From Phyllobates terribilis (Eukaryota): 64,000 nucleotides of DNA. A program made the translations under genes and the position numbers. Positions 1 through 64,000 of this stretch are shown here, one piece after another. Positions within the stretch are counted from its first letter, which is position 1. The number at the start of each line of letters is the position of its first letter. The stretch lies in NCBI RefSeq assembly GCF_046119375.1, contig NW_027362768.1, forward strand, positions 196,850,001 through 196,914,000, given 5' to 3'. The notes beneath the pieces were generated by a model. It was not told where the DNA came from, made no database searches, and was given only the letters and a program-made list of their open reading frames with translations.

Positions 1-3000
1 AGAGTCAGCGAGCGAGAGTCAGAGAAGGAGAGTCAGAGAAGGAGAGTCAGAGAGGGAGAGTCAGAGAGGGAGAGTCAGAGAGGGAGAGTCAGCGAGGGAG
101 AGTCAGCGAGGGAGAGTCAGAGAGGGAGAGTCAGAGAAGGAGAGTCAGAGAAGGAGAGTCAGAGAGGGAGAGTCAGAGAGGGAGAGTCAGAGAGGGAGAG
201 TCAGAGAAGGAGAGTCAGAGAAGGAGAGTCAGAGAGGGAGAGTCAGAGAGGGAGAGTCAGAGAGGGAGAGTCAGCGAGGGAGAGTCAGAGAGGGAGAGTC
301 AGAGAAGGAGAGTCAGCGAGGGAGAGTCAGCGAGCGAGAGTCAGCGAGGGAGAGTCAGAGAGGGAGAGTCAGCGAGCGAGAGTCAGCGAGGGAGAGTCAG
401 CGAGGGAGAGTCAGCGAGGGAGAGTCAGCGAGCGAGAGTCAGCGAGGGAGAGTCAGAGAGGGAGAGTCAGCGAGCGAGAGTCAGCGAGGGAGAGTCAGCG
501 AGCGAGAGTCAGAGAAGGAGAGTCAGAGAGGGAGAGTCAGAGAGGGAGAGTCAGAGAGGGAGAGTCAGAGAGGGAGAGTCAGCGAGGGAGAGTCAGCGAG
601 CGAGAGTCAGAGAAGGAGAGTCAGAGAAGGAGAGTCAGAGAGGGAGAGTCAGAGAGGGAGAGTCAGCGAGGGAGAGTCAGCGAGCGAGAGTCAGAGAGGG
701 AGAGTCAGCGAGGGAGAGTCAGAGAGGGAGAGTCAGAGAGGGAGAGTCAGAGAGGGAGAGTCAGAGAAGGAGAGTCAGAGAGGGAGAGTCAGAGAGGGAG
801 AGTCAGAGAAGGAGAGTCAGCGAGGGAGAGTCAGAGAAGGAGAGTCAGAGAAGGAGAGTCAGAGAGGGAGAGTCAGAGAAGGAGAGTCAGAGAAGGAGAG
901 TCAGCGATGGAGAGTCAGCGAGCGAGAGTCAGAGAAGGAGAGTCAGAGAAGGAGAGTCAGAGAGGGAGAGTCAGAGAGGGAGAGTCAGCGAGGGAGAGTC
1001 AGAGAGGGCGAGTCAGCGAGGGAGAGTCAGCGAGCGAGAGTCAGAGAAGGAGAGTCAGAGAAGGAGAGTCAGAGAAGGAGAGTCAGAGAAGGAGAGTCAG
1101 AGAGGGAGAGTCAGAGAGGGAGAGTCAGAGAAGGAGAGTCAGAGAAGGAGAGTCAGCGAGGGAGAGTCAGAGAAGGAGAGTCAGAGAAGGAGAGTCAGAG
1201 AGGGAGAGTCAGAGAGGGAGAGTCAGAGAGGGAGAGTCAGAGAAGGAGAGTCAGAGAAGGAGAGTCAGAGAGGGAGCGTCAGAGAGGGAGAGTCCGAGAA
1301 GGAGAGTCAGAGAAGGAGAGTCAGAGAGGGAGAGTCAGAGAGGGAGAGTCAGCGAGCGAGAGTCAGAGAGGGAGAGTCAGAGAGGGAGAGTCAGCGAGGG
1401 AGAGTCAGCGAGGGAGAGTCAGAGAAGGAGAGTCAGCGAGGGAGAGTCAGCGAGCGAGAGTCAGAGAAGGAGAGTCAGAGAAGGAGAGTCAGAGAGGGAG
1501 AGTCAGAGAGGGAGAGTCAGAGAGGGAGAGTCAGCGAGGGAGAGTCAGCGAGCGAGAGTCAGAGAAGGAGAGTCAGAGAAGGAGAGTCAGAGAGGGAGAG
1601 TCAGAGAGGGAGAGTCAGAGAGGGAGAGTCAGAGAGGGAGAGTCAGCGAGGGAGAGTCAGAGAAGGAGAGTCAGAGAAGGAGAGTCAGAGAGGGAGAGTC
1701 AGAGAGGGAGAGTCAGCGAGGGAGAGTCAGCGAGCGAGAGTCAGAGAGGGAGAGTCAGAGAGGGAGAGTCAGAGAGGGAGAGTCAGCGAGGGAGAGTCAG
1801 CGAGGGAGAGTCAGAGAAGGAGAGTCAGAGAGGGAGAGTCAGCGAGGGAGAGTCAGAGAAGGAGAGTCAGCGAGCGAGAGTCAGCGAGGGAGAGTCAGAG
1901 AGGGAGAGTCAGCGAGGGAGAGTCAGAGAGGGAGAGTCAGCGAGAGAGAGTCAGAGAGGGAGAGTCAGCGAGGGAGAGTCAGCGAGCGAGAGTCAGAGAA
2001 GGAGAGTCAGAGAAGGAGAGTCAGAGAGGGAGAGTCAGCGAGGGAGAGTCAGCGAGGGAGAGTCAGCGAGGGAGAGTCAGCGAGGGAGAGTCAGCGAGAG
2101 AGAGTCAGCAAGAAAGAGTCAGAGAAGGAGAGTCAGAGAGGGAGAGTCAGAGAGGGAGAGTCAGAGAGGGAGAGTCAGCGAGAGAGAGTCAGCGAGCGAG
2201 AGTCAGAGAAGGAGAGTCAGAGAAGGAGAGTCAGAGAGGGAGAGTCAGAGAGGGAGAGTCAGAGAGGGAGAGTCAGCGAGGGAGAGTCAGAGAAGGAGAG
2301 TTAGAGAAGGAGAGTCAGAGAGGGAGAGTCAGAGAGGGAGAGTCAGCGAGGGAGAGTCAGAGAAGGAGAGTCAGCGAGGGAGAGTCAGAGAAGGAGAGTC
2401 AGAGAGGGAGGGTCAGAGAGGGAGAGTCAGCGAGGGAGAGTCAGAGAAGGATAGTCAGAGAAGGAGAGTCAGAGAGGGAGAGTCAGAGAGGGAGAGTCAG
2501 AGAGGGAGGGTCAGAGAGGGAGAGTCAGCGAGGGAGAGTCAGAGAGCGAGAGTCAGCGAGGGAGAGTCAGAGAGGGAGAGTCAGCGAGGGAGAGTCAGAG
2601 AAGGAGAGTCAGAGAGGGAGGGTCAGAGAGGGAGAGTCAGCGAGGGAGAGTCAGAGAGGGAGAGTCAGCGAGGGAGAGTCAGCGAGCGAGAGTCAGAGAA
2701 GGAGAGTCAGAGAAGGAGAGTCAGAGAGGGAGAGTCAGCGAGGGAGAGTCAGCGAGGGAGAGTCAGAGAAGGAGAGTCAGAGAAGGAGAGTCAGAGAGGG
2801 AGAGTCAGCGAGGGAGAGTCAGCCAGCGAGAGTCAGCGAGCGAGAGTCAGCGAGGGAGAGCCAGCGAGGGAGAGTCAGAGTGGGAGAGTCAGCGAGGGAG
2901 AGTCAGCGAGGGAAAGTCAGAGAAGGAGAGTCAGAGAGGGAGAGTCAGCGAGGGAGAGTCAGCGAGGGAGAGTCAGAGTGGGAGAGTCAGCGAGCAAGAG

Positions 3001-6000
3001 TCAGCGAGGGAGAGTCAGCGAGCGAGAGTCAGCGAGGGAGAGTCAGCGAGCGAGAGCCAGCGAGGTAGAGTCAGCGAGGGAGAGTCCGCGAGCGAGAGTC
3101 AGAGAGCGAGAGTCAGCGAGGGAGAGTCAGAGAGGGAGAGTCAGCGAGGGAGAGTCAGAGAGGGAGAGTCAGCGAGGGAGAGTCAGAGAGGGAGAGTCAG
3201 CGAGGGAGAGTCAGCGAGCGAGAGTCAGAGAAGGAGAGTCAGAGAAGGAGAGTCAGAGAGGGAGAGTCAGCGAGGGAGAGTCAGAGAAGGAGAGTCAGAG
3301 AAGGAGAGTCAGAGAGGGAGAGTCAGAGAGGGAGAGTCAGCGAGGGAGAGTCAGCGAGGGAGAGTCAGCCAGCGAGAGTCAGCGAGGGAGAGTCAGAGAG
3401 GGAGAGTCAGAGAGGGAGAGTCAGCGAGGGAGAGTCAGAGAGGGAGAGTCAGCGAGGGAGAGTCAGAGAAGGAGAGTCAGAGAGGGAGAGTCAGAGAGGG
3501 AGAGTCAGCGAGCGAGAGTCAGCGAGGGAGAGTCAGCGAGGGAGAGTCAGAGAATGAGAGTCAGAGAGGGAGAGTCAGCGAGGGAGAGTCAGCGAGCGAG
3601 AGTCAGCGAGGGAGAGTCAGCGAGCGAGAGTCAGCGAGGGAGAGTCAGCGAGGGAGAGTCAGCAAGGGAGAGTCAGCGAGCGAGAGTCAGAGAGGGAGAG
3701 TCAGCGAGGGAGAGTCAGAGTGGGAGAGTCAGCGAGGGAGAGTCAGCAAGAAAGAGTCAGAGAAGGAGAGTCAGAGAGGGAGAGTCAGAGAGGGAGAGTC
3801 AGAGAGGGAGAGTCAGCAAGAGAGAGTCAGCGAGCGAGAGTCAGAGAAGGAGAGTCAGAGAAGGAGAGTCAGAGAGGGAGAGTCAGAGAGGGAGAGTCAG
3901 AGAGGGAGAGTCAGCGAGGGAGAGTCAGAGAAGGAGAGTTAGAGAAGGAGAGTCAGAGAGGGAGAGTCAGAGAGGGAGATTCAGCGAGGGAGAGTCAGAG
4001 AAGGAGAGTCAGCGAGGGAGAGTCAGAGAAGGAGAGTCAGAGAGGGAGGGTCAGAGAGGGAGAGTCAGCGAGGGAGAGTCAGAGAAGGATAGTCAGAGAA
4101 GGAGAGTCAGAGAGGGAGAGTCAGAGAAGGAGAGTCAGAGAGGGAGGGTCAGAGAGGGAGAGTCAGCGAGGGAGAGTCAGAGAGCGAGAGTCAGCGAGGG
4201 AGAGTCAGAGAGGGAGAGTCAGCGAGGGAGAGTCAGAGAGGGAGGGTCAGAGAGGGAGAGTCAGCGAGGGAGAGTCAGAGAGGGAGAGTCAGCGAGGGAG
4301 AGTCAGCGAGCGAGAGTCAGAGAAGGAGAGTCAGAGAAGGAGAGTCAGAGAGGGAGAGTCAGCGAGGGAGAGTCAGCGAGGGAGAGTCAGAGAAGGAGAG
4401 TCAGAGAAGGAGAGTCAGAGAGGGAGAGTCAGCGAGGGAGAGTCAGCCAGCGAGAGTCAGCGAGCGAGAGTCAGCGAGGGAGAGCCAGCGAGGGAGAGTC
4501 AGAGTGGGAGAGTCAGCGAGGGAGAGTCAGCGAGGGAAAGTCAGAGAAGGAGAGTCAGAGAGGGAGAGTCAGCGAGGGAGAGTCAGCGAGGGAGAGTCAG
4601 AGTGGGAGAGTCAGCGAGCAAGAGTCAGCGAGGGAGAGTCAGCGAGCGAGAGTCAGCGAGGGAGAGTCAGCGAGCGAGAGCCAGCGAGGTAGAGTCAGCG
4701 AGGGAGAGTCAGCGAGCGAGAGTCAGAGAGCGAGAGTCAGCGAGGGAGAGTCAGAGAGGGAGAGTCAGCGAGGGAGAGTCAGAGAGGGAGAGTCAGCGAG
4801 GGAGAGTCAGAGAGGGAGAGTCAGCGAGGGAGAGTCAGCGAGCGAGAGTCAGAGAAGGAGAGTCAGAGAAGGAGAGTCAGAGAGGGAGAGTCAGCGAGGG
4901 AGAGTCAGCGAGGGAGAGTCAGAGAAGGAGAGTCAGAGAAGGAGAGTCAGAGAGGGAGAGTCAGCGAGGGAGAGTCAGCGAGGGAGAGTCAGCCAGCGAG
5001 AGTCAGCGAGGGAGAGTCAGAGAGGGAGAGTCAGAGAGGGAGAGTCAGCGAGGGAGAGTCAGAGAGGGAGAGTCAGCGAGGGAGAGTCAGAGAAGGAGAG
5101 TCAGAGAGGGAGAGTCAGAGAGGGAGAGTCAGCGAAGGAGAGTCAGAGAATGAGAGTCAGAGAGGGAGAGTCAGCGAGGGAGAGTCAGCGAGCGAGAGTC
5201 AGCGAGGGAGAGTCAGCGAGCGAGAGTCAGCGAGGGAGAGTCAGCGAGGGAGAGTCAGCGAGGGAGAGTCAGCGAGCGAGAGTCAGAGAGGGAGAGTCAG
5301 CGAGGGAGAGTCAGAGTGGGAGAGTCAGCGAGGGAGAGTCAGCGAGGGAAAGTCAGAGAAGGAGAGTCAGAGAGGGAGAGTCAGCGAGGGAGAGTCAGAG
5401 TGGGAGAGTCAGCGAGGGAGAGTCAGCGAGGGAGAGTCAGCGAGCGAGAGTTAGCGAGGGAGAGTCAGCGAGCGAGAGTCAGAGAGGGAGAGTCAGAGAG
5501 GGAGAGTCAGAGAGGGAGAGTCAGCGAGCGAGAGCCAGCGAGGGAGAGTCAGCGAGGGAGAGTCAGCGAGCGAGAGTCAGAGAGGGAGAGTCAGAGAGGG
5601 AGAGTCAGCGAGGGAGAGTCAGCGAGGGAGAGTCAGAGTGGGAGAGTCAGCGAGCGAGAGTCAGCGAGCGAGAGTCAGCGAGGGAGAGTCAGCGAGGGAG
5701 AGTCAGCGAGCGAGAGTCAGAGAGGGAGAGTCAGAGAGGGAGAGTCAGCGAGCGAGAGCCAGCGAGGGAGAGTCAGCGAGCGAGAGTCAGAGAGGGAGAG
5801 TCAGCGAGCGAGAGTCAGCGAGCGAGAGTCAGCGAGCGAGAGTCAGCGAGGGAGAGTCAGCGAAGGAGAGTCAGCGAGCGAGAGTCAGCGAGGGAGAGTC
5901 AGCGAGGGAGAGTCAGCGAGGGAGGGTCAGAGAGGGAGAGTCAGCAAGCGAGAGTCAGCAAGCGAGAGTCAGCGAGGGAGCGTCAGCGAGCGAGAGTCAG

Positions 6001-9000
6001 CGAGGGAGAGTCAGCAAGGGAGAGTCAGCGAGCGAGAGTCAGAGAGGGAGAGTCAGCGAGGGAGAGTCAGAGAGGGAGAGTCAGCGAGGGAGAGTCAGCG
6101 AGGAAGAGTCAGCGAGCGAGAGTCAGCGAGGGAGAGTCAGAGAGGGAGAGTCAGCGAGGGAGAGTCAGCGAGCGAGAGTCAGAGAGGGAGAGTCAGAGAG
6201 GGAGAGTCAGCGAGGGAGAGTCAGAGAGGGAGAGTCAGCGAGGGAGAGTCAGTGAGGGAGGGTCAGAGAGGGAGAGTCAGCAAGCGAGAGTCAGCAAGCG
6301 AGAGTCAGCGAGGGAGCGTCAGCGAGCGAGAGTCAGCGAGGGAGAGTCAGCAAGGGAGAGTCAGCAAGGGAGAGTCAGCGAGCGAGAGTCAGAGAGGGAG
6401 AGTCAGCGAGGGAGAGTCAGAGAGGGAGAGTCAGCGAGGGAGAGCCAGCGAGCGAGAGTCAGCGAGGGAGAGCCAGCGAGGGAGAGTCAGCGAGCGAGAG
6501 TCAGCGAGCGAGAGTCAGCGAGGGAGAGTCAGCGAGCGAGAGTCAGCGAGAGAGAGTCAGCGAGGGATAGCCAGCGAGAGAGAGTCAGCGAGGGAGAGCC
6601 AGCGAGCGAGAGTCAGCGAGGGAGAGTCAGCGAGGGAGAGTCAGCGAGCGAGAGTCAGCAAGGGAGAGTCAGAGAAGGAGAGTCAGCGAGCGAGAGTCAG
6701 CGAGGGAGAGTCAGAGAAGGAGAGTCAGCGAGGGAGAGTCAGAGAGGGAGGGTCAGCGAGCGCGAGTCAGCGAGCGAGAGTCAGCGAGGGAGCGTTAGCG
6801 AGCGAGAGTCAGCGAGGGAGAGTCAGCGAGCGAGAGTCAGAGAGGGAGAGTCAGCGAGCGAGAGTCAGAGAGGGAGAGTCAGCGAGGGAGAGTCAGCGAG
6901 GGAGAGTCAGCGAGGGAGAGTCAGAGAGGGAGAGTCAGCGAGCGAGAGTCAGCGAGGGAGAGTCAGAGTCAGAGAGAGACAGTCAGCGAGCGAGAGTCAG
7001 CAAGGGAGAGTCAGAGAGAGAGAGTCAGCGAGCGAGAGTCAGCAAGGGAGAGTCAGCAAGGGAGAGTCAGCAAGGGAGAGTCAGAGAGAGAGAGTCAGCG
7101 AGGGAGAGTCAGCAAGGGAGAGTCAGAGAGAGAGAGTCAGCGAGGGAGAGTCAGAGAGGGAGAGTCAGCGAGAGACAGTCAGCGAGCGAGAGTCAGTGAG
7201 GGAGAGTCAGCGAGTGAGAGTCAGCGAGTGAGAGTCAGCGAGGGAGAGTCAGCGAGGGAGAGTCAGAGAGGGAGAGTCAGCGAGGGAGAGTCAGCGAGCG
7301 AGAGTCAGAGAGAGAGAGTCAGCGAGGGAGAGTCAGCGAGCGAGAGCCAGCGAGGGAGAGTCAGCGAGGGAGAGTCAGCGAGCGAGAGTCAGTGAGGGAG
7401 AGTCAGAGAGGGAGAGTCAGCGAGGGAGAGTCAGCGAGGGAGAGTCAGAGTGGGAGATTCAGCGAGCGACAGTCAGCGAGGGAGAGTCAGCGAGGGAGAG
7501 TCAGAGAGGGAGAGTCAGCGAGGGAGAGTCAGAGAGGGAGAGTCAGCGAGGGAGAGTCAGTTAGGGAGGGTCAGAGAGGGAGAGTCAGCAAGCGAGAGTC
7601 AGCAAGCGAGAGTCAGCGAGGGAGCGTCAGCGAGCGAGAGTCAGCGAGGGAGAGTCAGCAAGGGAGAGTCAGCAAGGGAGAGTCAGCGAGCGAGAGTCAG
7701 AGAGGGAGAGTCAGCGAGGGAGAGTCAGAGAGGGAGAGTCAGCGAGGGAGAGCCAGCGAGCGAGAGTCAGCGAGGGAGAGCCAGCGAGGGAGAGTCAGCG
7801 AGCGAGAGTCAGCGAGCGAGAGTCAGCGAGGGAGAGTCAGCGAGCGAGAGTCAGCGAGAGAGAGTCAGCGAGGGATAGCCAGCGAGAGAGAGTCAGCGAG
7901 GGAGAGCCAGCGAGCGAGAGTCAGCGAGGGAGAGTCAGCGAGGGAGAGTCAGCGAGCGAGAGTCAGCAAGGGAGAGTCAGAGAAGGAGAGTCAGCGAGCG
8001 AGAGTCAGCGAGGGAGAGTCAGAGAAGGAGAGTCAGCGAGGGAGAGTCAGAGAGGGAGGGTCAGCGAGCGCGAGTCAGCGAGCGAGAGTCAGCGAGGGAG
8101 CGTCAGCGAGCGAGAGTCAGCGAGGGAGAGTCAGCGAGCGAGAGTCAGAGAGGGAGAGTCAGCGAGGGAGAGTCAGAGAGGGAGAGTCAGAGAGGGAGAG
8201 TCAGCGAGGGAGAGTCAGCGAGGGAGAGTCAGAGAGGGAGAGTCAGCGAGCGAGAGTCAGCGAGGGAGAGTCAGAGTCAGAGAGAGACAGTCAGCGAGCG
8301 AGAGTCAGCAAGGGAGAGTCAGCAAGGGAGAGTCAGAGAGAGAGAGTCAGCGAGCGAGAGTCAGCAAGGGAGAGTCAGCAAGGGAGAGTCAGCAAGGGAG
8401 AGTCAGAGAGAGAGAGTCAGCGAGGGAGAGTCAGCAAGGGAGAGTCAGAGAGAGAGAGTCAGCGAGGGAGAGTCAGAGAGGGAGAGTCAGCGAGAGACAG
8501 TCAGCGAGCGAGAGTCAGTGAGGGAGAGTCAGCGAGTGAGAGTCAGCGAGTGAGAGTCAGCGAGGGAGAGTCAGCGAGGGAGAGTCAGAGAGGGAGAGTC
8601 AGCGAGGGAGAGTCAGCGAGCGAGAGTCAGAGAGAGAGTCAGCGAGCGAGAGTCAGTGAGGGAGAGTCAGAGAGGGAGAGTCAGCGAGGGAGAGTCAGCG
8701 AGGGAGAGTCAGAGTGGGAGATTCAGCGAGCGAGAGTCAGCGAGGGAGAGTCAGCGAGGGAGAGTCAGTGAGGGAGAGTCAGCGAGCGAGAGTCAGAGAG
8801 GGAGAGTCAGCGAGGTAGAGTCAGAGAAGGAGAGTCAGCGAGGGAGAGTCAGCGAGGGAGAGTCAGCGAGCGAGAGTCAGAGAGGGAGAGTCAGCGAGGG
8901 AGAGTCAGCGAGGGAGGGTCAGAGAGGGAGAGTCAGCAAGCGAGAGTCAGCAAGCGAGAGTCAGCGAGGGAGAGTCAGCGAGGGAGCGTCAGCGAGCGAG

Positions 9001-9770
9001 AGTCAGCGAGGGAGAGTCAGCAAGGGAGAGTCAGCAAGGGAGAGTCAGCGAGCGAGAGTCAGAGAGGGAGAGTCAGCGAGGGAGAGTCAGAGAGGGAGAG
9101 TCAGCGAGGGAGAGTCAGCGAGGGAGAGTCAGCGAGGGAGAGCCAGCGAGCGAGAGTCAGCGAGGGAGAGCCAGCGAGGGAGAGTCAGCGAGCGAGAGTC
9201 AGCGAGGGAGAGTCAGCGAGCGAGAGTCAGCGAGAGAGAGTCAGCGAGGGAGAGCCAGCGAGCGAGAGTCAGCGAGGGAGAGTCAGCGAGGGAGAGTCAG
9301 CGAGCGAGAGTCAGCAAGGGAGAGTCAGAGAAGGAGAGTCAGCGAGCGAGAGTCAGCGAGGGAGAGTCAGAGAAGGAGAGTCAGCGAGGGAGAGTCAGAG
9401 AGGGAGGGTCAGCGAGCGCGAGTCAGCAAGGGAGAGTCAGCAAGGGAGAGTCAGAGAGAGAAAGTCAGCGAGGGAGAGTCAGCAAGGGAGAGTCAGAGAG
9501 AGAGAGTCAGCGAGGGAGAGTCAGAGAGGGAGAGTCAGCGAGAGACAGTCAGCGAGCGAGAGTCAGCGAGGGAGAGTCAGTGAGGGAGAGTCAGCAAGTG
9601 AGAGTCAGCGAGTGAGAGTCAGCGAGGGAGAGTCAGAGAGGGAGAGTCAGCGAGGGAGAGTCAGCGAGCGAGAGTCAGAGAGAGAGAGTCAGCGAGGGAG
9701 AGTCAGCGAGCGAGAGTCAGCGAGGGAGAGTCAGAGAGGGAGAGTCAGCGAGGGAGAGTCAGAGAGGGAG
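1..9770 (+). repeat. 14-bp purine-rich satellite, consensus GAGTCAG(C/A)GAGGGA, ~700 copies, begins before the window
   Basis: GAGTCAG recurs at 2, 16, 30, 44, 58 (period 14) through ~9770. Variant blocks are duplicated at kb scale. Confidence 0.98.
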
Positions 9771-10213
9771 ACCGAAGAAGCTGCAGAGACCTGATCTGAA
9801 AACAGTCACCAAACATTAAAAAATGTCATCAATGCAATTCCCGACACATAACAGATATGGACAGAATAATGTGGAATTAGAGGCTGCGCAGCTCGAATAT
9901 AAATGGACATACAGGGAGGGCGCCATCGCCCCGGGGACTTCATGACAGTGGGGGTCTTCAGGCTTTCCTGTCTTGTTAGTGGTGAGGGGTTTATGTTACT
10001 GATTGGTTTTATTGTTTTTGTATCCCCCTGACGTCAGGATCCGCTGGCCGGGATCCGAGGAGGCATTTGTCTCTGGGTGACTCCATTACGGATCGTGCGG
10101 TTATATTATACACTCACTGCGGTCTGGACTCCTAGTATTGTCTTTACTTGTATATTTTTAGTATTTTTCAGTTTTCTTAATTTATTTTTAATGTCTTATC
10201 GATTCTTGCCACT

Positions 10214-13106
10214 GATCCCTGCAGATCTATACTGAGGCTGTATACTGGATCCCTGCAGGCTGCTGTATACGGGATCCTTTTTATTCTATACTGGGACTGT
10301 TCACCGGATCCCTGCTACTGATCTATACCAGATCCTATTGATCTATACTGGGACTGTATACTGGATCCCTGCTGATCTATACTGGGACTGTATACTGGAT
10401 CCCTGCTGATCTATACTGAGGCTGTATACTGGATCCTGCAAATATATTCTGGAGCTTTATACTGGATCCTTGTTATTCTATACTGGGACTGTACAATGAA
10501 TCCCTGCTGCTGATCTATACTGGATCCTATTGATCTATACTGGGACTGTATACTGGATCCCTGCTGATCTATACTGGAGCTGTATACTGGATCCTGAAAA
10601 TCTATACTAGGGCTGTATACTGGATTCCTGCTGATCTATACTGAAGCTGTATACTGGATCCCTGCTAATCTATACTGGAGCTGTATACTGGATCCCTGCT
10701 GATCTATACTGGAGCTGTATACTGGATCCCTGCTGATCTATACTGGAGCTGTATACTGGATCCTGCAGATCTATACTGGGGCTGTATACTGAATCCTGCT
10801 GATCTATACTGGGACTGTATACTGGATCCTGCAGATCTATACTGGGGCTGTATACTGGATCCTTCTGATATATACTAGAGCTGTATACTGGATCCCTGGT
10901 GGCTTCTGTATACTGGATTCTTGTTATTCTATACTAGGACGGTACACTGGATCCCTACTGATCTATACTGGGACTGTATACTGAATCCTTGCTAATCTAT
11001 ACTGGGGCTGTATACTGAATCCTGCAGATATATTCTGGAGCTGAATACTGGATCACTGCTGGCTGCTGTATACTGGATCCTTGTTATTCTATACTGGGAC
11101 TGTACACCGGATCCCTGGTGTTGATCTATACCAGATCCTATTGCTCTATATTGGGACTGTATACTGGATCCCTGCTGATCTATACTGGGGCTGTATATTG
11201 GATCCCTGCTGCCGATCTATATTGGAGCTGTATACTGGATCCTGTAAATCTATACTGGGACTGTACACCGGATCCTTGCTGTTGATCTATACCAGATCCT
11301 ATTGATCTATACTGGGACTGTATACTGGATCCCTGCTGAGTCTGACCTATACTGGGGCCGTATATTGGATCCCTGCTGCTGTTCTATACTGGGGCTCTAT
11401 ACTGGATCCTGATGGTCTATACTGGATCCTGCAAATCTATACTGAGGCTATTACTGGATTCCTGCTGATCTAAACTGGGATGGTATACTGGATCCCTGCT
11501 GACCTATACTGGGGCTGTATATAAGATCCCTGCTGCTGATCTATACTGGAGCTGTATACTGGATCCTGATGATCTATACTGGCGCCGTATACTGGATCCT
11601 GCAAATCTATACTGGGGCTGTATAGTGGATTCCTGCTGATCTAAACTAGGACTGTATACTGGATTCCTGCTGCTGATCTATACTTGAGCTGTATACTGGA
11701 TTCTTGTTATTCTATACTGGGACTGTACACTGGATCCCTACTGATCTATACCAGATCCTATTGATCTATACTGGGGCTGTATACTGGATCCTGCAGATAT
11801 ATTCTGGAGCTGAATACTGGATCCCTGCTGGCTGCTATATACTGGATCCTTGTTATTCTATACTGGGACTGTACACTGGATCCCTGCCGATCTATACTGG
11901 GGCTGTATATTGGATCCCTGCTGCTGATCTATACTGGAGCTGTATACTGGATCCTGTAAATCTATACTGGGGCTGTATACTGGATCCCTGCCGATCTATA
12001 CTGGGGCTGTATACTGGATCCCTGCTGATCTATACTGGAGCTGTATACTGGATCCTGTAAATCTATACTGGGGCTGTATACTGGATCCCTGCTGATCTAT
12101 ACTGGAGCTGTATACTGGATCCTGTAAATCTATACTGGGGCTGTATACTGGATCCTGTAAATCTATACTGGGGCTGTATACTGGATCCCTGCTGATCTAT
12201 ACTGGAGCTGTATACTGGATCCTGTAAATCTATACTGGGGCTGTATACTGGTTCCCTGCTGATCTATACTGGAGCTGTATACTGGATCCTGTAAATCTAT
12301 ACTGGGGCTGTATACTGGATCCCTGCTGATCTATACTGGAGCTGTATACTGGATCCTGTAAATCTATACTGGGGCTGTATACTGGATCCCTGCTGATCTA
12401 TACTGGAGCTGTATACTGGATCCTGTAAATCTATACTGGGGCTGTATACTGGATCCCTGCTGATCTATACTGGAGCTGTATACTGGATCCTGTAAATCTA
12501 TACTGGGGCTGTATACTGGATCCCTGCCGATCTATACTGGGGCTGTATACTGGATCCTGTAAATCTATACTGGGGTTGTATACTGGATCCCTGCTGATCT
12601 ATACTGGAGCTGTATACTGGATCCTGTAAATCTATACTGGGGTTGTATACTGGATCCCTGCTGATCTATACTGGAGCTGTATACTGGATCCTGTAAATCT
12701 ATACTGGGGCTGTATACTGGATCCCAGCTGATCTATACTGGAGCTGTATACTGGATCCTGTAAATCTATACTGGGGTTGTATACTGGATCCCTGCTGATC
12801 TATACTGGAGCTGTATACTGGATCCTGTAAATCTATACTGGGGCTGTATACTGGATCCCAGCTGATCTATACTGGAGCTGTATACTGGATCCTGTAAATC
12901 TATACTGGGGCTGTATACTGGTTCCCTGCTGCTGATCTATACTGGAGCTGTATACTGGATCCTGCTGATCTATACTGGTACTGTACACTGGATCCCTGCT
13001 ACTCTACACTGGATTCCGGCTGCTGTACACTGGATCCCGGCTGCAGATCTATACTGGATCCCTGCTGCTGTACACTGGATCCCGGCTGCAGATCTATACC
13101 TGATCC
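10214..13106 (+). repeat. 33/34-bp minisatellite (ATCTATACTGG(G/A)GCTGTATACTGGATCC...), with a 67-bp dimer higher-order repeat in the 3' half
   Basis: Unit A atctatactggggctgtatactggatccctgctg (34) alternates with unit B atctatactggagctgtatactggatcctgtaa (33), e.g. 12161 to 12228. Confidence 0.95.
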
Positions 13107-13189
13107 TTCCGTCTTTAGTCACAGGTGAGCCTCTGATCTTACAGACATTATTTTCCACAGAATCACCACAATCCTCCAGCATTGAGCTA

Positions 13190-13720
13190 TAAACTACATC
13201 TCCCAGCATTCTCTGCGGCTCCGGCGCCTGTGATTGGTCGGATCGCAGCTCGTATTTGGACCTTGCATGTGAGAGGAGGAAGCCGGCGCGGTGACAGCGA
13301 TGAAGAGGGGTGAGTGTCCGCTCTGCAGGGGGCGCTGCTCTGCTCCGGGGGCTGCTCTGCCCTCACACACTGCACCGGAACATCAGCGGCAGAGCGGTCC
13401 CGGGGCCCGGCGGCTCCCTGCGGTGTCACAGCTCCGGCTCCGTCTGTCTGTGGTGTCATGAAGTTTTCAGCCGTCATCATTGTCACATTGCAGAACACGA
13501 CGCCCCGAGGTGACGAGAATCAAGAGCCGCAGCCGCCACAGACCGCAGTGTGAACGGTGCGCCTCCTCTGCAATTTTCCCACAGTCCTGCGCTTGTCGCT
13601 GCGTCGTCTCAGACTCGGGGTTTCCGGGACCCCTGAGCCCGGTCCCACCTTGTGCATCTGGTGCCGATCTCCTGCGCTCGTCTCCGCACTGGTTGATGCT
13701 TTTTACTTAAGGAAAAACCT
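13190..13720 (+). promoter_or_regulatory. CpG-island-like promoter / first-exon region of samd13
   Basis: CpG-dense segment around the first coding exon, with a reverse CCAAT (gattgg) at ~13232 upstream of the ATG at 13300. Confidence 0.6.
13300..13309 (+). CDS. samd13: samd13 exon 1 (MKR + G)
   Basis: ATG AAG AGG G|gtgagt is a consensus donor; phase 1 matches exon 2; lies in a CpG island. Confidence 0.75.
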
Positions 13721-16700
13721 GCGGTTTTAGTGACCTCAATGAAAGGAGAAGGTGAAACCCACAACACAGAGGAAAAGAGAAAGAATCCGAGGATTCTGCC
13801 CGCTCAGACCCCGCACCAAAACCCCGGAGCGGGGGGACGAGGGGGGGATAGAAAACCCCGGAGCGGGGGGACGAGGGAGGGATAGAAAACCCCCGCAGCG
13901 GGGGGATGGGGGGGGTGACGAGGGAGGGATAGAAAACCCCGGAGCGGGGGGACGAGGGAGGGATAGAAAACCCCCGCAGCGGGGGGATGGGGGGGGTGAC
14001 GAGGGAGGGATAGAAAACCCCGGAGCGGGGGGACGAGGGAGGGATAGAAAACCCCCGCAGCGGGGGGATGGGGGGAGTGACGAGGGAGGGATAGAAAACC
14101 CCGGAGCGGGGGGACGAGGGAGGGATAGAAAACCCCGGAGCGGGTGGACGAGGGAGGGATATAAAATCCCGGAGCAGGGGGTGACGAGGGAGGGATAGAG
14201 AACCCCGGAGCGGGGGGTGACGAGGGAGGGATAGAAAACCCCGGAGCGGGGGGTGACGAGGGAGGGATAGAGAACCCCGGAGCGGGGGGTGACGAGGGAG
14301 GGATAGAAAACCCCGGAGTGGGGGGTGACGAGGGAGGGATAGAGAACCCCGGAGCGGGGGGTGATGAGGGAGGGATAGAAAACCCCAGAGCGGGGGGGTG
14401 ACGAGGGAGGGATAGAGAACCCCGGAGCGGGGGGTGACGAGGGAGGGATAGAGAACCCCGGAGCGGGGGGGTGACGAGGGAGGGATAGAAAACCCCGGAG
14501 CAGAGGGTGACGAGGTAGGGATAGAAAACCCTGGAGCGAGGGGATGAGGGAGGGATAGAAAACCCCGGAGCGGGGGGACGAGGGAGGGATTGAAAACCCC
14601 GGAGCGGGGGGACGAGGGAGGGATAGAAAACCCCGGAGCGGGGGGACGAGGGAGGGATAGAAAACCCCGGAGCGGGGGGACGAGGGAGGGGTAGAAAACC
14701 CCGGAGCGGGGGGACGAGGGAGGGATAGAAAACCCCGGAGCGGGGGTAACGAGGGAGGGATAGAAAACCCCAGAGCGGGGGTAACGAGGGAGGGATAGAA
14801 AACCACGGAGCGGGGGGACGAGGGAGGGATAGAAAACCCCGGAGCGGGGGGTGACGAGGGAGGGATAGAAACTCCCGGAGTGGGGTGACGAGGGAGGGAT
14901 AGAAAACCCCTGAGCGGGGGGGGATGAGGGATAGAAAACCCCGGAGCTGGGGGACGAGGGAAGGGTAGAAAACCCCGGAGCGGGGGGACGAGGGAGGGAT
15001 AGAAAACCCCCGCAGCGGGGGGATGGAGGGGGGTGACGAGTGAGGGATAGAAAACCCCGGAGCGGGGTGACGAGGGAGGGATAGAAAACCCCGGAGCAGG
15101 GGGTGACGAGGGAGGGATAGAGAACCCCGGAGCGGGGGGTGACGAGGGAGGGATAGAAAACCCCGAGGGAGGGATAGAAAACCCCGGAGCGGGGGGTGAC
15201 GAGGGAGGGATAGAAAACCCCGGAGCAGGGGGTGACGAGGGGGGGATAGAGAACCCCGGAGCGGGGGGTGACGAGGGAGGGATAGAAAACCCCGGAGCGG
15301 GGGGGTGACGAGGGAGGGATAGAGAACCCCGGAGCGGGGGGTGACGAGGGAGGGATAGAAAACCCCGGAGCGGGGGGATGACGAGGGAGGGATAGAGAAC
15401 CCCGGAGCGGGGGGTGACGAGGGAGGGATAGAAAACCCCGGAGCGGGGGGGTGACGAGGGAGGGATAGAAAACCCCGGAGCAGAGGGTGACGAGGTAGGG
15501 ATAGAAAACCCTGGAGCGAGGGGATGAGGGAGGGATAGAAAACCCCGGAGCGGGGGGACGAGGGAGGGATAGAAAACCCCGGAGCGGGGGGACGAGGGAG
15601 GGATAGAAAACCCCGGAGCGGGGGGACGAGGGAGGGATAGAAAGCCACGGATTGGGGGAAAACCCCCGGAATATGGGGGTGAGGGAGGGATAGAAAACCT
15701 GGAAACGGGGGGACAAGGGAGGGATAGAAGACCCCGGAGCGAGGGGATGAGAGTGGGATACAAAAACCCGAAGCGGGGGGGGCGGAGGTGGGATACAAAA
15801 CCCTGGAGCGTGGGCACGTGGGAGGGATACAAAAACCTGAAGCAGAAGGACGAGGGTGGAATACAAAACCCCGAAGCAGGGGGACGAGAGGAATAGAAAA
15901 CCCCGGAGTGAGGGGACGAGGCAGGGATACAAGACCCTGGAGCGAAGGGATGAGGGTGGGATAAAATACCCCAGAGCGGAGGAAAAACCCTGGAGCGAGG
16001 GGACGAGGGTCGGATACAATAACCCGAACCAGGTGGACGAGGGTGGGATACAAAACCCTGGAGCAGGGGGGACGTGGGGGGGATAGAAATCCCGGGAGCA
16101 GGGGAACGAGAGAGATAGAAAACCCCAGAGCGAGGGGAAGAGGGAGGGATAGAAATCCCGGAGCGGGGTGACAAGGGAGGGATAGGAAACCCCGGAGCAA
16201 GGGGACAAGGGTGGGATAAAATAGCCCAGAGCGGGGAGATGAGGGTGGGATACAAAACCCCGGAGCGAGGGGACGAGGAAGGGATAGAAAACCGTGGAGC
16301 GAGGAAATGAGGGTGAGATACCAGACCCCGGAGTGGGAGTACGAGGAAGGGATAGAAAACCCTGGAGCGAGGAAATGAGGGTGAGATACGAGACCCCGGA
16401 GTGGGAGTACGAGGGAGGGTTAGAAAACCCCGGAGCGAGGAAATGAGGGTGAGATACAAGACCCCGGAGCGAGAAGACGAGGGTCGGATACAATAACCCG
16501 AACCGGAGGGACAAGGGTGGGATACAAAACCTTGGAGAAGGGGGGATGTGGGAGGGATACAAAAACCCAGAGCAGAAGGACGAGGGTGGGATACAAAACC
16601 CCGAAGCAGGGGGACGAGGGAGGGATAGAAATCTACGGATTGGGGGAAAAACCCCGGAGCAGGGAGGGAGGGTGGGATACAAAACCTTGGAGCGGGGGAA

Positions 16701-19700
16701 CAAGGGTGGGATACAAAGCCCTAGAGGAGAAGGACGAGGGTGGGATACAAAACCCTGAAGCAGGGGGACGAGGGAGGGATAGAAAACTACGGATTGGGGG
16801 AAAAACCCCGGAGCAGGGAGGGAGGGTGGGATACAAAACCTTGGAGCGGGGGAACAAGGGTGGGATACAAACACCAGAGCTGGGGGACGAGGGTGGGATG
16901 GAAAACATTGGAGCGGGGGGGACGAGAGTGGAATAGAAAACTCTGGAGTGGGGAGACGAGGGTGGGATATAATACCCCCAAACGGGGGGATGAGGGTGAG
17001 ATAAAATAGGCCAGAGCGGCCGGGGGACGAGGGTGGGATAGAAAACTCTGGAGCGGGGGTGGAGAGTGGGATACAAACACCAGAGTGGGGGGATGAGGGT
17101 GGGATACAAAACCCCCGAGCGGGGGGACAAGGGTGGGATGCAAAACCCGGGAGCGGGGGGACAAGGGTGGGATACAAAACCCCGGAGCGAGGTGTCTGTA
17201 AAACTGTAAAAAAGGTCATCTGTCCGTGATAATTCCGATTTTTGATAACGCCGTCCAGAAAAAATAAAAAGTGAAGTTAGCAACTTTGGTGTTCTCCGGC
17301 AAATGTTATGGTTGCAGCACAGCAAGTGTGGGAGCAGTTCAGTGCCGGACCCCCACTACCAGGGACCGATTCCAGAGGTGCCGTCTTCCATTCTTAGCTC
17401 AATCATTTGTTTTATCTGTGCATGAGGGGGCTCCATGCTGGCACCTTTGTTTATGGGGGAGGCGGTGGGCATTTTCTCCGAGCTCCTCAAGTGATCATAT
17501 TTTAATCCATGTATCCAAAAATATACAACTAAAGTCTTTTGTATCAATATTAAAATAGCAGCACAACCCAGGGTTTCACCTGTTATCGGCTTCTTCTGGG
17601 GCACGTTATACAACTTTAAATTTTGCAGTTTTGCCCATTTCTACTGTTTGTGGGGTCACTGCGCTATTACCGATTCCGGAGACATTTTGCTGCTAATGTT
17701 CTGAGTGTCTCTTTTGCGCCATTAATTGTTCACACTGTCAAAGCGCATGTAAAGCTGGTGATTCGTGGCATGGATTCTATTTATGGGCAGGGATTTAAGG
17801 GCTGAAAACTGAGCACAACTACTAGTACATACAGTCCTGCGTATCGTTATTGGCGCCATGAAGTTTAATTGCATAATGTGGAATATCTTCTGAAAATAAT
17901 GAATCAAGTGAAACTGTGTTTTGTATAGAGACTCGTGTTAAATACAAAAGAGCAAATGATAAACAAGAATGTAGAACGAAAAACAATGGGAGGGAAAATG
18001 GAGAAACCTAAAGCTGCTGTCACTGGTATTGGCGCCTTTCCATTAATTGAGTATGGAAACACATTTTTACTCGCCTGTGGTAAATAACAAAAGCAATTCA
18101 CTTGTGATTAATTGTCGGTGCCCATGTGACATGAATTAGCCAATTAAAAAAAGCCACATGGTAGGCCCTGTTCCTTTGTCACAATGGTGAAGACAAAGGA
18201 GCTGTCTGAGGACATCAGAACTGCTATTATTAGAAAACACAAGACTTCCAAAGGGTATAAGGCCATCTCCAAAGACCTTGGTATCCCAGTTTCAACAGTG
18301 CGCAATGTTATTAAGAAGTTTTCCACGCATTGAACCGTCAAGAACCTCCCTGGACTTGGGAAAAAGAGGAAAATTGACAAGAGATGTCTCCGAAGGTTGG
18401 TGCGAATGGTGGAAAAAACACATCAAACATCCAAAGACCTGAAGGCCAACCTGGAACAGTCTGGGGTCATGGATTCAACAAGTACCATACGCCGCACACT
18501 AAACCAAGCACAGCTTTATAGGCAAAGGCCAAGGAAGAAACCATTCCTGAAGAAAAGACATAAAAAGGAACAACTGATCTTTGCCAAAGAGTACCTTGAC
18601 AAATCACAATCCTTCTAAGAAAATGTTCTGTGGACAGATGAAACAAAAATAGAGCTTTTTGGCAACGAAAAGCAACAGTTTGTTTACAGATGGCGCAATG
18701 AAGCTTATAAGGAAAAGAACACCTTACCAACAGTTAAATATCACACCAAGGAAAGGGGGAAAATGTCACGCCAGGTGTGGGAAAGACTTAGTGCAACACA
18801 GAGGGAAAAGGGAAAGGGAGCCCAGACACTAGGTAAAGGGGGAAGTGGAGACCTCCTAGTCTGGTCTAGTGTCACCCTCTCTCCACTAACATCCCTATAT
18901 AGCCTCCTCAGCTATCGCCGCACGCGTGCTTCGCCCTACTCTCCCTGGCGTATGGCTACGGCTAAGGATGGAAGGAGATGAGCACTAGTCAACCTCCACT
19001 AAACTCTATAGACAACAAGGGTGGACAAAACAGGGGAAATGGCTTAGCTTTAGATGAACTCCAAATAAGCACACGGCCTCAAGCTCCAGAGAGGATGTAG
19101 TACTGCTCCTGCTAAGCTTCACAAGTAGAAATGGATATAGCCGGCGACTCCCTCTCAGACACACCAGGTATATATACACCCAGGCAGAGAGCTGATTAGC
19201 AAGAGAGAGGTAGCCGCTCGGTCCTAAAGACAGCCTCTTATCTAAGAGGCTGTCTGCAATACCAAACGTAGAGATCTCCTGCAACCCACTGAATGGTGAC
19301 TGTCTGTCACCTATGACACACCCGTGACATTAAGCATGGTAGAGGATCCATAATGCTGTGGGGTTGCTTTGATGCATCTGGTACTGGAGGCCTTGACCGT
19401 ATCACAGGAATCATGAAATCAGAGAATTATCAAGAGATTTTAGAGTGAAATGTCCTACCCAGTGTAAGAAAACTCTGTTTGAGTCGAAGATCATGGATCC
19501 TCCAGCAAGACAATCACCCAAAGCACACATCCAAAAGTACACAGGAATGGTTGAAAAAGAAAAAATGGACTGTTTTACAATGGCAGCAATGAGTCCTGAC
19601 CTCAGTCCCATTGGAAATCTTTGGGGTGAGCTGAAGTCTGCCATTGGGAAAAAGACCCCTGTAAACATTCAAGAGCTCGAACAAACTGCAAAGGATGATG

Positions 19701-22700
19701 GGAGAAAACTGCAGAGAAGAGCAAGAAGCTTATAGATGGCTACAAGAAACGTGTTGAGGCCGTCAGCAATGCCAGAGGGTGGGCAACCAAGTATTAATTA
19801 GGGGGGCCTTTATTGCTGCACATGCTGCTTATTCTGTTTCTTTGAAATTGCAACATGGAAGATGAAAAACAATGTATTATTGTTGTATTACTTTGGACCA
19901 CTAATTAAAAAATCCTGAGGATATAACTTTGGTACATTTATTTCTGAAGATATTGTACAGTCTACGAAAAAAATGAAGTGGAGCCAATAATGGTGATCAG
20001 CACTGTATGAGAGTACCTATACCAGGCACAGATTATTGCCATATACAGGTCATATACAACATCCTGGTGGTCCTACATCCACTGTACGTCTTCATGGTGG
20101 TCCTACACCCACTGTAAGACTTCATGGTGGTCCTACATCCACTGTAAGACTTCATGGTGGTCCTACATCCACTGTAAGACTTCATGGTGGTCCTACATCC
20201 ACTGTAAGGCTTCATGGTGGTCCTACATCCACTGTAAGGCTTCATGGTGGTCCTACATCCCACTGCACAATATCAAAGACTGACCTTCACTTTCAAACAG
20301 AAAACTGGTGTGTACAGGTGCATACTAAGAGTAGCCATTTCCATATATAACTAACAAAGTAGCATTCTGTAACACTATAGCATGTAAACATGAAGTGTAT
20401 GAAATTGGAATTGCTTTACTGCTCCAGAAAATATTTAAAAACGTAGACAGTAAGTTTCTGTTTGGAAGTGACGGTCAGTCTTTGATATTTATACATAGAC
20501 TCTCTGACTGAGCACTCCACCCATCAGCAGGATCCTACCTTCCCATGTACATGTAGGCTTCAGCCCAGGAGAGGATTCACATTAGATTAGGTTCCCATCA
20601 ATGAAGATCGCCTTGCCGCGGCTGCTGGCCACTCATGAATATATGCGCTATGTATCTTTGTTGTTTCCTATTTTATAGAGCAGTAATGCAATTTCATATA
20701 TTTCATGTTTGCATACTATAGCACTACAGAGTGCTACTTTATTTGTTAGCTACATCCACTGTACAACTTCTTGGTGGTCCTACATCCCACTGTATGACAT
20801 TCTGGTGGTCCAACATCCCACTGTATAATATCCTGGTGGTCCTATTTCCCGCTATACGAGATATTGGTGGTCCTACATCCCACTGTACGGCATCCTGGTG
20901 GTCATACATCCACTGTACAATATCCTGGTGGTCCTACATCCCACTGTACAGCATCCTGGTGGTCCTACATCCCACTGTACAGCATCCTGGTGGTCCTACA
21001 TCCCACTGTACCATATCCTGATGGTCTTACATCCCACTGTATGGAATCCTAGTGGCTCTACATCCCACTGTACGACATCCTGGTGGTCCTACATCCCACT
21101 GTACCATATCGTGTTTGACCTACATCCCACTGTACGACATCCTGGTCGTCCTACATCTGACTGTATGACATTCTGGTGGTCCTACATCCCATTATATGGC
21201 ATCCTGGTGGTCCTACATCCACTGTACGATATCCTGGTGGTCCTACATTCCATTGTATGGCATACTGGTGGTCCAGTACCTACTGCTGATATGTTGCACT
21301 TGTCAGACGTCTCATTAATCATTTATGATCTATGTTTTTTTGAACAGTTATAGAAATCAAAGAAACAGCCGGACTTTCCCAGGACAGCGAGACTATGGAG
21401 AGCAAAGAGAACGGCTCCACGGACTCCAAAAGGTAAATTCTGCACGGTTCTGGTCACTGTGCGCTGCATCATTGGGTGAGATTTATAAAAAAGAAAGCGG
21501 TTCTGGTGAGCGGCGGACCCTGCACCGCGCAGCGACAGCGGAGGGTCTGTGGAGGGACAGCGGGGATTACAGCCCATCTCATCCTTTTTTCTAGTGAAGA
21601 TAAGTGGCGGCAGTGATGCTGATAGCTGCTTATCCCCATCACCCCTAACCACCTGTGTCATCTGTGTCATATACATGCGTCACAGGTCGGGGAGTGATTC
21701 CCCTACGCTGGGTGCTGACTGTGATATACAGCTAGCACTCCGCCTTTAGTTGTCGCCATCTTTGTGCTCCCACGGGAGGTTTTTTTTTTCTCATCATTTC
21801 GCCTCATTTGGATTATTTCCCATTTTCCGCACATTTAAATGAAATGAAAAAGAAAAGGCTGCGTCCCTAAGGGGTTAATGGGCCAAGTGCTTATATCACC
21901 CCAATTTATTAACCCTTTGAGGGTGCAGAGATGATATTCTTCCTTCACCTGTGAGAGTCCTCGTCCTCTGTACTTGTTACATCGACACATAAATCGTTAC
22001 ATCGTAGAACCGTTTGTCCTTTCGGACAATGTTCATTTTAATGACACAATTCTGGGACATTTACGATTTCTTGAAAACCTTTTATGATTTTTTTTTTATG
22101 CTGAAGTGGGAAACTCCTGCAATTCCTTATTCCTTGAGGGGCTTCTTGGCTCCTTTTTTTTTTAGCATCGATCACTGTGTAGTAAATGTGGCAGGAACTT
22201 TATTCCCTACGTTACGGCCATACCAAATCCACAGCGGTTCTGAATGATTTGCTTTCTTCTCGCTTTCCGCAACTTCTTTATTTTATTTGATGGAGTTGAA
22301 GAAGTTTTTTTTTTTCTTAAATCATAAGTAGAGAGAAAATAACGGGTTGTAAGGTCTTTGTAGATGCAGCGATTCCAATAAAAAAATTCTTCTATTGAAG
22401 ATTTAGAAAAGTGTCGATCAGACGGGACAGGACGTGGCTGAGCGCCTGACGGATCCCCGGCTGATCCCCGGCTAAGGGACATATGTGGCAGCAGTTGAAA
22501 GATGCACCAAACTCCTGAAATAGTTGCGTCTAACTCCAGCGCCCCCTTCATTAAAGCTTATTAATTAATCAGTATAGCCGGATAGTGCTACAAATACAAG
22601 CAATCATGCAATTTGCTGCTTATTACATTTTTAGCTATTCTTGACATATAAACACTTGTTGCCTTGGAGACTGACCACTGCTGCTTACAAGCTGAAGAGC

Positions 22701-23523
22701 AGCAGTGGTCGGTCTCCAAGACAACAAGCTGTAAAAAAAAAAAATTGCTAAAAAATCTTTGTTTTTTTATGAGCCTCTCCAACAATATCCATCTAGGAAG
22801 ATGAGAATCTTCTATTAAAACTTGTGTACAAGACGTCCCTGTTAATGAATGGGGGGCCGTAGAGTTTGTATCCTTATGATAGATCAGTAGTTTTTGCACA
22901 TGATAGGCGAGCCTCACCCAGATACTGCCGCAGTTGTGGTCACACACATGATTGCGTTTTGGGGTCCATTGTCGTGTTATTGGGGGTCTCATGTTCTTGT
23001 GTTTTCCAGCTCGATAGAGAACGGGAGACCCCCGGACCCGGCGCTCTGGGCCATCGATGATGTCGTCAATTACTTTAAAGCGGCCGGATTTGAAGAACAA
23101 GCAGCAGCGTTCAGAGATCAGGTAGGTGATAATAAAGGGAAACCCCAACCTGACAGATCCTCTGTAAGGCCGTGTTCACATGTTCAGTATTTATTTTACA
23201 TCAGTATTTGTCCTGAACTGACAGAAGTGCAGGAGTTGTGTCTTGTCAGGTCCCGCTCTGCTGTAATATGTGGCCTGCGGGTGGCGCTCTCACGGTGCGG
23301 CTCGGATCCCACGGTGTCTCCGGTCACCTTCTCATTGTTTCCTTCCTTTTCTTGATTGTTCTTCTCGTTTTTTCATCAGGAAATCGATGGGAAATCTCTG
23401 CTGCTCATGACCAGAAACGACGTTTTAACTGGACTTTCCCTAAAGCTGGGCCCAGCGCTGAAAATCTACGAATATCACGTGAAGCCGCTGCAGACACAGC
23501 AGCTCAAGAGCGGATCCCCGTAA
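13300..23523 (+). CDS. samd13: Sterile alpha motif domain-containing protein 13, 116 aa, join(13300..13309,21348..21432,23010..23121,23380..23523)
   Basis: Spliced product [116 protein letters not shown] matches vertebrate SAMD13 as recalled. All introns are GT-AG, the phases fit (351 nt), and synteny with uox and dnase2b agrees. Confidence 0.93.
13818..17191 (+). repeat. ~34-bp G-rich minisatellite (CCCCGGAGCGGGGGGACGAGGGAGGGATAGAAAA) in samd13 intron 1
   Basis: Period 34 (14563 to 14597). Homogeneous in the 5' part and more diverged in the 3' part (GGGTGGGATACAAAA variants). Confidence 0.95.
17832..20005 (+). mobile_element. Degenerate Tc1/mariner transposon interrupted by a solo LTR
   Basis: TA-flanked CAGT...ACTG ends with degenerate TIRs. 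Transposase remnants run 18184-19797 ([12 protein letters not shown]..., [38 protein letters not shown]) with stops and frameshifts. Confidence 0.9.
18739..19329. mobile_element. Solo LTR (~590 bp) inserted in the Tc1 transposase
   Basis: Splits TLPTVK|HG. Ends are T(A/G)TCAC...CGTGACA with a second TGTCACG at 18764. Flanked by TTAA(A)/TTAA(G), and carries a TATATATA box at ~19170. Confidence 0.7.
20051..21275 (+). repeat. 30-31-bp minisatellite (GGTGGTCCTACATCC(C)ACTGTA...) in two blocks, 20051-20272 and ~20750-21275
   Basis: Visible tandem units; the first block is near-perfect 30-mers, the second is diverged 31-mers. Confidence 0.9.
21348..21432 (+). CDS. samd13: samd13 exon 2
   Basis: ttttttgaacag| ...[27 protein letters not shown]... 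|gtaaat. Confidence 0.9.
23010..23121 (+). CDS. samd13: samd13 exon 3 (SAM domain N-half)
   Basis: gttttccag| [37 protein letters not shown] |gtaggt. Confidence 0.95.
23380..23523 (+). CDS. samd13: samd13 exon 4 (SAM domain C-half, stop)
   Basis: tttcatcag| [37 protein letters not shown]...TAA. Confidence 0.95.
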
Positions 23524-23929
23524 GACGTGGGCCGTCATGTGGCTGCAGAGAGACCCCCACATATGGACCATCCCCGAGGACGCATGAGCGGGGGGAAGGG
23601 CGCAGGGACCGGCGCCGCTGATCTCCGCTCCTTGGGAAGAGTTAATGTGTTTTGTGATCCTCCGAGGACTTGGTGATGCTGCACGGAAAGCGCCTCTATC
23701 TGTACAGAATCGCCCTGCCGGTCACCTGATCCCCAGTGGACGGCGGACACGATGAACATTTATCATAATGATCCTTCTAGATTTATAAAAGATTCCAGGG
23801 ACAAAAGTGAATTCAAGCCGGCGCCCCCGGGTGGTCGGAAAAAGGTGAATTATCAGAAATCTGGGAAATGAAATGGAAGTATATACAGTATGTATATGGG
23901 ACGAGGAAATGTGGCTCCCGTCGCCGCTA

Positions 23930-24440
23930 TACGGAGCCACCATCACCTCTATACGGGGTAACCTCTATATGGGGCCACCGTCACCCCTATACGGGGACAT
24001 CTCTATATGGAGTCACCTTTATATGGGGTAACCGTCACCTCTTCACAGGGTCGCCTTTATATGGGGCCACCATCGCCTTTGTACGGGGTCACAGTCACCT
24101 CTATATGGGGTACCCTCTATAAGGCGTCACCATCACCTCCTATACGGGATCACCTTTATACGGCGCCAACATCGCTTCTATATGGGGTCACTCCTATACG
24201 GGGTCACCATCACCTCTATTATGGGGCCACCGTCGCCTCTATACAGGGTCATTATCGCCTCTATATGGGGTCACCCCTATACAGGGCCTCCGTCACCTCT
24301 ACACGGGGTTACCTTTATACGGGGTCACTGTAACCTCTATACTGGTTCACCATCACCTCTATACAGGGCCACCGTTGCCTCTTTATGGGGTCACCTGTAT
24401 ACGGGGCCACCGTCACCTCTATACGGGGCCACCGTCACCT
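23930..24440 (+). repeat. ~22-bp degenerate minisatellite (CACCTCTATACGGGG(C/T)CACCGT) 3' of the samd13 stop
   Basis: Repeated cctctatacgggg / ctttatacgggg cores. Confidence 0.85.
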
Positions 24441-25032
24441 CCATAATTATTACAAGTGCCTCTCGCTCTTGGTGTCACCGGTCACACAATTATTCTAGAC
24501 TTATCCCGGGTACCAGGTAAAGACTGATTGCGGGGCCCCTCTTTATTGCTCCCAGGGGTCCCTGTAAATCCACACATAGTAGTTATATCACAATGGGGAC
24601 AGGGTGGCTGCTGCCTCGTCGGCCTGTGATTCACAGTCGTGTCCACAAGGGGCAGTGTTATAATGGCTGCTAATTAGATGGAGCTGAATTGTAATAGCAC
24701 AAAGGGTTTAAAGACTGACAATCACTTGTTTGTCCCTGCAGTTGTCAGTTGTCGTTTTCCTGTCCCCATTGTTCTCTGGACAAGAATATATAAACTGCAA
24801 AATTGGATGTGTTCTCACCTGCAGTGTAAAGCAGGGCGGACTCTATGTGGATGACTCCCACAGATTGCAGATGTCAGACTGGACCTGAAGCTGCTGATAC
24901 GTTTTATATTGAAGTATGTGACAATCACTGGAGACTTCTGTAGAGATTCTACCAGAGCATTCACTATAGGGAGAAAAGTATGTGCCCCCCACATCCACCT
25001 CCGGGGGCTTCTCTAGCTGCTATCTTTATCTA

Positions 25033-25260
25033 CAGCGCTGATCACCATTATTGGAACCCCTTCATTTTTTTCGTAGACTGTACAATATCTTCAGAAATAA
25101 ATGGAAATGGACCAAAGTTATATCCTCAGGATTTTTTAATTAGTGGTCCAAAGTAATACAACAATAAAACATTGTTTATCAACTTCCATGTTGCAATTTC
25201 AAAGAAGAAACAGAATAACCAGCATGTGCAGCAATAAAGACCCCCTAATTAATACTTGGT
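25033..25260 (-). mobile_element. 3'-terminal fragment of the same Tc1 family as 17832-20005, in inverted orientation
   Basis: Reverse complement of ~19786-20005 (TA cagcgctgatcaccattattgg...aatacttggt). Confidence 0.88.
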
Positions 25261-25349
25261 CTGCCTGTCTCCTGAGCGCGATCGCAGCGTTCAGGAGACA
25301 GGCAGACCCATTCTACGGAAAGCTGCTGAGACCATGCTCACAGCATCTA

Positions 25350-26412
25350 TATCCATAGACATTAATATGGAGAAAAGTATGTGCCCCCCACATCCACCTC
25401 CGGGGGCTTCTCTGTCCTCCATCTACATCCATAGACATTAATATGGAGATAAGTATGTGCCCCCCACATCCACCTCCGGGGACTTCTCTGTCCTCATCTA
25501 CATCCATAGACATTAATACAGAGAAAGTATGTGCCCCCCACATCCACCTCCAGGGGCTTCTCTGTCCTCATCTACATCCATAGACATTAATATGGAGAAA
25601 GTATGTGCCCCCCACATCCACCTCCGGGGGCTTCTCTGTCCTCATCTACATCCATAGACATTAATATGGAGGAAAGTATGTGCCCCCCACATCCACCTCC
25701 GGGGGCTTCTCTGTCCTCATCTACATCCATAGACATTAATATGGAGAAAGGTATGTGCCCCCCACATCCACCTCCAGGGGCTTCTCTGTCCTCATCTACA
25801 TCCATAGACATTAATATGGAGAAAAGTATGTGCCCCCCACATCCACCTCCGGGGGCTTCTCTGTCCTCATCTACATCCATAGACATTAATATGGAGAAAA
25901 GTATGTGCCCCCCACATCCACCTCCGGGGGCTTCTCTGTCCTCATCTACATCCATAGACATTAATATGGAGGAAAGTATGTGCCCCCCACATCCACCTCC
26001 GGGGGCTTCTCTGTCCTCATCTACATCCGTAGATATTAATATGGAGAAAAATATGTGCCCCCCACATCCACCTCCAGGGGCTTCTCTGTCCTCATCTACA
26101 TCCATAGACATTAATATGGAGGAAAGTATGTGCCCCCCGCATCCACCTCCAGGGGCTTCTCTGTCCTCCATCTATATCTATAGACATTAATATGGAGGAA
26201 AGTATGTGCCCCCCACATCCACCTCCGGGGGCTTCTCTGTCCTCCATCTATATCTATAGACATTAATATGGAGGAAAGTATGTGCCCCCCACATCCACCT
26301 CCAGGGGCTTCTCTGTCCTCATCTACATCCATAGACATTAATATGGAGAAAAGTATCTGCCCCCCACATCCACCTCCGGGGGCTTCTCTGTCCCTCATAG
26401 ACATTAATATGG
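25350..26412 (+). repeat. 75-bp minisatellite, ~14 copies, plus an orphan partial copy at ~24969-25013
   Basis: Unit atagacattaatatggagaaaagtatgtgccccccacatccacctccgggggcttctctgtcctcatctacatcc; 25-aa periodicity in the ORF track. Confidence 0.95.
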
Positions 26413-28159
26413 AGTCGCTCCTCTGCAGATATTATGGTTCTCGATCTTCTGGGAAGAATTTCTACAAGATTTTGGATGCGTCTGTGGGGATTTTTGCCCC
26501 TTCATTCAGAAGAGCACTTGTGGGGTCAGACCCTGATGTTGGGGGGAGGCCGGGTTCACATTCTCCATTGTACGGTGGGTTGAAGTCCGGGCTCTGTGCG
26601 GCCGCTCATGTTCTCGTCTGTATGGACCTCGTGCTCTGGGCACAGTCATGGGGAACAGATTTACACCACTCCAGCCGACGCTCGACATTGTGCTTGGTGA
26701 TGTACGGCTGCAGCAGCTGCTCGGCCATGCGGCTCCCGGCGGGGGGGAGCAGTGTTTATACCAGAGGAGGTCTGTACTCTGCAATGGGGCTGACGGAGAA
26801 AGCTGAATTCACTGATTGCACAGTACTTTTCTCCATATGGTTTATAAGAAAATTGTAGAATCTCAGCTCCATAGCTGAATGTTGTGTGAGATGGAAATGC
26901 TGCATGATGTTTGGATCTTCTGTGACAAGAAGGAGCACTTTAGATATTAGGGAGCTGCTCTTTGTGGTGGAGTCTTTACAATGAATGTTCAGCCGGAAAT
27001 CTTTACAGAAGATACGATGATACTTGAATTATGGCCGGGGTCCTGGAGAGGGTCCTGTGTCTGCAGTGATCGGTGTGTGCGGGGGTCCGCCCGAGCGACT
27101 GCTCATCTCAGTGGCTAAGCCAGGCCCCTTCTGTCAGTCTAGCCTCTCGGGCAGCCCCCTTCACCCGCCGCTCTGATGAAATGCTGACACTGGAAACTGC
27201 GAGGACCGTAGCGACTCCCTGGAGTCCATGCACCTTTATGTCCGTACGTTGTCTGTAGTTTGATTTTATCCTCATTCCCTTTAAGCAGGTGGAGACCCTG
27301 CAGTGTGCGTGCCGAGCCTGGAGGGGGCGACAATCTCCAGGCTTCTGCTTCCATGGCTTCTTCTTGTATGGGATGTTACTGTTGGTGGTCCGGCTCCTGC
27401 ACACCGCCCACATGCCCCAACTAAAGGGACATTTGTCCTGAGCGTGACCCTTTATTTTTAGGGGATGTATAAGATATGTGAGGCGCTCCGTCTCATCCAC
27501 ATCTTGTAGTTCCCCTTTAAGTAAACTTTTTTTTTGCTGTCTTCACCGAAAACCCATAACCCCGGAGCTGTCAGATCGCGCTCGTAGCACAAGGTTTCCG
27601 GCTTTACTTCCTCTCCTGGAGTTTCGCTCTTCGTAGATTTCTACTTGGTCGATGGTGGAGAAAAGTTTCCTATAATTTATATCTATAATGCTGGAGCCTT
27701 AAAGGGGAACTCTACGAGATCCGGAGCCGGAGCTGCACACGTCCTCTACTGGTGGGGGATTATTGCTGCATAGATGATGGGAGTTGTAGTTTTGTCCTCT
27801 CGGTTTCATCATTATATGTAATAATCTCTAGAATCCCCCTGCTCCTTTGTCATGGGGACCTCCCTCCTCCTGAGTCAGACACACGCAGGTCCTCGGACTC
27901 AGTAACGGTCACATTTCCTCCGGTATCGGGCCTGTCCGCTGCCGGATCTGGGGATGGCGGATTGTGGGAGGAGTCTGAATGATTGGCGCTCGTCACCGCA
28001 CTTTTCCCCGGATCCGTCCGTGGCGCTCGCTCCGTTGTTTCTCTTCTGATCGCTCTCATTTTTCTTCCATTTTGTGATGTAAATTAAATCAGAATTTTGG
28101 ATTTCACTTTAATTTGTTCTGTTTTGTTTTTTTTGCTGTGATTAATATTCATGAGGCCT

Positions 28160-28510
28160 CCGTGGGTCTCAGCCTCCAACGTGTCGCAGCCTCCATGCGT
28201 CTCAGCCTCCGTGTCGCAGCCTCCGTGCGTCTCAGCCTCCATGTCGCAGCCTCCGTGCGTCTCAGCCTCCGTGTCGCAGCCTCCATGCGTCTCAGCCTCC
28301 GTGTCGCAGCCTCCGTGTGTCGCAGCCTCCGTGCGTCTCAGCCTCCGTGTCGCAGCCTCCGTGTCGCAGCCTCCATGCGTCTCAGCCTCCAACGTGTCGC
28401 AGCCTCTGAGCATCCCAGCCTGTGTGCGTCGTCTGAGATCCCGTGCATCTCAGCCTCCATAGTGTCTCAGCCTCCGAGCGTTCTTAGCCTCCGTGCGTCT
28501 CAGCCTCCAC
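28160..28510 (+). repeat. 14/16-bp subunit minisatellite (GCCTCCGTGTCGCA / GCCTCCATGCGTCTCA)
   Basis: Alternating tandem subunits visible directly. Confidence 0.9.
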
Positions 28511-29699
28511 TTGTACCGTTCTCCTGCTCCAGATGAGTTTTCTATAAGGCTGACAGAGGACCCCTTTATTTTCATAGACTTGTGAGAGGCGTCCTACGTG
28601 TACAGGGCGACCTGCAGTATATGGTATACGCTGTATACTCAGACTGACACGTCCGGCTCAGCTCCGCAGCCTCGAGGATGCGGCTCACAGAACTACAATT
28701 CCCAGACGCCCTCTGTTTTTTCGGGACCTGCTGGGGGTTGTAGTTTTGCACCAGCTGGAGACTATTCGGCTGCAGATTAAATGTTGACGTCGGCGGCTCC
28801 TTTTATGAAACGCCCGAGTGAACCATTGCTGGCACCTCCTCAGGGGTTAAAGTAAATGACAGCTCCCAATCTGTGATCACCGCCCGGATTATGTTCACAC
28901 AAAGCAGATTTGCTGCAGAAAACGTTTGCAGCAAATTCACAAAAGATTGGCAGGAAAATGAGGTTGGTTTAAATCTCACTCCCCTCTCCAGTGGTATCGC
29001 TCGTCTGCTCTGCCGCCAGAGTCTGCACAACCTGACCGCCCGCGATAATCGCCTTATCCCATGTGACCGCGGCAGCCTGTGATTGGCTGGTGCAGTCATG
29101 TGACATAACACATCCGCACAGGAGATCCGGTTGCTGTGAGAGAGGCAGAGAATGAGCAATGGAGCCACAAAAGCGGCAAAGAAGGTGAACGGGGGGTGAT
29201 CAGGGATTGGCGGACTATATAAATTATCAGATATCTGCGTCTTTAACCCTTTCTGGAGCCGGATGAGAGAAGTGGATTTTCTTCATAGAGATCCACAGGA
29301 GACACAAAAGCCGATAGTAAATATCCGCCTGAATCCTCAGATCATGAACACAGAAGAGATGTGGCCCCCGGCACGGAGCCCGATTTTGCCACAGAGGACA
29401 GAAGGGCCCGCTGCTTGCCCCTCTGTGCCCTTTCCATGGTCTCTGGGACGAGTCTACACATTTTTTGTTCTGTCACTTCATAGCGCAGGAGATGAGACCC
29501 TTATTCTCCAGGGGCCCCTTATTCTCCAGGGGCCCCCTATAGCCACATGGTTTGCTTCTTACCTGTACCCTCTGCGAGATCATACAAGACCTGAGTATTA
29601 AATATAAGCGAGAATTGGCCATCAGCGGGGACGAAGTGTGGATGAGGGATTGTTACTGGCACGGAGATGGGGGCACTGCAGATGGCACTACGATGGTGT

Positions 29700-32040
29700 C
29701 TGGTACTGGGATGGGGGCACTATGGCCATTAATTCAGATGGGGGCACTGTGGCCATTAATTGAGATGAGGGCACTGTGGCCGGTAACAGAGAGATGGGGG
29801 CACTGTGGCCGGTAATAGAGATAGAGATGGGGGCACTGTGGCCGGTAATAGAGATAGAGATATGGGCACTGTGGCCGGTAACTGAGATGGGGGCACTGTG
29901 GCCGGTAACTGAGATGGGGGCACTGTGCCCGGTAACTGAGATGGGGGCACTGTGCCCGGTAACTGAGATGGGGGCGCTGTGGCCATTAATTGAGATGGGG
30001 GCGCTGTGGCCATTAATTGAGATGGGGGCGCTGTGGCCATTAATTGAGATGGGGGCACTGTGACCTGTAACCGAGATGGGGGCACTGTGGCCAGTAACTG
30101 AGATGGGGGCACTGTGGCCAGTAACTGAGATGGGGGCACTGTGGATAGTAACTGAGATGGGGGCACTGTGGCCAGTAACTGAGATGGGGGCACTGTGGCT
30201 AGTAGCTGACATGGGGGCACTGTGGCCAGTAACTGAGATGGGGGCACTGTGGCCATTAATTGAGATGGGAGCACTGTGGCTAGTAACTGACATGGGGGCA
30301 CTGTGGCCGGTAACTGACATGGGGGCACTGTGGCCAGTAACTGACTTGGGGGCACTGTGGCCAGTAACTGAGATGGGGGCACTGTGGCCAGTAACTGAGA
30401 TGGGGGCACTGTGGCCAGTAACTGAGATGGGGGCACTGTGGCTAGTATCTTACATGGGGGCACTGTGGCCGGCGCTGTGATGGGGGCACTGTGGCCAGTA
30501 ACTGAGATGGGGGCACTCTGGCCAGTCACTGAGATGTGGGCACTGTGGCTAGTAACTGACATGGGGGCACTGTGGCCGGTAACTGAGATGGGGGCACTGT
30601 GGTCAGTAACTGAGATGGGGGCACTGTGGCTAGTATCTTACATGGGGGCACTGGGGCCGGCGCTGTGATGGGGGCACTGTGGCCAGTAACTGAGATGGGG
30701 GCACTGTGGCCATTAATTGAGATGGGGGCACTGTGGTCAGTAACTGAGATGGGGGCGCTGTGGCTATTAATTGAGATGGGGGCACTGTGGCCAGTAACTG
30801 AGATGGGGGCACTGTGGCCGGTAACTGAGATGGGGGCACTGTGGCCGGTAACTGAGATGGGGGCACTGTGGCCGGTAACAGAGATGGGGGCACTGTGGCT
30901 GGTAACAGAGATAGAGATGGGGGCACTGTGGCTGGTAACAGAGATGGGGGCACTGTGGCCAGTAACTGAGATGGGGGCACTGTGGTCGGTAACATAGATG
31001 GGGGCACTGTGGCCGGTAACAGAGATGGGGGCACTGTGGCCGGTAACAGAGATGAGGGCACTGTGGCCGGTAACAGAGATAGAGATGGGGGCACTGTGGC
31101 CGGTAACTGAGATGGGGGCACTGTGACCTGTAACTGAGATGGGGGCGCTATGGCCATTAATTGAGATGGGGGCACTGTGGCCAGTAACTGAGATGGGGGC
31201 ACTGTGGTCAGTAACTGAGATGGGGGCACTGTGGTCAGTAACTGAGATGGGGGCACTGTGGTCAGTAACTGAGATGGGGGCACTGTGGCCATTAATTGAG
31301 ATGGGGGCACTGTGGCCAGTAACTGAGATGGGGGCACTGTGGCCAGTAACTGAGATGGGGGCACTGTGGTCAGTAACTGAGATGGGGGCACTGTGGTCAG
31401 TAACTGAGATGGGGGCACTGTGGTCAGTAACTGAGATGGGGGCACTGTGGCCAGTAACTGAGATGGGGGCACTGTGGCCAGTAACTGAGATGGGGGCACT
31501 GTGGTCAGTAACTGAGATGGGGGCACTGTGGCCGGTAACTGACATGGGGGCACTTTGACCATTAATTCAGATGGGGGCACTATGGCCATTAATTGAGATG
31601 GGGGCACTGTGGCCAGTAACTGAGATGGGGGCAGTGGCCGGTAACTGACATGGGGGCACTGTGGCCAGTAACTGAGATGGGGGCACTGTGGCCAGTAACT
31701 GAGATGGGGGCACTGTGGCCATTAATTGAGATGGGGGCACTTTGACCATTAATTGAGATGGGGGCACTGTGGCCATTAATTGAGATGGGGGCACTTTGAC
31801 CATTAATTGAGATGGGGGCACTATGGCCATTAATTGAGATGGGGGCACTGTGGCCAGTAACTGAGATGGGGGCACTGTGGCCGGTAACTGACATGGGGGC
31901 ACTGTGGCCGGTAACTGAGATGGGGGCACTGTGGCCAGTAACTGAGATGGGGGCACTGTGGCCGGTAACTGAGATGGGGGCACTGTGACTAGTATCTTAC
32001 ATGGGGGCACTGGGGCCGGTGCTGTGATGGGGGCACTGTA
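29700..32040 (+). repeat. 27-bp minisatellite (GAGATGGGGGCACTGTGGCCAGTAACT), ~85 copies, between the convergent samd13 and uox 3' ends
   Basis: 9-aa periodicity (MGALWPVTE / ATVPPSQLL) in the ORF track; direct tandem units. Confidence 0.96.
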
Positions 32041-32290
32041 ATGGAGGTGCTATGCTGCAATAGCGGCACAGTGTCATGGTCCGGTAGGTACTATGCTGCC
32101 GCTGTGGCTATCACTGTTAGGGACGGTGTGGTTGGCACCATAATGAGGGCATTGCAGGGGGCTAGTATTGTAATGGGGGCACTAATGCCGGACTACGCGC
32201 CTCGTCACAACCTCTGTATCTGGCGGTATTTCTCCGCTCCCTCTGTGGGGTCAGTTCACAACGCTCAGAGTCGCCCGGATGAAGCCGCCC

Positions 32291-32296
32291 TTTATT
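32291..32296 (-). promoter_or_regulatory. Putative uox polyadenylation signal AATAAA
   Basis: tttatt on the + strand, ~70 nt downstream of the uox stop codon. Confidence 0.6.
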
Positions 32297-32365
32297 ATTC
32301 CAGATCACCACAAATCCAAAGATGAAATCACAGCAGCAGAATGACCGTCAGCCGCCGGAGGAACA

Positions 32366-32440
32366 TCACAGCTTGGAGAAAGCTTTCCTCCTCACAGTGC
32401 CGGTGATATTTCCATAGGGTTTATCGGAGGGCAGCAGGAT
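32366..32440 (-). CDS. uox: uox exon 8 ([24 protein letters not shown])
   Basis: ttccgcag acceptor; ends in the PTS1 tripeptide SKL and TGA. Confidence 0.96.
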   Translation of the reverse strand: MLLPSDKPYGNITGTVRRKAFSKL

Positions 32441-35400
32441 CTGCGGAAACATTGGATATTCATTATTATTCTGGTATCATCATATAATACCGCCATAGTG
32501 TACAATCATATGAAGCCGCCATCAATCGTCACACTCTGCCATTATATGTTGGGGTGATCCCCCGCAGCTGCGTCCTGTGACACGGCCGGTAGACGCCGCG
32601 GCAGACGGCACCGCTTCTCATTACCTCGTCTTTGTTGCTCAGGTTGAACTTGCTCAGGTCGATGGTGAAATAATGTTTGTTTGGCAAAATAACTTCAACT
32701 TCTTCAATCTGCAATGAATAGAAATGATCATAGGGGCGAGGGTCCACGAGTCGCACTTTATGTTCTCATTTCCAAGCAGAATAATGTCCAATGTAAGAAG
32801 GATTCTCGAAAACTGACACCTGCTCCCCGATCACCGAGTCACCGAGACAAGTAACGGAGGACGAGAAGCCCCAGAGGAAGCCGAGATGGCCGCACCGGCT
32901 CCAACAAGACAGAAGTGGCCAAAAACCTCAGACAGAAAGAGCACTCGGCTAACAGCTGTCCCCGGCGTACACTAAGGTCTCCGTCCACAACCCTGTGACC
33001 CCCAAAACCAGACCCCTCTGACCCCTACAGAAAAGAAGAGGAAAAGAGATGGATAAAGAACAAATGAGGAAGAGATGAGTCAGTGCAGAAGCAGATGGTG
33101 AGAAATGAGCTGAGTGATCGTCCTACGGTCCGGCACTCCCGACCCATGATCCCGCACTCCCTGTCCCACGGCCCCGCACTCCCCAACTCCACACTCCCCG
33201 TCCCACAGCCCCGCACTGCCCGTCCCGCACTCTCCATCCTATAGTTTCACCAACACCGCCCTTCATTGCCTGTCCTATAGTCACCATCCTATAGTCACTG
33301 CTCTATAGTCCTGCAGTTCCTATCCCATAACCCCCCAGTTCCCGTCCTATAATCCCACTGTTCCTATCCCATAGCCCTGCAGTCATCATCCTATAGTCTC
33401 ACCAACACCATCCTGCAGTGCCTGTCCTATAGTCCTGTAATCACCATCCTATAGTCACTGCTCTATAATTCTCCAGCACCGTCCTACAGTCCCCGTCCTA
33501 TATTCCTGTAGTCACCGTCCTATAGTCACTGCTCTATAATTCTGCAGCACCATCCTACAGTCCCCGTCCTATATTCCTGTAGTCACCGTCCTATAGTCAC
33601 TGCTCTATAATTCTGCAGCACCGTCCTACAGTCCCCGTCCTATATTCCTGTAGTCACCATCCTATAGTCACTGCTCTATAATTCTGCAGCACCGTCCTAC
33701 AGTCCCCGTCCTATATTCCTGTAGTCACCGTCCTATAGTCACTGCTCTATAATTCTGCAGCACCGTCCTACAGTCCCCGTCCTATATTCCTGTAGTCACC
33801 GTCCTATAGTCACTGCTCTATAATTCTGCAGCACCGTCCTACAGTCCCCGTCCTATATTCCTGTAGTCACCGTCCTATAGTCACTGCTCTATAATTCTGC
33901 AGCACCGTCCTACAGTCCCCGTCCTATATTCCTGTAGTCACCATCCTGCAGTCACTGCTCTATAGTCCCGTTGTTCCTATCCCATAGCCCCGCAGTCCCC
34001 GTCCTATAGTCACTGTGCTATTGTCCTGCAGTTGCCGTCAGTCAATTGTGGGTGGTAAATCCTCGGAGTATAAGCCCTCTGAAGACCCCATAACTTTGTA
34101 TTAGACAAGAAGAAGAAATGAATCGATGCCAAATTGTGAACCTATTGGATAAGACCATGTAGTTGGCGGAGGCGGCGCACCTCTTTGATAGTGCACTGGA
34201 ACGCCTTTGCTGACGACATTTCTGACCATTGCACATAAGGAGCCCCCGGCCGCCGTGTGCCCCCCACTCTGTACCTCGGGGATGCGGCTCAGGCATAGCA
34301 CCTGGATGTCGTACAGCGTCTTCTGGACAGAGGGGGAATATTCTCCTTTGTCGTACGGACCAGCAAATTTGTCAAGGATTATTTCTTTCACGGTTCCCCT
34401 GGAGAAACAAGAAGATACTCGTCAGATGATCGTTATCTGGGGTCAGATTGATCAGTGTGTATATGATCATTAGAGCAGGGACTACTGAGAACATATGTCC
34501 ATGGAGCGCACCGGGAGTGCGGAGACCAGCCGAGCGCAATGCCGTGCTGTCCCCGGAGGCCCCAACAAGGAAAGGAGCGGCAGAGCGCACAATCGCCCAC
34601 CGCTCCCATTCACACAGAGCTCTTCCGAGCCCTAGTCCTTGGGATCGGTGGGAGTCCCAGCAGTCGTACCCAAAGTTATCGGGAAGCTATCCAATGGTTG
34701 AGGTAGAACTTCCAAACTTCAGAATGCCCTTTTAACTCACTGGCGATGGCCAGCGGCCGCTACCGTGGTCTGTGGTGTAACATGGTGGCCGTTCGATAAG
34801 AGTGGACCTCTGTTCTGGCTCATGGACCACCCTCTTTGATGAGAAAACCCCCGGGCTGTGCCAGTCTCACCGGACACAAGGCCACTTACCAGATGGCATC
34901 AGAGTTCAGCCCCTTGTAGGAGCTGTACTTCCATTTGCAGTTGACGATGGTGGAGAAGCAGCGGTCTTTCACCTCGGGGAGCGTTGTATATTGATCTTTT
35001 ATAAAACCTTCGAATCCGGACTGTGTCGTCTTCAGGACCCTCAGATCTATAATTCCAGAGTAAACGACGGGCTGAGCTGCGGAGAGGACACCAAAAAGAC
35101 GGCATAAGATGAAGGTGCGGACCCTACAACACCCGGTGGTCTCAGGCCTGTCACAACAAGGACTACCAGACTCGTTCCAGTTCTCCTACCTCCTCGCTCC
35201 TGTTCTACTTCACAGAAATGGACGCCCTCAGAGGAATAGATAAAGGCATGAACGTGCTCCACTCCGTCCTGAAGCCAAGAGAAACAGAGACACGAAGAAA
35301 TGCATCGTATTCCCGTATATAAGCCGGTGCAAAACACTGGGAACATTTCTCTTTCTGGCAGAGTTTCCAAACTTGTGCAGAACCTTATCATGTATCTCTG

Positions 35401-38400
35401 TATACAGGGAGCTCCCCCTAGTGGTGGCTGCAGACAGAATCTTATCCTGTATCTCTGTATACAGGGAGCTCCCCCTAGTGGTGGCTGCAGACAGGATCTT
35501 ATCATGTATCTCTGTATACAGGGAGCTCCCCCTAGTGGTGGCTGCAGACAGGATCTTATCATGTATCTCTGTATACAGGGAGCTCCCCCTAGTGGTGGCT
35601 GCAGACAGGATCTTATCATGTATCTCTGTATACAGGGAGCTCCCCCTAGTGGTGGCTACAGACAGAATCTTATCATGTATCTCTGTATACAGGGAGCTCC
35701 CCCTAGTGGTGGCTGCAGACAGGATCTTATCATGTATCTCTGTATACAGGGAGCTCCCCCTAGTGGTGGCTGCAGACAGGATCTTATCATGTATCTCTGT
35801 ATACAGGGAGCTCCCCCTAGTGGTGGCTGCAGACAGGATCTTATCATGTATCTCTGTATACAGGGAGCTCCCCCTAGTGGTGGCTGCAGACAGAATCTTA
35901 TCATGTATCTCTGTATACAGGGAGCTCCCCCTAGTGATGGCTAAAGACAGAATCTTATCATGTATCTCTGTATACAGGGAGCTCCCCCTAGAGGTGGCTA
36001 CAGACAGAATCTTATCATGTATCTCTGTATACAGGGAGCTCCCCCTAGTGGTGGCTGCAGACACGATCTTATCATGTATCTCTGTATACAGGGAGCTCCC
36101 CCTAGTGGTGGCTGCAGACAGGATATTATCATGTATCTCTGTATACAGGGAGCTCCCCCTAGTGGTGGCTGCAGACAGAATCTAATCATGTATATCTGTA
36201 TACAGGGAGCTCCCCCTAGTGGTGGCTGCAGACAGAATCTTATCATGTATCTCTGTATACAGGGAGCTCCCCCTAGTGGTGGCTGCAGACAGGATCTTAT
36301 GTATCTCTGTATACAGAGAGCTCCCCCTAGTGGTGCCTGCAGACAGGAACTTATCATATATCTCTGTATACAGGGAGCTCCCCCTAGTGGTGCCTGCAGA
36401 CAGGAACTTATCATGTATCTCTGTATACAGGGAGCTCCCCCTAGTGGTGGCTGCAGACAGGATCTTATCATGTATTTCTGTATACAGGGAGCTCCCCCTA
36501 GTGGTGACTGCAGACAGAATCTTATCATGTATCTCTGTATACAGAGAGCTCCTCCTAGTGGTGGCTGCAGACAGAACCGTATCATGTATCTCTGTATACA
36601 GGGAGCTCCCCCTAGTGGTGGCTGCAGACAGGATCTTATCATGTATCTCTGTATACAGGGAGCTCCCCCTAGTGGTGGCTGCAGACAGGATCTTATCATG
36701 TATCTCTGTATACAGGGAGCTCCCCCTAGTGGTGGCTGCAGACAGGATCTTATCATGTATCTCTGTACACAGGGAGCTCCCCCTAGTGGTGACTGCAGAC
36801 AGAATCTTATCATGTATCTCTGTATACAGGGAGCTCCCCCTAGTGGTGGCTGCAGACAGGATCTTATCATGTATCTCTGTACACAGGGAGCTCCCCCTAG
36901 TGGTAGCTGCAGACAGGATGTTATCATGTATCTCTGTATACAGGGAGCTCCCCCTAGTGGTGGCTGCAGACAGAATCTTATCATGTATCTCTGTATAAAG
37001 GGAGCTCCCCCTAGTGGTGGCTGCAGACAGAATCTTATCATGTATCTCTGTATACAGGGAGCTCCCCCTAGTGGCGACTGCAGACAGATCTTATCATGTA
37101 TCTCTGTATACAGGGAACTCCCCCTAGTGGTGGCTGCAGACAGGATCTTATCATGTATCTCTGTATACAGGGAGCTCCCCCTAATGGTGGCTGCAGACAG
37201 AATCTTATCATGTATCTCTGTATACAGGGAGCTCCCCCTAATGGTGGCTGCAGACAGAATCTTATCATGTATCTCTGTATACAGGGAGCTCCCCCTAGTG
37301 GTTACTGCAGACAGATCTTATCATGTATCTCTGTATACAGGGAGCTCCCCCTAGTGGTGGCTGCAGACAGAATCTTATCATGTATCTGTGTATACAGGGA
37401 GCTCCCCCTAGTGGAGGCTGCAGACAGGATCTTATCATGTATCTCTGTATACAGAGAGCTCCCCCTAATGGTGGCTGCAGACAGGATCTTATCATGTATC
37501 TCTGTATACAGGGAGCTCCCCCTAGTGGTGACTGCAGACAGAATCTTATCATGTATCTCTGTATACAGGGAACTCCCCCTAGTGGTGGCTGCAGACAGGA
37601 TCTTATCATGTATCTCTGTATACAGGGAGCTCCCCCTAATGGTGGCTGCAGACAGAATCTTATCATGTATCTCTGTATACAGGGAGCTCCCCCTAATGGT
37701 GGCTGCAGACAGAATCTTATCATGTATCTCTGTATACAGGGAGCTCCCCCTAGTGGTGACTGCAGACAGATCTTATCATGTATCTCTGTATACAGGGAAC
37801 TCCCCCTACTGGTGGCTGCAGACAGGATCTTATCATGTATCTCTGTATACAGGGAGCTTCCCCTAGTGGTGACTGCAGACAGAATCTTATCATGTATCTC
37901 TGTATACAGGGAACTCCCCCTAGTGGTGGCTGCAGACAGGATCTTATCATGTATCTGTGTATACAGGGAGCTCCCCCTAGTGGAGGCTGCAGACAGGATC
38001 TTATCATGTATCTCTGTATACAGGGAGCTCCCTCTAGTGGTGGCTGCAGACAGAATCTTATCATGTATCTGTGTATACAGGGAGCTCCCCCTAGTGGAGG
38101 CTGCAGACAGGATCTTATCATGTATCTCTGTATACAGAGAGCTCCCCCTAATGGTGGCTGCAGACAGGATCTTATCATGTATCTCTGTATACAGGGAGCT
38201 CCCCCTAGTGGTGACTGCAGACAGAATCTTATCATGTATCTCTGTATACAGGGAACTCCCCCTAGTGGTGGCTGCAGACAGAATCTTATCATGTATCTCT
38301 GTATACAGGGAGCTCCCCCTAGTGGTGGCTACAGACAGAATCTTATCATGTATCTCTGTATACAGGGAGCTCCCCCTAGTGGTGGCTACAGACAGAATCT

Positions 38401-41400
38401 TATCATGTATCTCTGTATACAGGGAGCTACCCCTAGTGGTGGCTGCAGACAGAACCTTATCATGTATCTCTGTATACAGGGAGCTACCCCTAGTGGTGGC
38501 TGCAGACAGGATCTTATCATGTATCTCTGTATACAGGGAGCTCCCCCTAGTGGTGGCTGCAGACAGGATCTTATCATGTATCTCTGTATACAGGGAGCTA
38601 CCCCTAGTGGTGGCTGCAGACAGTATCATATCATGTATCTCTGTATACAGGGAGCTCCCCCTAGTGGTGGCTGCAGACAGGATCTTATCATGTATCTCTG
38701 TATACAGGGAGCTCCCCCTAGTGGTGGCTGCAGACAGACCCTTATCATGTATCTCTGTATACAGGGAGCTCCCCCTAGTGGTGGCTGCAGACAGAATCTT
38801 ATCATGTATCTCTGTAAACAGGGAGCTCCCCCTAGTGGTGACTGCAGACAGAATCTTATCATGTATCTCTGTATACAGGGAGCTCCCCCTAGTGGTGACT
38901 GCAGACAGAATCTTATCATGTATCTCTGTATACAGGGAGCTCCCCCTAGTGGTGGCTGCAGACAGAATCTTATCATGTATCTCTGTATACAGGGAGCTCC
39001 CCCTAGTGGTGGCTGCAGACAGGATCTTATGTATCTCTGTATACAGAGAGCTCCCCCTATTGGTGACTGCAGACAGAATCTTATCATGTATCTCTGTATA
39101 CAGGGAGCTCCCCTAGTGGTGCCTGCAGACAGGATCTTATCATGTATCTCTGTATACAGGGAGCTCCCCCTAGTGGTGGCTGCAGACAGGATCTTATCAT
39201 GTATTTCTGTATACAGGGAGCTCCCCCTAGTGGTGACTGCAGACAGAATCTTATCATGTATCTCTGTATACAGAGAGCTCCTCCTAGTGGTAGCTGCAGA
39301 CAGGATCTTATCATGTATCTCTGTATACAGGGAGCTCCCCCTAGTGGTGGCTGCAGACAGAACCGTATCATGTATCTCTGTATACAGGGAGCTCCCCCTA
39401 GTGGTGGCTGCAGACAGGATCTTATCATGTATCTCTGTATACAGGGAGCTCCCCCTAGTGGTGGCTGCAGAGAGGATCTTATCATGTATCTCTGTACACA
39501 GGGAGCTCCCCCTAGTGGTGGCTGCAGACAGGATCTTATCATGTATCTCTGTACACAGGGAGCTCCCCCTAGTGGTGACTGCAGACAGAATCTTATCATG
39601 TATCTCTGTATACAGGGAGCTCCCCCTAGTGGTAGCTGCAGACAGAACCTTATCATGTATCTCTGTATACAGGGAGCTCCCCCTAGTGGTGGCTGCAGAC
39701 AGGATCTTATCATGTATCTCTGTACACAGGGAGCTCCCCCTAGTGGTAGCTGCAGACAGGATGTTATCATGTATCTCTGTATACAGGGAGCTCCCCCTAG
39801 TGGTGGCTGCAGACAGAATCTTATCATGTATCTCTGTATACAGGGAGCTCCCCCTAGTGGTGGCTGCAGACAGAATCTTATCATGTATCTCTGTATACAG
39901 GGAGCTCCCCCTAGTGGTGACTGCAGACAGATCTTATCATGTATCTCTGTATACAGGGAACTCCCCCTAGTGGTGGCTGCAGACAGGATCTTATCATGTA
40001 TCTCTGTATACAGGGAGCTCCCCCTAATGGTGGCTGCAGACAGAATCTTATCATGTATCTCTGTATACAGGGAGCTCCCCCTAATGGTGGCTGCAGACAG
40101 AATCTTATCATGTATCTCTGTATACAGGGAGCTCCCCCTAGTGGTGACTGCAGACAGATCTTATCATGTATCTCTGTATACAGGGAACTCCCCCTAGTGG
40201 TGGCTGCAGACAGGATCTTATCATGTATCTCTGTATACAGGGAGCTTCCCCTAGTGGTGACTGCAGACAGAATCTTATCATGTATCTCTGTATACAGGGA
40301 ACTCCCCCTAGTGGTGGCTGCAGACAGGATCTTATCATGTATCTCTGTATACAGGGAGCTCCTCCTAGTGGTGACTGCAGACAGATCTTATCATGTATCT
40401 CTGTATACAGGGAGCTCCCCCTAGTGGTGGCTGCAGACAGAATCTTATCATGTATCTGTGTATACAGGGAGCTCCCCCTAGTGGAGGCTGCAGACAGGAT
40501 CTTATCATGTATCTCTCTATACAGAGAGCTCCCCCTAATGGTGGCTGCAGACAGGATCTTATCATGTATCTCTGTATACAGGGAGCTCCCCCTAGTGGTG
40601 ACTGCAGACAGAATCTTATCATGTATCTCTGTATACAGGGAACTCCCCCTAGTGGTGGCTGCAGACAGAATCTTATCATGTATCTCTGTATACAGGGAGC
40701 TCCCCCTAGTGGTGGCTACAGACAGAATCTTATCATGTATCTCTGTATACAGGGAGCTCCCCCTAGTGGTGGCTACAGACAGAATCTTATCATGTATCTC
40801 TGTATACAGGGAGCTACCCCTAGTGGTGGCTGCAGACAGAACCTTATCATGTATCTCTGTATACAGGGAGCTACCCCTAGTGGTGGCTGCAGACAGGATC
40901 TTATCATGTAATCTCTGTATACCGGGAGCTCCCCCTAGTGGAGGCTGCAGACAGGTTCTTATCATGTATCTCTGTATACAGGGAGCTCCCCCTAGTGGTG
41001 GCTGCAGACAGGATCTTATCATGTATCTCTGTATACAGGGAGCTACCCCTAGTGGTGGCTGCAGACAGTATCATATCATGTATCTCTGTATACAGGGAGC
41101 TCCCCCTAGTGGTGGCTGCAGACAGGATCTTATCATGTATCTCTGTATACAGGGAGCTCCCCCTAGTGGTGGCTGCAGACAAACCCTTATCATGTATCTC
41201 TGTATACAGGGAGCTCCCCCTAGTGGTGGCTGCAGACAGAATCTTATCATGTATCTCTGTATACAGGGAGCTCCCCCTAGTGCTGGCTGCAGACAGAATC
41301 TTATCATGTATCTCTGTATACAAGGAGCTCCCCCTAGTGGTGGCTGCAGACAGGATCTTATCATGTATCTCTGTATACAGGGAGCTTCCCCTAGTGGTGG

Positions 41401-44400
41401 CTGCAGACAGACCCTTATCATGTATCTCTGTATACAGGGAGCTCCCCCTAGTGGTGGCTGCAGACAGAATCTTATCATGTATCTCTGTATACAGGGAGCT
41501 CCCCCTAGTGCTGGCTGCAGACAGAACCTTATCATGTATCTCTGTATACAGGAAGCTCCCCCTAGTGGTGGCTGCAGACAGGATCTTATCATGTATCTCT
41601 GTATACAGCGAGCTCCCCCTAGTGGTGGCTGCAGACAGGATCTTATCATGTATCTCTGTATACAGGGAGCTCCCCCTAGTGCTGGCTGCAGACAGAACCT
41701 TATCATGTATCTCTGTATACAGGAAGCTCCCCCTAGTGGTGGCTGCAGACAGGATCTTATCATGTATCTCTGTATATAGGAAGCTCCCCCTAGTGGTGGC
41801 TGCAGACAGGATCTTATCATGTATCTCTGTATACAGGGAGCTCCCCCTAGTGGTGACTGCAGACAGGATCTTATCATGTATCTCTGTATACAGGGAGCTC
41901 CCCCTAGTGGTGGCTACAGACAGAATCTTATCATGTATCTCTGTATACAGGGAGCTACCCCTAGTGGTGGCTGCAGACAGAACCTTATCATGTATCTCTG
42001 TATACAGGGAGCTACCCCTAGTGGTGGCTGCAGACAGGATCTTATCATGTATCTCTGTATACCGGGAGCTCCCCCTAGTGGAGGCTGCAGACAGGATCTT
42101 ATCATGTATCTCTGTATACAGGGAGCTCCCCCTAGTGGTGGCTGCAGACAAGATCTTATCATGTATCTCTGTATACAGGGAGCTACCCCTAGTGGTGGCT
42201 GCAGACAGGATCTTATCATGTATCTCTGTATACCGGGAGCTCACCCTAGTGGAGGCTGCAGACAGGATCTTATCATGTATCTCTGTATACAGGGAGCTCC
42301 CCCTAGTGGTGGCTGCAGACATGATCTTATCATGTATCTCTGTATACAGGGAGCTCCCCCTAGTGGTGGCTGCAGACATGATCTTATCATGTATCTCTGT
42401 ATACAGGGAGCTCCCCCTAGTGGTGGCTGCAGACAGGATCTTATCATGTATCTCTGTATACAGGGAGCTCCCCCTAGTGGTGGCTGCAGACATGATCTTA
42501 TGTATCTCTGTATACAGGGAGCTCCCCCTAGTGGTGGCTGCAGACATGATCTTATCATGTATCTCTGTATACAGGGAGCTCCCCCTAGTGGTGGCTGCAG
42601 ACAGAACCTTATCATGTATCTCTGTATACAGGGAGCTCCCCCTAGTGGTGGCTGCAGACAGGATCTTATCATGTATCTCTGTATACAGGGAGCTCCCCCT
42701 AGTGGTGACTGCAGACAGGATCTTATCATGTATCTCTGTATACAGGGAGCCCCCCCTAGTGGTGGCTGCAGACAGAATCTTATCATGTATCTCTGTATAC
42801 AGGGAGCTCCCCCTAGTGGTGGCTACAGACAGAATCTTATCATGTATCTCTGTATATAGGGAGCTCCCCCTAGTGGTGGCTACAGACAGAATCTTATCAT
42901 GTATCTCTGTATACAGGGAGCTCCCCCTAGTGGTGGCTACAGACAGAATCTTATCATGTATCTCTGTATACAGAGAGCTCCCCCTAGTGGTGGCTACAGA
43001 CAGAATCTTATCATGCATCTCTGTATACAGGGAGCTCCCCCTAGTGGTGGCTGCAGACAGGATATTATCATGTATCTCTGTATACAGGGAGCTCCCCCTA
43101 GTGGTGGCTGCAGACAGAATCTAATCATGTATATCTGTATACAGGGAGCTCCACCTAGTGGTGGCTGCAGACAGAATCTTATCATGTATCTCTGTATACA
43201 GGGAGCTCCCCCTAGTGGTGGCTGCAGACAGGATCTTATGTATCTCTGTATACAGGGAGCTCCCCCTAATGGTGACTGCAGACAGAATCTTATCATGTAT
43301 CTCTGTATACAGGGAGCTCCCCCTAGTGGTGCCTGCAGACAGGATCTTATCATGTATCTCTGTATACAGGGAGCTCCCCCTAGTGGTGGCTGCAGACAGG
43401 ATCTTATCATGTATCTCTGTATACAGGGAGCTCCCCCTAGTGGTGGTTGCAGACAGAATCTTATCATGTATCTCTGTATACAGGGAGCTCCCCCTAGTGG
43501 TGACTGCAGACAGAATCTTATCATGTATCTCTGTATACAGAGAGCTCCTCCTAGTGGTAGCTGCAGACAGGATCTTATCATGTATCTCTGTATACAGGGA
43601 GCTCCCCCTAGTGGTGGCTGCAGACAGAACCGTATCATGTATCTCTGTATAGAGGGAGCGCCCCCTAGTGGTGGCTGCAGACAGGATCTTATCATGTATC
43701 TCTGTATACAGGGAGCTCCCCCTAGTGGTGGCTGCAGACAGGATCTTATCATGTATCTCTGTACACAGGGAGCTCCCCCTAGTGGTGACTGCAGACAGAA
43801 TCTTATCATGTATCTCTGTATACAGGGAGCTCCCCCTAGTGGTAGCTGCAGACAGAACCTTATCATGTATCTCTGTATACAGGGAGCTCCCCCTAGTGGT
43901 GGCTGCAGACAGGATCTTATCATGTATCTCTGTACACAGGGAGCTCCCCCTAGTGGTAGCTGCAGACAGGATGTTATCATGTATCTCTGTATACAGGGAG
44001 CTCCCCCTATTGGTAGCTGCAGACAGGATGTTATCATGTATCCCTGTATACAGGGAGCTCCCCCTAGTGGTGACTGCAGACAGAATCTTATCATGTATCT
44101 CTGTACACAGGGAGCTCCTCCTAGTGGTGGCTGCAGACAGGATCTTATCATGTATCTGTGTATACAGGGAGCTCCCCCTAGTGGTGGCTGCAGACAGAAT
44201 CTTATCATGTATCTCTGTATACAGAGAGCTCCCCCTACTGGTGGCTGCAGACAGGATCTTATCATGTATCTCTGTATACAGGGAGCTCCCCCTAGTGGTG
44301 GCTGCAGACAGAATCTTATCATGTATCTCTGTATACAGGGAGCTCCCCCTAGTGGTGGCTGCAGACAGAATCTTATCATGTATCTCTGTATACAGGGAGC

Positions 44401-47400
44401 TCCCCCTAGTGCTGGCTGCAGACAGGATCTTATCATGTATCTCTGTATACAGGGAGCTCCCCCTAGTGGTGGCTGCAGACATGATCTTATCATGTATCTC
44501 TGTATACAGGGAGCTCCCCCTAGTGGTGGCTGCAGACAGGATCTTATCATGTATCTCTGTATACAGGGAGCTCCTCCTAGTGGTGGCTGCAGACAGGATC
44601 TTATCATGTATTTCTGTATACAGGGAGCTCCCCCTAGTGGTGGCTGCAGACAGGATCTTATCATGTATCTCTGTATACAGGGAGCTCTTATCATGTATCT
44701 CTGTATACAGGGAGCTCCTCCTAGTGGTGGCTGCAGACAGGATCTTATCATGTATCTCTGTATACAGGGAGCTCCCCCTAGTGGTGGCTGCAGACAGAAT
44801 CTTATTATGTATCTCTGTATACAGGGAGATCCTCCTAGTGGTGGCTGCAGACAGGATCTTATCATGTATATCTGTATACAGGGAGCTCCCCCTAGTGGTG
44901 ACTGCAGACAGAATCTTATCATGTATCTCTGTATACAGGGAACTCCCCCTAGTGGTGGCTGCAGACAGGATCTTATCATGTATCTCTGTATACAGGGAGC
45001 TCCCCCTAATGGTGGCTGCAGACAGAATCTTATCATGTATCTCTGTATACAGGGAGCTCCCCCTAATGGTGGCTGCAGACAGAATCTTATCATGTATATC
45101 TGTATACAGGGAGCTCCCCCTAGTGGCAATTGTTCTTCATTTTGATATTTTTGTATTGTATTAAAATTAAAAAATAAAGCCTTTGATAAAGTATCTACAA
45201 CTACCTTTTTAAAGCGTTTCCAGGGGGCTTCTTCGATGTAGATCTTTGCTTTTGTCACGTGGCTGAAGGATGTGAGGAAATGATTACAAATCTCCAGAGA
45301 GAAATCCTCGATGGTGTTTATCTGTGCAATAAAATTAGATATAAAGTCATTGTTGAGGATGACGGCCGGGAGACGATATAATCTGTCCGTCAAGAGTGAC
45401 AGAAATGTAATAAAATGGGACCCGAGTGTTAATGATCCTCGTGTGGTGAGAGTTACAGGTGCGGAATGTACTGGCTGCCACCAGAGAGCACTAGCTTACA
45501 CATTCAATAAACACAAATATGAATAATTCTCACCCCTTTGGTCTTGGCCAGGGCGTAGACGGTATTTTTGATGGTATCGGTGGGGATGATGTCGCTGTTG
45601 TCCCCCTCCAGGTAATCTTTCTTGGAGCTCAGGGTGAGCTGCACCGAGGCCTCGATCTCCCGGACGGAGTGCTTCTCGCCATCTCTCCTGATCTGCAGAA
45701 CTTTCACAGCGTTCTTCCCATAACCCGTCCGGACAAACTCCACGTCCTGGAAAAACAGAAATCACGGAAAATAAAAAGCAAAGTTTTCTGTCAGTGATGA
45801 GAAGCTGAAGCTGCACCTTGTGGGGTCGCCCCGCCAGATGTACGGACGTCGCAGAGCAGAGACCCCCTTATAAGCGGGAGGCGGCCGGATCTCATTTACA
45901 TTTCTTCACTTTCTCGCTTTTCTCCCTTATAATTTGCAGTTTTTATACGGAGGGTCTCGTAATACGCAGGGACGTCTGTATGGGGTATTTGGCTACGTCA
46001 GAGCTGTAAGTCGCTGTGCACATCCACAGAACTGTCTTCTTTTTATTCCCACGTCTCCCTGAGGCTTTATCTTCTTTCCTCTTAAATCCTCCAGACAGTT
46101 CCTGAGATCTGGGCCTTTTTATTTGGTGCTAATTTATATGGACTTAACCAAGAGGGTGTGGCACAGTGATAATTCTAAAAAGCTACCTTAAGACACACCC
46201 ACTTGGTAAAGACTAGAAAAAGGTAGCACTAAATAAAAAGCCCGATGTCTCAGGAACCGTACGAGGGGGTTCAAGAAAAGAACGAAAAACTCAGGGAAGC
46301 AGCGGGAATAAAATAAGAGCAAACGCTGGCACTTCTGATTTGGTGATGGCTCCTCTGTACGTGCAGTGTGAACGGAGCCTGAGAAGACGACATTGGTGAA
46401 GTCTGTGATCAGAGACCCGGGATATTCAGGAGAGGACATCATAGAGGCCACAGCAGCCAATCAGCAGCTCGTGTGATGTGATGCCGCCATCACGTGACCC
46501 AGTGTAATCCACACCAGGCCGCGGTGCAGGATCCGCTCTGCAGGAACGCTGCACCGAGAATATGGAAACTATTGTCCTGGTATCTCATGTAGGATCAGAC
46601 TGAAGTCATTGGGTTCATAATTCACTGTGGTGTAAAACAGCGGGAAAGACGAGCTGCAGACAGCGAGGATGTGTGCGCTGCCGCCCCTGAGGAGCAGCCA
46701 CCCCCTGAGCAGCCGCCCCCCTGAGGAGCAGCCGCCTCCCTGAGCAGCCGCCCCCCTGAGGAGCAGCCGCCTACCTGAGGAGCAGCCACCCCCCCTGAGA
46801 AGCTGCCGCCTGCCTGAGGAGCAGCCACCTCCCTGAGGAGCAACCGCCCCCCTGAGGAGCAACCGGCCCCCTGAGGAGCAGCCACCCTCTTGAGGAGCAA
46901 CCGTCTCCCTGAGGAGCATCTGCCCCCCCGAGGAGCAACCTCCCTCTTGAGGAGCAACCTCCCTCTTAAGGAGCAACCGCCCCACCTGACGAGCAGCCAC
47001 CACTTGAGGAGCAGCCACCGCCTGAGGACCAGCCGCTCCCCTGAGGAGCAGCCGTTCCCCTGAAGAGCAGCCGTTCCCCTGAGGAGCAGCCACCCTCTTG
47101 AGGAGAAACCGTCCCCCTGAGGAGCAACCGCCCCGCTGAGGAGCAGCCACCCTCTTGAGGAGCAACCGCCCCCTGAGGAGCAGCCGCCATTTTAAGGAGC
47201 AACCGCCCCCCTGAGGAGCAGCAACCGCCCCCCCTGAGTAGCCACCACCCCCCTAAGGAGCAGCCGCCTTGTCTCCATGTCATACAGTCTCAGTGCAGGA
47301 ACTTCACCAATCAGGAGGATACTACGCAGGTCTCCTGCGAGGTCCCGGAGCGCAGTGGTACCCGGAACGCTGCCCATGGGAGCCGTTGCCCTGACCGTAC

Positions 47401-47425
47401 GCAGCTGGTAGAAATATGAACCCAT
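32366..47425 (-). CDS. uox: Urate oxidase (uricase), ~302 aa, complement join(47396..47425 [candidate exon 1],45534..45746,45205..45321,35190..35268,34890..35076,34275..34398,32625..32708,32366..32440)
   Basis: Exons 2-8 splice in frame with GT-AG ends. They retain the uricase motifs [36 protein letters not shown] and PNKHY, and end in the peroxisomal PTS1 signal SKL*. Exon 1 is inferred. Confidence 0.95.
32625..32708 (-). CDS. uox: uox exon 7 ([28 protein letters not shown])
   Basis: ttgcag acceptor, gtaatg donor, 28 codons. Confidence 0.96.
33235..34015 (+). repeat. 71-bp minisatellite (core ~33430-33970, ~7 copies) in uox intron 6
   Basis: Unit gtcctatagtcactgctctataattctgcagcaccgtcctacagtccccgtcctatattcctgtagtcacc; period 71 (33481 to 33552). 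Confidence 0.92.
34275..34398 (-). CDS. uox: uox exon 6 ([41 protein letters not shown])
   Basis: ctccag acceptor, gtacag donor, 124 nt. Confidence 0.96.
34890..35076 (-). CDS. uox: uox exon 5 ([24 protein letters not shown]...DAIW)
   Basis: ccgcag acceptor, gtaagt donor, 187 nt; phases fit. Confidence 0.96.
35190..35268 (-). CDS. uox: uox exon 4 ([26 protein letters not shown])
   Basis: cag acceptor, gtagga donor, 79 nt. Confidence 0.94.
35378..45126 (+). repeat. 57-bp satellite, ~170 copies, filling almost all of uox intron 3
   Basis: Unit atcatgtatctctgtatacagggagctccccctagtggtggctgcagacag(g/a)atctt; 19-aa periodicity in the ORF track. Confidence 0.99.
45205..45321 (-). CDS. uox: uox exon 3 ([15 protein letters not shown]...PWKRFKK)
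   Basis: cag acceptor, gtagtt donor, 39 codons. Confidence 0.94.
45534..45746 (-). CDS. uox: uox exon 2 ([11 protein letters not shown]...ALAKTKG)
   Basis: tttttccag acceptor, gtgaga donor, 71 codons. Confidence 0.96.
46078..46257. mobile_element. Palindromic MITE-like remnant; a related copy lies at ~60690-60790
   Basis: Left arm gttcctgagatctgggcctttttatttggtgcta pairs imperfectly with right arm tagcactaaataaaaagcccgatgtctcaggaac. Confidence 0.6.
46680..47270 (+). repeat. ~18-21-bp degenerate GC-rich minisatellite (CCCCCTGAGGAGCAGCCG)
   Basis: Repeated ctgaggagcagcc / ttgaggagcaacc cores. Confidence 0.88.
47396..47425 (-). CDS. uox: Candidate uox exon 1 ([10 protein letters not shown])
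   Basis: 10 codons, the length recalled for vertebrate uox exon 1. Good Kozak context (ataATGG) and a phase-0 donor ACG|gtcagg. Only weak similarity to known N-termini. Confidence 0.45.
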
Positions 47426-47842
47426 TATACTCCCAGTGAACGCTCCAATGATTTTTTCCCCCTAATAAAAGACAGGGCCTTAACATCAGACTGGTGGAGG
47501 CCTGACTCCCAAGACCCCCCGATAACCTGGAAGGACCCTGGCACTCCAGGAAGTATGGAGCCCCTTCACTGTTTGCCAAACACAGCTCCGTACTTTTAAT
47601 GGAGGCTGAAGATCCAAAATGTATGGAGGTGCGCCGGGTAAAGTCACTGGAGCGCTGCGGTCTTGTCAGTCCCTGATCAAAAGTTGGTTCTCCATCAATC
47701 TGAAACTGACGACCTTAGAAAAAAAAACCTACATCTGTGTGTAATCAGTATATGTGTATATGTGTCTGTATATATATGTAACCTGTGTTTTATAGCGCTG
47801 CTAGTATTGTGTGCAGAATTGTGGTATGTGTGTGTGTATATT

Positions 47843-49010
<1,168 letters not shown>

Positions 49011-49594
49011 TGATATAATGTAGGACGCACGATCCCAGAAAAATCACAGTATTTTCTGTACTTTTACCAAGATTTAATAAAATATAACTTTTATTAACTA
49101 GTTGTTTTTTTTTCAAAAAAACACTCAAAAAACCAAATAAAACACCCAGGTGAAAATGCTAAAATGACAAACTTGTTGCTCTCCCTATATAATTCTACCA
49201 CTCACACCTGCCTAACAGCGGAGACTGGCACCCTACAAAAACCTGCGCCAGTGGCGCCCCCGCTCCTCGGCGGCTGTCCCTTCTGGCCCTTACCTCACCC
49301 TGAGGGGTAGGGGAACCCACCTAGCTATTATTGTCAGGAGAAGCAGCCAAAGTCACACACAGCATTCGTTTATATAAATGATATCACGTTTGCTGTACAC
49401 AAACAAGTAATACAAGAGAAACTGATCGTTCTCGTGCATAATCTCAACAGAAAAGCTGAGAGAAATTTAGTCATCTCGATTCCAAAAACCAACCAAGGGT
49501 TTTGTATAATCAGCTCATTCCCAATCATAGAATAAAGTTATATAAGAAGATTCAATGAAGGGCTGTATCATGTACACATATAGATATTATACAA

Positions 49595-50262
<668 letters not shown>

Positions 50263-51722
50263 CCATGACTGTGAATATATATGTTTTATATAGCGGTACT
50301 AATATTGTGTGCAGTATTGTTGTGTGTTATGATCTTCCAAACTGAAAAATTGGGGATAAATTGAAGGTGTATCACTGAATTTTTGCCCCCGGATGAAGAC
50401 CTGCCTTCCTCTCAGGGTGGGATTTATTAGATGGGTTCCCATTTTTCTGAGATAGCGGTGCCCATTATGATCTGCGCTCACTCATGTGATATCGGGGGCA
50501 CAATACGCATTTTTCTTCATATATCGGGTCGGTCATACCTTGAACGATCCTCCGTACTTCTGTGCCATCCTTCGATCAGTGCCCGGAGCCGTGAGATGCC
50601 AGCTGTTTGTGGATGAGTCCGGAGGGGCCGGGGGCAGCTATTGTACGCGGACTCCGGGCCAATCCGCTTCTGTTTGTTTGGTTGAAGAATAACCTCAACT
50701 TGGGGGGGGGGGGGGGGGTCACAGATCTCTGATCGGGGTCAGTTATTTTTTAACTAGAAGCTTCTCTCTTCTCAGGGACGGCATTTTGTAGGTAAAAAAA
50801 AAAATATCTACAAATGTTCCGGCCGTTCCGTAAAGATTGCGGAGGCGGCTTGTCAATTAATGGATAAAAAGTTTGGCGTGAAAAAAAAAAGAGATTATGA
50901 GGCTGGAATATCGTATCCTGGACCTCGCATCTAAAGATCCGTCTGCCCTTCAGGACGGGAAATTTGCTGCTTTAGTTTTTCCTCACGAGTTTTTTGCGGG
51001 ATAAATAGTTTCTAATCACACATTTCATTTTATCATTTATTGTACTGGAAAAAATTCCAAGTGGGGTGAAATGGTGAAAGAACACGACTCCCCCGTTTTC
51101 TTTTCGGGCCGTTCATTGTTGATTACGATTCCCCCGGTCAGCGCCATTACACCGATACCAGATGTTGGGGTGAATACGACATTGTTGCTTTGTACTGCAC
51201 TTTTTGAGGAGGGTCATTGGCGTTTTGATTATTTTTCTCTTTAATTAACTTTAAATTTCAGACCTTTTTAATTGTTTTTTTGGATTGGGGAAAGGCGCAA
51301 TGTAAACGTTTGTATTTTTTATATTTAAAAACATTTTTTTAACCAATTTGTATTTGTTTTAGTCGTCCCAGGGAACGTGACACTGGGCCAGAGTCAATCA
51401 TTTGTGCGATCTGCTGCAATGACGCCGTGCTGTCCCCTCCTCTGCAGCAGAGGCTTGTATTGTGGGGTCCACAGCGATCATACATTTATCATCTATCCTA
51501 TGGCAAGGAAATGTCTTTTGCATGCCTGGCCCTTTAAGAAGTATGTGGACAGTCAAGACACGTGGGTCGCCCAGTAACACAACCCTGCTGGAATATTTCC
51601 ACTTTCCCGGCTGCTGCAGAACGGCAGAGAACGAGATCACATGACTGCACTTCCTGCTCGAGCTGAACGAGAGGACGGGACTTCTCCTTTACAGCCATTC
51701 TTGTACCATTCAGGGGGGGATC

Positions 51723-51823
51723 ATGTCCGTTCGCGGCTTCTTCTCTACGCTCTGTATGATCGGCGTCTCGCTGGCCACATGTGAGATCGCGTGTCGCAAT
51801 GAAGATGGAGATACCGTAGACTG
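51723..51823 (+). CDS. dnase2b: dnase2b exon 1
   Basis: atcATGT start, CRNEDG..VDW motif, TG|gtaggt donor. Confidence 0.9.
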
Positions 51824-54800
51824 GTAGGTAAACACTGATGAGATCCATAGGAATCACTGATTGATCGATTCACCCCTCAATAAGGCTGCGTTCACACTTT
51901 GTGGCGTCACCATTTCAATAACGCTGCAAAAACTTTGCAGTTCTATCGCAACTGCAATGTGTGAACGCAGCCTAAAGGTTAAGACCACAGACAGATGATG
52001 AGGAGCTGCAGCCCCTTCTGTCACCATGCGATGGAGGGCCGAGGTGCCAGTGCAGCACAGCTCTACTCAATGGAGGCATCTGCCGCCCTCCAAAATCTGG
52101 GACATAAGAGTGAAGGTGCCACAGGGCTGAAGTAACTGTGCCGCTGCTGTGGCCGGGGACCCTCTATTCTCTGTGGGGTCCCAGACCACCCACCACTCTT
52201 ATCAAAGTAATAGCAACAGAAAACCCTTTACCAGACCAGTTCCTGAATTCAGCGGATCTCACTATAGATCCCAGTACAATAATGACACTGGTCCTGTAGC
52301 GATCCGAAGTGTCGGCACTGAGAATCCAGGCTGGTAAATTAGCCCAGAAGTGCATTGGGGGTGTAAACAGAAGCAGTACAGACACGCCCCCAATGCACTT
52401 CCAGACTAATTTGCTTGTTTTTTCATTACTTGATTTCTCAGCACTGGTACATCGGATCACGAGACCGGGATCAGGTTTATTGTACTGGGACCTGTGTATC
52501 TGTCCTGCTAGTGTCAGTAGGGAAACCCTCCGACTGTGCCCTGTATACAGCACCTGGAGCAGGTCGGTCCTATATGTGCCAGCGGCCAAGTTATAGGGGT
52601 CTGGACCATCGCCTACATGCTCTGGATGGCCACTTCATGTGGCCGTATTATGGCAGCACTCGTGTCCCGGTCATCAGAGCTCAGCCTCCAACATATGTAA
52701 TAAAAGCATCCGCCACCGGACCTCACTCTACTGGCTGCAGCCCCCCAGCGCCCTATGGGGGAATAGGAGGCCGGACCCTCTATTTTGCAGCAGATACTTA
52801 AGGATTTAACCCATTGTGATCTTTCTACATACAGTGCAGAGAAGTCCTTTTTTTTGCACAGATTTTAATTAGAAAATGTACAAAAATATGTATAAAAAAA
52901 AAAAAAAAAGGCCCCTCAGGCAAGAGTCCGGGTGGATGATGATGATGGGGGTCCTTGCACATAGACTCTGGGGGGACGATGAAGGAGAAGAGTCCGGGGG
53001 GACGATGGCTGAGGTCCCTGCACACAGTACAGTCCGGGAAGACGATGGCTGGGGTCCTCGCACACAGTAGAGACCGGGCGGGGGGGGGGGGGGGGACGGA
53101 CGGACGATGGCAGGGGTCCTCGCCCACAGGAGAGTCCGGGGGGGAACGATGGCAGGGGTCCTCGCCCACAGGAGAGTCCGGTGGGGTTCCGCCTGTCAGG
53201 TGGCGGAGGCCCGGAGGATCTTGACCTCGTCCCGCGGCCGGTCCTGGCTGTCCGTCTCCACCATCCCCAGCCTGTTCAGGGTCCCCAGGCCCTGGCTCAC
53301 CCGCCCGAAGATCGTGTGCTTGCCGTCCAGCCACTGGGCCGGGGCCAGGGTGAGGAAGAACTGGCTGCCGTTGGTGTCGGGCCCGGAGTTGGCCATGGCG
53401 AGGATCCCGGCCCCGGTGAACTTCAGCTCCGGGTGCAGCTCGTCGGGGAAGTGCTTCCCGTCATAGATGGAGCCTCCGCCGCGCCCGGTGCCCGTGGGGT
53501 CCCCGCCCTGTACCATGAAGTCTTTGATGATGCGGTGGAACTTGGTGCCGTTGTAGTAGCCGCGGCGGGAGAGCTCGGCGAAGTTCCTGCACGTCCGCGG
53601 GGCGTGCTCCCAGTACAGCTCCACCGTGATCGTGCCCATGCTGGTGTCCAGGCTGACGGTGGACGGCCGCCAATTGTCCGGTGGGATCCCCGCCATCCTA
53701 CACGCGTGTGACCGGGGAGCGCCGCCGCGAGAACACACTTCCGCTTTCCAAGCCTCGTTCTCAGACGCACAGCTTCCGGTGTCAATAAAGTTACTTTTGA
53801 ATACTGTAGTAACTCAGTGGCCATTGCTCATGGCAACCAATCAGAACGCTTTTTACATTTTCAACTTTTCTGAATGAATATAAACTGGAATCTGATTGGT
53901 TGTTGTGGGCAGAGCTGAAGCTACATCTTACAGCTGAGTCTCAGGAATTAAATCTCAATTTCCACAATCCGTCACTAATAAAGATAAACACAATCTCAAA
54001 TACAGGGGAAGATTTACAAGACTGCCTGAAAGACAATGTTTAAGTAATGCCAGAAGTAGCCAATCACAGAGCAGGTTTTATTTTTCAATAGCAGAATATG
54101 AAATGAAAGCTGCGCTGTGATTGGCTGCCGTGGCGTACAACAGTAATTCCAGGATCTGAGGGGTTTATGCAAAGTGGAAGTTGGGGAAACTCGTGTCAAA
54201 AAGTGTCGTCAGGCCCCAAGTAATAAAACACAGCACGCCATTTGTAAACAGTGAGGTGTTAGTGGTTCATAGTTAGAATGCATTGCATTTAGGGGGTCTG
54301 TATCAGTTTCAGAGGTCCAGTCTGGGGTCTTTATTCATTTAGAAGGTTTGGTCTTGGGTCTGTATCAGTTTTGGGGGTCCAGTCTGGGGTCTGTATCAGT
54401 TTTGGGGGTCTGGTCTGGGGTCTGTATTAGAAGGTCCGCTCTGGGGCCTGTATCAGTTTTGGGGGGGTGGGTCCAGTCTGGAGTCTGTATCAGTTTTGGG
54501 GGTCCGGCCTGGGGTCTGTATTAGTTTTGGGGGTCTGGTGTCTGTATTAGAAGGTCCTCTCTGGAGTCTGTATTAGAAGGTCCGCTCTGGGGTCTGTATC
54601 AGTTCGGGGGGGAGGGGGGGGGGTCTGGTCTGGGGTCTGTATCAGTTTGGGGGGACTGGTCTTGGGCCTGTATAAGTTCGGGGGTTCAGTCTGGGGTCTG
54701 GATCAGTTTTGGAGGTCCGGTCTGGGGTCTGTATCAATTTTGGGGGTCTGGTCTGCAGGCTGTATTAGAAGATCCGCTCTGGAGTCTGTATCAGCTCGGG

Positions 54801-54912
54801 GGGGGGGGGGTCCAGTCTGGGGCCATTATAAGTTCAGGGAGTCCGGTCTGAGGCCTGTATAAGTTTGGGGGGGTCTGGTCTGGGGTCTGTATCAGCTCAG
54901 GGGGTGATGGTG

Positions 54913-54962
<50 letters not shown>

Positions 54963-57900
54963 TATATATATATATATATAGTTATATACAGTGCATTGTG
55001 AAAGTATTTTTTCCCCCTTCAACTTTTCTAACTTTTGCCACATTTCTGGCTTCAAACATAAAGATATAAAATTCTAATTTTAGGGGGAAGAATCAACAAC
55101 AAGTGGGACACAATCATGAAGTGGAACGAAATTTATTGGATATTTTAAACTTTTTTAATAAATTAAAAACAGAAAAGTGAGGCGTGCAATATTATTCGGC
55201 CCCTTTACTTTCAGTGCAGAAGTTCAGTGAGGATCTCTGAAGGATCCAATGTTGTCCTAAATGACTGGTAATGATAACTACAATCCACCTGTGTGTAATC
55301 AAGTCTCCGTATAAATGCACCTGCTCTGTGATAGTCTCAGGGTTCTCTGCTCTGTGATAGTCTCAGGGTTCTGTTTCAAGTGCAGAGAGCATCATGAAGA
55401 CCAAGGAACACACCAGGCAGGTCCCAGATACTGTTGTGGCGAAGTTTAAAGCCGGATTTGGATACAAAAAGATTTCCCAAGTTTTAAACATCTCAAGGAG
55501 CACTGTGCAAGCGATCATATCGAAATGGAAGGAGTATCAGACCACTGCAAATCTACCAAGACCCGGCCGTCCCTCTAAACTTTCATCTCGAACAAGAAGA
55601 AGACTGATCAGAGATGCAGCCAAAAGGCCCATGATCACTCTGGATGAACTGCAGAGATCTACAGCTGAGGTGGGAGAGTCTGTCCATAGGACAACAATCA
55701 GTCGTACACTGCACAAATCTGGCCTTTATGGAAGAGTGGCAAGAAGAAAGGCATTTCTCAAAGATATCCATAAAAAGTCTCGTTTGAAGTTTGCCACAAG
55801 CCACCTGGGAGACACACCAAACATGTGGAATAAGGTGCTCTGGTCAGATGAAACCAAAATCGAACTTTTTGGCCACAATGCAAAATGATATGTTTGGCGT
55901 AAAAGCAACACAGCTCATCACCCTGAAAACACCATCCCCACTGTCAAACATGGTGGTGGCAGCATCACGGTTTGGGCCTGCTTTTCTTCAGCAGGGACAG
56001 GGAAGATGGTTAAAATTGATGGGAAGATGGACGGAGCCAAATACAGGAACATTCTTGAAGAAAACCTGTTGGGAGTCTGCAAAAGACCTGAGACTGGGAC
56101 GGAGATTTATCTTCCCACAAGACAATGATCCCAAACATAAAGCAAAATCTACAATGGAATGCTTCAAAAATAAACGTATCCAGGTGTTAGAATGGAAACG
56201 TCAAAGTCCAGACCTGAATCCAATCGAGAATCTGTGGAAAGAGCTGAAAACTGCTGTTCACAAACGCCCTCCATCCAACCTCACTGAGCTCGAGCTGTTT
56301 TACAAGGAAGAATGGGCAAGAATTTCAGCCTCTCGATGTGCAAAACTGATAGAGACGTACCCCAACCAGCTGTAATCGCAGGAAAAGGTGGCGCTACAAA
56401 GTATTAACTCAGTGGGGCCGAATAATATTGCACGCCCCACTTTTCAGTTTTTAATTTGTTAAAAAAGTTTAAAATATCCAATAAATTTCGTCCCACTTCA
56501 CGATTGTGTCCCACTTGTGGTTGATTCTTCCTCCCAAAAATTAGAATTTTATATCTTTATGTTTGAAGCCAGAAATGTGGCAAAAAGTAGAAAAGTTCAA
56601 GGGGGGGAAATACTTTCACAATGCACTGTATATGCTTTATTTTTCCTATACTTTGATACATATATATCTAATCTGATTATATGGACTGTGACCGTCCTCC
56701 TTTCGTTATTTGGGTTTATTTGTACATTGATCCATTTCACGCTGCTCCTCCGCTCTGTTTTCGGCTTTTTTAATGTCTTGTATGTTTTTTTATTTGTTGC
56801 GGATTATCAGTTTGTTTAGCAATATATCTGTATATACCTTCATGGTGTGTGAAGCAGTATATATAGAATTTTGTGTTTTGGGCTGATCTGTGGTTAGGTT
56901 TCTCCTTTAGGGCCGTCTGTTCTATGTTGACACAGTTTTATATTCGGGCCGTTCTTCTTTTTTGGTGGTTTCTTACCATTGACTCTTTCAGAAGGGTCGT
57001 TATCATTATTATAGATTTTCACAATATGTAAATATAAATTGATTATCCCAGATTTCTCATATTAATATGACCGGTATATTTTGATGGGAACAGTGTCGTC
57101 CGTACTCGGCTCCCAACCCCGTACTAAGGAAAGTAGAGCCAATGGCTGAAGAAAAGTTCTGCAACTTCTGTGCTATTTTGGTGATTTCCTCATAGACAAC
57201 AAAACGGGAAATGAAAGCTGCACAGAGGCGCAACATGAAGCGCATGAAGAAATCTGTAACGGCGCCCCCTCCAGTCATACACCATCTATTACACTGTTGA
57301 CTTTTTTTTTTTGCACTTTTTCTTCTCCTTTTATATTTCCAAAGGTTTGTGATTTATAAGTTGCCAATGCGTCTGATCAACGAGTCGTATGGACCAGGCC
57401 TGGACTATTTGTATCTCGACTCAAAGTCACAGGGATGGCAAGTCAGCAAATTCCTCATCAACATGACCCAGGGGGCGATGGGGCATGTGCTGGAGCAGCT
57501 TTACCAGTCATACAACGTGAGTGTGGTCTTGACCGCGTGCCTAAATATTCTGCCACACTGTTCAGGACTGGGCGTCACATACGGGCGTCACATACGGGCG
57601 TCACATACGGGCGTCACATACGGTCCTGCTTCTCCAAGAATTATGTAGGGTCAGGTGCATAAAGCGCAATGTGCACCATGGGACAGGTAAGATATTTGCG
57701 TCCGTGCAAAAAAAACTCCGCGTAATTCTATATAAACCCGCGGGACAGGAAGATACATTGCCCCAGCAGTCGGTAGACAAAGTGCTTTGGATAAATGCAT
57801 TTCGGGAACCCTTTATAACTGAGCTAAGAAGGTACAATTATGAAGGAAATGTCAGATGATGTGATGTGTCTGCGTGATATTTCCTGAGATTTGTGCAGGT

Positions 57901-58024
57901 TTTCTTGCATCTCACTATATTTTCTTATTTTTCTTCGTTCAGAGAAACGACACGGCATACATGTTATATAATGATTCTCCGCCGGGAATGAACAGCTCCT
58001 TCACGGACAGAGGGCACTCCAAGG
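51723..58024 (+). CDS. dnase2b: Deoxyribonuclease II beta, exons 1-3 only, join(51723..51823,57345..57516,57943..58024); gene continues beyond the window
   Basis: Signal-peptide-like MSVRGFFSTLCMIGVSLATC, then EIACRNEDGDTVDW|FVIYKLP...GLDYLYLDS...LEQLY...AYMLYNDSPP...RGHSKG (first HxK motif). GT-AG ends and phases fit. The beta assignment rests on synteny with uox and samd13. Confidence 0.9.
51884..51972. mobile_element. 89-bp PIF/Harbinger-type MITE
   Basis: 14-bp perfect TIR GGCTGCGTTCACAC / GTGTGAACGCAGCC flanked by TAA on both sides. Confidence 0.8.
52848..52869 (-). promoter_or_regulatory. ATTAAA signal followed by A8, a possible ppil1 polyA site or retrocopy tail remnant
   Basis: Minus strand reads ...ctaATTAAAatctgtgcAAAAAAAA, ~330 nt after the stop. 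Confidence 0.45.
53196..53696 (-). CDS. ppil1: Peptidyl-prolyl cis-trans isomerase-like 1 (spliceosomal cyclophilin), intronless, 166 aa, nested antisense in dnase2b intron 1
   Basis: MAGIPPDNWRPSTVSLDTSMG...NFAELSRRGYYNGTKFHRIIKDFMVQGGDPTGTGRGG...GAGILAMANSGPDTNGSQFFLTLAPAQWLDGKHTIFGRV... The N-terminus is PPIL1-specific and the active-site R/F/M/Q/N/F/W/L/H residues are present. Single uninterrupted ORF. Confidence 0.95.
   Translation of the reverse strand: MAGIPPDNWRPSTVSLDTSMGTITVELYWEHAPRTCRNFAELSRRGYYNGTKFHRIIKDFMVQGGDPTGTGRGGGSIYDGKHFPDELHPELKFTGAGILAMANSGPDTNGSQFFLTLAPAQWLDGKHTIFGRVSQGLGTLNRLGMVETDSQDRPRDEVKILRASAT
53700..53800 (-). promoter_or_regulatory. Putative ppil1 core promoter with two ETS/GABP-type sites
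   Basis: GCGGAAGTG (~53737-53745) and ACCGGAAGC (~53772-53780) on the minus strand, in a CpG-rich segment 40-85 nt upstream of the ATG. Confidence 0.55.
54290..54905 (+). repeat. ~30-bp degenerate minisatellite (GGGGTCTGTATCAGTTTTGGGGGTCCAGTCT)
   Basis: Recurrent ggggtctgtat cores. Confidence 0.85.
54917..54988. repeat. (TA)n microsatellite abutting the Tc1 insertion
   Basis: Direct reading. Confidence 0.95.
54989..56628 (+). mobile_element. Full-length (1640 bp) Tc1 DD34E transposon with ~215-bp TIRs; transposase inactivated
   Basis: TA|CAGTGCATTGTGAAAGTATTT...AAATACTTTCACAATGCACTG|TA; TIRs 54989-55202 and ~56413-56628. ORF from 55394 has a nonsense codon at 55886, a frameshift near 56060 and a small 3' deletion. 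D(WSDE), D(QDND) and E(PIEN) are spaced 34. Confidence 0.96.
57345..57516 (+). CDS. dnase2b: dnase2b exon 2
   Basis: Long polypyrimidine tract + aag acceptor; FVIYKLP...YQSYN |gtgagt. Confidence 0.93.
57943..58024 (+). CDS. dnase2b: dnase2b exon 3
   Basis: ttcgttcag| RNDTAYMLYNDSPPGMNSSFTDRGHSK G|gtaagt. Confidence 0.93.
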
Positions 58025-58210
58025 GTAAGTGGCCGACCTCCCATGTGCACCCCGTATACTGACTGTACGGGAGGATCCAGACTGTTGTGTGCGGAGGTCA
58101 CACCACCGGAATAGAGATTGCGGCCGCTATCAAAAGATAGAAACGACCGGTAGAGACATGGTATTCCGGTCGAGATCCCATAATGGAGACTCCTCAGATA
58201 GTGGACTCAA

Positions 58211-59352
58211 CCCCTTCACCACCGTGGATTTTCCGTTTTTTTCCCTCCACTTCTTCCAATTGACATAACTTTTTTTATTTTTCCATCAATATAACCCATA
58301 TGAGGGCTTGTTTGTTTGCGGGACTTGTTGTACTTTTGACTGACACCATTCATTTTATCATGTGATGTGCTAGAAAGCAGGAAAAAAAATCCAACTGCTG
58401 TGAAGTTGCAAAAAAAAAAGTGGAATTCCACAATTGTTTTTTTTTATTTTTTATTTACCATGTTCACTATATGGTAAGACTGACCTGGCAATATGATTCT
58501 CCAGGTAAGTACAAGTACTCAGATACCAAACATGTATATATATTTTTTTTATTTAAGTTTTGAAAAAAAATTCTGAAATTTGCTCAAAAGAAAATGTTGC
58601 TTTTGTCAGCATTTTTCAAGTCCTGTAAAGTTTGATTTTTCGTGATCTTGGGCGAACTGAGGGCTTATTGTTTGCACCCTGAGCTGATGATTTTATTGAT
58701 ACCATTTCGGGGTAGATACGATGTTTTATTGCAATGTTGCGGTGGGGAAAAAAAACCTAATTCTGGCGTTTTGATTTTTTTTCGTTACGCCATTTACCGA
58801 TCGGATTAATTTACTCTATATTTTGATAGATCACACTTTTACGAACGCAGTGATACCAAATATGTGCATTTTTTTTATTATTTTTCTATTTTGAATGGGG
58901 CAAAATTAACTTTTGTGTTTTTTATTTTTGTCATATTTTAAAAAAATATATTTTTCTGACTTTTTACTGTATTTATTAGTTTCTTAAGGGATTTGTAGCA
59001 GGCTTGTGCTGCGCATAGCAGGGCATCAGTACTGCTATGTATGGAGAAAACCACAATCTCCTATGAACGCGTCAATGGAGTCATTAGCAAACCCCCAGCT
59101 GTTATGACAACCCATCGATGCCCCGTGATCACAGCAGGGTCCCGCCGATGGGAGCGTGGAAAGACGTGCCCCCTGCAGGCGAGTGTTAAATCGCGCAGAG
59201 ATTTAACAGGTTAACAGCGACGGGCAGAGCTCTGATCCACCTGCGGCTAGAGGCATTATGTATGGGAAAAGATGCCGGCTCAATGTGCGGGCGCGCAACA
59301 AAGCTAGGGTCACGACTTTGGATGTACCTGTACGTCAAAGGTTTTGAAGGGG
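58211..59352. mobile_element. Non-autonomous TTAA-type (piggyBac-like) DNA element in dnase2b intron 3
   Basis: T(C)AA|CCCCTTC...GAAGGGG|TTAA termini with an AT-rich non-coding interior. Similar interior sequence occurs at ~50750-51400 and ~21900-22560. Confidence 0.6.
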
Positions 59353-60558
59353 TTAAATACCATCCAGAATCTCCAGAAACGTCTAAAAGCATCAGAACAG
59401 ATGGAAAAGCTGTAAAAGTGTCAGAAGAGATTGGGGGTGAAAGTGGAGGATGTATCTGGAGCCCGAAGAGACACTTTTTCCTTGCATCCTGGCATTCATG
59501 GACGCCCACCAATTTGGCTGGTCTTAACTCTACTGGTTATAGCAAGGGGTTGTACAGGACTAAGAAAACATGGCGGCTTCCTTCAACCTGCAACCTCAGC
59601 AGTCCTTTCCGCCACTTCACCAGTTCATGCGGCCACTTCACCAGTTCATGCGGCCACTTCACCAGTCCATGCGACCACCTCTTAGTAAAACAATAAAGTG
59701 GGATGCACAACCCCCTTAATTGCTGTTGGAAGAAATTGTGCAGCAAGCGACAATAAACACGCAATCTGCAATATAATTTCTAATAATACAGCTGAAGGCG
59801 ACATTTCTGAAGCTGTCGAACGTCAACCACTTTGCGTGCGCCCAACCGTAGTGATAGACGGAGTGGCAGAGCGAGCCTTCCCTTTGTCTTTCCCCGTCTC
59901 TCGGTTGTGTCTTTTTTTCAGCCGTATTCATCTGTGTAACTATGAGGTGACTTGTAAGGGTCTCGCTTCTTATCCAGCGCAGATTGACCATACAACTTCA
60001 ATCTAAATCCCTTTTGATTAAAATAATCCAAAATCCCCCAATAAAAACTTTTTTGCAAAGTAATTATAATTCGATACCTCTCTTTGCATTTGGCCGCTTT
60101 CCTCTTGACCTGATTTTCCTGCTGCACTCAGCATGTTTGATCCAGATCTTCCGCACCCAGACATGTTTGTCCTGCAGCTTTCTTCTCTTCTTACCTTGCT
60201 GGTTTATATCAGGTATCTCAGCCGCTCGGTATCCACCCACTGCTCCTCCTCGCATCCCTGCTGGCGTATCTCCATCAGCTCCCACCTAGTAAGAGTCGAT
60301 CACTGCCTTCTGCCCAGGCGCCGGGTGCTTCACCCATCCATGGTTGTTCCATCCTATAGATTTCCCGGCCCCCCCGTGCGTTTCATCATTCCTGCACATT
60401 GAGGGGTCTGGAACAACCCAAACCATGACCCAAAGTTCGTGTCATCAGCGGAAGAGGATCGAGACCCTGAAGAAGGAATCACGCGGCCAAAGAGAAAAGC
60501 CCTGAAAATCTCCAGCGCAAAACTACTGAAGAAGGAAAGATCTGGGAAACTTCTGTAA

Positions 60559-60832
60559 AGAGGAGCTGTCACCGGGTCACGGTGGGCGGTTTTTGCTCTA
60601 ATTTTATTCCCGCGGATCCCCTTAGTGAGCAGGTAATTTTTTAATTTCCAAGGGGGTGGTGCTCACAGGGTAATTTTCAGAGTAGGCTTTAGACACGCCC
60701 CCAGAGAATCTTGTGAGCCACACCCTTTTGGTAAAGACCATAAAAACTAGCACTAAAGAAAAAGGTCCATATCTGTGGAACCTTACACACGCAGGAGTAA
60801 AATAAAAGCAAACTGGCATCTCAGGTCCCCTT
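60559..60832. mobile_element. T2/Kolobok-type MITE remnant
   Basis: taaagaggagctgtcacc left end and caggtccccttta right end resemble the amphibian AAAGGGAACCTGTCA TIR type. Confidence 0.45.
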
Positions 60833-61128
60833 TATATGCTGGCAGCCTTCGGTCACCACTAGAGGGAGCACAGGAGCTTCCTGCATACAGGTCATTATTG
60901 AGCTCAGTGTATGGTCTGTATACAGCACTGCCCCCCGAGCTCCCCCTAGTGTTCATTAAAGGGATTTATGTAGCAATTAAAAACTGGACTTTCTCTTCAG
61001 TTTATACGCAGAAGCTATTGTCCGGTAGGATGGACTTGTCGAAAAAGAAGAAGGAATCAAAATTGCTGGATGAATCATGAACAATCCTAAATACGCAGAC
61101 GATACAACATTGATAGCAACAAGCGCAG

Positions 61129-61363
61129 ATGGGATGAAGGACGTATTATGGAGGGTCAAGATGGAAAGCTCGAGCATGGGATGAAGGACGTATTGTGGAG
61201 GGTCAAGATGGAAAGCTCAAGCATGGGATGAAGGACGTATTATGGAGGGTCAAGATGGAAAGCTCGAGCATGGGATGAAGGACGTATTGTGGAGGGTCAA
61301 GATGGAAAGCTCAAGCATGGGATGAAGGACGTATTATGGAGGGTCAAGATGTAAAGCTCGAGA
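61129..61363 (+). repeat. 5 x 47-bp tandem duplication inside the RTE RT region
   Basis: atgggatgaaggacgtatt starts at 61129, 61176, 61223, 61270 and 61317. Confidence 0.93.
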
Positions 61364-61900
61364 ATGGGACTGCTACTCTACAAGGAAGACAAAGATACTG
61401 ACGACTGCCAGGAACGACCGGAACACATCTAAGATGGACGACGATGAACTGGAAGTTGTAAAGGACTTCAACCTACTCGGATCAATGATCACTCAAGATG
61501 CAGCGACGACACCGGAAGTCAATAGGAGAATAGCTATGGGCGGATCAACAATGAAGTCCCTGGACAAGGTCTTCAGATGGAGGAACATTTCACTGGTGAC
61601 GAAATCACGGCTCGTACAGTCTGGTCTCTTCTGTGGTAATATATGGATGCGAAACCTGGACGATAAAGAAACAAGTCAGAAGAATCAACGCCTTCTTGTG
61701 GAGCTGGAGAAGGATGTTCTCGATACCATGGACGGCAAGAAGAACAAACCAAGCCAGACATGTCACTGAAAGCAAAGATCATGGAGCTACGACTGTGGAC
61801 ACATCATACGAAGAGAGCGATCACTGGAGAAGAACATCATGGTGGGAAGAATAGAAGGAACAAGGCGAAGAGGAAGACCAGCGACCTCATGGCCTGATAC

Positions 61901-63279
61901 TGTGATGCCCTCCCTGGGCTATTTGGGTTACTCGGAGCCAGGTCGGTGTAGGGGTAGCGGGGGAGGCAGTCATGGCCTGGACCTGTTCCGTGCCCAGGGC
62001 TGTCACATAAAAATAATGGGCTTTCAAGTAAGAGTGGTATTTCGACTACGCCACCTGTGGTTTCTGGTGATGGACACCAGCGCTGCTTCAGTCCACTGAG
62101 GCTGGTGTTAGGGGCAGCTAGGATGGAACGGCTCCCCGCAGGAGTGTGATGAGGAATGGTGGGTGCAGTGCCGCGCAGGAAATAACAGGCTGAGGCGGTG
62201 TGTGAAGTCATCCGGGGTTTTACTCACATTCAGATGAATTTTCAGCCACAAAGCTTCTCTCTGCTTCACACGGCGTACTGTGGCCACCAGGAAGGGGGTT
62301 CAGCACTTCTCAGGTAGATCAGGAGCACCTGTCGAGACCCCTGCGGTGTGTGTTCCTCTCCTTGGCAAGTTCTCCCACTAAGTCTTCTGACTGTGTGTGG
62401 TACGAACGTGGTGTAAGGCCGGGTCCCACTGGATAAACACAGTGTGAGAGATACAGGTGGCGTACTCCGCTCCGTCCGTATCCCCCTGGGATCCACTAAG
62501 CCTCCGGGCTTTTCTGACTGAGACATGAAGTAACAAAGTCAGATATCGGGGGCCGGTCACCCCTCTTGCAGCAGGAGTCCCTCTGACTAGGCCAGAATAA
62601 AGAATACAGGTGGCGACTCCGCTCCGTCCGTATCCCCCTGGGATCCACTAAGCCTCCGGGCTTTTCTGACTGAGACATGAAGTAACAAAGTCAGATATCG
62701 GGGGCCGGTCACCCCTCTTGCAGCAGGAGTCCCTCTGACTAGGCCAGAGTAAAGAATACAGGTGGCGACTCCGCTCCGTCCGTATCCCCCTGGGATCCTT
62801 TTGCCTGTGGAGCCTATCTCCTCTGCTCCCCTCCCAGGCCTTCTTAGGTCAGGACCTTGACCGGGTAGAGACACTGGTTAACTCTGACCCGCTCCTCGTC
62901 TCGAGGCCAGAGTACGAGGACCGTGTATCTTCAGTCAGCTGCAGACTTTTGCTGGACTCTGGCAGAAGACCACAAGCAAAGACCTTGAACTTAAGATGGC
63001 CGTAGATTAAATATGAATCAATAAGTGTTTCCTAAAAGGGTGTCCTCCACCCTCACCCACTACATGGTTCCCCCTATCTTTGGTTCCCCCCCATCTCCTC
63101 TATCCCGGACCGGGGCAGCACCCTGGTGCATTTAGGCCCCCTACAGGACAGGAGTGGTGTAGTGTTGAGTGGCGAAGTGGGGTCCTGAGAAGCGCTCCAT
63201 CTTTACCTGGAAAAGGAGTTACCACACCTCTACTGAGGTGCAGTACCCCTGTGGCGACTGAACCCTCAGGGGCGCCACA
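61901..63279. mobile_element. Solo LTR (~1.38 kb) containing a ~152-bp internal tandem repeat (62451-62798)
   Basis: TGTGATGCCC...GGGCGCCACA termini (TG...CA, imperfect 10-bp inverted repeat). It splits the RTE coding remnant. Confidence 0.75.
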
Positions 63280-64000
63280 TTATTATCAAGATAAGAGCGG
63301 AGAAGACCCTGGTGACCTCTCTAGGCTGCACAAGATCCATCTTCCTACAGAGCGTTCATCCATCACGTCATGGCTCAAGATCGGGCAGAAGGCCATTAAT
63401 AATAATATTGTTATCCTTTCACATACTCAGGTGCCTCTACTGCAGCTCCATGCTTTGCTGATTGAGTGAACACTCGTCCTGTGACAAACCTTCCTTCCTC
63501 ACTTCCAGGGTGGTTTGAGCTCTTCGAATGCCGATTTCAGATATTCACGGCCACCGCCCCGTATTTGCATTTAATCGCCTCGCTCTTTCTGCCTGCTGCA
63601 CGTAGTTTGCATTATTACATTTTTTGCATAGTTGGTGACTATTTCAGCTATTAGCGGATCAAACCCTGAAGTCAGTTATTCTATAAATCTCTATATGCAG
63701 CTACTTTACAATGTGCAAAATATTATATTTTTGCAATTGTTTTTATTTCCTCATTGGCCAGTGACCAGACAATGGTCTTTTAAGCTTATTTTGCTTATAT
63801 GGACATTATTTTTCTTTTTTTATATGCACAATTTTTCCAGCAATGCATTTAATGTTTGGAGAGTTGAGGGGATTTTTTTTTTATATATATATAATAAAAT
63901 TAATACTAATTAATTATCCTCTTGTATTTATTGATGTGCTTATTACTTCTGGATTGTCTGTGTCCTTCCCCCCCACCCTATTGTTCATTAAAGGGATTTA

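What the first reader, a model, noticed from the sequence alone, without database searches (positions are those of the whole stretch)
35378..45126. ~170 co-oriented, CpG-free CTCF-like motifs form a 9.7 kb array inside the uricase gene: candidate tandem insulator
On the minus strand every 57-bp unit reads CCACCACTAGGGGGAGCTC. This matches the vertebrate CTCF core (CCACYAGGGGGCGC) at all but one position, an A where C is usually strongly preferred. The consensus unit has no CpG, so methylation could not switch binding off. All copies point the same way, towards samd13. CTCF-bound macrosatellites such as DXZ4 are known boundary elements. A dense CTCF-like minisatellite sitting between a liver enzyme's promoter and its 3' exons is not something I recognise as described. 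Function is inference.
Basis: partly seen in the sequence, partly recalled or inferred. Interest (0 to 1): 0.72.

Follow-up and report, generated by a model that had tools for sequence, protein, structure and literature searches.

The report
Transposon-derived CTCF-motif minisatellite in frog uricase intron
The 9.7-kb repeat in the golden poison frog's uricase gene is real and each unit has a strong CTCF-like motif, but it is a recent local expansion of a very abundant 57-bp satellite copied from the end of a frog transposon, so an insulator role is possible but unsupported.

Summary
Observation confirmed. 171 head-to-tail 57-bp units lie at 35384-45126 and fill 98% of uricase (uox) intron 3. 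168 units carry a CTCF-like core of at least 12 bits, all on the minus (gene-sense) strand. The array has almost no CpG.

The insulator reading is not supported by context.
- The unit is one arm of an inverted-repeat, MITE-like element. Bufo and Engystomops carry single copies in the same intron, and other copies lie at other loci. The motif is therefore transposon-borne.
- The array is lineage-specific: 171 units here, 12.5 in Dendrobates tinctorius, at least 3 in Ranitomeya imitator.
- Units differ about 2.5% from their consensus, while the flanking intron differs 16-26% between the two genera. The expansion is recent.
- Motif columns are no better conserved than the others.
- In a DNA run of another individual, thousands of different contigs carry the unit, at roughly 100,000 times the single-copy depth. 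The family is genome-wide.
- RNA contigs show intron 3 spliced out correctly and uox well expressed.

CTCF binding remains biochemically plausible: the same 13-base core in the human IL3 insulator binds CTCF. It is untested in this frog.

This scan had already noted an apparently identical 57-bp array elsewhere on this chromosome (s1-196877), and other CTCF-motif arrays in this genome.

The parts
35384..45126 (-). 57-bp minisatellite of 171 units. The CTCF-like core CCACTAGGGGGAGC lies on the minus (uox sense) strand of each unit.
   Evidence: TRF; segmentation and column counts; PWM scan; CpG count.
35269..45204 (-). uox intron 3, 9,936 bp, of which 98% is the array. The unique flanks are 78 bp (45127-45204) and 115 bp (35269-35383).
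   Evidence: Exon mapping. RNA contigs join exon 3 at 45204/45205 to the sequence of exon 4 (loose end at 45204).
45205..45321 (-). uox exon 3 (INTIEDF...PWKRFKK).
   Evidence: Identical to P0002, uricase-like of Phyllobates terribilis. RNA joint 45321 to 45534.
45534..45746 (-). uox exon 2 ([11 protein letters not shown]...AKTKG).
   Evidence: Pfam Uricase PF01014, E 8e-11.
35191..35268 (-). uox exon 4 (DGVEHVHAF...[10 protein letters not shown]).
   Evidence: The RNA loose end at 45204 matches this exon.
34889..35080 (-). uox exon 5, which holds the uricase signature [14 protein letters not shown].
   Evidence: PROSITE-type pattern hit; Pfam Uricase, E 6.5e-17.
60853..60955 (.). Dispersed relative of the unit: a small foldback element in a dnase2b intron. 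Both of its arms are collinear with the unit (CACCACTAGAGGGAGC...CTGCATACAG, and its inverse).
   Evidence: PWM hits at 60853(+) and 60937(-); blastn; sequence; alignment A1. An orthologue lies in D. tinctorius at L001 2180-2307, 81% identical.
63940..64000 (+). Diverged further copy of the sequence next to the foldback element, cut by the window end.
   Evidence: blastn, 25 bases at 96%; sequence.

Best explanation
The array is a lineage-specific expansion of a 57-bp satellite whose unit is one arm (terminal inverted repeat region) of a MITE-like DNA element of hyloid frogs.

Origin (inferred from the comparisons below): an element of this family sat in uox intron 3 before toads, tungara frogs and poison frogs diverged. 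In the poison-frog ancestor its gene-sense arm became tandemly duplicated. In the Phyllobates terribilis lineage, unequal exchange or replication slippage then inflated it from about a dozen units to 171, turning an intron of about 200 bp plus the element into one of 9.9 kb.

The CTCF-like core is the best-conserved block of the element's arm and came with it. I infer that it is conserved because it is the transposase-binding end, not because of CTCF.

The array is transcribed as part of the uox pre-mRNA and removed by normal splicing (shown). The same 57-mer is present at very high copy number elsewhere in the genome (shown, to order of magnitude).

The unit should be able to bind CTCF in vitro. 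This is inferred from the motif score and from a human site with an identical 13-base core. At this locus, however, the array is most likely a selectively neutral repeat with no dedicated insulator role.
For: 1. Homology to a transposon arm.
- In Bufo bufo, uox intron 3 holds an element of about 830 bp whose inverted ends both align with the unit (L003 about 6553-6600 and 7330-7378). A second such element lies at L003 11434-12431.
- Engystomops keeps one arm in its 256-bp intron 3.
- P. terribilis and D. tinctorius share a foldback copy in dnase2b.
- In alignment A1, 41 of the 57 unit bases align to these arms, and the block ACCACTAG.GGGAGC is invariant.

2. Orthology and copy number.
- D. tinctorius has the identical-consensus 57-mer in the same intron, with the same start point and an orthologous 3' flank. 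It has only 5.1 + 7.4 units, split by a 1.15-kb TE insertion.
- R. imitator has at least 3.2 units beside exon 4.
- E. coqui and Lithobates have none.

3. Youth. Units differ from their consensus by 1.1-1.7 substitutions per unit, and mean pairwise identity between units is about 96%. There is no higher-order period and no edge gradient. Intron sequence outside the array is only 74-88% identical between the two genera.

4. No motif-specific constraint. The substituted fraction is 3.3% in the 19 motif columns and 2.1% elsewhere.

5. Genome-wide family. In DNA run X5, from another individual, 9,735 different contigs lie on the three terminal units. Their summed word depth is 1.3-3.9 million against 9.79 on the unique flank, and they have many different flanking sequences. 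Note s1-196877 reports another 57-bp array 173 Mb away.

6. Repeat-rich setting. Half of the window is tandem arrays of 13 other families, none with a CTCF-like hit. The sister genus has 8.5-kb and 3.6-kb arrays of other units at this locus.

7. Normal gene function. RNA contigs in three runs join exons 2-3 and 3-4, with depth up to about 10,000. The NCBI protein model P0002 matches all exons.

8. Precedent. MITE-to-satellite conversion is established in frogs (Xstir, miDNA4; PMC12628747). Frog minisatellites derived from TE fragments are described in PMC10794172.
Against: - The motif match is very strong and its 13-base core is identical to a proven human insulator site, so CTCF occupancy cannot be dismissed.
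- The CTCF-like block is the most conserved part of the arm across copies and species (A1). That could also reflect selection after insertion.
- This scan has flagged about 19 CTCF-motif arrays in this genome, several at promoters. This hints at something more than drift, though these are unchecked notes and may reflect reader bias.
- Summed contig depth is not a true copy number (the tool's own warning).
- The transposon superfamily, target-site duplications and an autonomous partner were not identified.
- The PWM was recalled from memory.
Confidence: 0.72

Rival explanations
1. Functional multi-CTCF array. The 171 co-oriented sites are occupied by CTCF and stall cohesin arriving from the samd13 / uox 3' side. 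They would act as a strong one-sided boundary or enhancer blocker between the uox/dnase2b promoters and samd13, as tandem CTCF sites do in reporter assays.
For: - The consensus scores 18.8 of 26 bits, and 168 of 171 units score at least 12 bits, all on one strand.
- The core shares CCACTAGGGGGAG with the human IL3 +2.9 kb insulator site, which binds CTCF. Insulation there rises with tandem copies (PMC12885311).
- There is no CpG in the motif, so DNA methylation cannot directly block binding.
- Frog CTCF uses the vertebrate motif: it shows convergent orientation at X. tropicalis TAD borders (PMC8270788).
- A + strand CTCF-like site at 23271 would form a convergent pair with the array.
Against: - The motif has a transposon origin.
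- The genome holds on the order of 100,000 or more copies, far more than typical CTCF site numbers.
- Copy number is not conserved among close relatives.
- Motif columns are not protected.
- No clear upstream ZF9-11 motif is present: the best match is 4-5 of 10 bases at a 3-bp linker. That motif was essential for enhancer blocking by the IL3 site.
- Spacing of 57 bp leaves no room for the positioned nucleosomes that flank bound sites.
- uox is highly expressed through the array.
- In X. tropicalis liver, CTCF and TADs are weak (PMC8270788).
Confidence: 0.18
2. The array acts on uox RNA processing rather than on chromatin. Each gene-sense unit carries acceptor-like sequences (a pyrimidine run followed by CTGCAG, and ...TATACAG), so 171 decoy sites could slow or modulate splicing or elongation of uox.
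For: - The unit sequence on the sense strand contains these sequences.
- Intron length has grown about 50-fold relative to Engystomops.
- Unit-containing RNA contigs are abundant.
Against: - No joint from the exon 3 donor into any unit was reported. All three RNA runs show the exon 3 to exon 4 junction.
- The abundant unit RNA cannot be assigned to this locus, because the family is genome-wide.
- Contigs drop rare variants, so weak cryptic splicing is not excluded.
Confidence: 0.05
3. Assembly artefact. The array is real but its length of 171 units is inflated or collapsed by mis-assembly.
For: - Tandem arrays are error-prone in assemblies.
- The R. imitator contig degenerates into C-free junk exactly at this array.
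- Logan contigs cannot span the array.
Against: - At 9.7 kb the array is within the reach of long reads.
- The units carry irregular variant patterns with no block duplication.
- Both junctions with unique sequence are clean. The 45126 junction is confirmed by a 1,041-base contig from another individual.
- The annotated gene model spans the array.
Confidence: 0.05

Closest known systems
MITE-derived tandem repeats in frogs (Xstir; the miDNA4 satellite of Xenopus), reviewed in PMC12628747
   Same: The unit is homologous to part of an inverted-repeat element. Solo elements, short arrays and long arrays coexist. Expansions are lineage-specific. Arrays lose the element's other end.
   Different: It is a different element family, found in hyloid frogs. 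It was not detected at the Lithobates or E. coqui uox loci. Here the amplified part is the terminal arm itself, and it happens to be a near-consensus CTCF core. The superfamily is unassigned.
Transposon-borne CTCF site expansions (rodent SINE B2 and similar; from general knowledge)
   Same: A mobile element carries a high-scoring CTCF core and spreads it to very many loci in one lineage.
   Different: Here it is a DNA element rather than a SINE, and it is amplified further as tandem arrays. CTCF occupancy is proven for B2 but untested here.
CTCF-bound macrosatellites DXZ4 / FIRRE / D4Z4 (PMC3491370 for DXZ4)
   Same: It is a tandem array with one co-oriented CTCF motif per unit, and sequence and copy number turn over quickly between species.
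   Different: Those monomers are kilobases long, with one site per about 3 kb. Here there are 17.5 sites per kb. Those arrays are single-locus, bound by CTCF in a chromatin-state-dependent way, and anchor superloops. This family is genome-wide and nothing is known of its binding.
Human IL3/CSF2 +2.9 kb insulator CTCF site (PMC12885311)
   Same: The core shares the 13 bases CCACTAGGGGGAG, including the unusual A in place of C. Tandem copies increase insulation.
   Different: The IL3 site has a separate upstream motif about 8 bp from the core that is essential for insulation. The frog unit has only a CTGCAG abutting the core (3 bp away) and no convincing upstream match.
Subtelomeric TE-derived minisatellites of frogs (Bredeson et al. 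2024, PMC10794172)
   Same: Fragments of TEs expand into minisatellites in recombination-rich, repeat-dense regions, and the expansions differ between frog lineages.
   Different: Those described come from SINE/tRNA-V, CR1 and Kolobok in Xenopus. I do not know whether this window is subtelomeric.

Membership tests
Vertebrate CTCF binding site | High-scoring match to the 15-19 bp core motif (ZF3-7) | tested here: met
   The consensus unit scores 18.8 of 26.0 bits, p about 3e-7, and 168 of 171 units score at least 12 bits. The matrix was recalled from memory. Cross-checked against the printed core of the IL3 insulator site.
Vertebrate CTCF binding site | Occupancy by CTCF in vivo or in vitro | not testable with these tools
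   No ChIP or EMSA data exist for this species. All runs found are genomic or RNA contigs.
Insulator-class CTCF site | Upstream ZF9-11 motif, 2-7 bp from the core region (PMC12885311) | tested here: inconclusive
   By eye against the printed consensus and the IL3 site, the best match is 4-5 of 10 bases at a 3-bp linker. The CTGCAG lies 3 bp from the core rather than about 12. No matrix was available.
CTCF-bound macrosatellite boundary (DXZ4 type) | Kilobase-scale monomers, single locus | tested here: not met
   The unit is 57 bp. The family is genome-wide.
CTCF-bound macrosatellite boundary (DXZ4 type) | Array retained at the orthologous locus across related species | tested here: inconclusive
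   The seed array is retained in three poison-frog genera, but at 171, 12.5 and at least 3 units.
CTCF-bound macrosatellite boundary (DXZ4 type) | Contact-map boundary or superloop anchor | not testable with these tools
   No Hi-C analysis tool was available.
MITE/TE-derived satellite | Unit homologous and collinear with part of a dispersed inverted-repeat element | tested here: met
   Alignment A1 of the unit with seven arms from three species; blastn.
MITE/TE-derived satellite | Element present as inverted-arm copies at unrelated loci and in several species | tested here: met
   Bufo L003 has two elements, at 6553-7385 and 11434-12431. P. terribilis has 60853-60955 with its D. tinctorius orthologue. 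Engystomops has L004 12305-12350.
MITE/TE-derived satellite | The same unit forms arrays or copies at many loci | tested here: met
   9,735 distinct contigs and about 100,000 times single-copy summed depth, with many different flanks, in a DNA run. The depth is an order of magnitude only.
MITE/TE-derived satellite | Target-site duplication and assignable transposase superfamily | tested here: inconclusive
   No target-site duplication is recognisable at the Bufo element. No Repbase or Dfam library was available. The foldback folds only weakly better than shuffles, z = -1.87.

The most novel reading that the evidence does not exclude
A DNA-transposon family of hyloid frogs carries a near-consensus, CpG-free CTCF core in its terminal arms. 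It has seeded on the order of 100,000 such motifs in poison-frog genomes, both singly and as minisatellites. A substantial share would be occupied by CTCF. On this reading, arrays like the one in uox intron 3 act as dense one-sided cohesin barriers, and array length differences between species (171 against 12 units) rewire local insulation. That would be an amphibian counterpart of the rodent B2 wave, but array-forming.
Probability: 0.15. Interest if true: 0.7.

Novelty: new member of a known kind. Interest (0 to 1): 0.33.

Why it matters
For this locus the result is mainly corrective. A striking '171 CTCF sites inside a gene' pattern turns out to be an ordinary repeat expansion, and that should temper the many similar CTCF-array notes in this genome.

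The wider point may be worth one experiment. Poison frogs carry a very abundant, methylation-proof, high-scoring CTCF motif on a transposon arm. The sister genera offer a natural long-versus-short allele comparison at the same intron. If CTCF binds these units, they would be a large sink or source of boundary elements in a 6-9 Gb class genome (size from general knowledge). If it does not, they are a good case for learning what keeps perfect motifs unoccupied.

I found no description of this 57-bp family or its parent element in the literature I could search.

Tried and rejected
- Fuzzy-regex segmentation of the array timed out. Ungapped greedy segmentation lost register near 44657. Both were replaced by local alignment.
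- A search of the scan's notes by sequence was blank.
- P0002, the window's own uricase, is not on record in the contig index.
- An exact-string literature search for the core found only the human IL3 site and unrelated primers.
- No paper on frog CTCF-motif repeats or poison-frog satellites was found.
- The R. imitator locus upstream of the array is unusable: poly-A followed by C-free sequence. Its true copy number is therefore unknown.
- The E. coqui and Lithobates uox loci show no trace of the element.
- A higher-order repeat structure was looked for and not found.
- Motif-specific conservation was looked for and not found.
- I considered whether the orthologous Bufo and Engystomops arms show extra conservation of the motif. 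The whole arm and its flank are about 80% alike, so there is no motif-specific signal (by eye).
- The spliced uricase protein was not joined or searched.
- All runs found are Logan contigs, so true depth, copy number and rare splice forms could not be read.


Full report
**1. Observation**

TRF reports a period-57 array at 35384-45126 with 94% matches. Local-alignment segmentation gives 171 units. Of these, 131 are exactly 57 bp and 19 are 54 bp. The minus strand of the consensus contains CCACCACTAGGGGGAGCTC.

The exact 19-mer occurs in 76 units and the exact 14-base core in 114. Neither occurs on the + strand or outside the array. I scored the array with the JASPAR MA0139.1 matrix as I recall it, so the scores are approximate.
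- The consensus scores 18.8 of a possible 26.0 bits, p about 3e-7 per position.
- 168 of 171 units score at least 12 bits and 121 score at least 16, all on the minus strand.

The array has 10 CpG in 9,743 bp, observed/expected 0.017, against 0.575 in the rest of the window. Two corrections apply: 'every unit' is an overstatement, and the units are copies of one another, so this is one motif amplified, not 171 independent matches.

**2. Gene context**

Uricase exons lie on the minus strand (Pfam PF01014; uricase signature). The NCBI protein 'uricase-like isoform X2 [Phyllobates terribilis]' (P0002) matches every exon exactly. The window is therefore from the golden poison frog.
- Exon 3 is 45205-45321 and exon 4 is 35191-35268.
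- Intron 3 is 35269-45204 (9,936 bp), of which the array is 98%.
- Only 78 bp and 115 bp of unique sequence remain at the two ends.
- A SAM-domain exon (samd13) lies near 23 kb on the + strand, so the motifs do point towards samd13.

RNA-type contigs from three runs join exon 2 to exon 3 (joint 45321 to 45534, GT..AG on the gene strand). They continue from exon 3 into the sequence of exon 4. Depth reaches about 10,000 in one run. The intron and its array are spliced out correctly, and uox is well expressed.

**3. Orthologous introns**

I searched with a stop-free ORF that contains exon 4 and retrieved frog uricases, then fetched their loci.

| Species | Locus | Intron 3 | 57-mer or parent element |
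|---|---|---|---|
| P. terribilis | window | 9,936 bp | 171 units |
| D. tinctorius | L001 | 2,065 bp | 5.1 + 7.4 units |
| R. imitator | L002 | unknown | at least 3.2 units |
| Bufo bufo | L003 | 1,135 bp | one element of about 830 bp |
| Engystomops | L004 | 256 bp | one arm |
| E. coqui | L005 | 1,318 bp | none |
| Lithobates | L007 | 6,815 bp | none |

- In D. tinctorius the 57-mer has an identical consensus. It starts at the same point after exon 3 and is followed by an orthologous 3' flank. The two blocks are split by a 1.15-kb TE that inserted inside one motif.
- In R. imitator the units lie beside exon 4. Upstream of them the contig is an assembly artefact, so the true count is unknown.
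- E. coqui and Lithobates show no trace of the unit.

**4. Origin of the unit**

In Bufo, intron 3 holds an element of about 830 bp whose two ends are inverted copies of a sequence that aligns with the unit. A second such element lies 5 kb away. Engystomops keeps one arm in its short intron.

In the window itself, a small foldback element in a dnase2b intron (60853-60955) has both arms collinear with the unit. It has an orthologue in D. tinctorius.

Alignment A1 shows that about 41 of the 57 unit bases align to these arms. The block ACCACTAG.GGGAGC is invariant. The unit is therefore one arm of a MITE-like element, and the CTCF-like core is the most conserved part of that arm.

I could not find target-site duplications or assign a superfamily. 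The foldback folds only slightly better than shuffled sequence, z = -1.87.

**5. Age and constraint**

- Units differ from their consensus by 1.1-1.7 substitutions per unit, about 2.5%.
- There is no higher-order period and no edge gradient.
- Unique intron sequence around the array is only 74-88% identical between P. terribilis and D. tinctorius.

Most of the 171 units therefore arose or were homogenised well after the genera split.

The substituted fraction is 3.3% in the 19 motif columns and 2.1% elsewhere, or 1.1% elsewhere if the one dimorphic column is left out. The motif is not specially protected within the array.

**6. Genome-wide abundance**

I laid contigs of a DNA run from another individual (X5) on 44950-46100.
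- One 1,041-base contig covers the unique flank at depth 9.79 and enters the first unit.
- 9,735 different contigs lie on the three terminal units. Their summed depth is 1.3-3.9 million, and they have many different flanking sequences.

The tool warns that summed contig depth is not a copy number, so I take it only as an order of magnitude: 100,000 copies or more. RNA runs also hold hundreds of unit-bearing contigs.

About 19 notes flag CTCF-motif arrays in this genome. These notes are unchecked leads, but they agree with the read evidence.

**7. Setting**

Half of the window (31,967 bp) is tandem arrays of 13 other families. None has a CTCF-like hit of 12 bits or more. D. tinctorius has 8.5-kb and 3.6-kb arrays of unrelated units at the orthologous locus. 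Large minisatellite expansions at this locus therefore do not depend on a CTCF motif.

**8. Could it bind CTCF?**

Probably, in vitro.
- The human IL3 +2.9 kb insulator site has the core CCACTAGGGGGAGACA, with the same A. It binds CTCF in gel shifts and blocks an enhancer (PMC12885311).
- Frog CTCF follows the vertebrate motif rules (PMC8270788).

Several points count against an insulator role.
- The IL3 paper shows that enhancer blocking needs the upstream ZF9-11 motif. The frog unit has no convincing match to it: 4-5 of 10 bases at best, judged by eye.
- Spacing of 57 bp is very unlike any known CTCF-bound array.
- The gene is transcribed through the array at a high level.
- The family's copy number far exceeds normal CTCF site numbers.

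**9. Verdict**

The best explanation is a neutral, recent, lineage-specific expansion of a transposon-arm satellite (confidence about 0.72). A CTCF-occupied boundary array remains possible (about 0.18). Effects on RNA processing and an assembly-length error are each minor possibilities.

The closest known systems are the MITE-derived satellites of Xenopus (Xstir, miDNA4; PMC12628747) and the TE-derived frog minisatellites of PMC10794172. Transposon-borne CTCF waves and DXZ4-type macrosatellites are functional analogies only.

I file this as a new member of a known kind. Interest is modest for this locus. It is somewhat higher for the genome-wide question of whether a CTCF-motif-bearing transposon arm is bound in poison frogs.

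Noticed in passing
window:1-32039, 33314-33967, 46684-47268, 54351-54685, 61129-61369 and 62451-62798: Half of the window (31,967 bp, counting the 57-mer array itself) is tandem arrays. Thirteen other, unrelated families are present, including a 14-mer x697 (1-9771), a 34-mer (13911-17189), a 27-mer x86 (29705-32039) and a 75-mer x14 (25344-26398). None has a CTCF-like hit.
   Followed up: partly
L001:18446-26943 and L001:7154-10743: The D. tinctorius uox/dnase2b locus carries its own giant arrays that are not expanded in P. terribilis: a 30-mer of about 280 copies and a 31-mer of 116 copies. Each species has inflated different minisatellites at the same locus.
   Followed up: partly
L002:1-6630: The R. 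imitator contig is poly-A and then about 3.7 kb of cytosine-free sequence up to the first 57-bp unit. This is an assembly artefact that starts exactly at the array.
   Followed up: no
L001:28076-29230: A 1.15-kb TE fragment sits inside one unit of the D. tinctorius array and interrupts the CTCF-like core itself.
   Followed up: no
window:42997-45495 (minus strand) and other stretches of the array: The unit is 19 codons long, and the gene-sense strand is open for up to 833 codons (repeat [19 protein letters not shown]). It is intronic and spliced out, so it is probably meaningless.
   Followed up: no
window:23271-23289 (+) and 23819-23837 (-): Two single-copy, CpG-containing CTCF-like hits (16.0 and 17.7 bits) flank a SAM-domain (samd13) exon. 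The + strand site would be convergent with the minus-strand array.
   Followed up: no
window:44950-45126, in RNA runs X10, X13 and X7: Hundreds of unit-bearing contigs with very high summed depth appear in runs that also show spliced uox. The 57-mer family is therefore well represented in RNA, from unknown loci.
   Followed up: no
window:61060-61120: A LINE reverse-transcriptase fragment (...YADDTTLIA...) lies next to the foldback element.
   Followed up: no
L001:11181-11681: The intronless cyclophilin-type gene (Pro_isomerase) nested in dnase2b is also present in D. tinctorius, in line with the earlier PPIL1 retrogene note.
   Followed up: no

What the first reader, a model, noticed from the sequence alone, without database searches (positions are those of the whole stretch)
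52848..53800. Intact intronless PPIL1 nested antisense in dnase2b intron 1: candidate functional or replacement retrogene
Mammalian PPIL1 is multi-exon and lies elsewhere, not in the SAMD13-UOX-DNASE2B block (established knowledge). Here it is one uninterrupted 166-codon ORF with all cyclophilin active-site residues. By-eye identity to the recalled human protein is ~75-80%, with mostly conservative changes and near-saturated G/C third positions. It has a CpG/ETS promoter, an ATTAAA + A8 3' end and a one-residue insertion (IYDGKH). This pattern suggests purifying selection on a retroposed spliceosome component. It may be a lineage-specific duplicate or may have replaced the parental gene. Transcription antisense to dnase2b could couple or interfere with the host gene. 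No TSD is visible, so the insertion may be old.
Basis: partly seen in the sequence, partly recalled or inferred. Interest (0 to 1): 0.78.

Follow-up and report, generated by a model that had tools for sequence, protein, structure and literature searches.

The report
Frog PPIL1 is a replacement retrogene
This poison-frog relative makes its spliceosome helper protein PPIL1 from an intact, transcribed, intron-free copy sitting backwards inside the first intron of the DNase II gene; seven other hyloid and Australian ground frogs have the same copy, and it seems to have replaced the original four-exon gene, a known kind of event not yet described for this gene.

Summary
Window 53696..53196 (minus strand) is an uninterrupted 166-codon PPIL1 ORF. 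RNA contigs place it inside dnase2b intron 1 (51823-57343), antisense.

RNA contigs from four runs in two studies show one unspliced transcript of about 0.8-0.9 kb. It runs from about 53736-53749 to 52848-52856, ending just after the ATTAAA signal.

The same intronless copy lies between dnase2b exons 1 and 2 in Ranitomeya, Eleutherodactylus, Hyla, Mixophyes and Pseudophryne. In Bufo it lies inside the DNase II gene, but exon 1 was not in the fetched DNA. Ranoid frogs (Lithobates, Gastrophryne, Hyperolius), Pelobates and Xenopus keep a four-exon gene elsewhere.

The "IYDGKH" insertion is also present in the ranoid multi-exon genes, so it predates the retroposition.

Each of 15 annotated hyloid or myobatrachid species has only one PPIL1 protein. 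This suggests the parent gene was lost, but no genome-wide search was possible.

dN/dS among retrocopies is mostly 0.10-0.18. GC3 is 0.81-0.98, against 0.36-0.56 in the parental genes. A 5' block with an ETS motif is shared with the parental 5' regions and coincides with the transcript start.

This is a new member of a known kind, the orphan retrogene. The scan has flagged similar replacements of other genes in this genome (UHRF1, TIPRL, LZTFL1, CEP43), but not PPIL1.

The parts
53196..53696 (-). PPIL1 coding sequence: 166 codons plus TGA, with no intron
   Evidence: ORF and translation. Pfam Pro_isomerase 2e-53. Human PPIL1 structure 1.6e-91. It is 100% identical to the public protein P0148. 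GC3 is 0.964.
53697..53749 (-). 5' UTR. RNA contig 5' ends fall at 53707, 53736 (two runs) and 53749.
   Evidence: read-laying table 8. Contig ends give only a lower bound for the transcription start.
53736..53762 (-). Block GAGAACGAGGCTTGGAAAGCGGAAGTG, containing an ETS motif (GCGGAAGTG, 53744..53736). It is shared with the 5' regions of the parental multi-exon genes, so it was probably carried in with the parental 5' UTR.
   Evidence: Flank BLAST: Mixophyes retrocopy against Xenopus parent, 20 nt at 90% identity, at the same distance from the ATG. Alignments. The block coincides with the contig 5' ends.
53772..53779 (-). Second ETS-like motif, CCGGAAGC, upstream of the inherited block
   Evidence: Read from the sequence. 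It is conserved in Ranitomeya and partly in Bufo.
52848..53195 (-). 3' UTR. It holds GC-rich tandem repeats (52991-53186), a T16 run (52894-52909 on the + strand as A16), the ATTAAA signal (52869..52864), and a cleavage region at the A8 run (52855..52848).
   Evidence: Tandem Repeats Finder. RNA contigs end at 52848 and 52852. In three runs one repeat unit of 55-56 nt is absent, with GG..GA ends, so this is not an intron.
51723..51822 (+). Host gene dnase2b, coding exon 1 (MSVRGFF...VD; signal peptide)
   Evidence: tblastx conservation with Mixophyes. GT..AG joint 51822->57344 in all four runs. tblastn hits in five relatives.
51823..57343 (+). dnase2b intron 1 (5,521 nt), which holds the antisense PPIL1 gene
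   Evidence: Spliced contigs skip exactly this stretch.
57344..57516 (+). dnase2b coding exon 2
   Evidence: Pfam DNase_II 4.2e-13. Contigs end at 57516, and their loose letters read into exon 3.

Best explanation
This is the frog's working PPIL1 gene, and probably its only one. PPIL1 is the spliceosomal cyclophilin.

Origin (inferred from synteny, intron loss and phylogenetic distribution). The gene arose when a spliced PPIL1 mRNA was reverse-transcribed and inserted, antisense, into intron 1 of dnase2b. This happened in the common ancestor of Hyloidea and Myobatrachidae, after that lineage split from Ranoidea.

Promoter (inferred). The copy carried about 70-90 nt of the parental 5' UTR, including an ETS (GCGGAAGT) element. 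Today's transcripts start at that element. The retrocopy therefore probably brought part of its own core promoter, was expressed broadly at once, and made the four-exon parent dispensable.

Loss of the parent (inferred from single-copy protein sets only). The four-exon parent was then lost.

Composition (shift shown; cause inferred). The whole coding sequence now lies within about 0.55 kb of the transcription start, and its third codon positions have been driven to near-saturating G/C.

Shown directly: the intact ORF, the nesting in dnase2b intron 1, the unspliced transcript with its ends, the shared locus in seven other species, the multi-exon gene in ranoids and non-neobatrachians, purifying selection, and the GC3 shift.
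For: Gene structure across species:
- The CDS is intronless (501-504 bp) and lies inside the DNase_II gene on the opposite strand in Ranitomeya variabilis, Bufo gargarizans, Mixophyes fleayi, Pseudophryne corroboree, Eleutherodactylus coqui and Hyla sarda.
- tblastn places it between dnase2b exons 1 and 2 in five of these.
- Lithobates, Gastrophryne, Hyperolius, Pelobates and Xenopus have four coding exons of 56/155/69-72/218-221 nt, with identical intron positions, and none lies in a DNase II gene.

Phylogeny. The distribution matches the published clade (Hyloidea, (Myobatrachidae, Calyptocephalella)), which is sister to the clade that contains Ranoidea (PMC7823230).

Copy number. There is one PPIL1 protein per species among 13 hyloid and 2 myobatrachid annotated genomes.

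Selection. NG86 dN/dS is 0.137 (window against Ranitomeya), 0.112 (against Bufo) and 0.140 (against Mixophyes).

Expression. Contigs of 786-834 nt from four runs in two studies are unspliced and run from 52848/52852 to 53707-53749. The same runs carry spliced dnase2b, which shows that they are RNA.

Inherited 5' block.

Composition. GC3 is 0.81-0.98 in the retrocopies. In the parents it is 0.36-0.56 overall, and only 0.27-0.40 in the promoter-distal exons 3+4. Functional mammalian retrogenes also gain GC relative to their parents (PMC7181179).
Against: - No genome-wide TBLASTN of any hyloid genome was possible, and the ancestral RPS10-SerRS interval was not inspected in a hyloid. Loss of the parent therefore rests on annotated protein sets only.
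- The protein tree puts the two myobatrachid copies outside (Ranoidea + Hyloidea), and the AU test marginally rejects monophyly of the retrocopies (p = 0.03). This conflicts with a simple single-insertion history unless there was homoplasy or gene conversion.
- No target-site duplication or 3' UTR homology to the parent could be recovered.
- Logan contigs cannot show strand, exact start or expression level.
- Inheritance of the promoter rests on a block of about 27 nt.
Confidence: 0.8

Rival explanations
1. It is an extra, functional duplicate: the retrogene is real and expressed, but the four-exon parent still exists in this genome, unannotated or missed, so nothing was replaced.
For: No whole-genome search could be run here. 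Protein collections can miss genes that lie in assembly gaps of very large frog genomes.
Against: All 15 independently annotated hyloid or myobatrachid species show a single PPIL1 protein, and all eight loci examined are the intronless one. dN/dS of 0.10-0.15 over more than 70 Myr fits an essential single-copy gene.
Confidence: 0.1
2. The retroposition is older, in the stem of all Neobatrachia. Parent and copy then coexisted and were lost reciprocally: ranoids lost the copy, while hyloids and myobatrachids lost the parent. The hyloid copy may also have been overwritten by parental cDNA through gene conversion.
For: The protein tree groups hyloid retrocopies with the ranoid parental genes to the exclusion of the myobatrachid retrocopies (98/94 support; AU p = 0.03). 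The states N8, E157 and K159 are shared by Ranoidea and Hyloidea.
Against: This history needs an extra loss and long coexistence of both copies. Two of the supporting sites (157, 159) and the further site 10 also flip in other lineages. The alignment has only 167 columns. A large compositional shift in the retrocopies can bias amino-acid trees.
Confidence: 0.12
3. It is a non-functional processed pseudogene, or an assembly or cDNA contamination artefact.
For: None beyond the general fact that most retrocopies are dead.
Against: The ORF is intact in eight species with diverged flanks at the same locus. dN/dS is far below 1. A discrete transcript is present in two studies.
Confidence: 0.01

Closest known systems
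Orphan retrogenes of mammals (Ciomborowska et al. 2013, PMC3548309; Carelli et al. 2016, PMC4772013), for example RNF113
   Same: An mRNA-derived, intronless copy is under purifying selection, is expressed from a CpG-rich promoter, and stands in for a parental gene that is no longer found in the lineage. [quoted passage not shown]
   Different: The gene (PPIL1) and the clade (Hyloidea + Myobatrachidae frogs) are different. Here the core promoter seems to have been inherited from the parent, a route that paper estimates for only about 3% of expressed retrocopies. The GC3 shift is also extreme, about +0.3 to +0.6.
Canonical vertebrate PPIL1 (human 6p21; structures 2x7k and 1xwn, and spliceosome cryo-EM entries)
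   Same: The protein has the same length class (166 aa), is 78-79% identical, and keeps all the cyclophilin catalytic residues. Human PPIL1 is the best match by a wide margin over PPIL2, PPWD1 and CWC27.
   Different: The frog gene has no introns, against four coding exons. It sits in a different locus. It has one extra residue (D79), which is shared by all Neobatrachia, including species with the multi-exon gene, and its C-terminus is one residue shorter.
Other replacement retrogenes flagged by this scan in the same genome (UHRF1, TIPRL, LZTFL1, CEP43)
   Same: They show the same pattern: an intact intronless housekeeping gene that is reported as the only copy in 'modern' frogs (AI notes, not checked here).
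   Different: Those are reported as shared by all Neobatrachia or by all frogs examined. PPIL1 is intronless only in Hyloidea + Myobatrachidae, and ranoids keep the parent, which gives a living before-and-after comparison.

Membership tests
PPIL1 (spliceosomal cyclophilin) orthologue group | Single cyclophilin-type PPIase domain that covers almost the whole ~166-aa protein | tested here: met
   Pfam PF00160, residues 14-163, 2e-53.
PPIL1 (spliceosomal cyclophilin) orthologue group | Closer to PPIL1 than to any other cyclophilin paralogue | tested here: met
   Human PPIL1 scores 308 bits, against 161 bits for PPIL2 and 152-156 for PPWD1. The top database hits are all named PPIL1.
PPIL1 (spliceosomal cyclophilin) orthologue group | Catalytic-site residues of active cyclophilins (R55, F60, M61, Q63, A101, N102, Q111, F113, W121, L122, H126 in human numbering) | tested here: met
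   All are present, shifted by +1 after the D79 insertion (alignments).
PPIL1 (spliceosomal cyclophilin) orthologue group | Binding to SKIP/SNW1 and residence in activated spliceosomes | not testable with these tools
   No biochemical data are available. No complex prediction was run, because the claim does not rest on it.
Processed retrocopy (retrogene) | Lacks all introns of the parental gene | tested here: met
   tblastn gives one HSP in the window and in six relatives. The parental genes have three introns at conserved positions in five species.
Processed retrocopy (retrogene) | Lies at a locus different from the parental gene | tested here: met
   The retrocopy is in dnase2b intron 1. The parent lies between RPS10 and a seryl-tRNA synthetase gene in Hyperolius, beside another gene in Pelobates, and is never inside DNase II.
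Processed retrocopy (retrogene) | Homology to the parent is limited to the mature mRNA (UTRs included) and stops at its ends | tested here: inconclusive
   5' homology extends to about -66/-90 and then stops. The 3' UTR is replaced by lineage-specific minisatellites, and only T-runs match.
Processed retrocopy (retrogene) | Poly(A) remnant and target-site duplications | tested here: inconclusive
   The A8 run coincides with the present cleavage site, so it cannot be told apart from a functional site. Flanks do not align between Hyloidea and Myobatrachidae, so target-site duplications cannot be recovered at this age.
Orphan (parent-replacing) retrogene | No functional parental gene in the same genome | tested here: inconclusive
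   Each of 15 annotated species has one PPIL1 protein. No whole-genome nucleotide search or inspection of the ancestral locus was possible.
Orphan (parent-replacing) retrogene | Purifying selection and expression | tested here: met
   dN/dS is 0.10-0.15 for most retrocopy pairs. Unspliced transcript contigs are present in four runs from two studies.

The most novel reading that the evidence does not exclude
PPIL1 may be one of a series of housekeeping genes that neobatrachian frogs swapped for intronless copies able to drive their own transcription. The scan has flagged UHRF1, TIPRL, LZTFL1 and CEP43 elsewhere in this genome.

Ranoid frogs still carry the four-exon parent, so PPIL1 would offer a clean before-and-after natural experiment. 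It would show how loss of introns and closeness to the promoter drive synonymous sites to G/C saturation. Two candidate causes are selection for export of unspliced mRNA and promoter-centred biased gene conversion.

It would also provide a rare genomic change that unites Hyloidea with Myobatrachidae. The odd gene tree could further mean that the hyloid copy was overwritten once by parental cDNA.
Probability: 0.3. Interest if true: 0.6.

Novelty: new member of a known kind. Interest (0 to 1): 0.45.

Why it matters
- A component of the splicing machinery is itself made from a gene that no longer needs splicing, across a large radiation of frogs.
- The case is well bracketed. The intronless copy occurs in Hyloidea + Myobatrachidae, and the four-exon gene in Ranoidea and in older frog lineages. 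This makes it a usable phylogenetic marker.
- The same bracketing gives a natural experiment on how retrogenes gain expression. Here the route is probably an ETS core element carried in the 5' UTR.
- It also bears on why functional intronless genes become GC-rich. The part of the gene that has GC3 of 0.27-0.40 in the parents has GC3 of 0.78-0.98 in the retrocopies.
- It warns annotators that 'PPIL1' in these frogs is not positionally orthologous to PPIL1 of Xenopus or mammals.

Tried and rejected
1. A second PPIL1 paralogue in hyloids. I suspected one because Dendrobates and Bufo bufo proteins sat in the Mixophyes 90% cluster. Alignment shows they are the same orthologue: Dendrobates is 97% identical to the window protein. 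This was a clustering artefact.

2. The D79 insertion as a novelty of the retrogene. Rejected: ranoid multi-exon genes have it too, in a 72-nt exon 3 against 69 nt in Pelobates and Xenopus.

3. The 55-56-nt skip in RNA contigs (53089/90 to 53146) as an intron. Rejected: the ends are GG..GA, the length equals one 3' UTR repeat unit, and one run has other letters there.

4. A 5' exon or a uox-driven chimeric transcript. No supported joint leaves the PPIL1 5' end, and the sequence beside the contig ends has no AG acceptor.

5. Homology between the retrocopy and parental 3' UTRs. Only T-runs match.

6. Direct test of parental loss through the ancestral neighbours (RPS10 and seryl-tRNA synthetase), and an empty-site test in ranoid dnase2b. 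Both would need searches with joined spliced models of those genes. Single exons fall outside the length window of the protein word search. Joined CDSs of the parental PPIL1 genes, which match database proteins exactly, were built only inside scripts for GC3 and dN/dS.

7. Notebook searches for 'rps10' and 'dnase2b' found nothing.

8. The Logan protein cluster P0025 reads like mammalian or human PPIL1 with a 5' extension. I take it for human-like, so it was not saved, compared or searched further.

Full report
**1. The observation**

On the minus strand an ATG at 53696 opens a 166-codon frame that ends with TGA at 53198-53196. The product is a single cyclophilin domain: Pfam PF00160, 2e-53.

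Its best match among solved structures is human PPIL1 (2x7k, 1.6e-91, 308 bits). The next paralogue, PPIL2, scores 161 bits. Identity to the mammalian cluster is 78-79%. The catalytic residues are all kept.

- GC3 is 0.964, in a neighbourhood of 0.43 GC.
- Two ETS motifs lie at 53744..53736 and 53779..53772.
- ATTAAA lies at 52869..52864, followed by an A8 run at 52855..52848.
- There is one extra residue, D79.

**2. The host gene**

tblastx against relatives and Pfam identify DNase II exons on the + strand:
- Exon 1 is 51723-51822.
- Exon 2 is 57344-57516.
- Exon 3 starts near 57943.

Contigs from four public runs join 51822 to 57344 with GT..AG ends. This shows that the runs contain spliced RNA and that intron 1 is 51823-57343.

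PPIL1 lies inside this intron, antisense. It sits about 1.0 kb from the exon 1 donor and about 3.6 kb from exon 2.

A uricase exon at 34281-34364 on the minus strand puts uox on the same strand as PPIL1, further downstream.

**3. Expression**

The four runs come from two studies. They were chosen because they hold about 0.6 of the sampled words of a 1.3-kb query. That share is what one expects if they hold only the transcript.

Each run gives a PPIL1 contig.
- Three runs give contigs of 786-834 nt. The fourth gives 605-nt and 261-nt pieces.
- The contigs differ from the window at 0-3 letters.
- They cover from 52848 or 52852 up to 53707, 53736, 53736 and 53749.
- They show no splice.

Contigs in the flanking intron are 151 nt long at depth 2-4.

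The only internal difference is the absence of one 55-56-nt unit of the 3' UTR tandem repeat. I read this as an allele.

The transcript therefore runs from about 40-53 nt upstream of the ATG to 8-16 nt past ATTAAA. Contigs cannot show strand, exact ends or expression level.

**4. Relatives**

The word search returned one PPIL1 per frog species. The nearest is Ranitomeya, at 97-98% identity. P0148, an unnamed public protein on a 399-Mb chromosome, is identical to the window protein.

Look-ups of the encoding loci split the frogs into two groups.

*Intronless CDS (501-504 bp), inside the DNase_II gene on the opposite strand:*
- Ranitomeya variabilis
- Bufo gargarizans
- Eleutherodactylus coqui
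- Hyla sarda
- Mixophyes fleayi
- Pseudophryne corroboree

In five of them tblastn places the gene between dnase2b exons 1 and 2, always in the same orientation.

*Four coding exons (56/155/69-72/218-221 nt) with identical intron positions, spread over 1.8-15 kb, never within DNase II:*
- Lithobates
- Gastrophryne
- Hyperolius
- Pelobates
- Xenopus

In Hyperolius the neighbours are RPS10 and a seryl-tRNA synthetase gene.

The intronless group equals one of the two main neobatrachian clades of Hime et al.: (Hyloidea, (Myobatrachidae, Calyptocephalella)). That clade is sister to the one containing Ranoidea (PMC7823230).

The simplest history is one retroposition on the stem of that clade. It would be younger than the Heleophryne split (140-152 Ma) and older than crown Hyloidea (67-77 Ma), using that paper's dates.

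The D79 insertion is present in the ranoid multi-exon genes, so it arose in the parent before retroposition.

**5. Replacement**

Across 13 hyloid and 2 myobatrachid annotated genomes only one PPIL1 protein appears. All eight loci examined are the intronless one.

An apparent second paralogue turned out to be a clustering artefact. The window itself holds no other PPIL1-like fragment.

I could not search whole genomes or read the ancestral RPS10-SerRS interval in a hyloid. Loss of the parent is therefore inferred, not shown.

**6. Selection and composition**

- Nei-Gojobori dN/dS among retrocopies is 0.10-0.18 for most pairs. Window against Ranitomeya is 0.137, against Bufo 0.112, and against Mixophyes 0.140.
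- The two pairs of dendrobatid against Pseudophryne give 0.37-0.43. There dS is depressed because both sequences are GC3-saturated.
- Parental genes give 0.04-0.09.
- GC3 is 0.81-0.98 in the retrocopies and 0.36-0.56 in the parents.
- Within the parents, the promoter-proximal exons 1+2 have GC3 of 0.44-0.83. Exons 3+4, which lie 1-15 kb away, have only 0.27-0.40.
- The same codons (71 to the end) reach 0.78-0.98 in the retrocopies.

Mordstein et al. report that functional mammalian retrogenes gain GC4 relative to their parents, and they argue for selection on unspliced mRNAs (PMC7181179).

A rival cause is promoter-centred GC-biased gene conversion. GC-rich minisatellites with unrelated units directly follow the stop codon in three hyloid lineages. 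I cannot separate the two causes here.

**7. Promoter**

The 5' flanks of the retrocopies share a block, GAGA(C/A)(C/G)GAGGC(G/T)TGGAA.GCGGAAGT.
- It lies about 40-66 nt before the ATG in the window, and at a similar distance in the other retrocopies.
- It is also found in the Xenopus, Pelobates and, in part, Lithobates parental genes.
- Further upstream the similarity stops.
- The RNA contig 5' ends (53736, 53736, 53749) fall on this block.

I infer that the retroposed mRNA carried this ETS-containing stretch of 5' UTR, and that it now serves as core promoter. Carelli et al. estimate promoter inheritance for about 3% of expressed retrocopies (PMC4772013). This step rests on about 27 nt and needs a reporter test.

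**8. An unexplained conflict**

A protein tree places the two myobatrachid copies outside (Ranoidea + Hyloidea), with 98/94 support. An AU test gives p = 0.03 against monophyly of the retrocopies.

The signal comes from a few sites (8, 10, 157, 159), and three of them (10, 157, 159) also flip in other lineages. Homoplasy on 167 columns under a strong compositional shift is the likeliest cause.

Long coexistence of both copies, with gene conversion by parental cDNA in the hyloid stem, is not excluded.

**9. Comparison and verdict**

This fits the known class of orphan retrogenes (PMC3548309, PMC4772013). No paper in the searched library links PPIL1 to a retrogene, although public annotations already name these genes PPIL1.

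Earlier notes of this scan report the same kind of replacement for UHRF1, TIPRL, LZTFL1 and CEP43 in this genome. I did not check those.

I rate this a new member of a known kind. It is well supported and of moderate interest.

One Logan cluster (P0025) looked human-like and was left aside.

Noticed in passing
L002:8171-8350 (Bufo gargarizans): A partial, inverted PPIL1 fragment (about residues 111-167, 67-72% identical, frame broken at its 5' side) lies 1.65 kb upstream of the Bufo retrogene. It looks like a local partial duplication.
   Followed up: partly
window 52991-53186; L001:10502-10900; L002:10505-10850: GC-rich minisatellites follow the stop codon directly in three hyloid lineages, with unrelated units: 40-56 nt in the window, 20 nt in Ranitomeya and 34 nt in Bufo. 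In the window species the array differs by one unit between the assembly and the RNA contigs.
   Followed up: partly
window 54293-54905 and 54916-54988: A tandem array with a 31-nt unit (about 20 copies) and an (AT)36 run lie 0.6-1.3 kb upstream of PPIL1. Ranitomeya has a longer version of the same array.
   Followed up: no
window 55000-56800: An interspersed repeat with Tc1/mariner-like transposase remnants (for example PDLNPIENLWKELK at 56208-56273) gives very high summed contig depth in all four RNA runs. This suggests an abundantly transcribed transposon family.
   Followed up: no
L001:3209-3265; L003:9446-9475: Public uox models in Ranitomeya and Mixophyes begin with short, non-conserved coding exons upstream of PPIL1 on the same strand. 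In those annotations PPIL1 is therefore also nested, in sense orientation, in a uox 5' intron. The other five annotated loci list no uricase gene within 10 kb. This was not verified in the window.
   Followed up: partly
window 53181-53711 (+) and 53423-53824 (-): Long alternative ORFs (176 aa antisense; 133 aa in another frame) overlap the PPIL1 CDS. Their translations are low-complexity (P/G/A/R-rich). I take them for by-products of the extreme GC3, not genes.
   Followed up: no
alignment A2 and trees: In the protein tree the myobatrachid PPIL1 falls outside Ranoidea + Hyloidea (AU p = 0.03 against retrocopy monophyly), which is at odds with the shared insertion site.
   Followed up: partly
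L007, L009, L011, L004, L006 (parental genes): The multi-exon PPIL1 genes show a steep GC3 drop: 0.44-0.83 in the promoter-proximal exons 1+2, against 0.27-0.40 in exons 3+4.
   Followed up: partly
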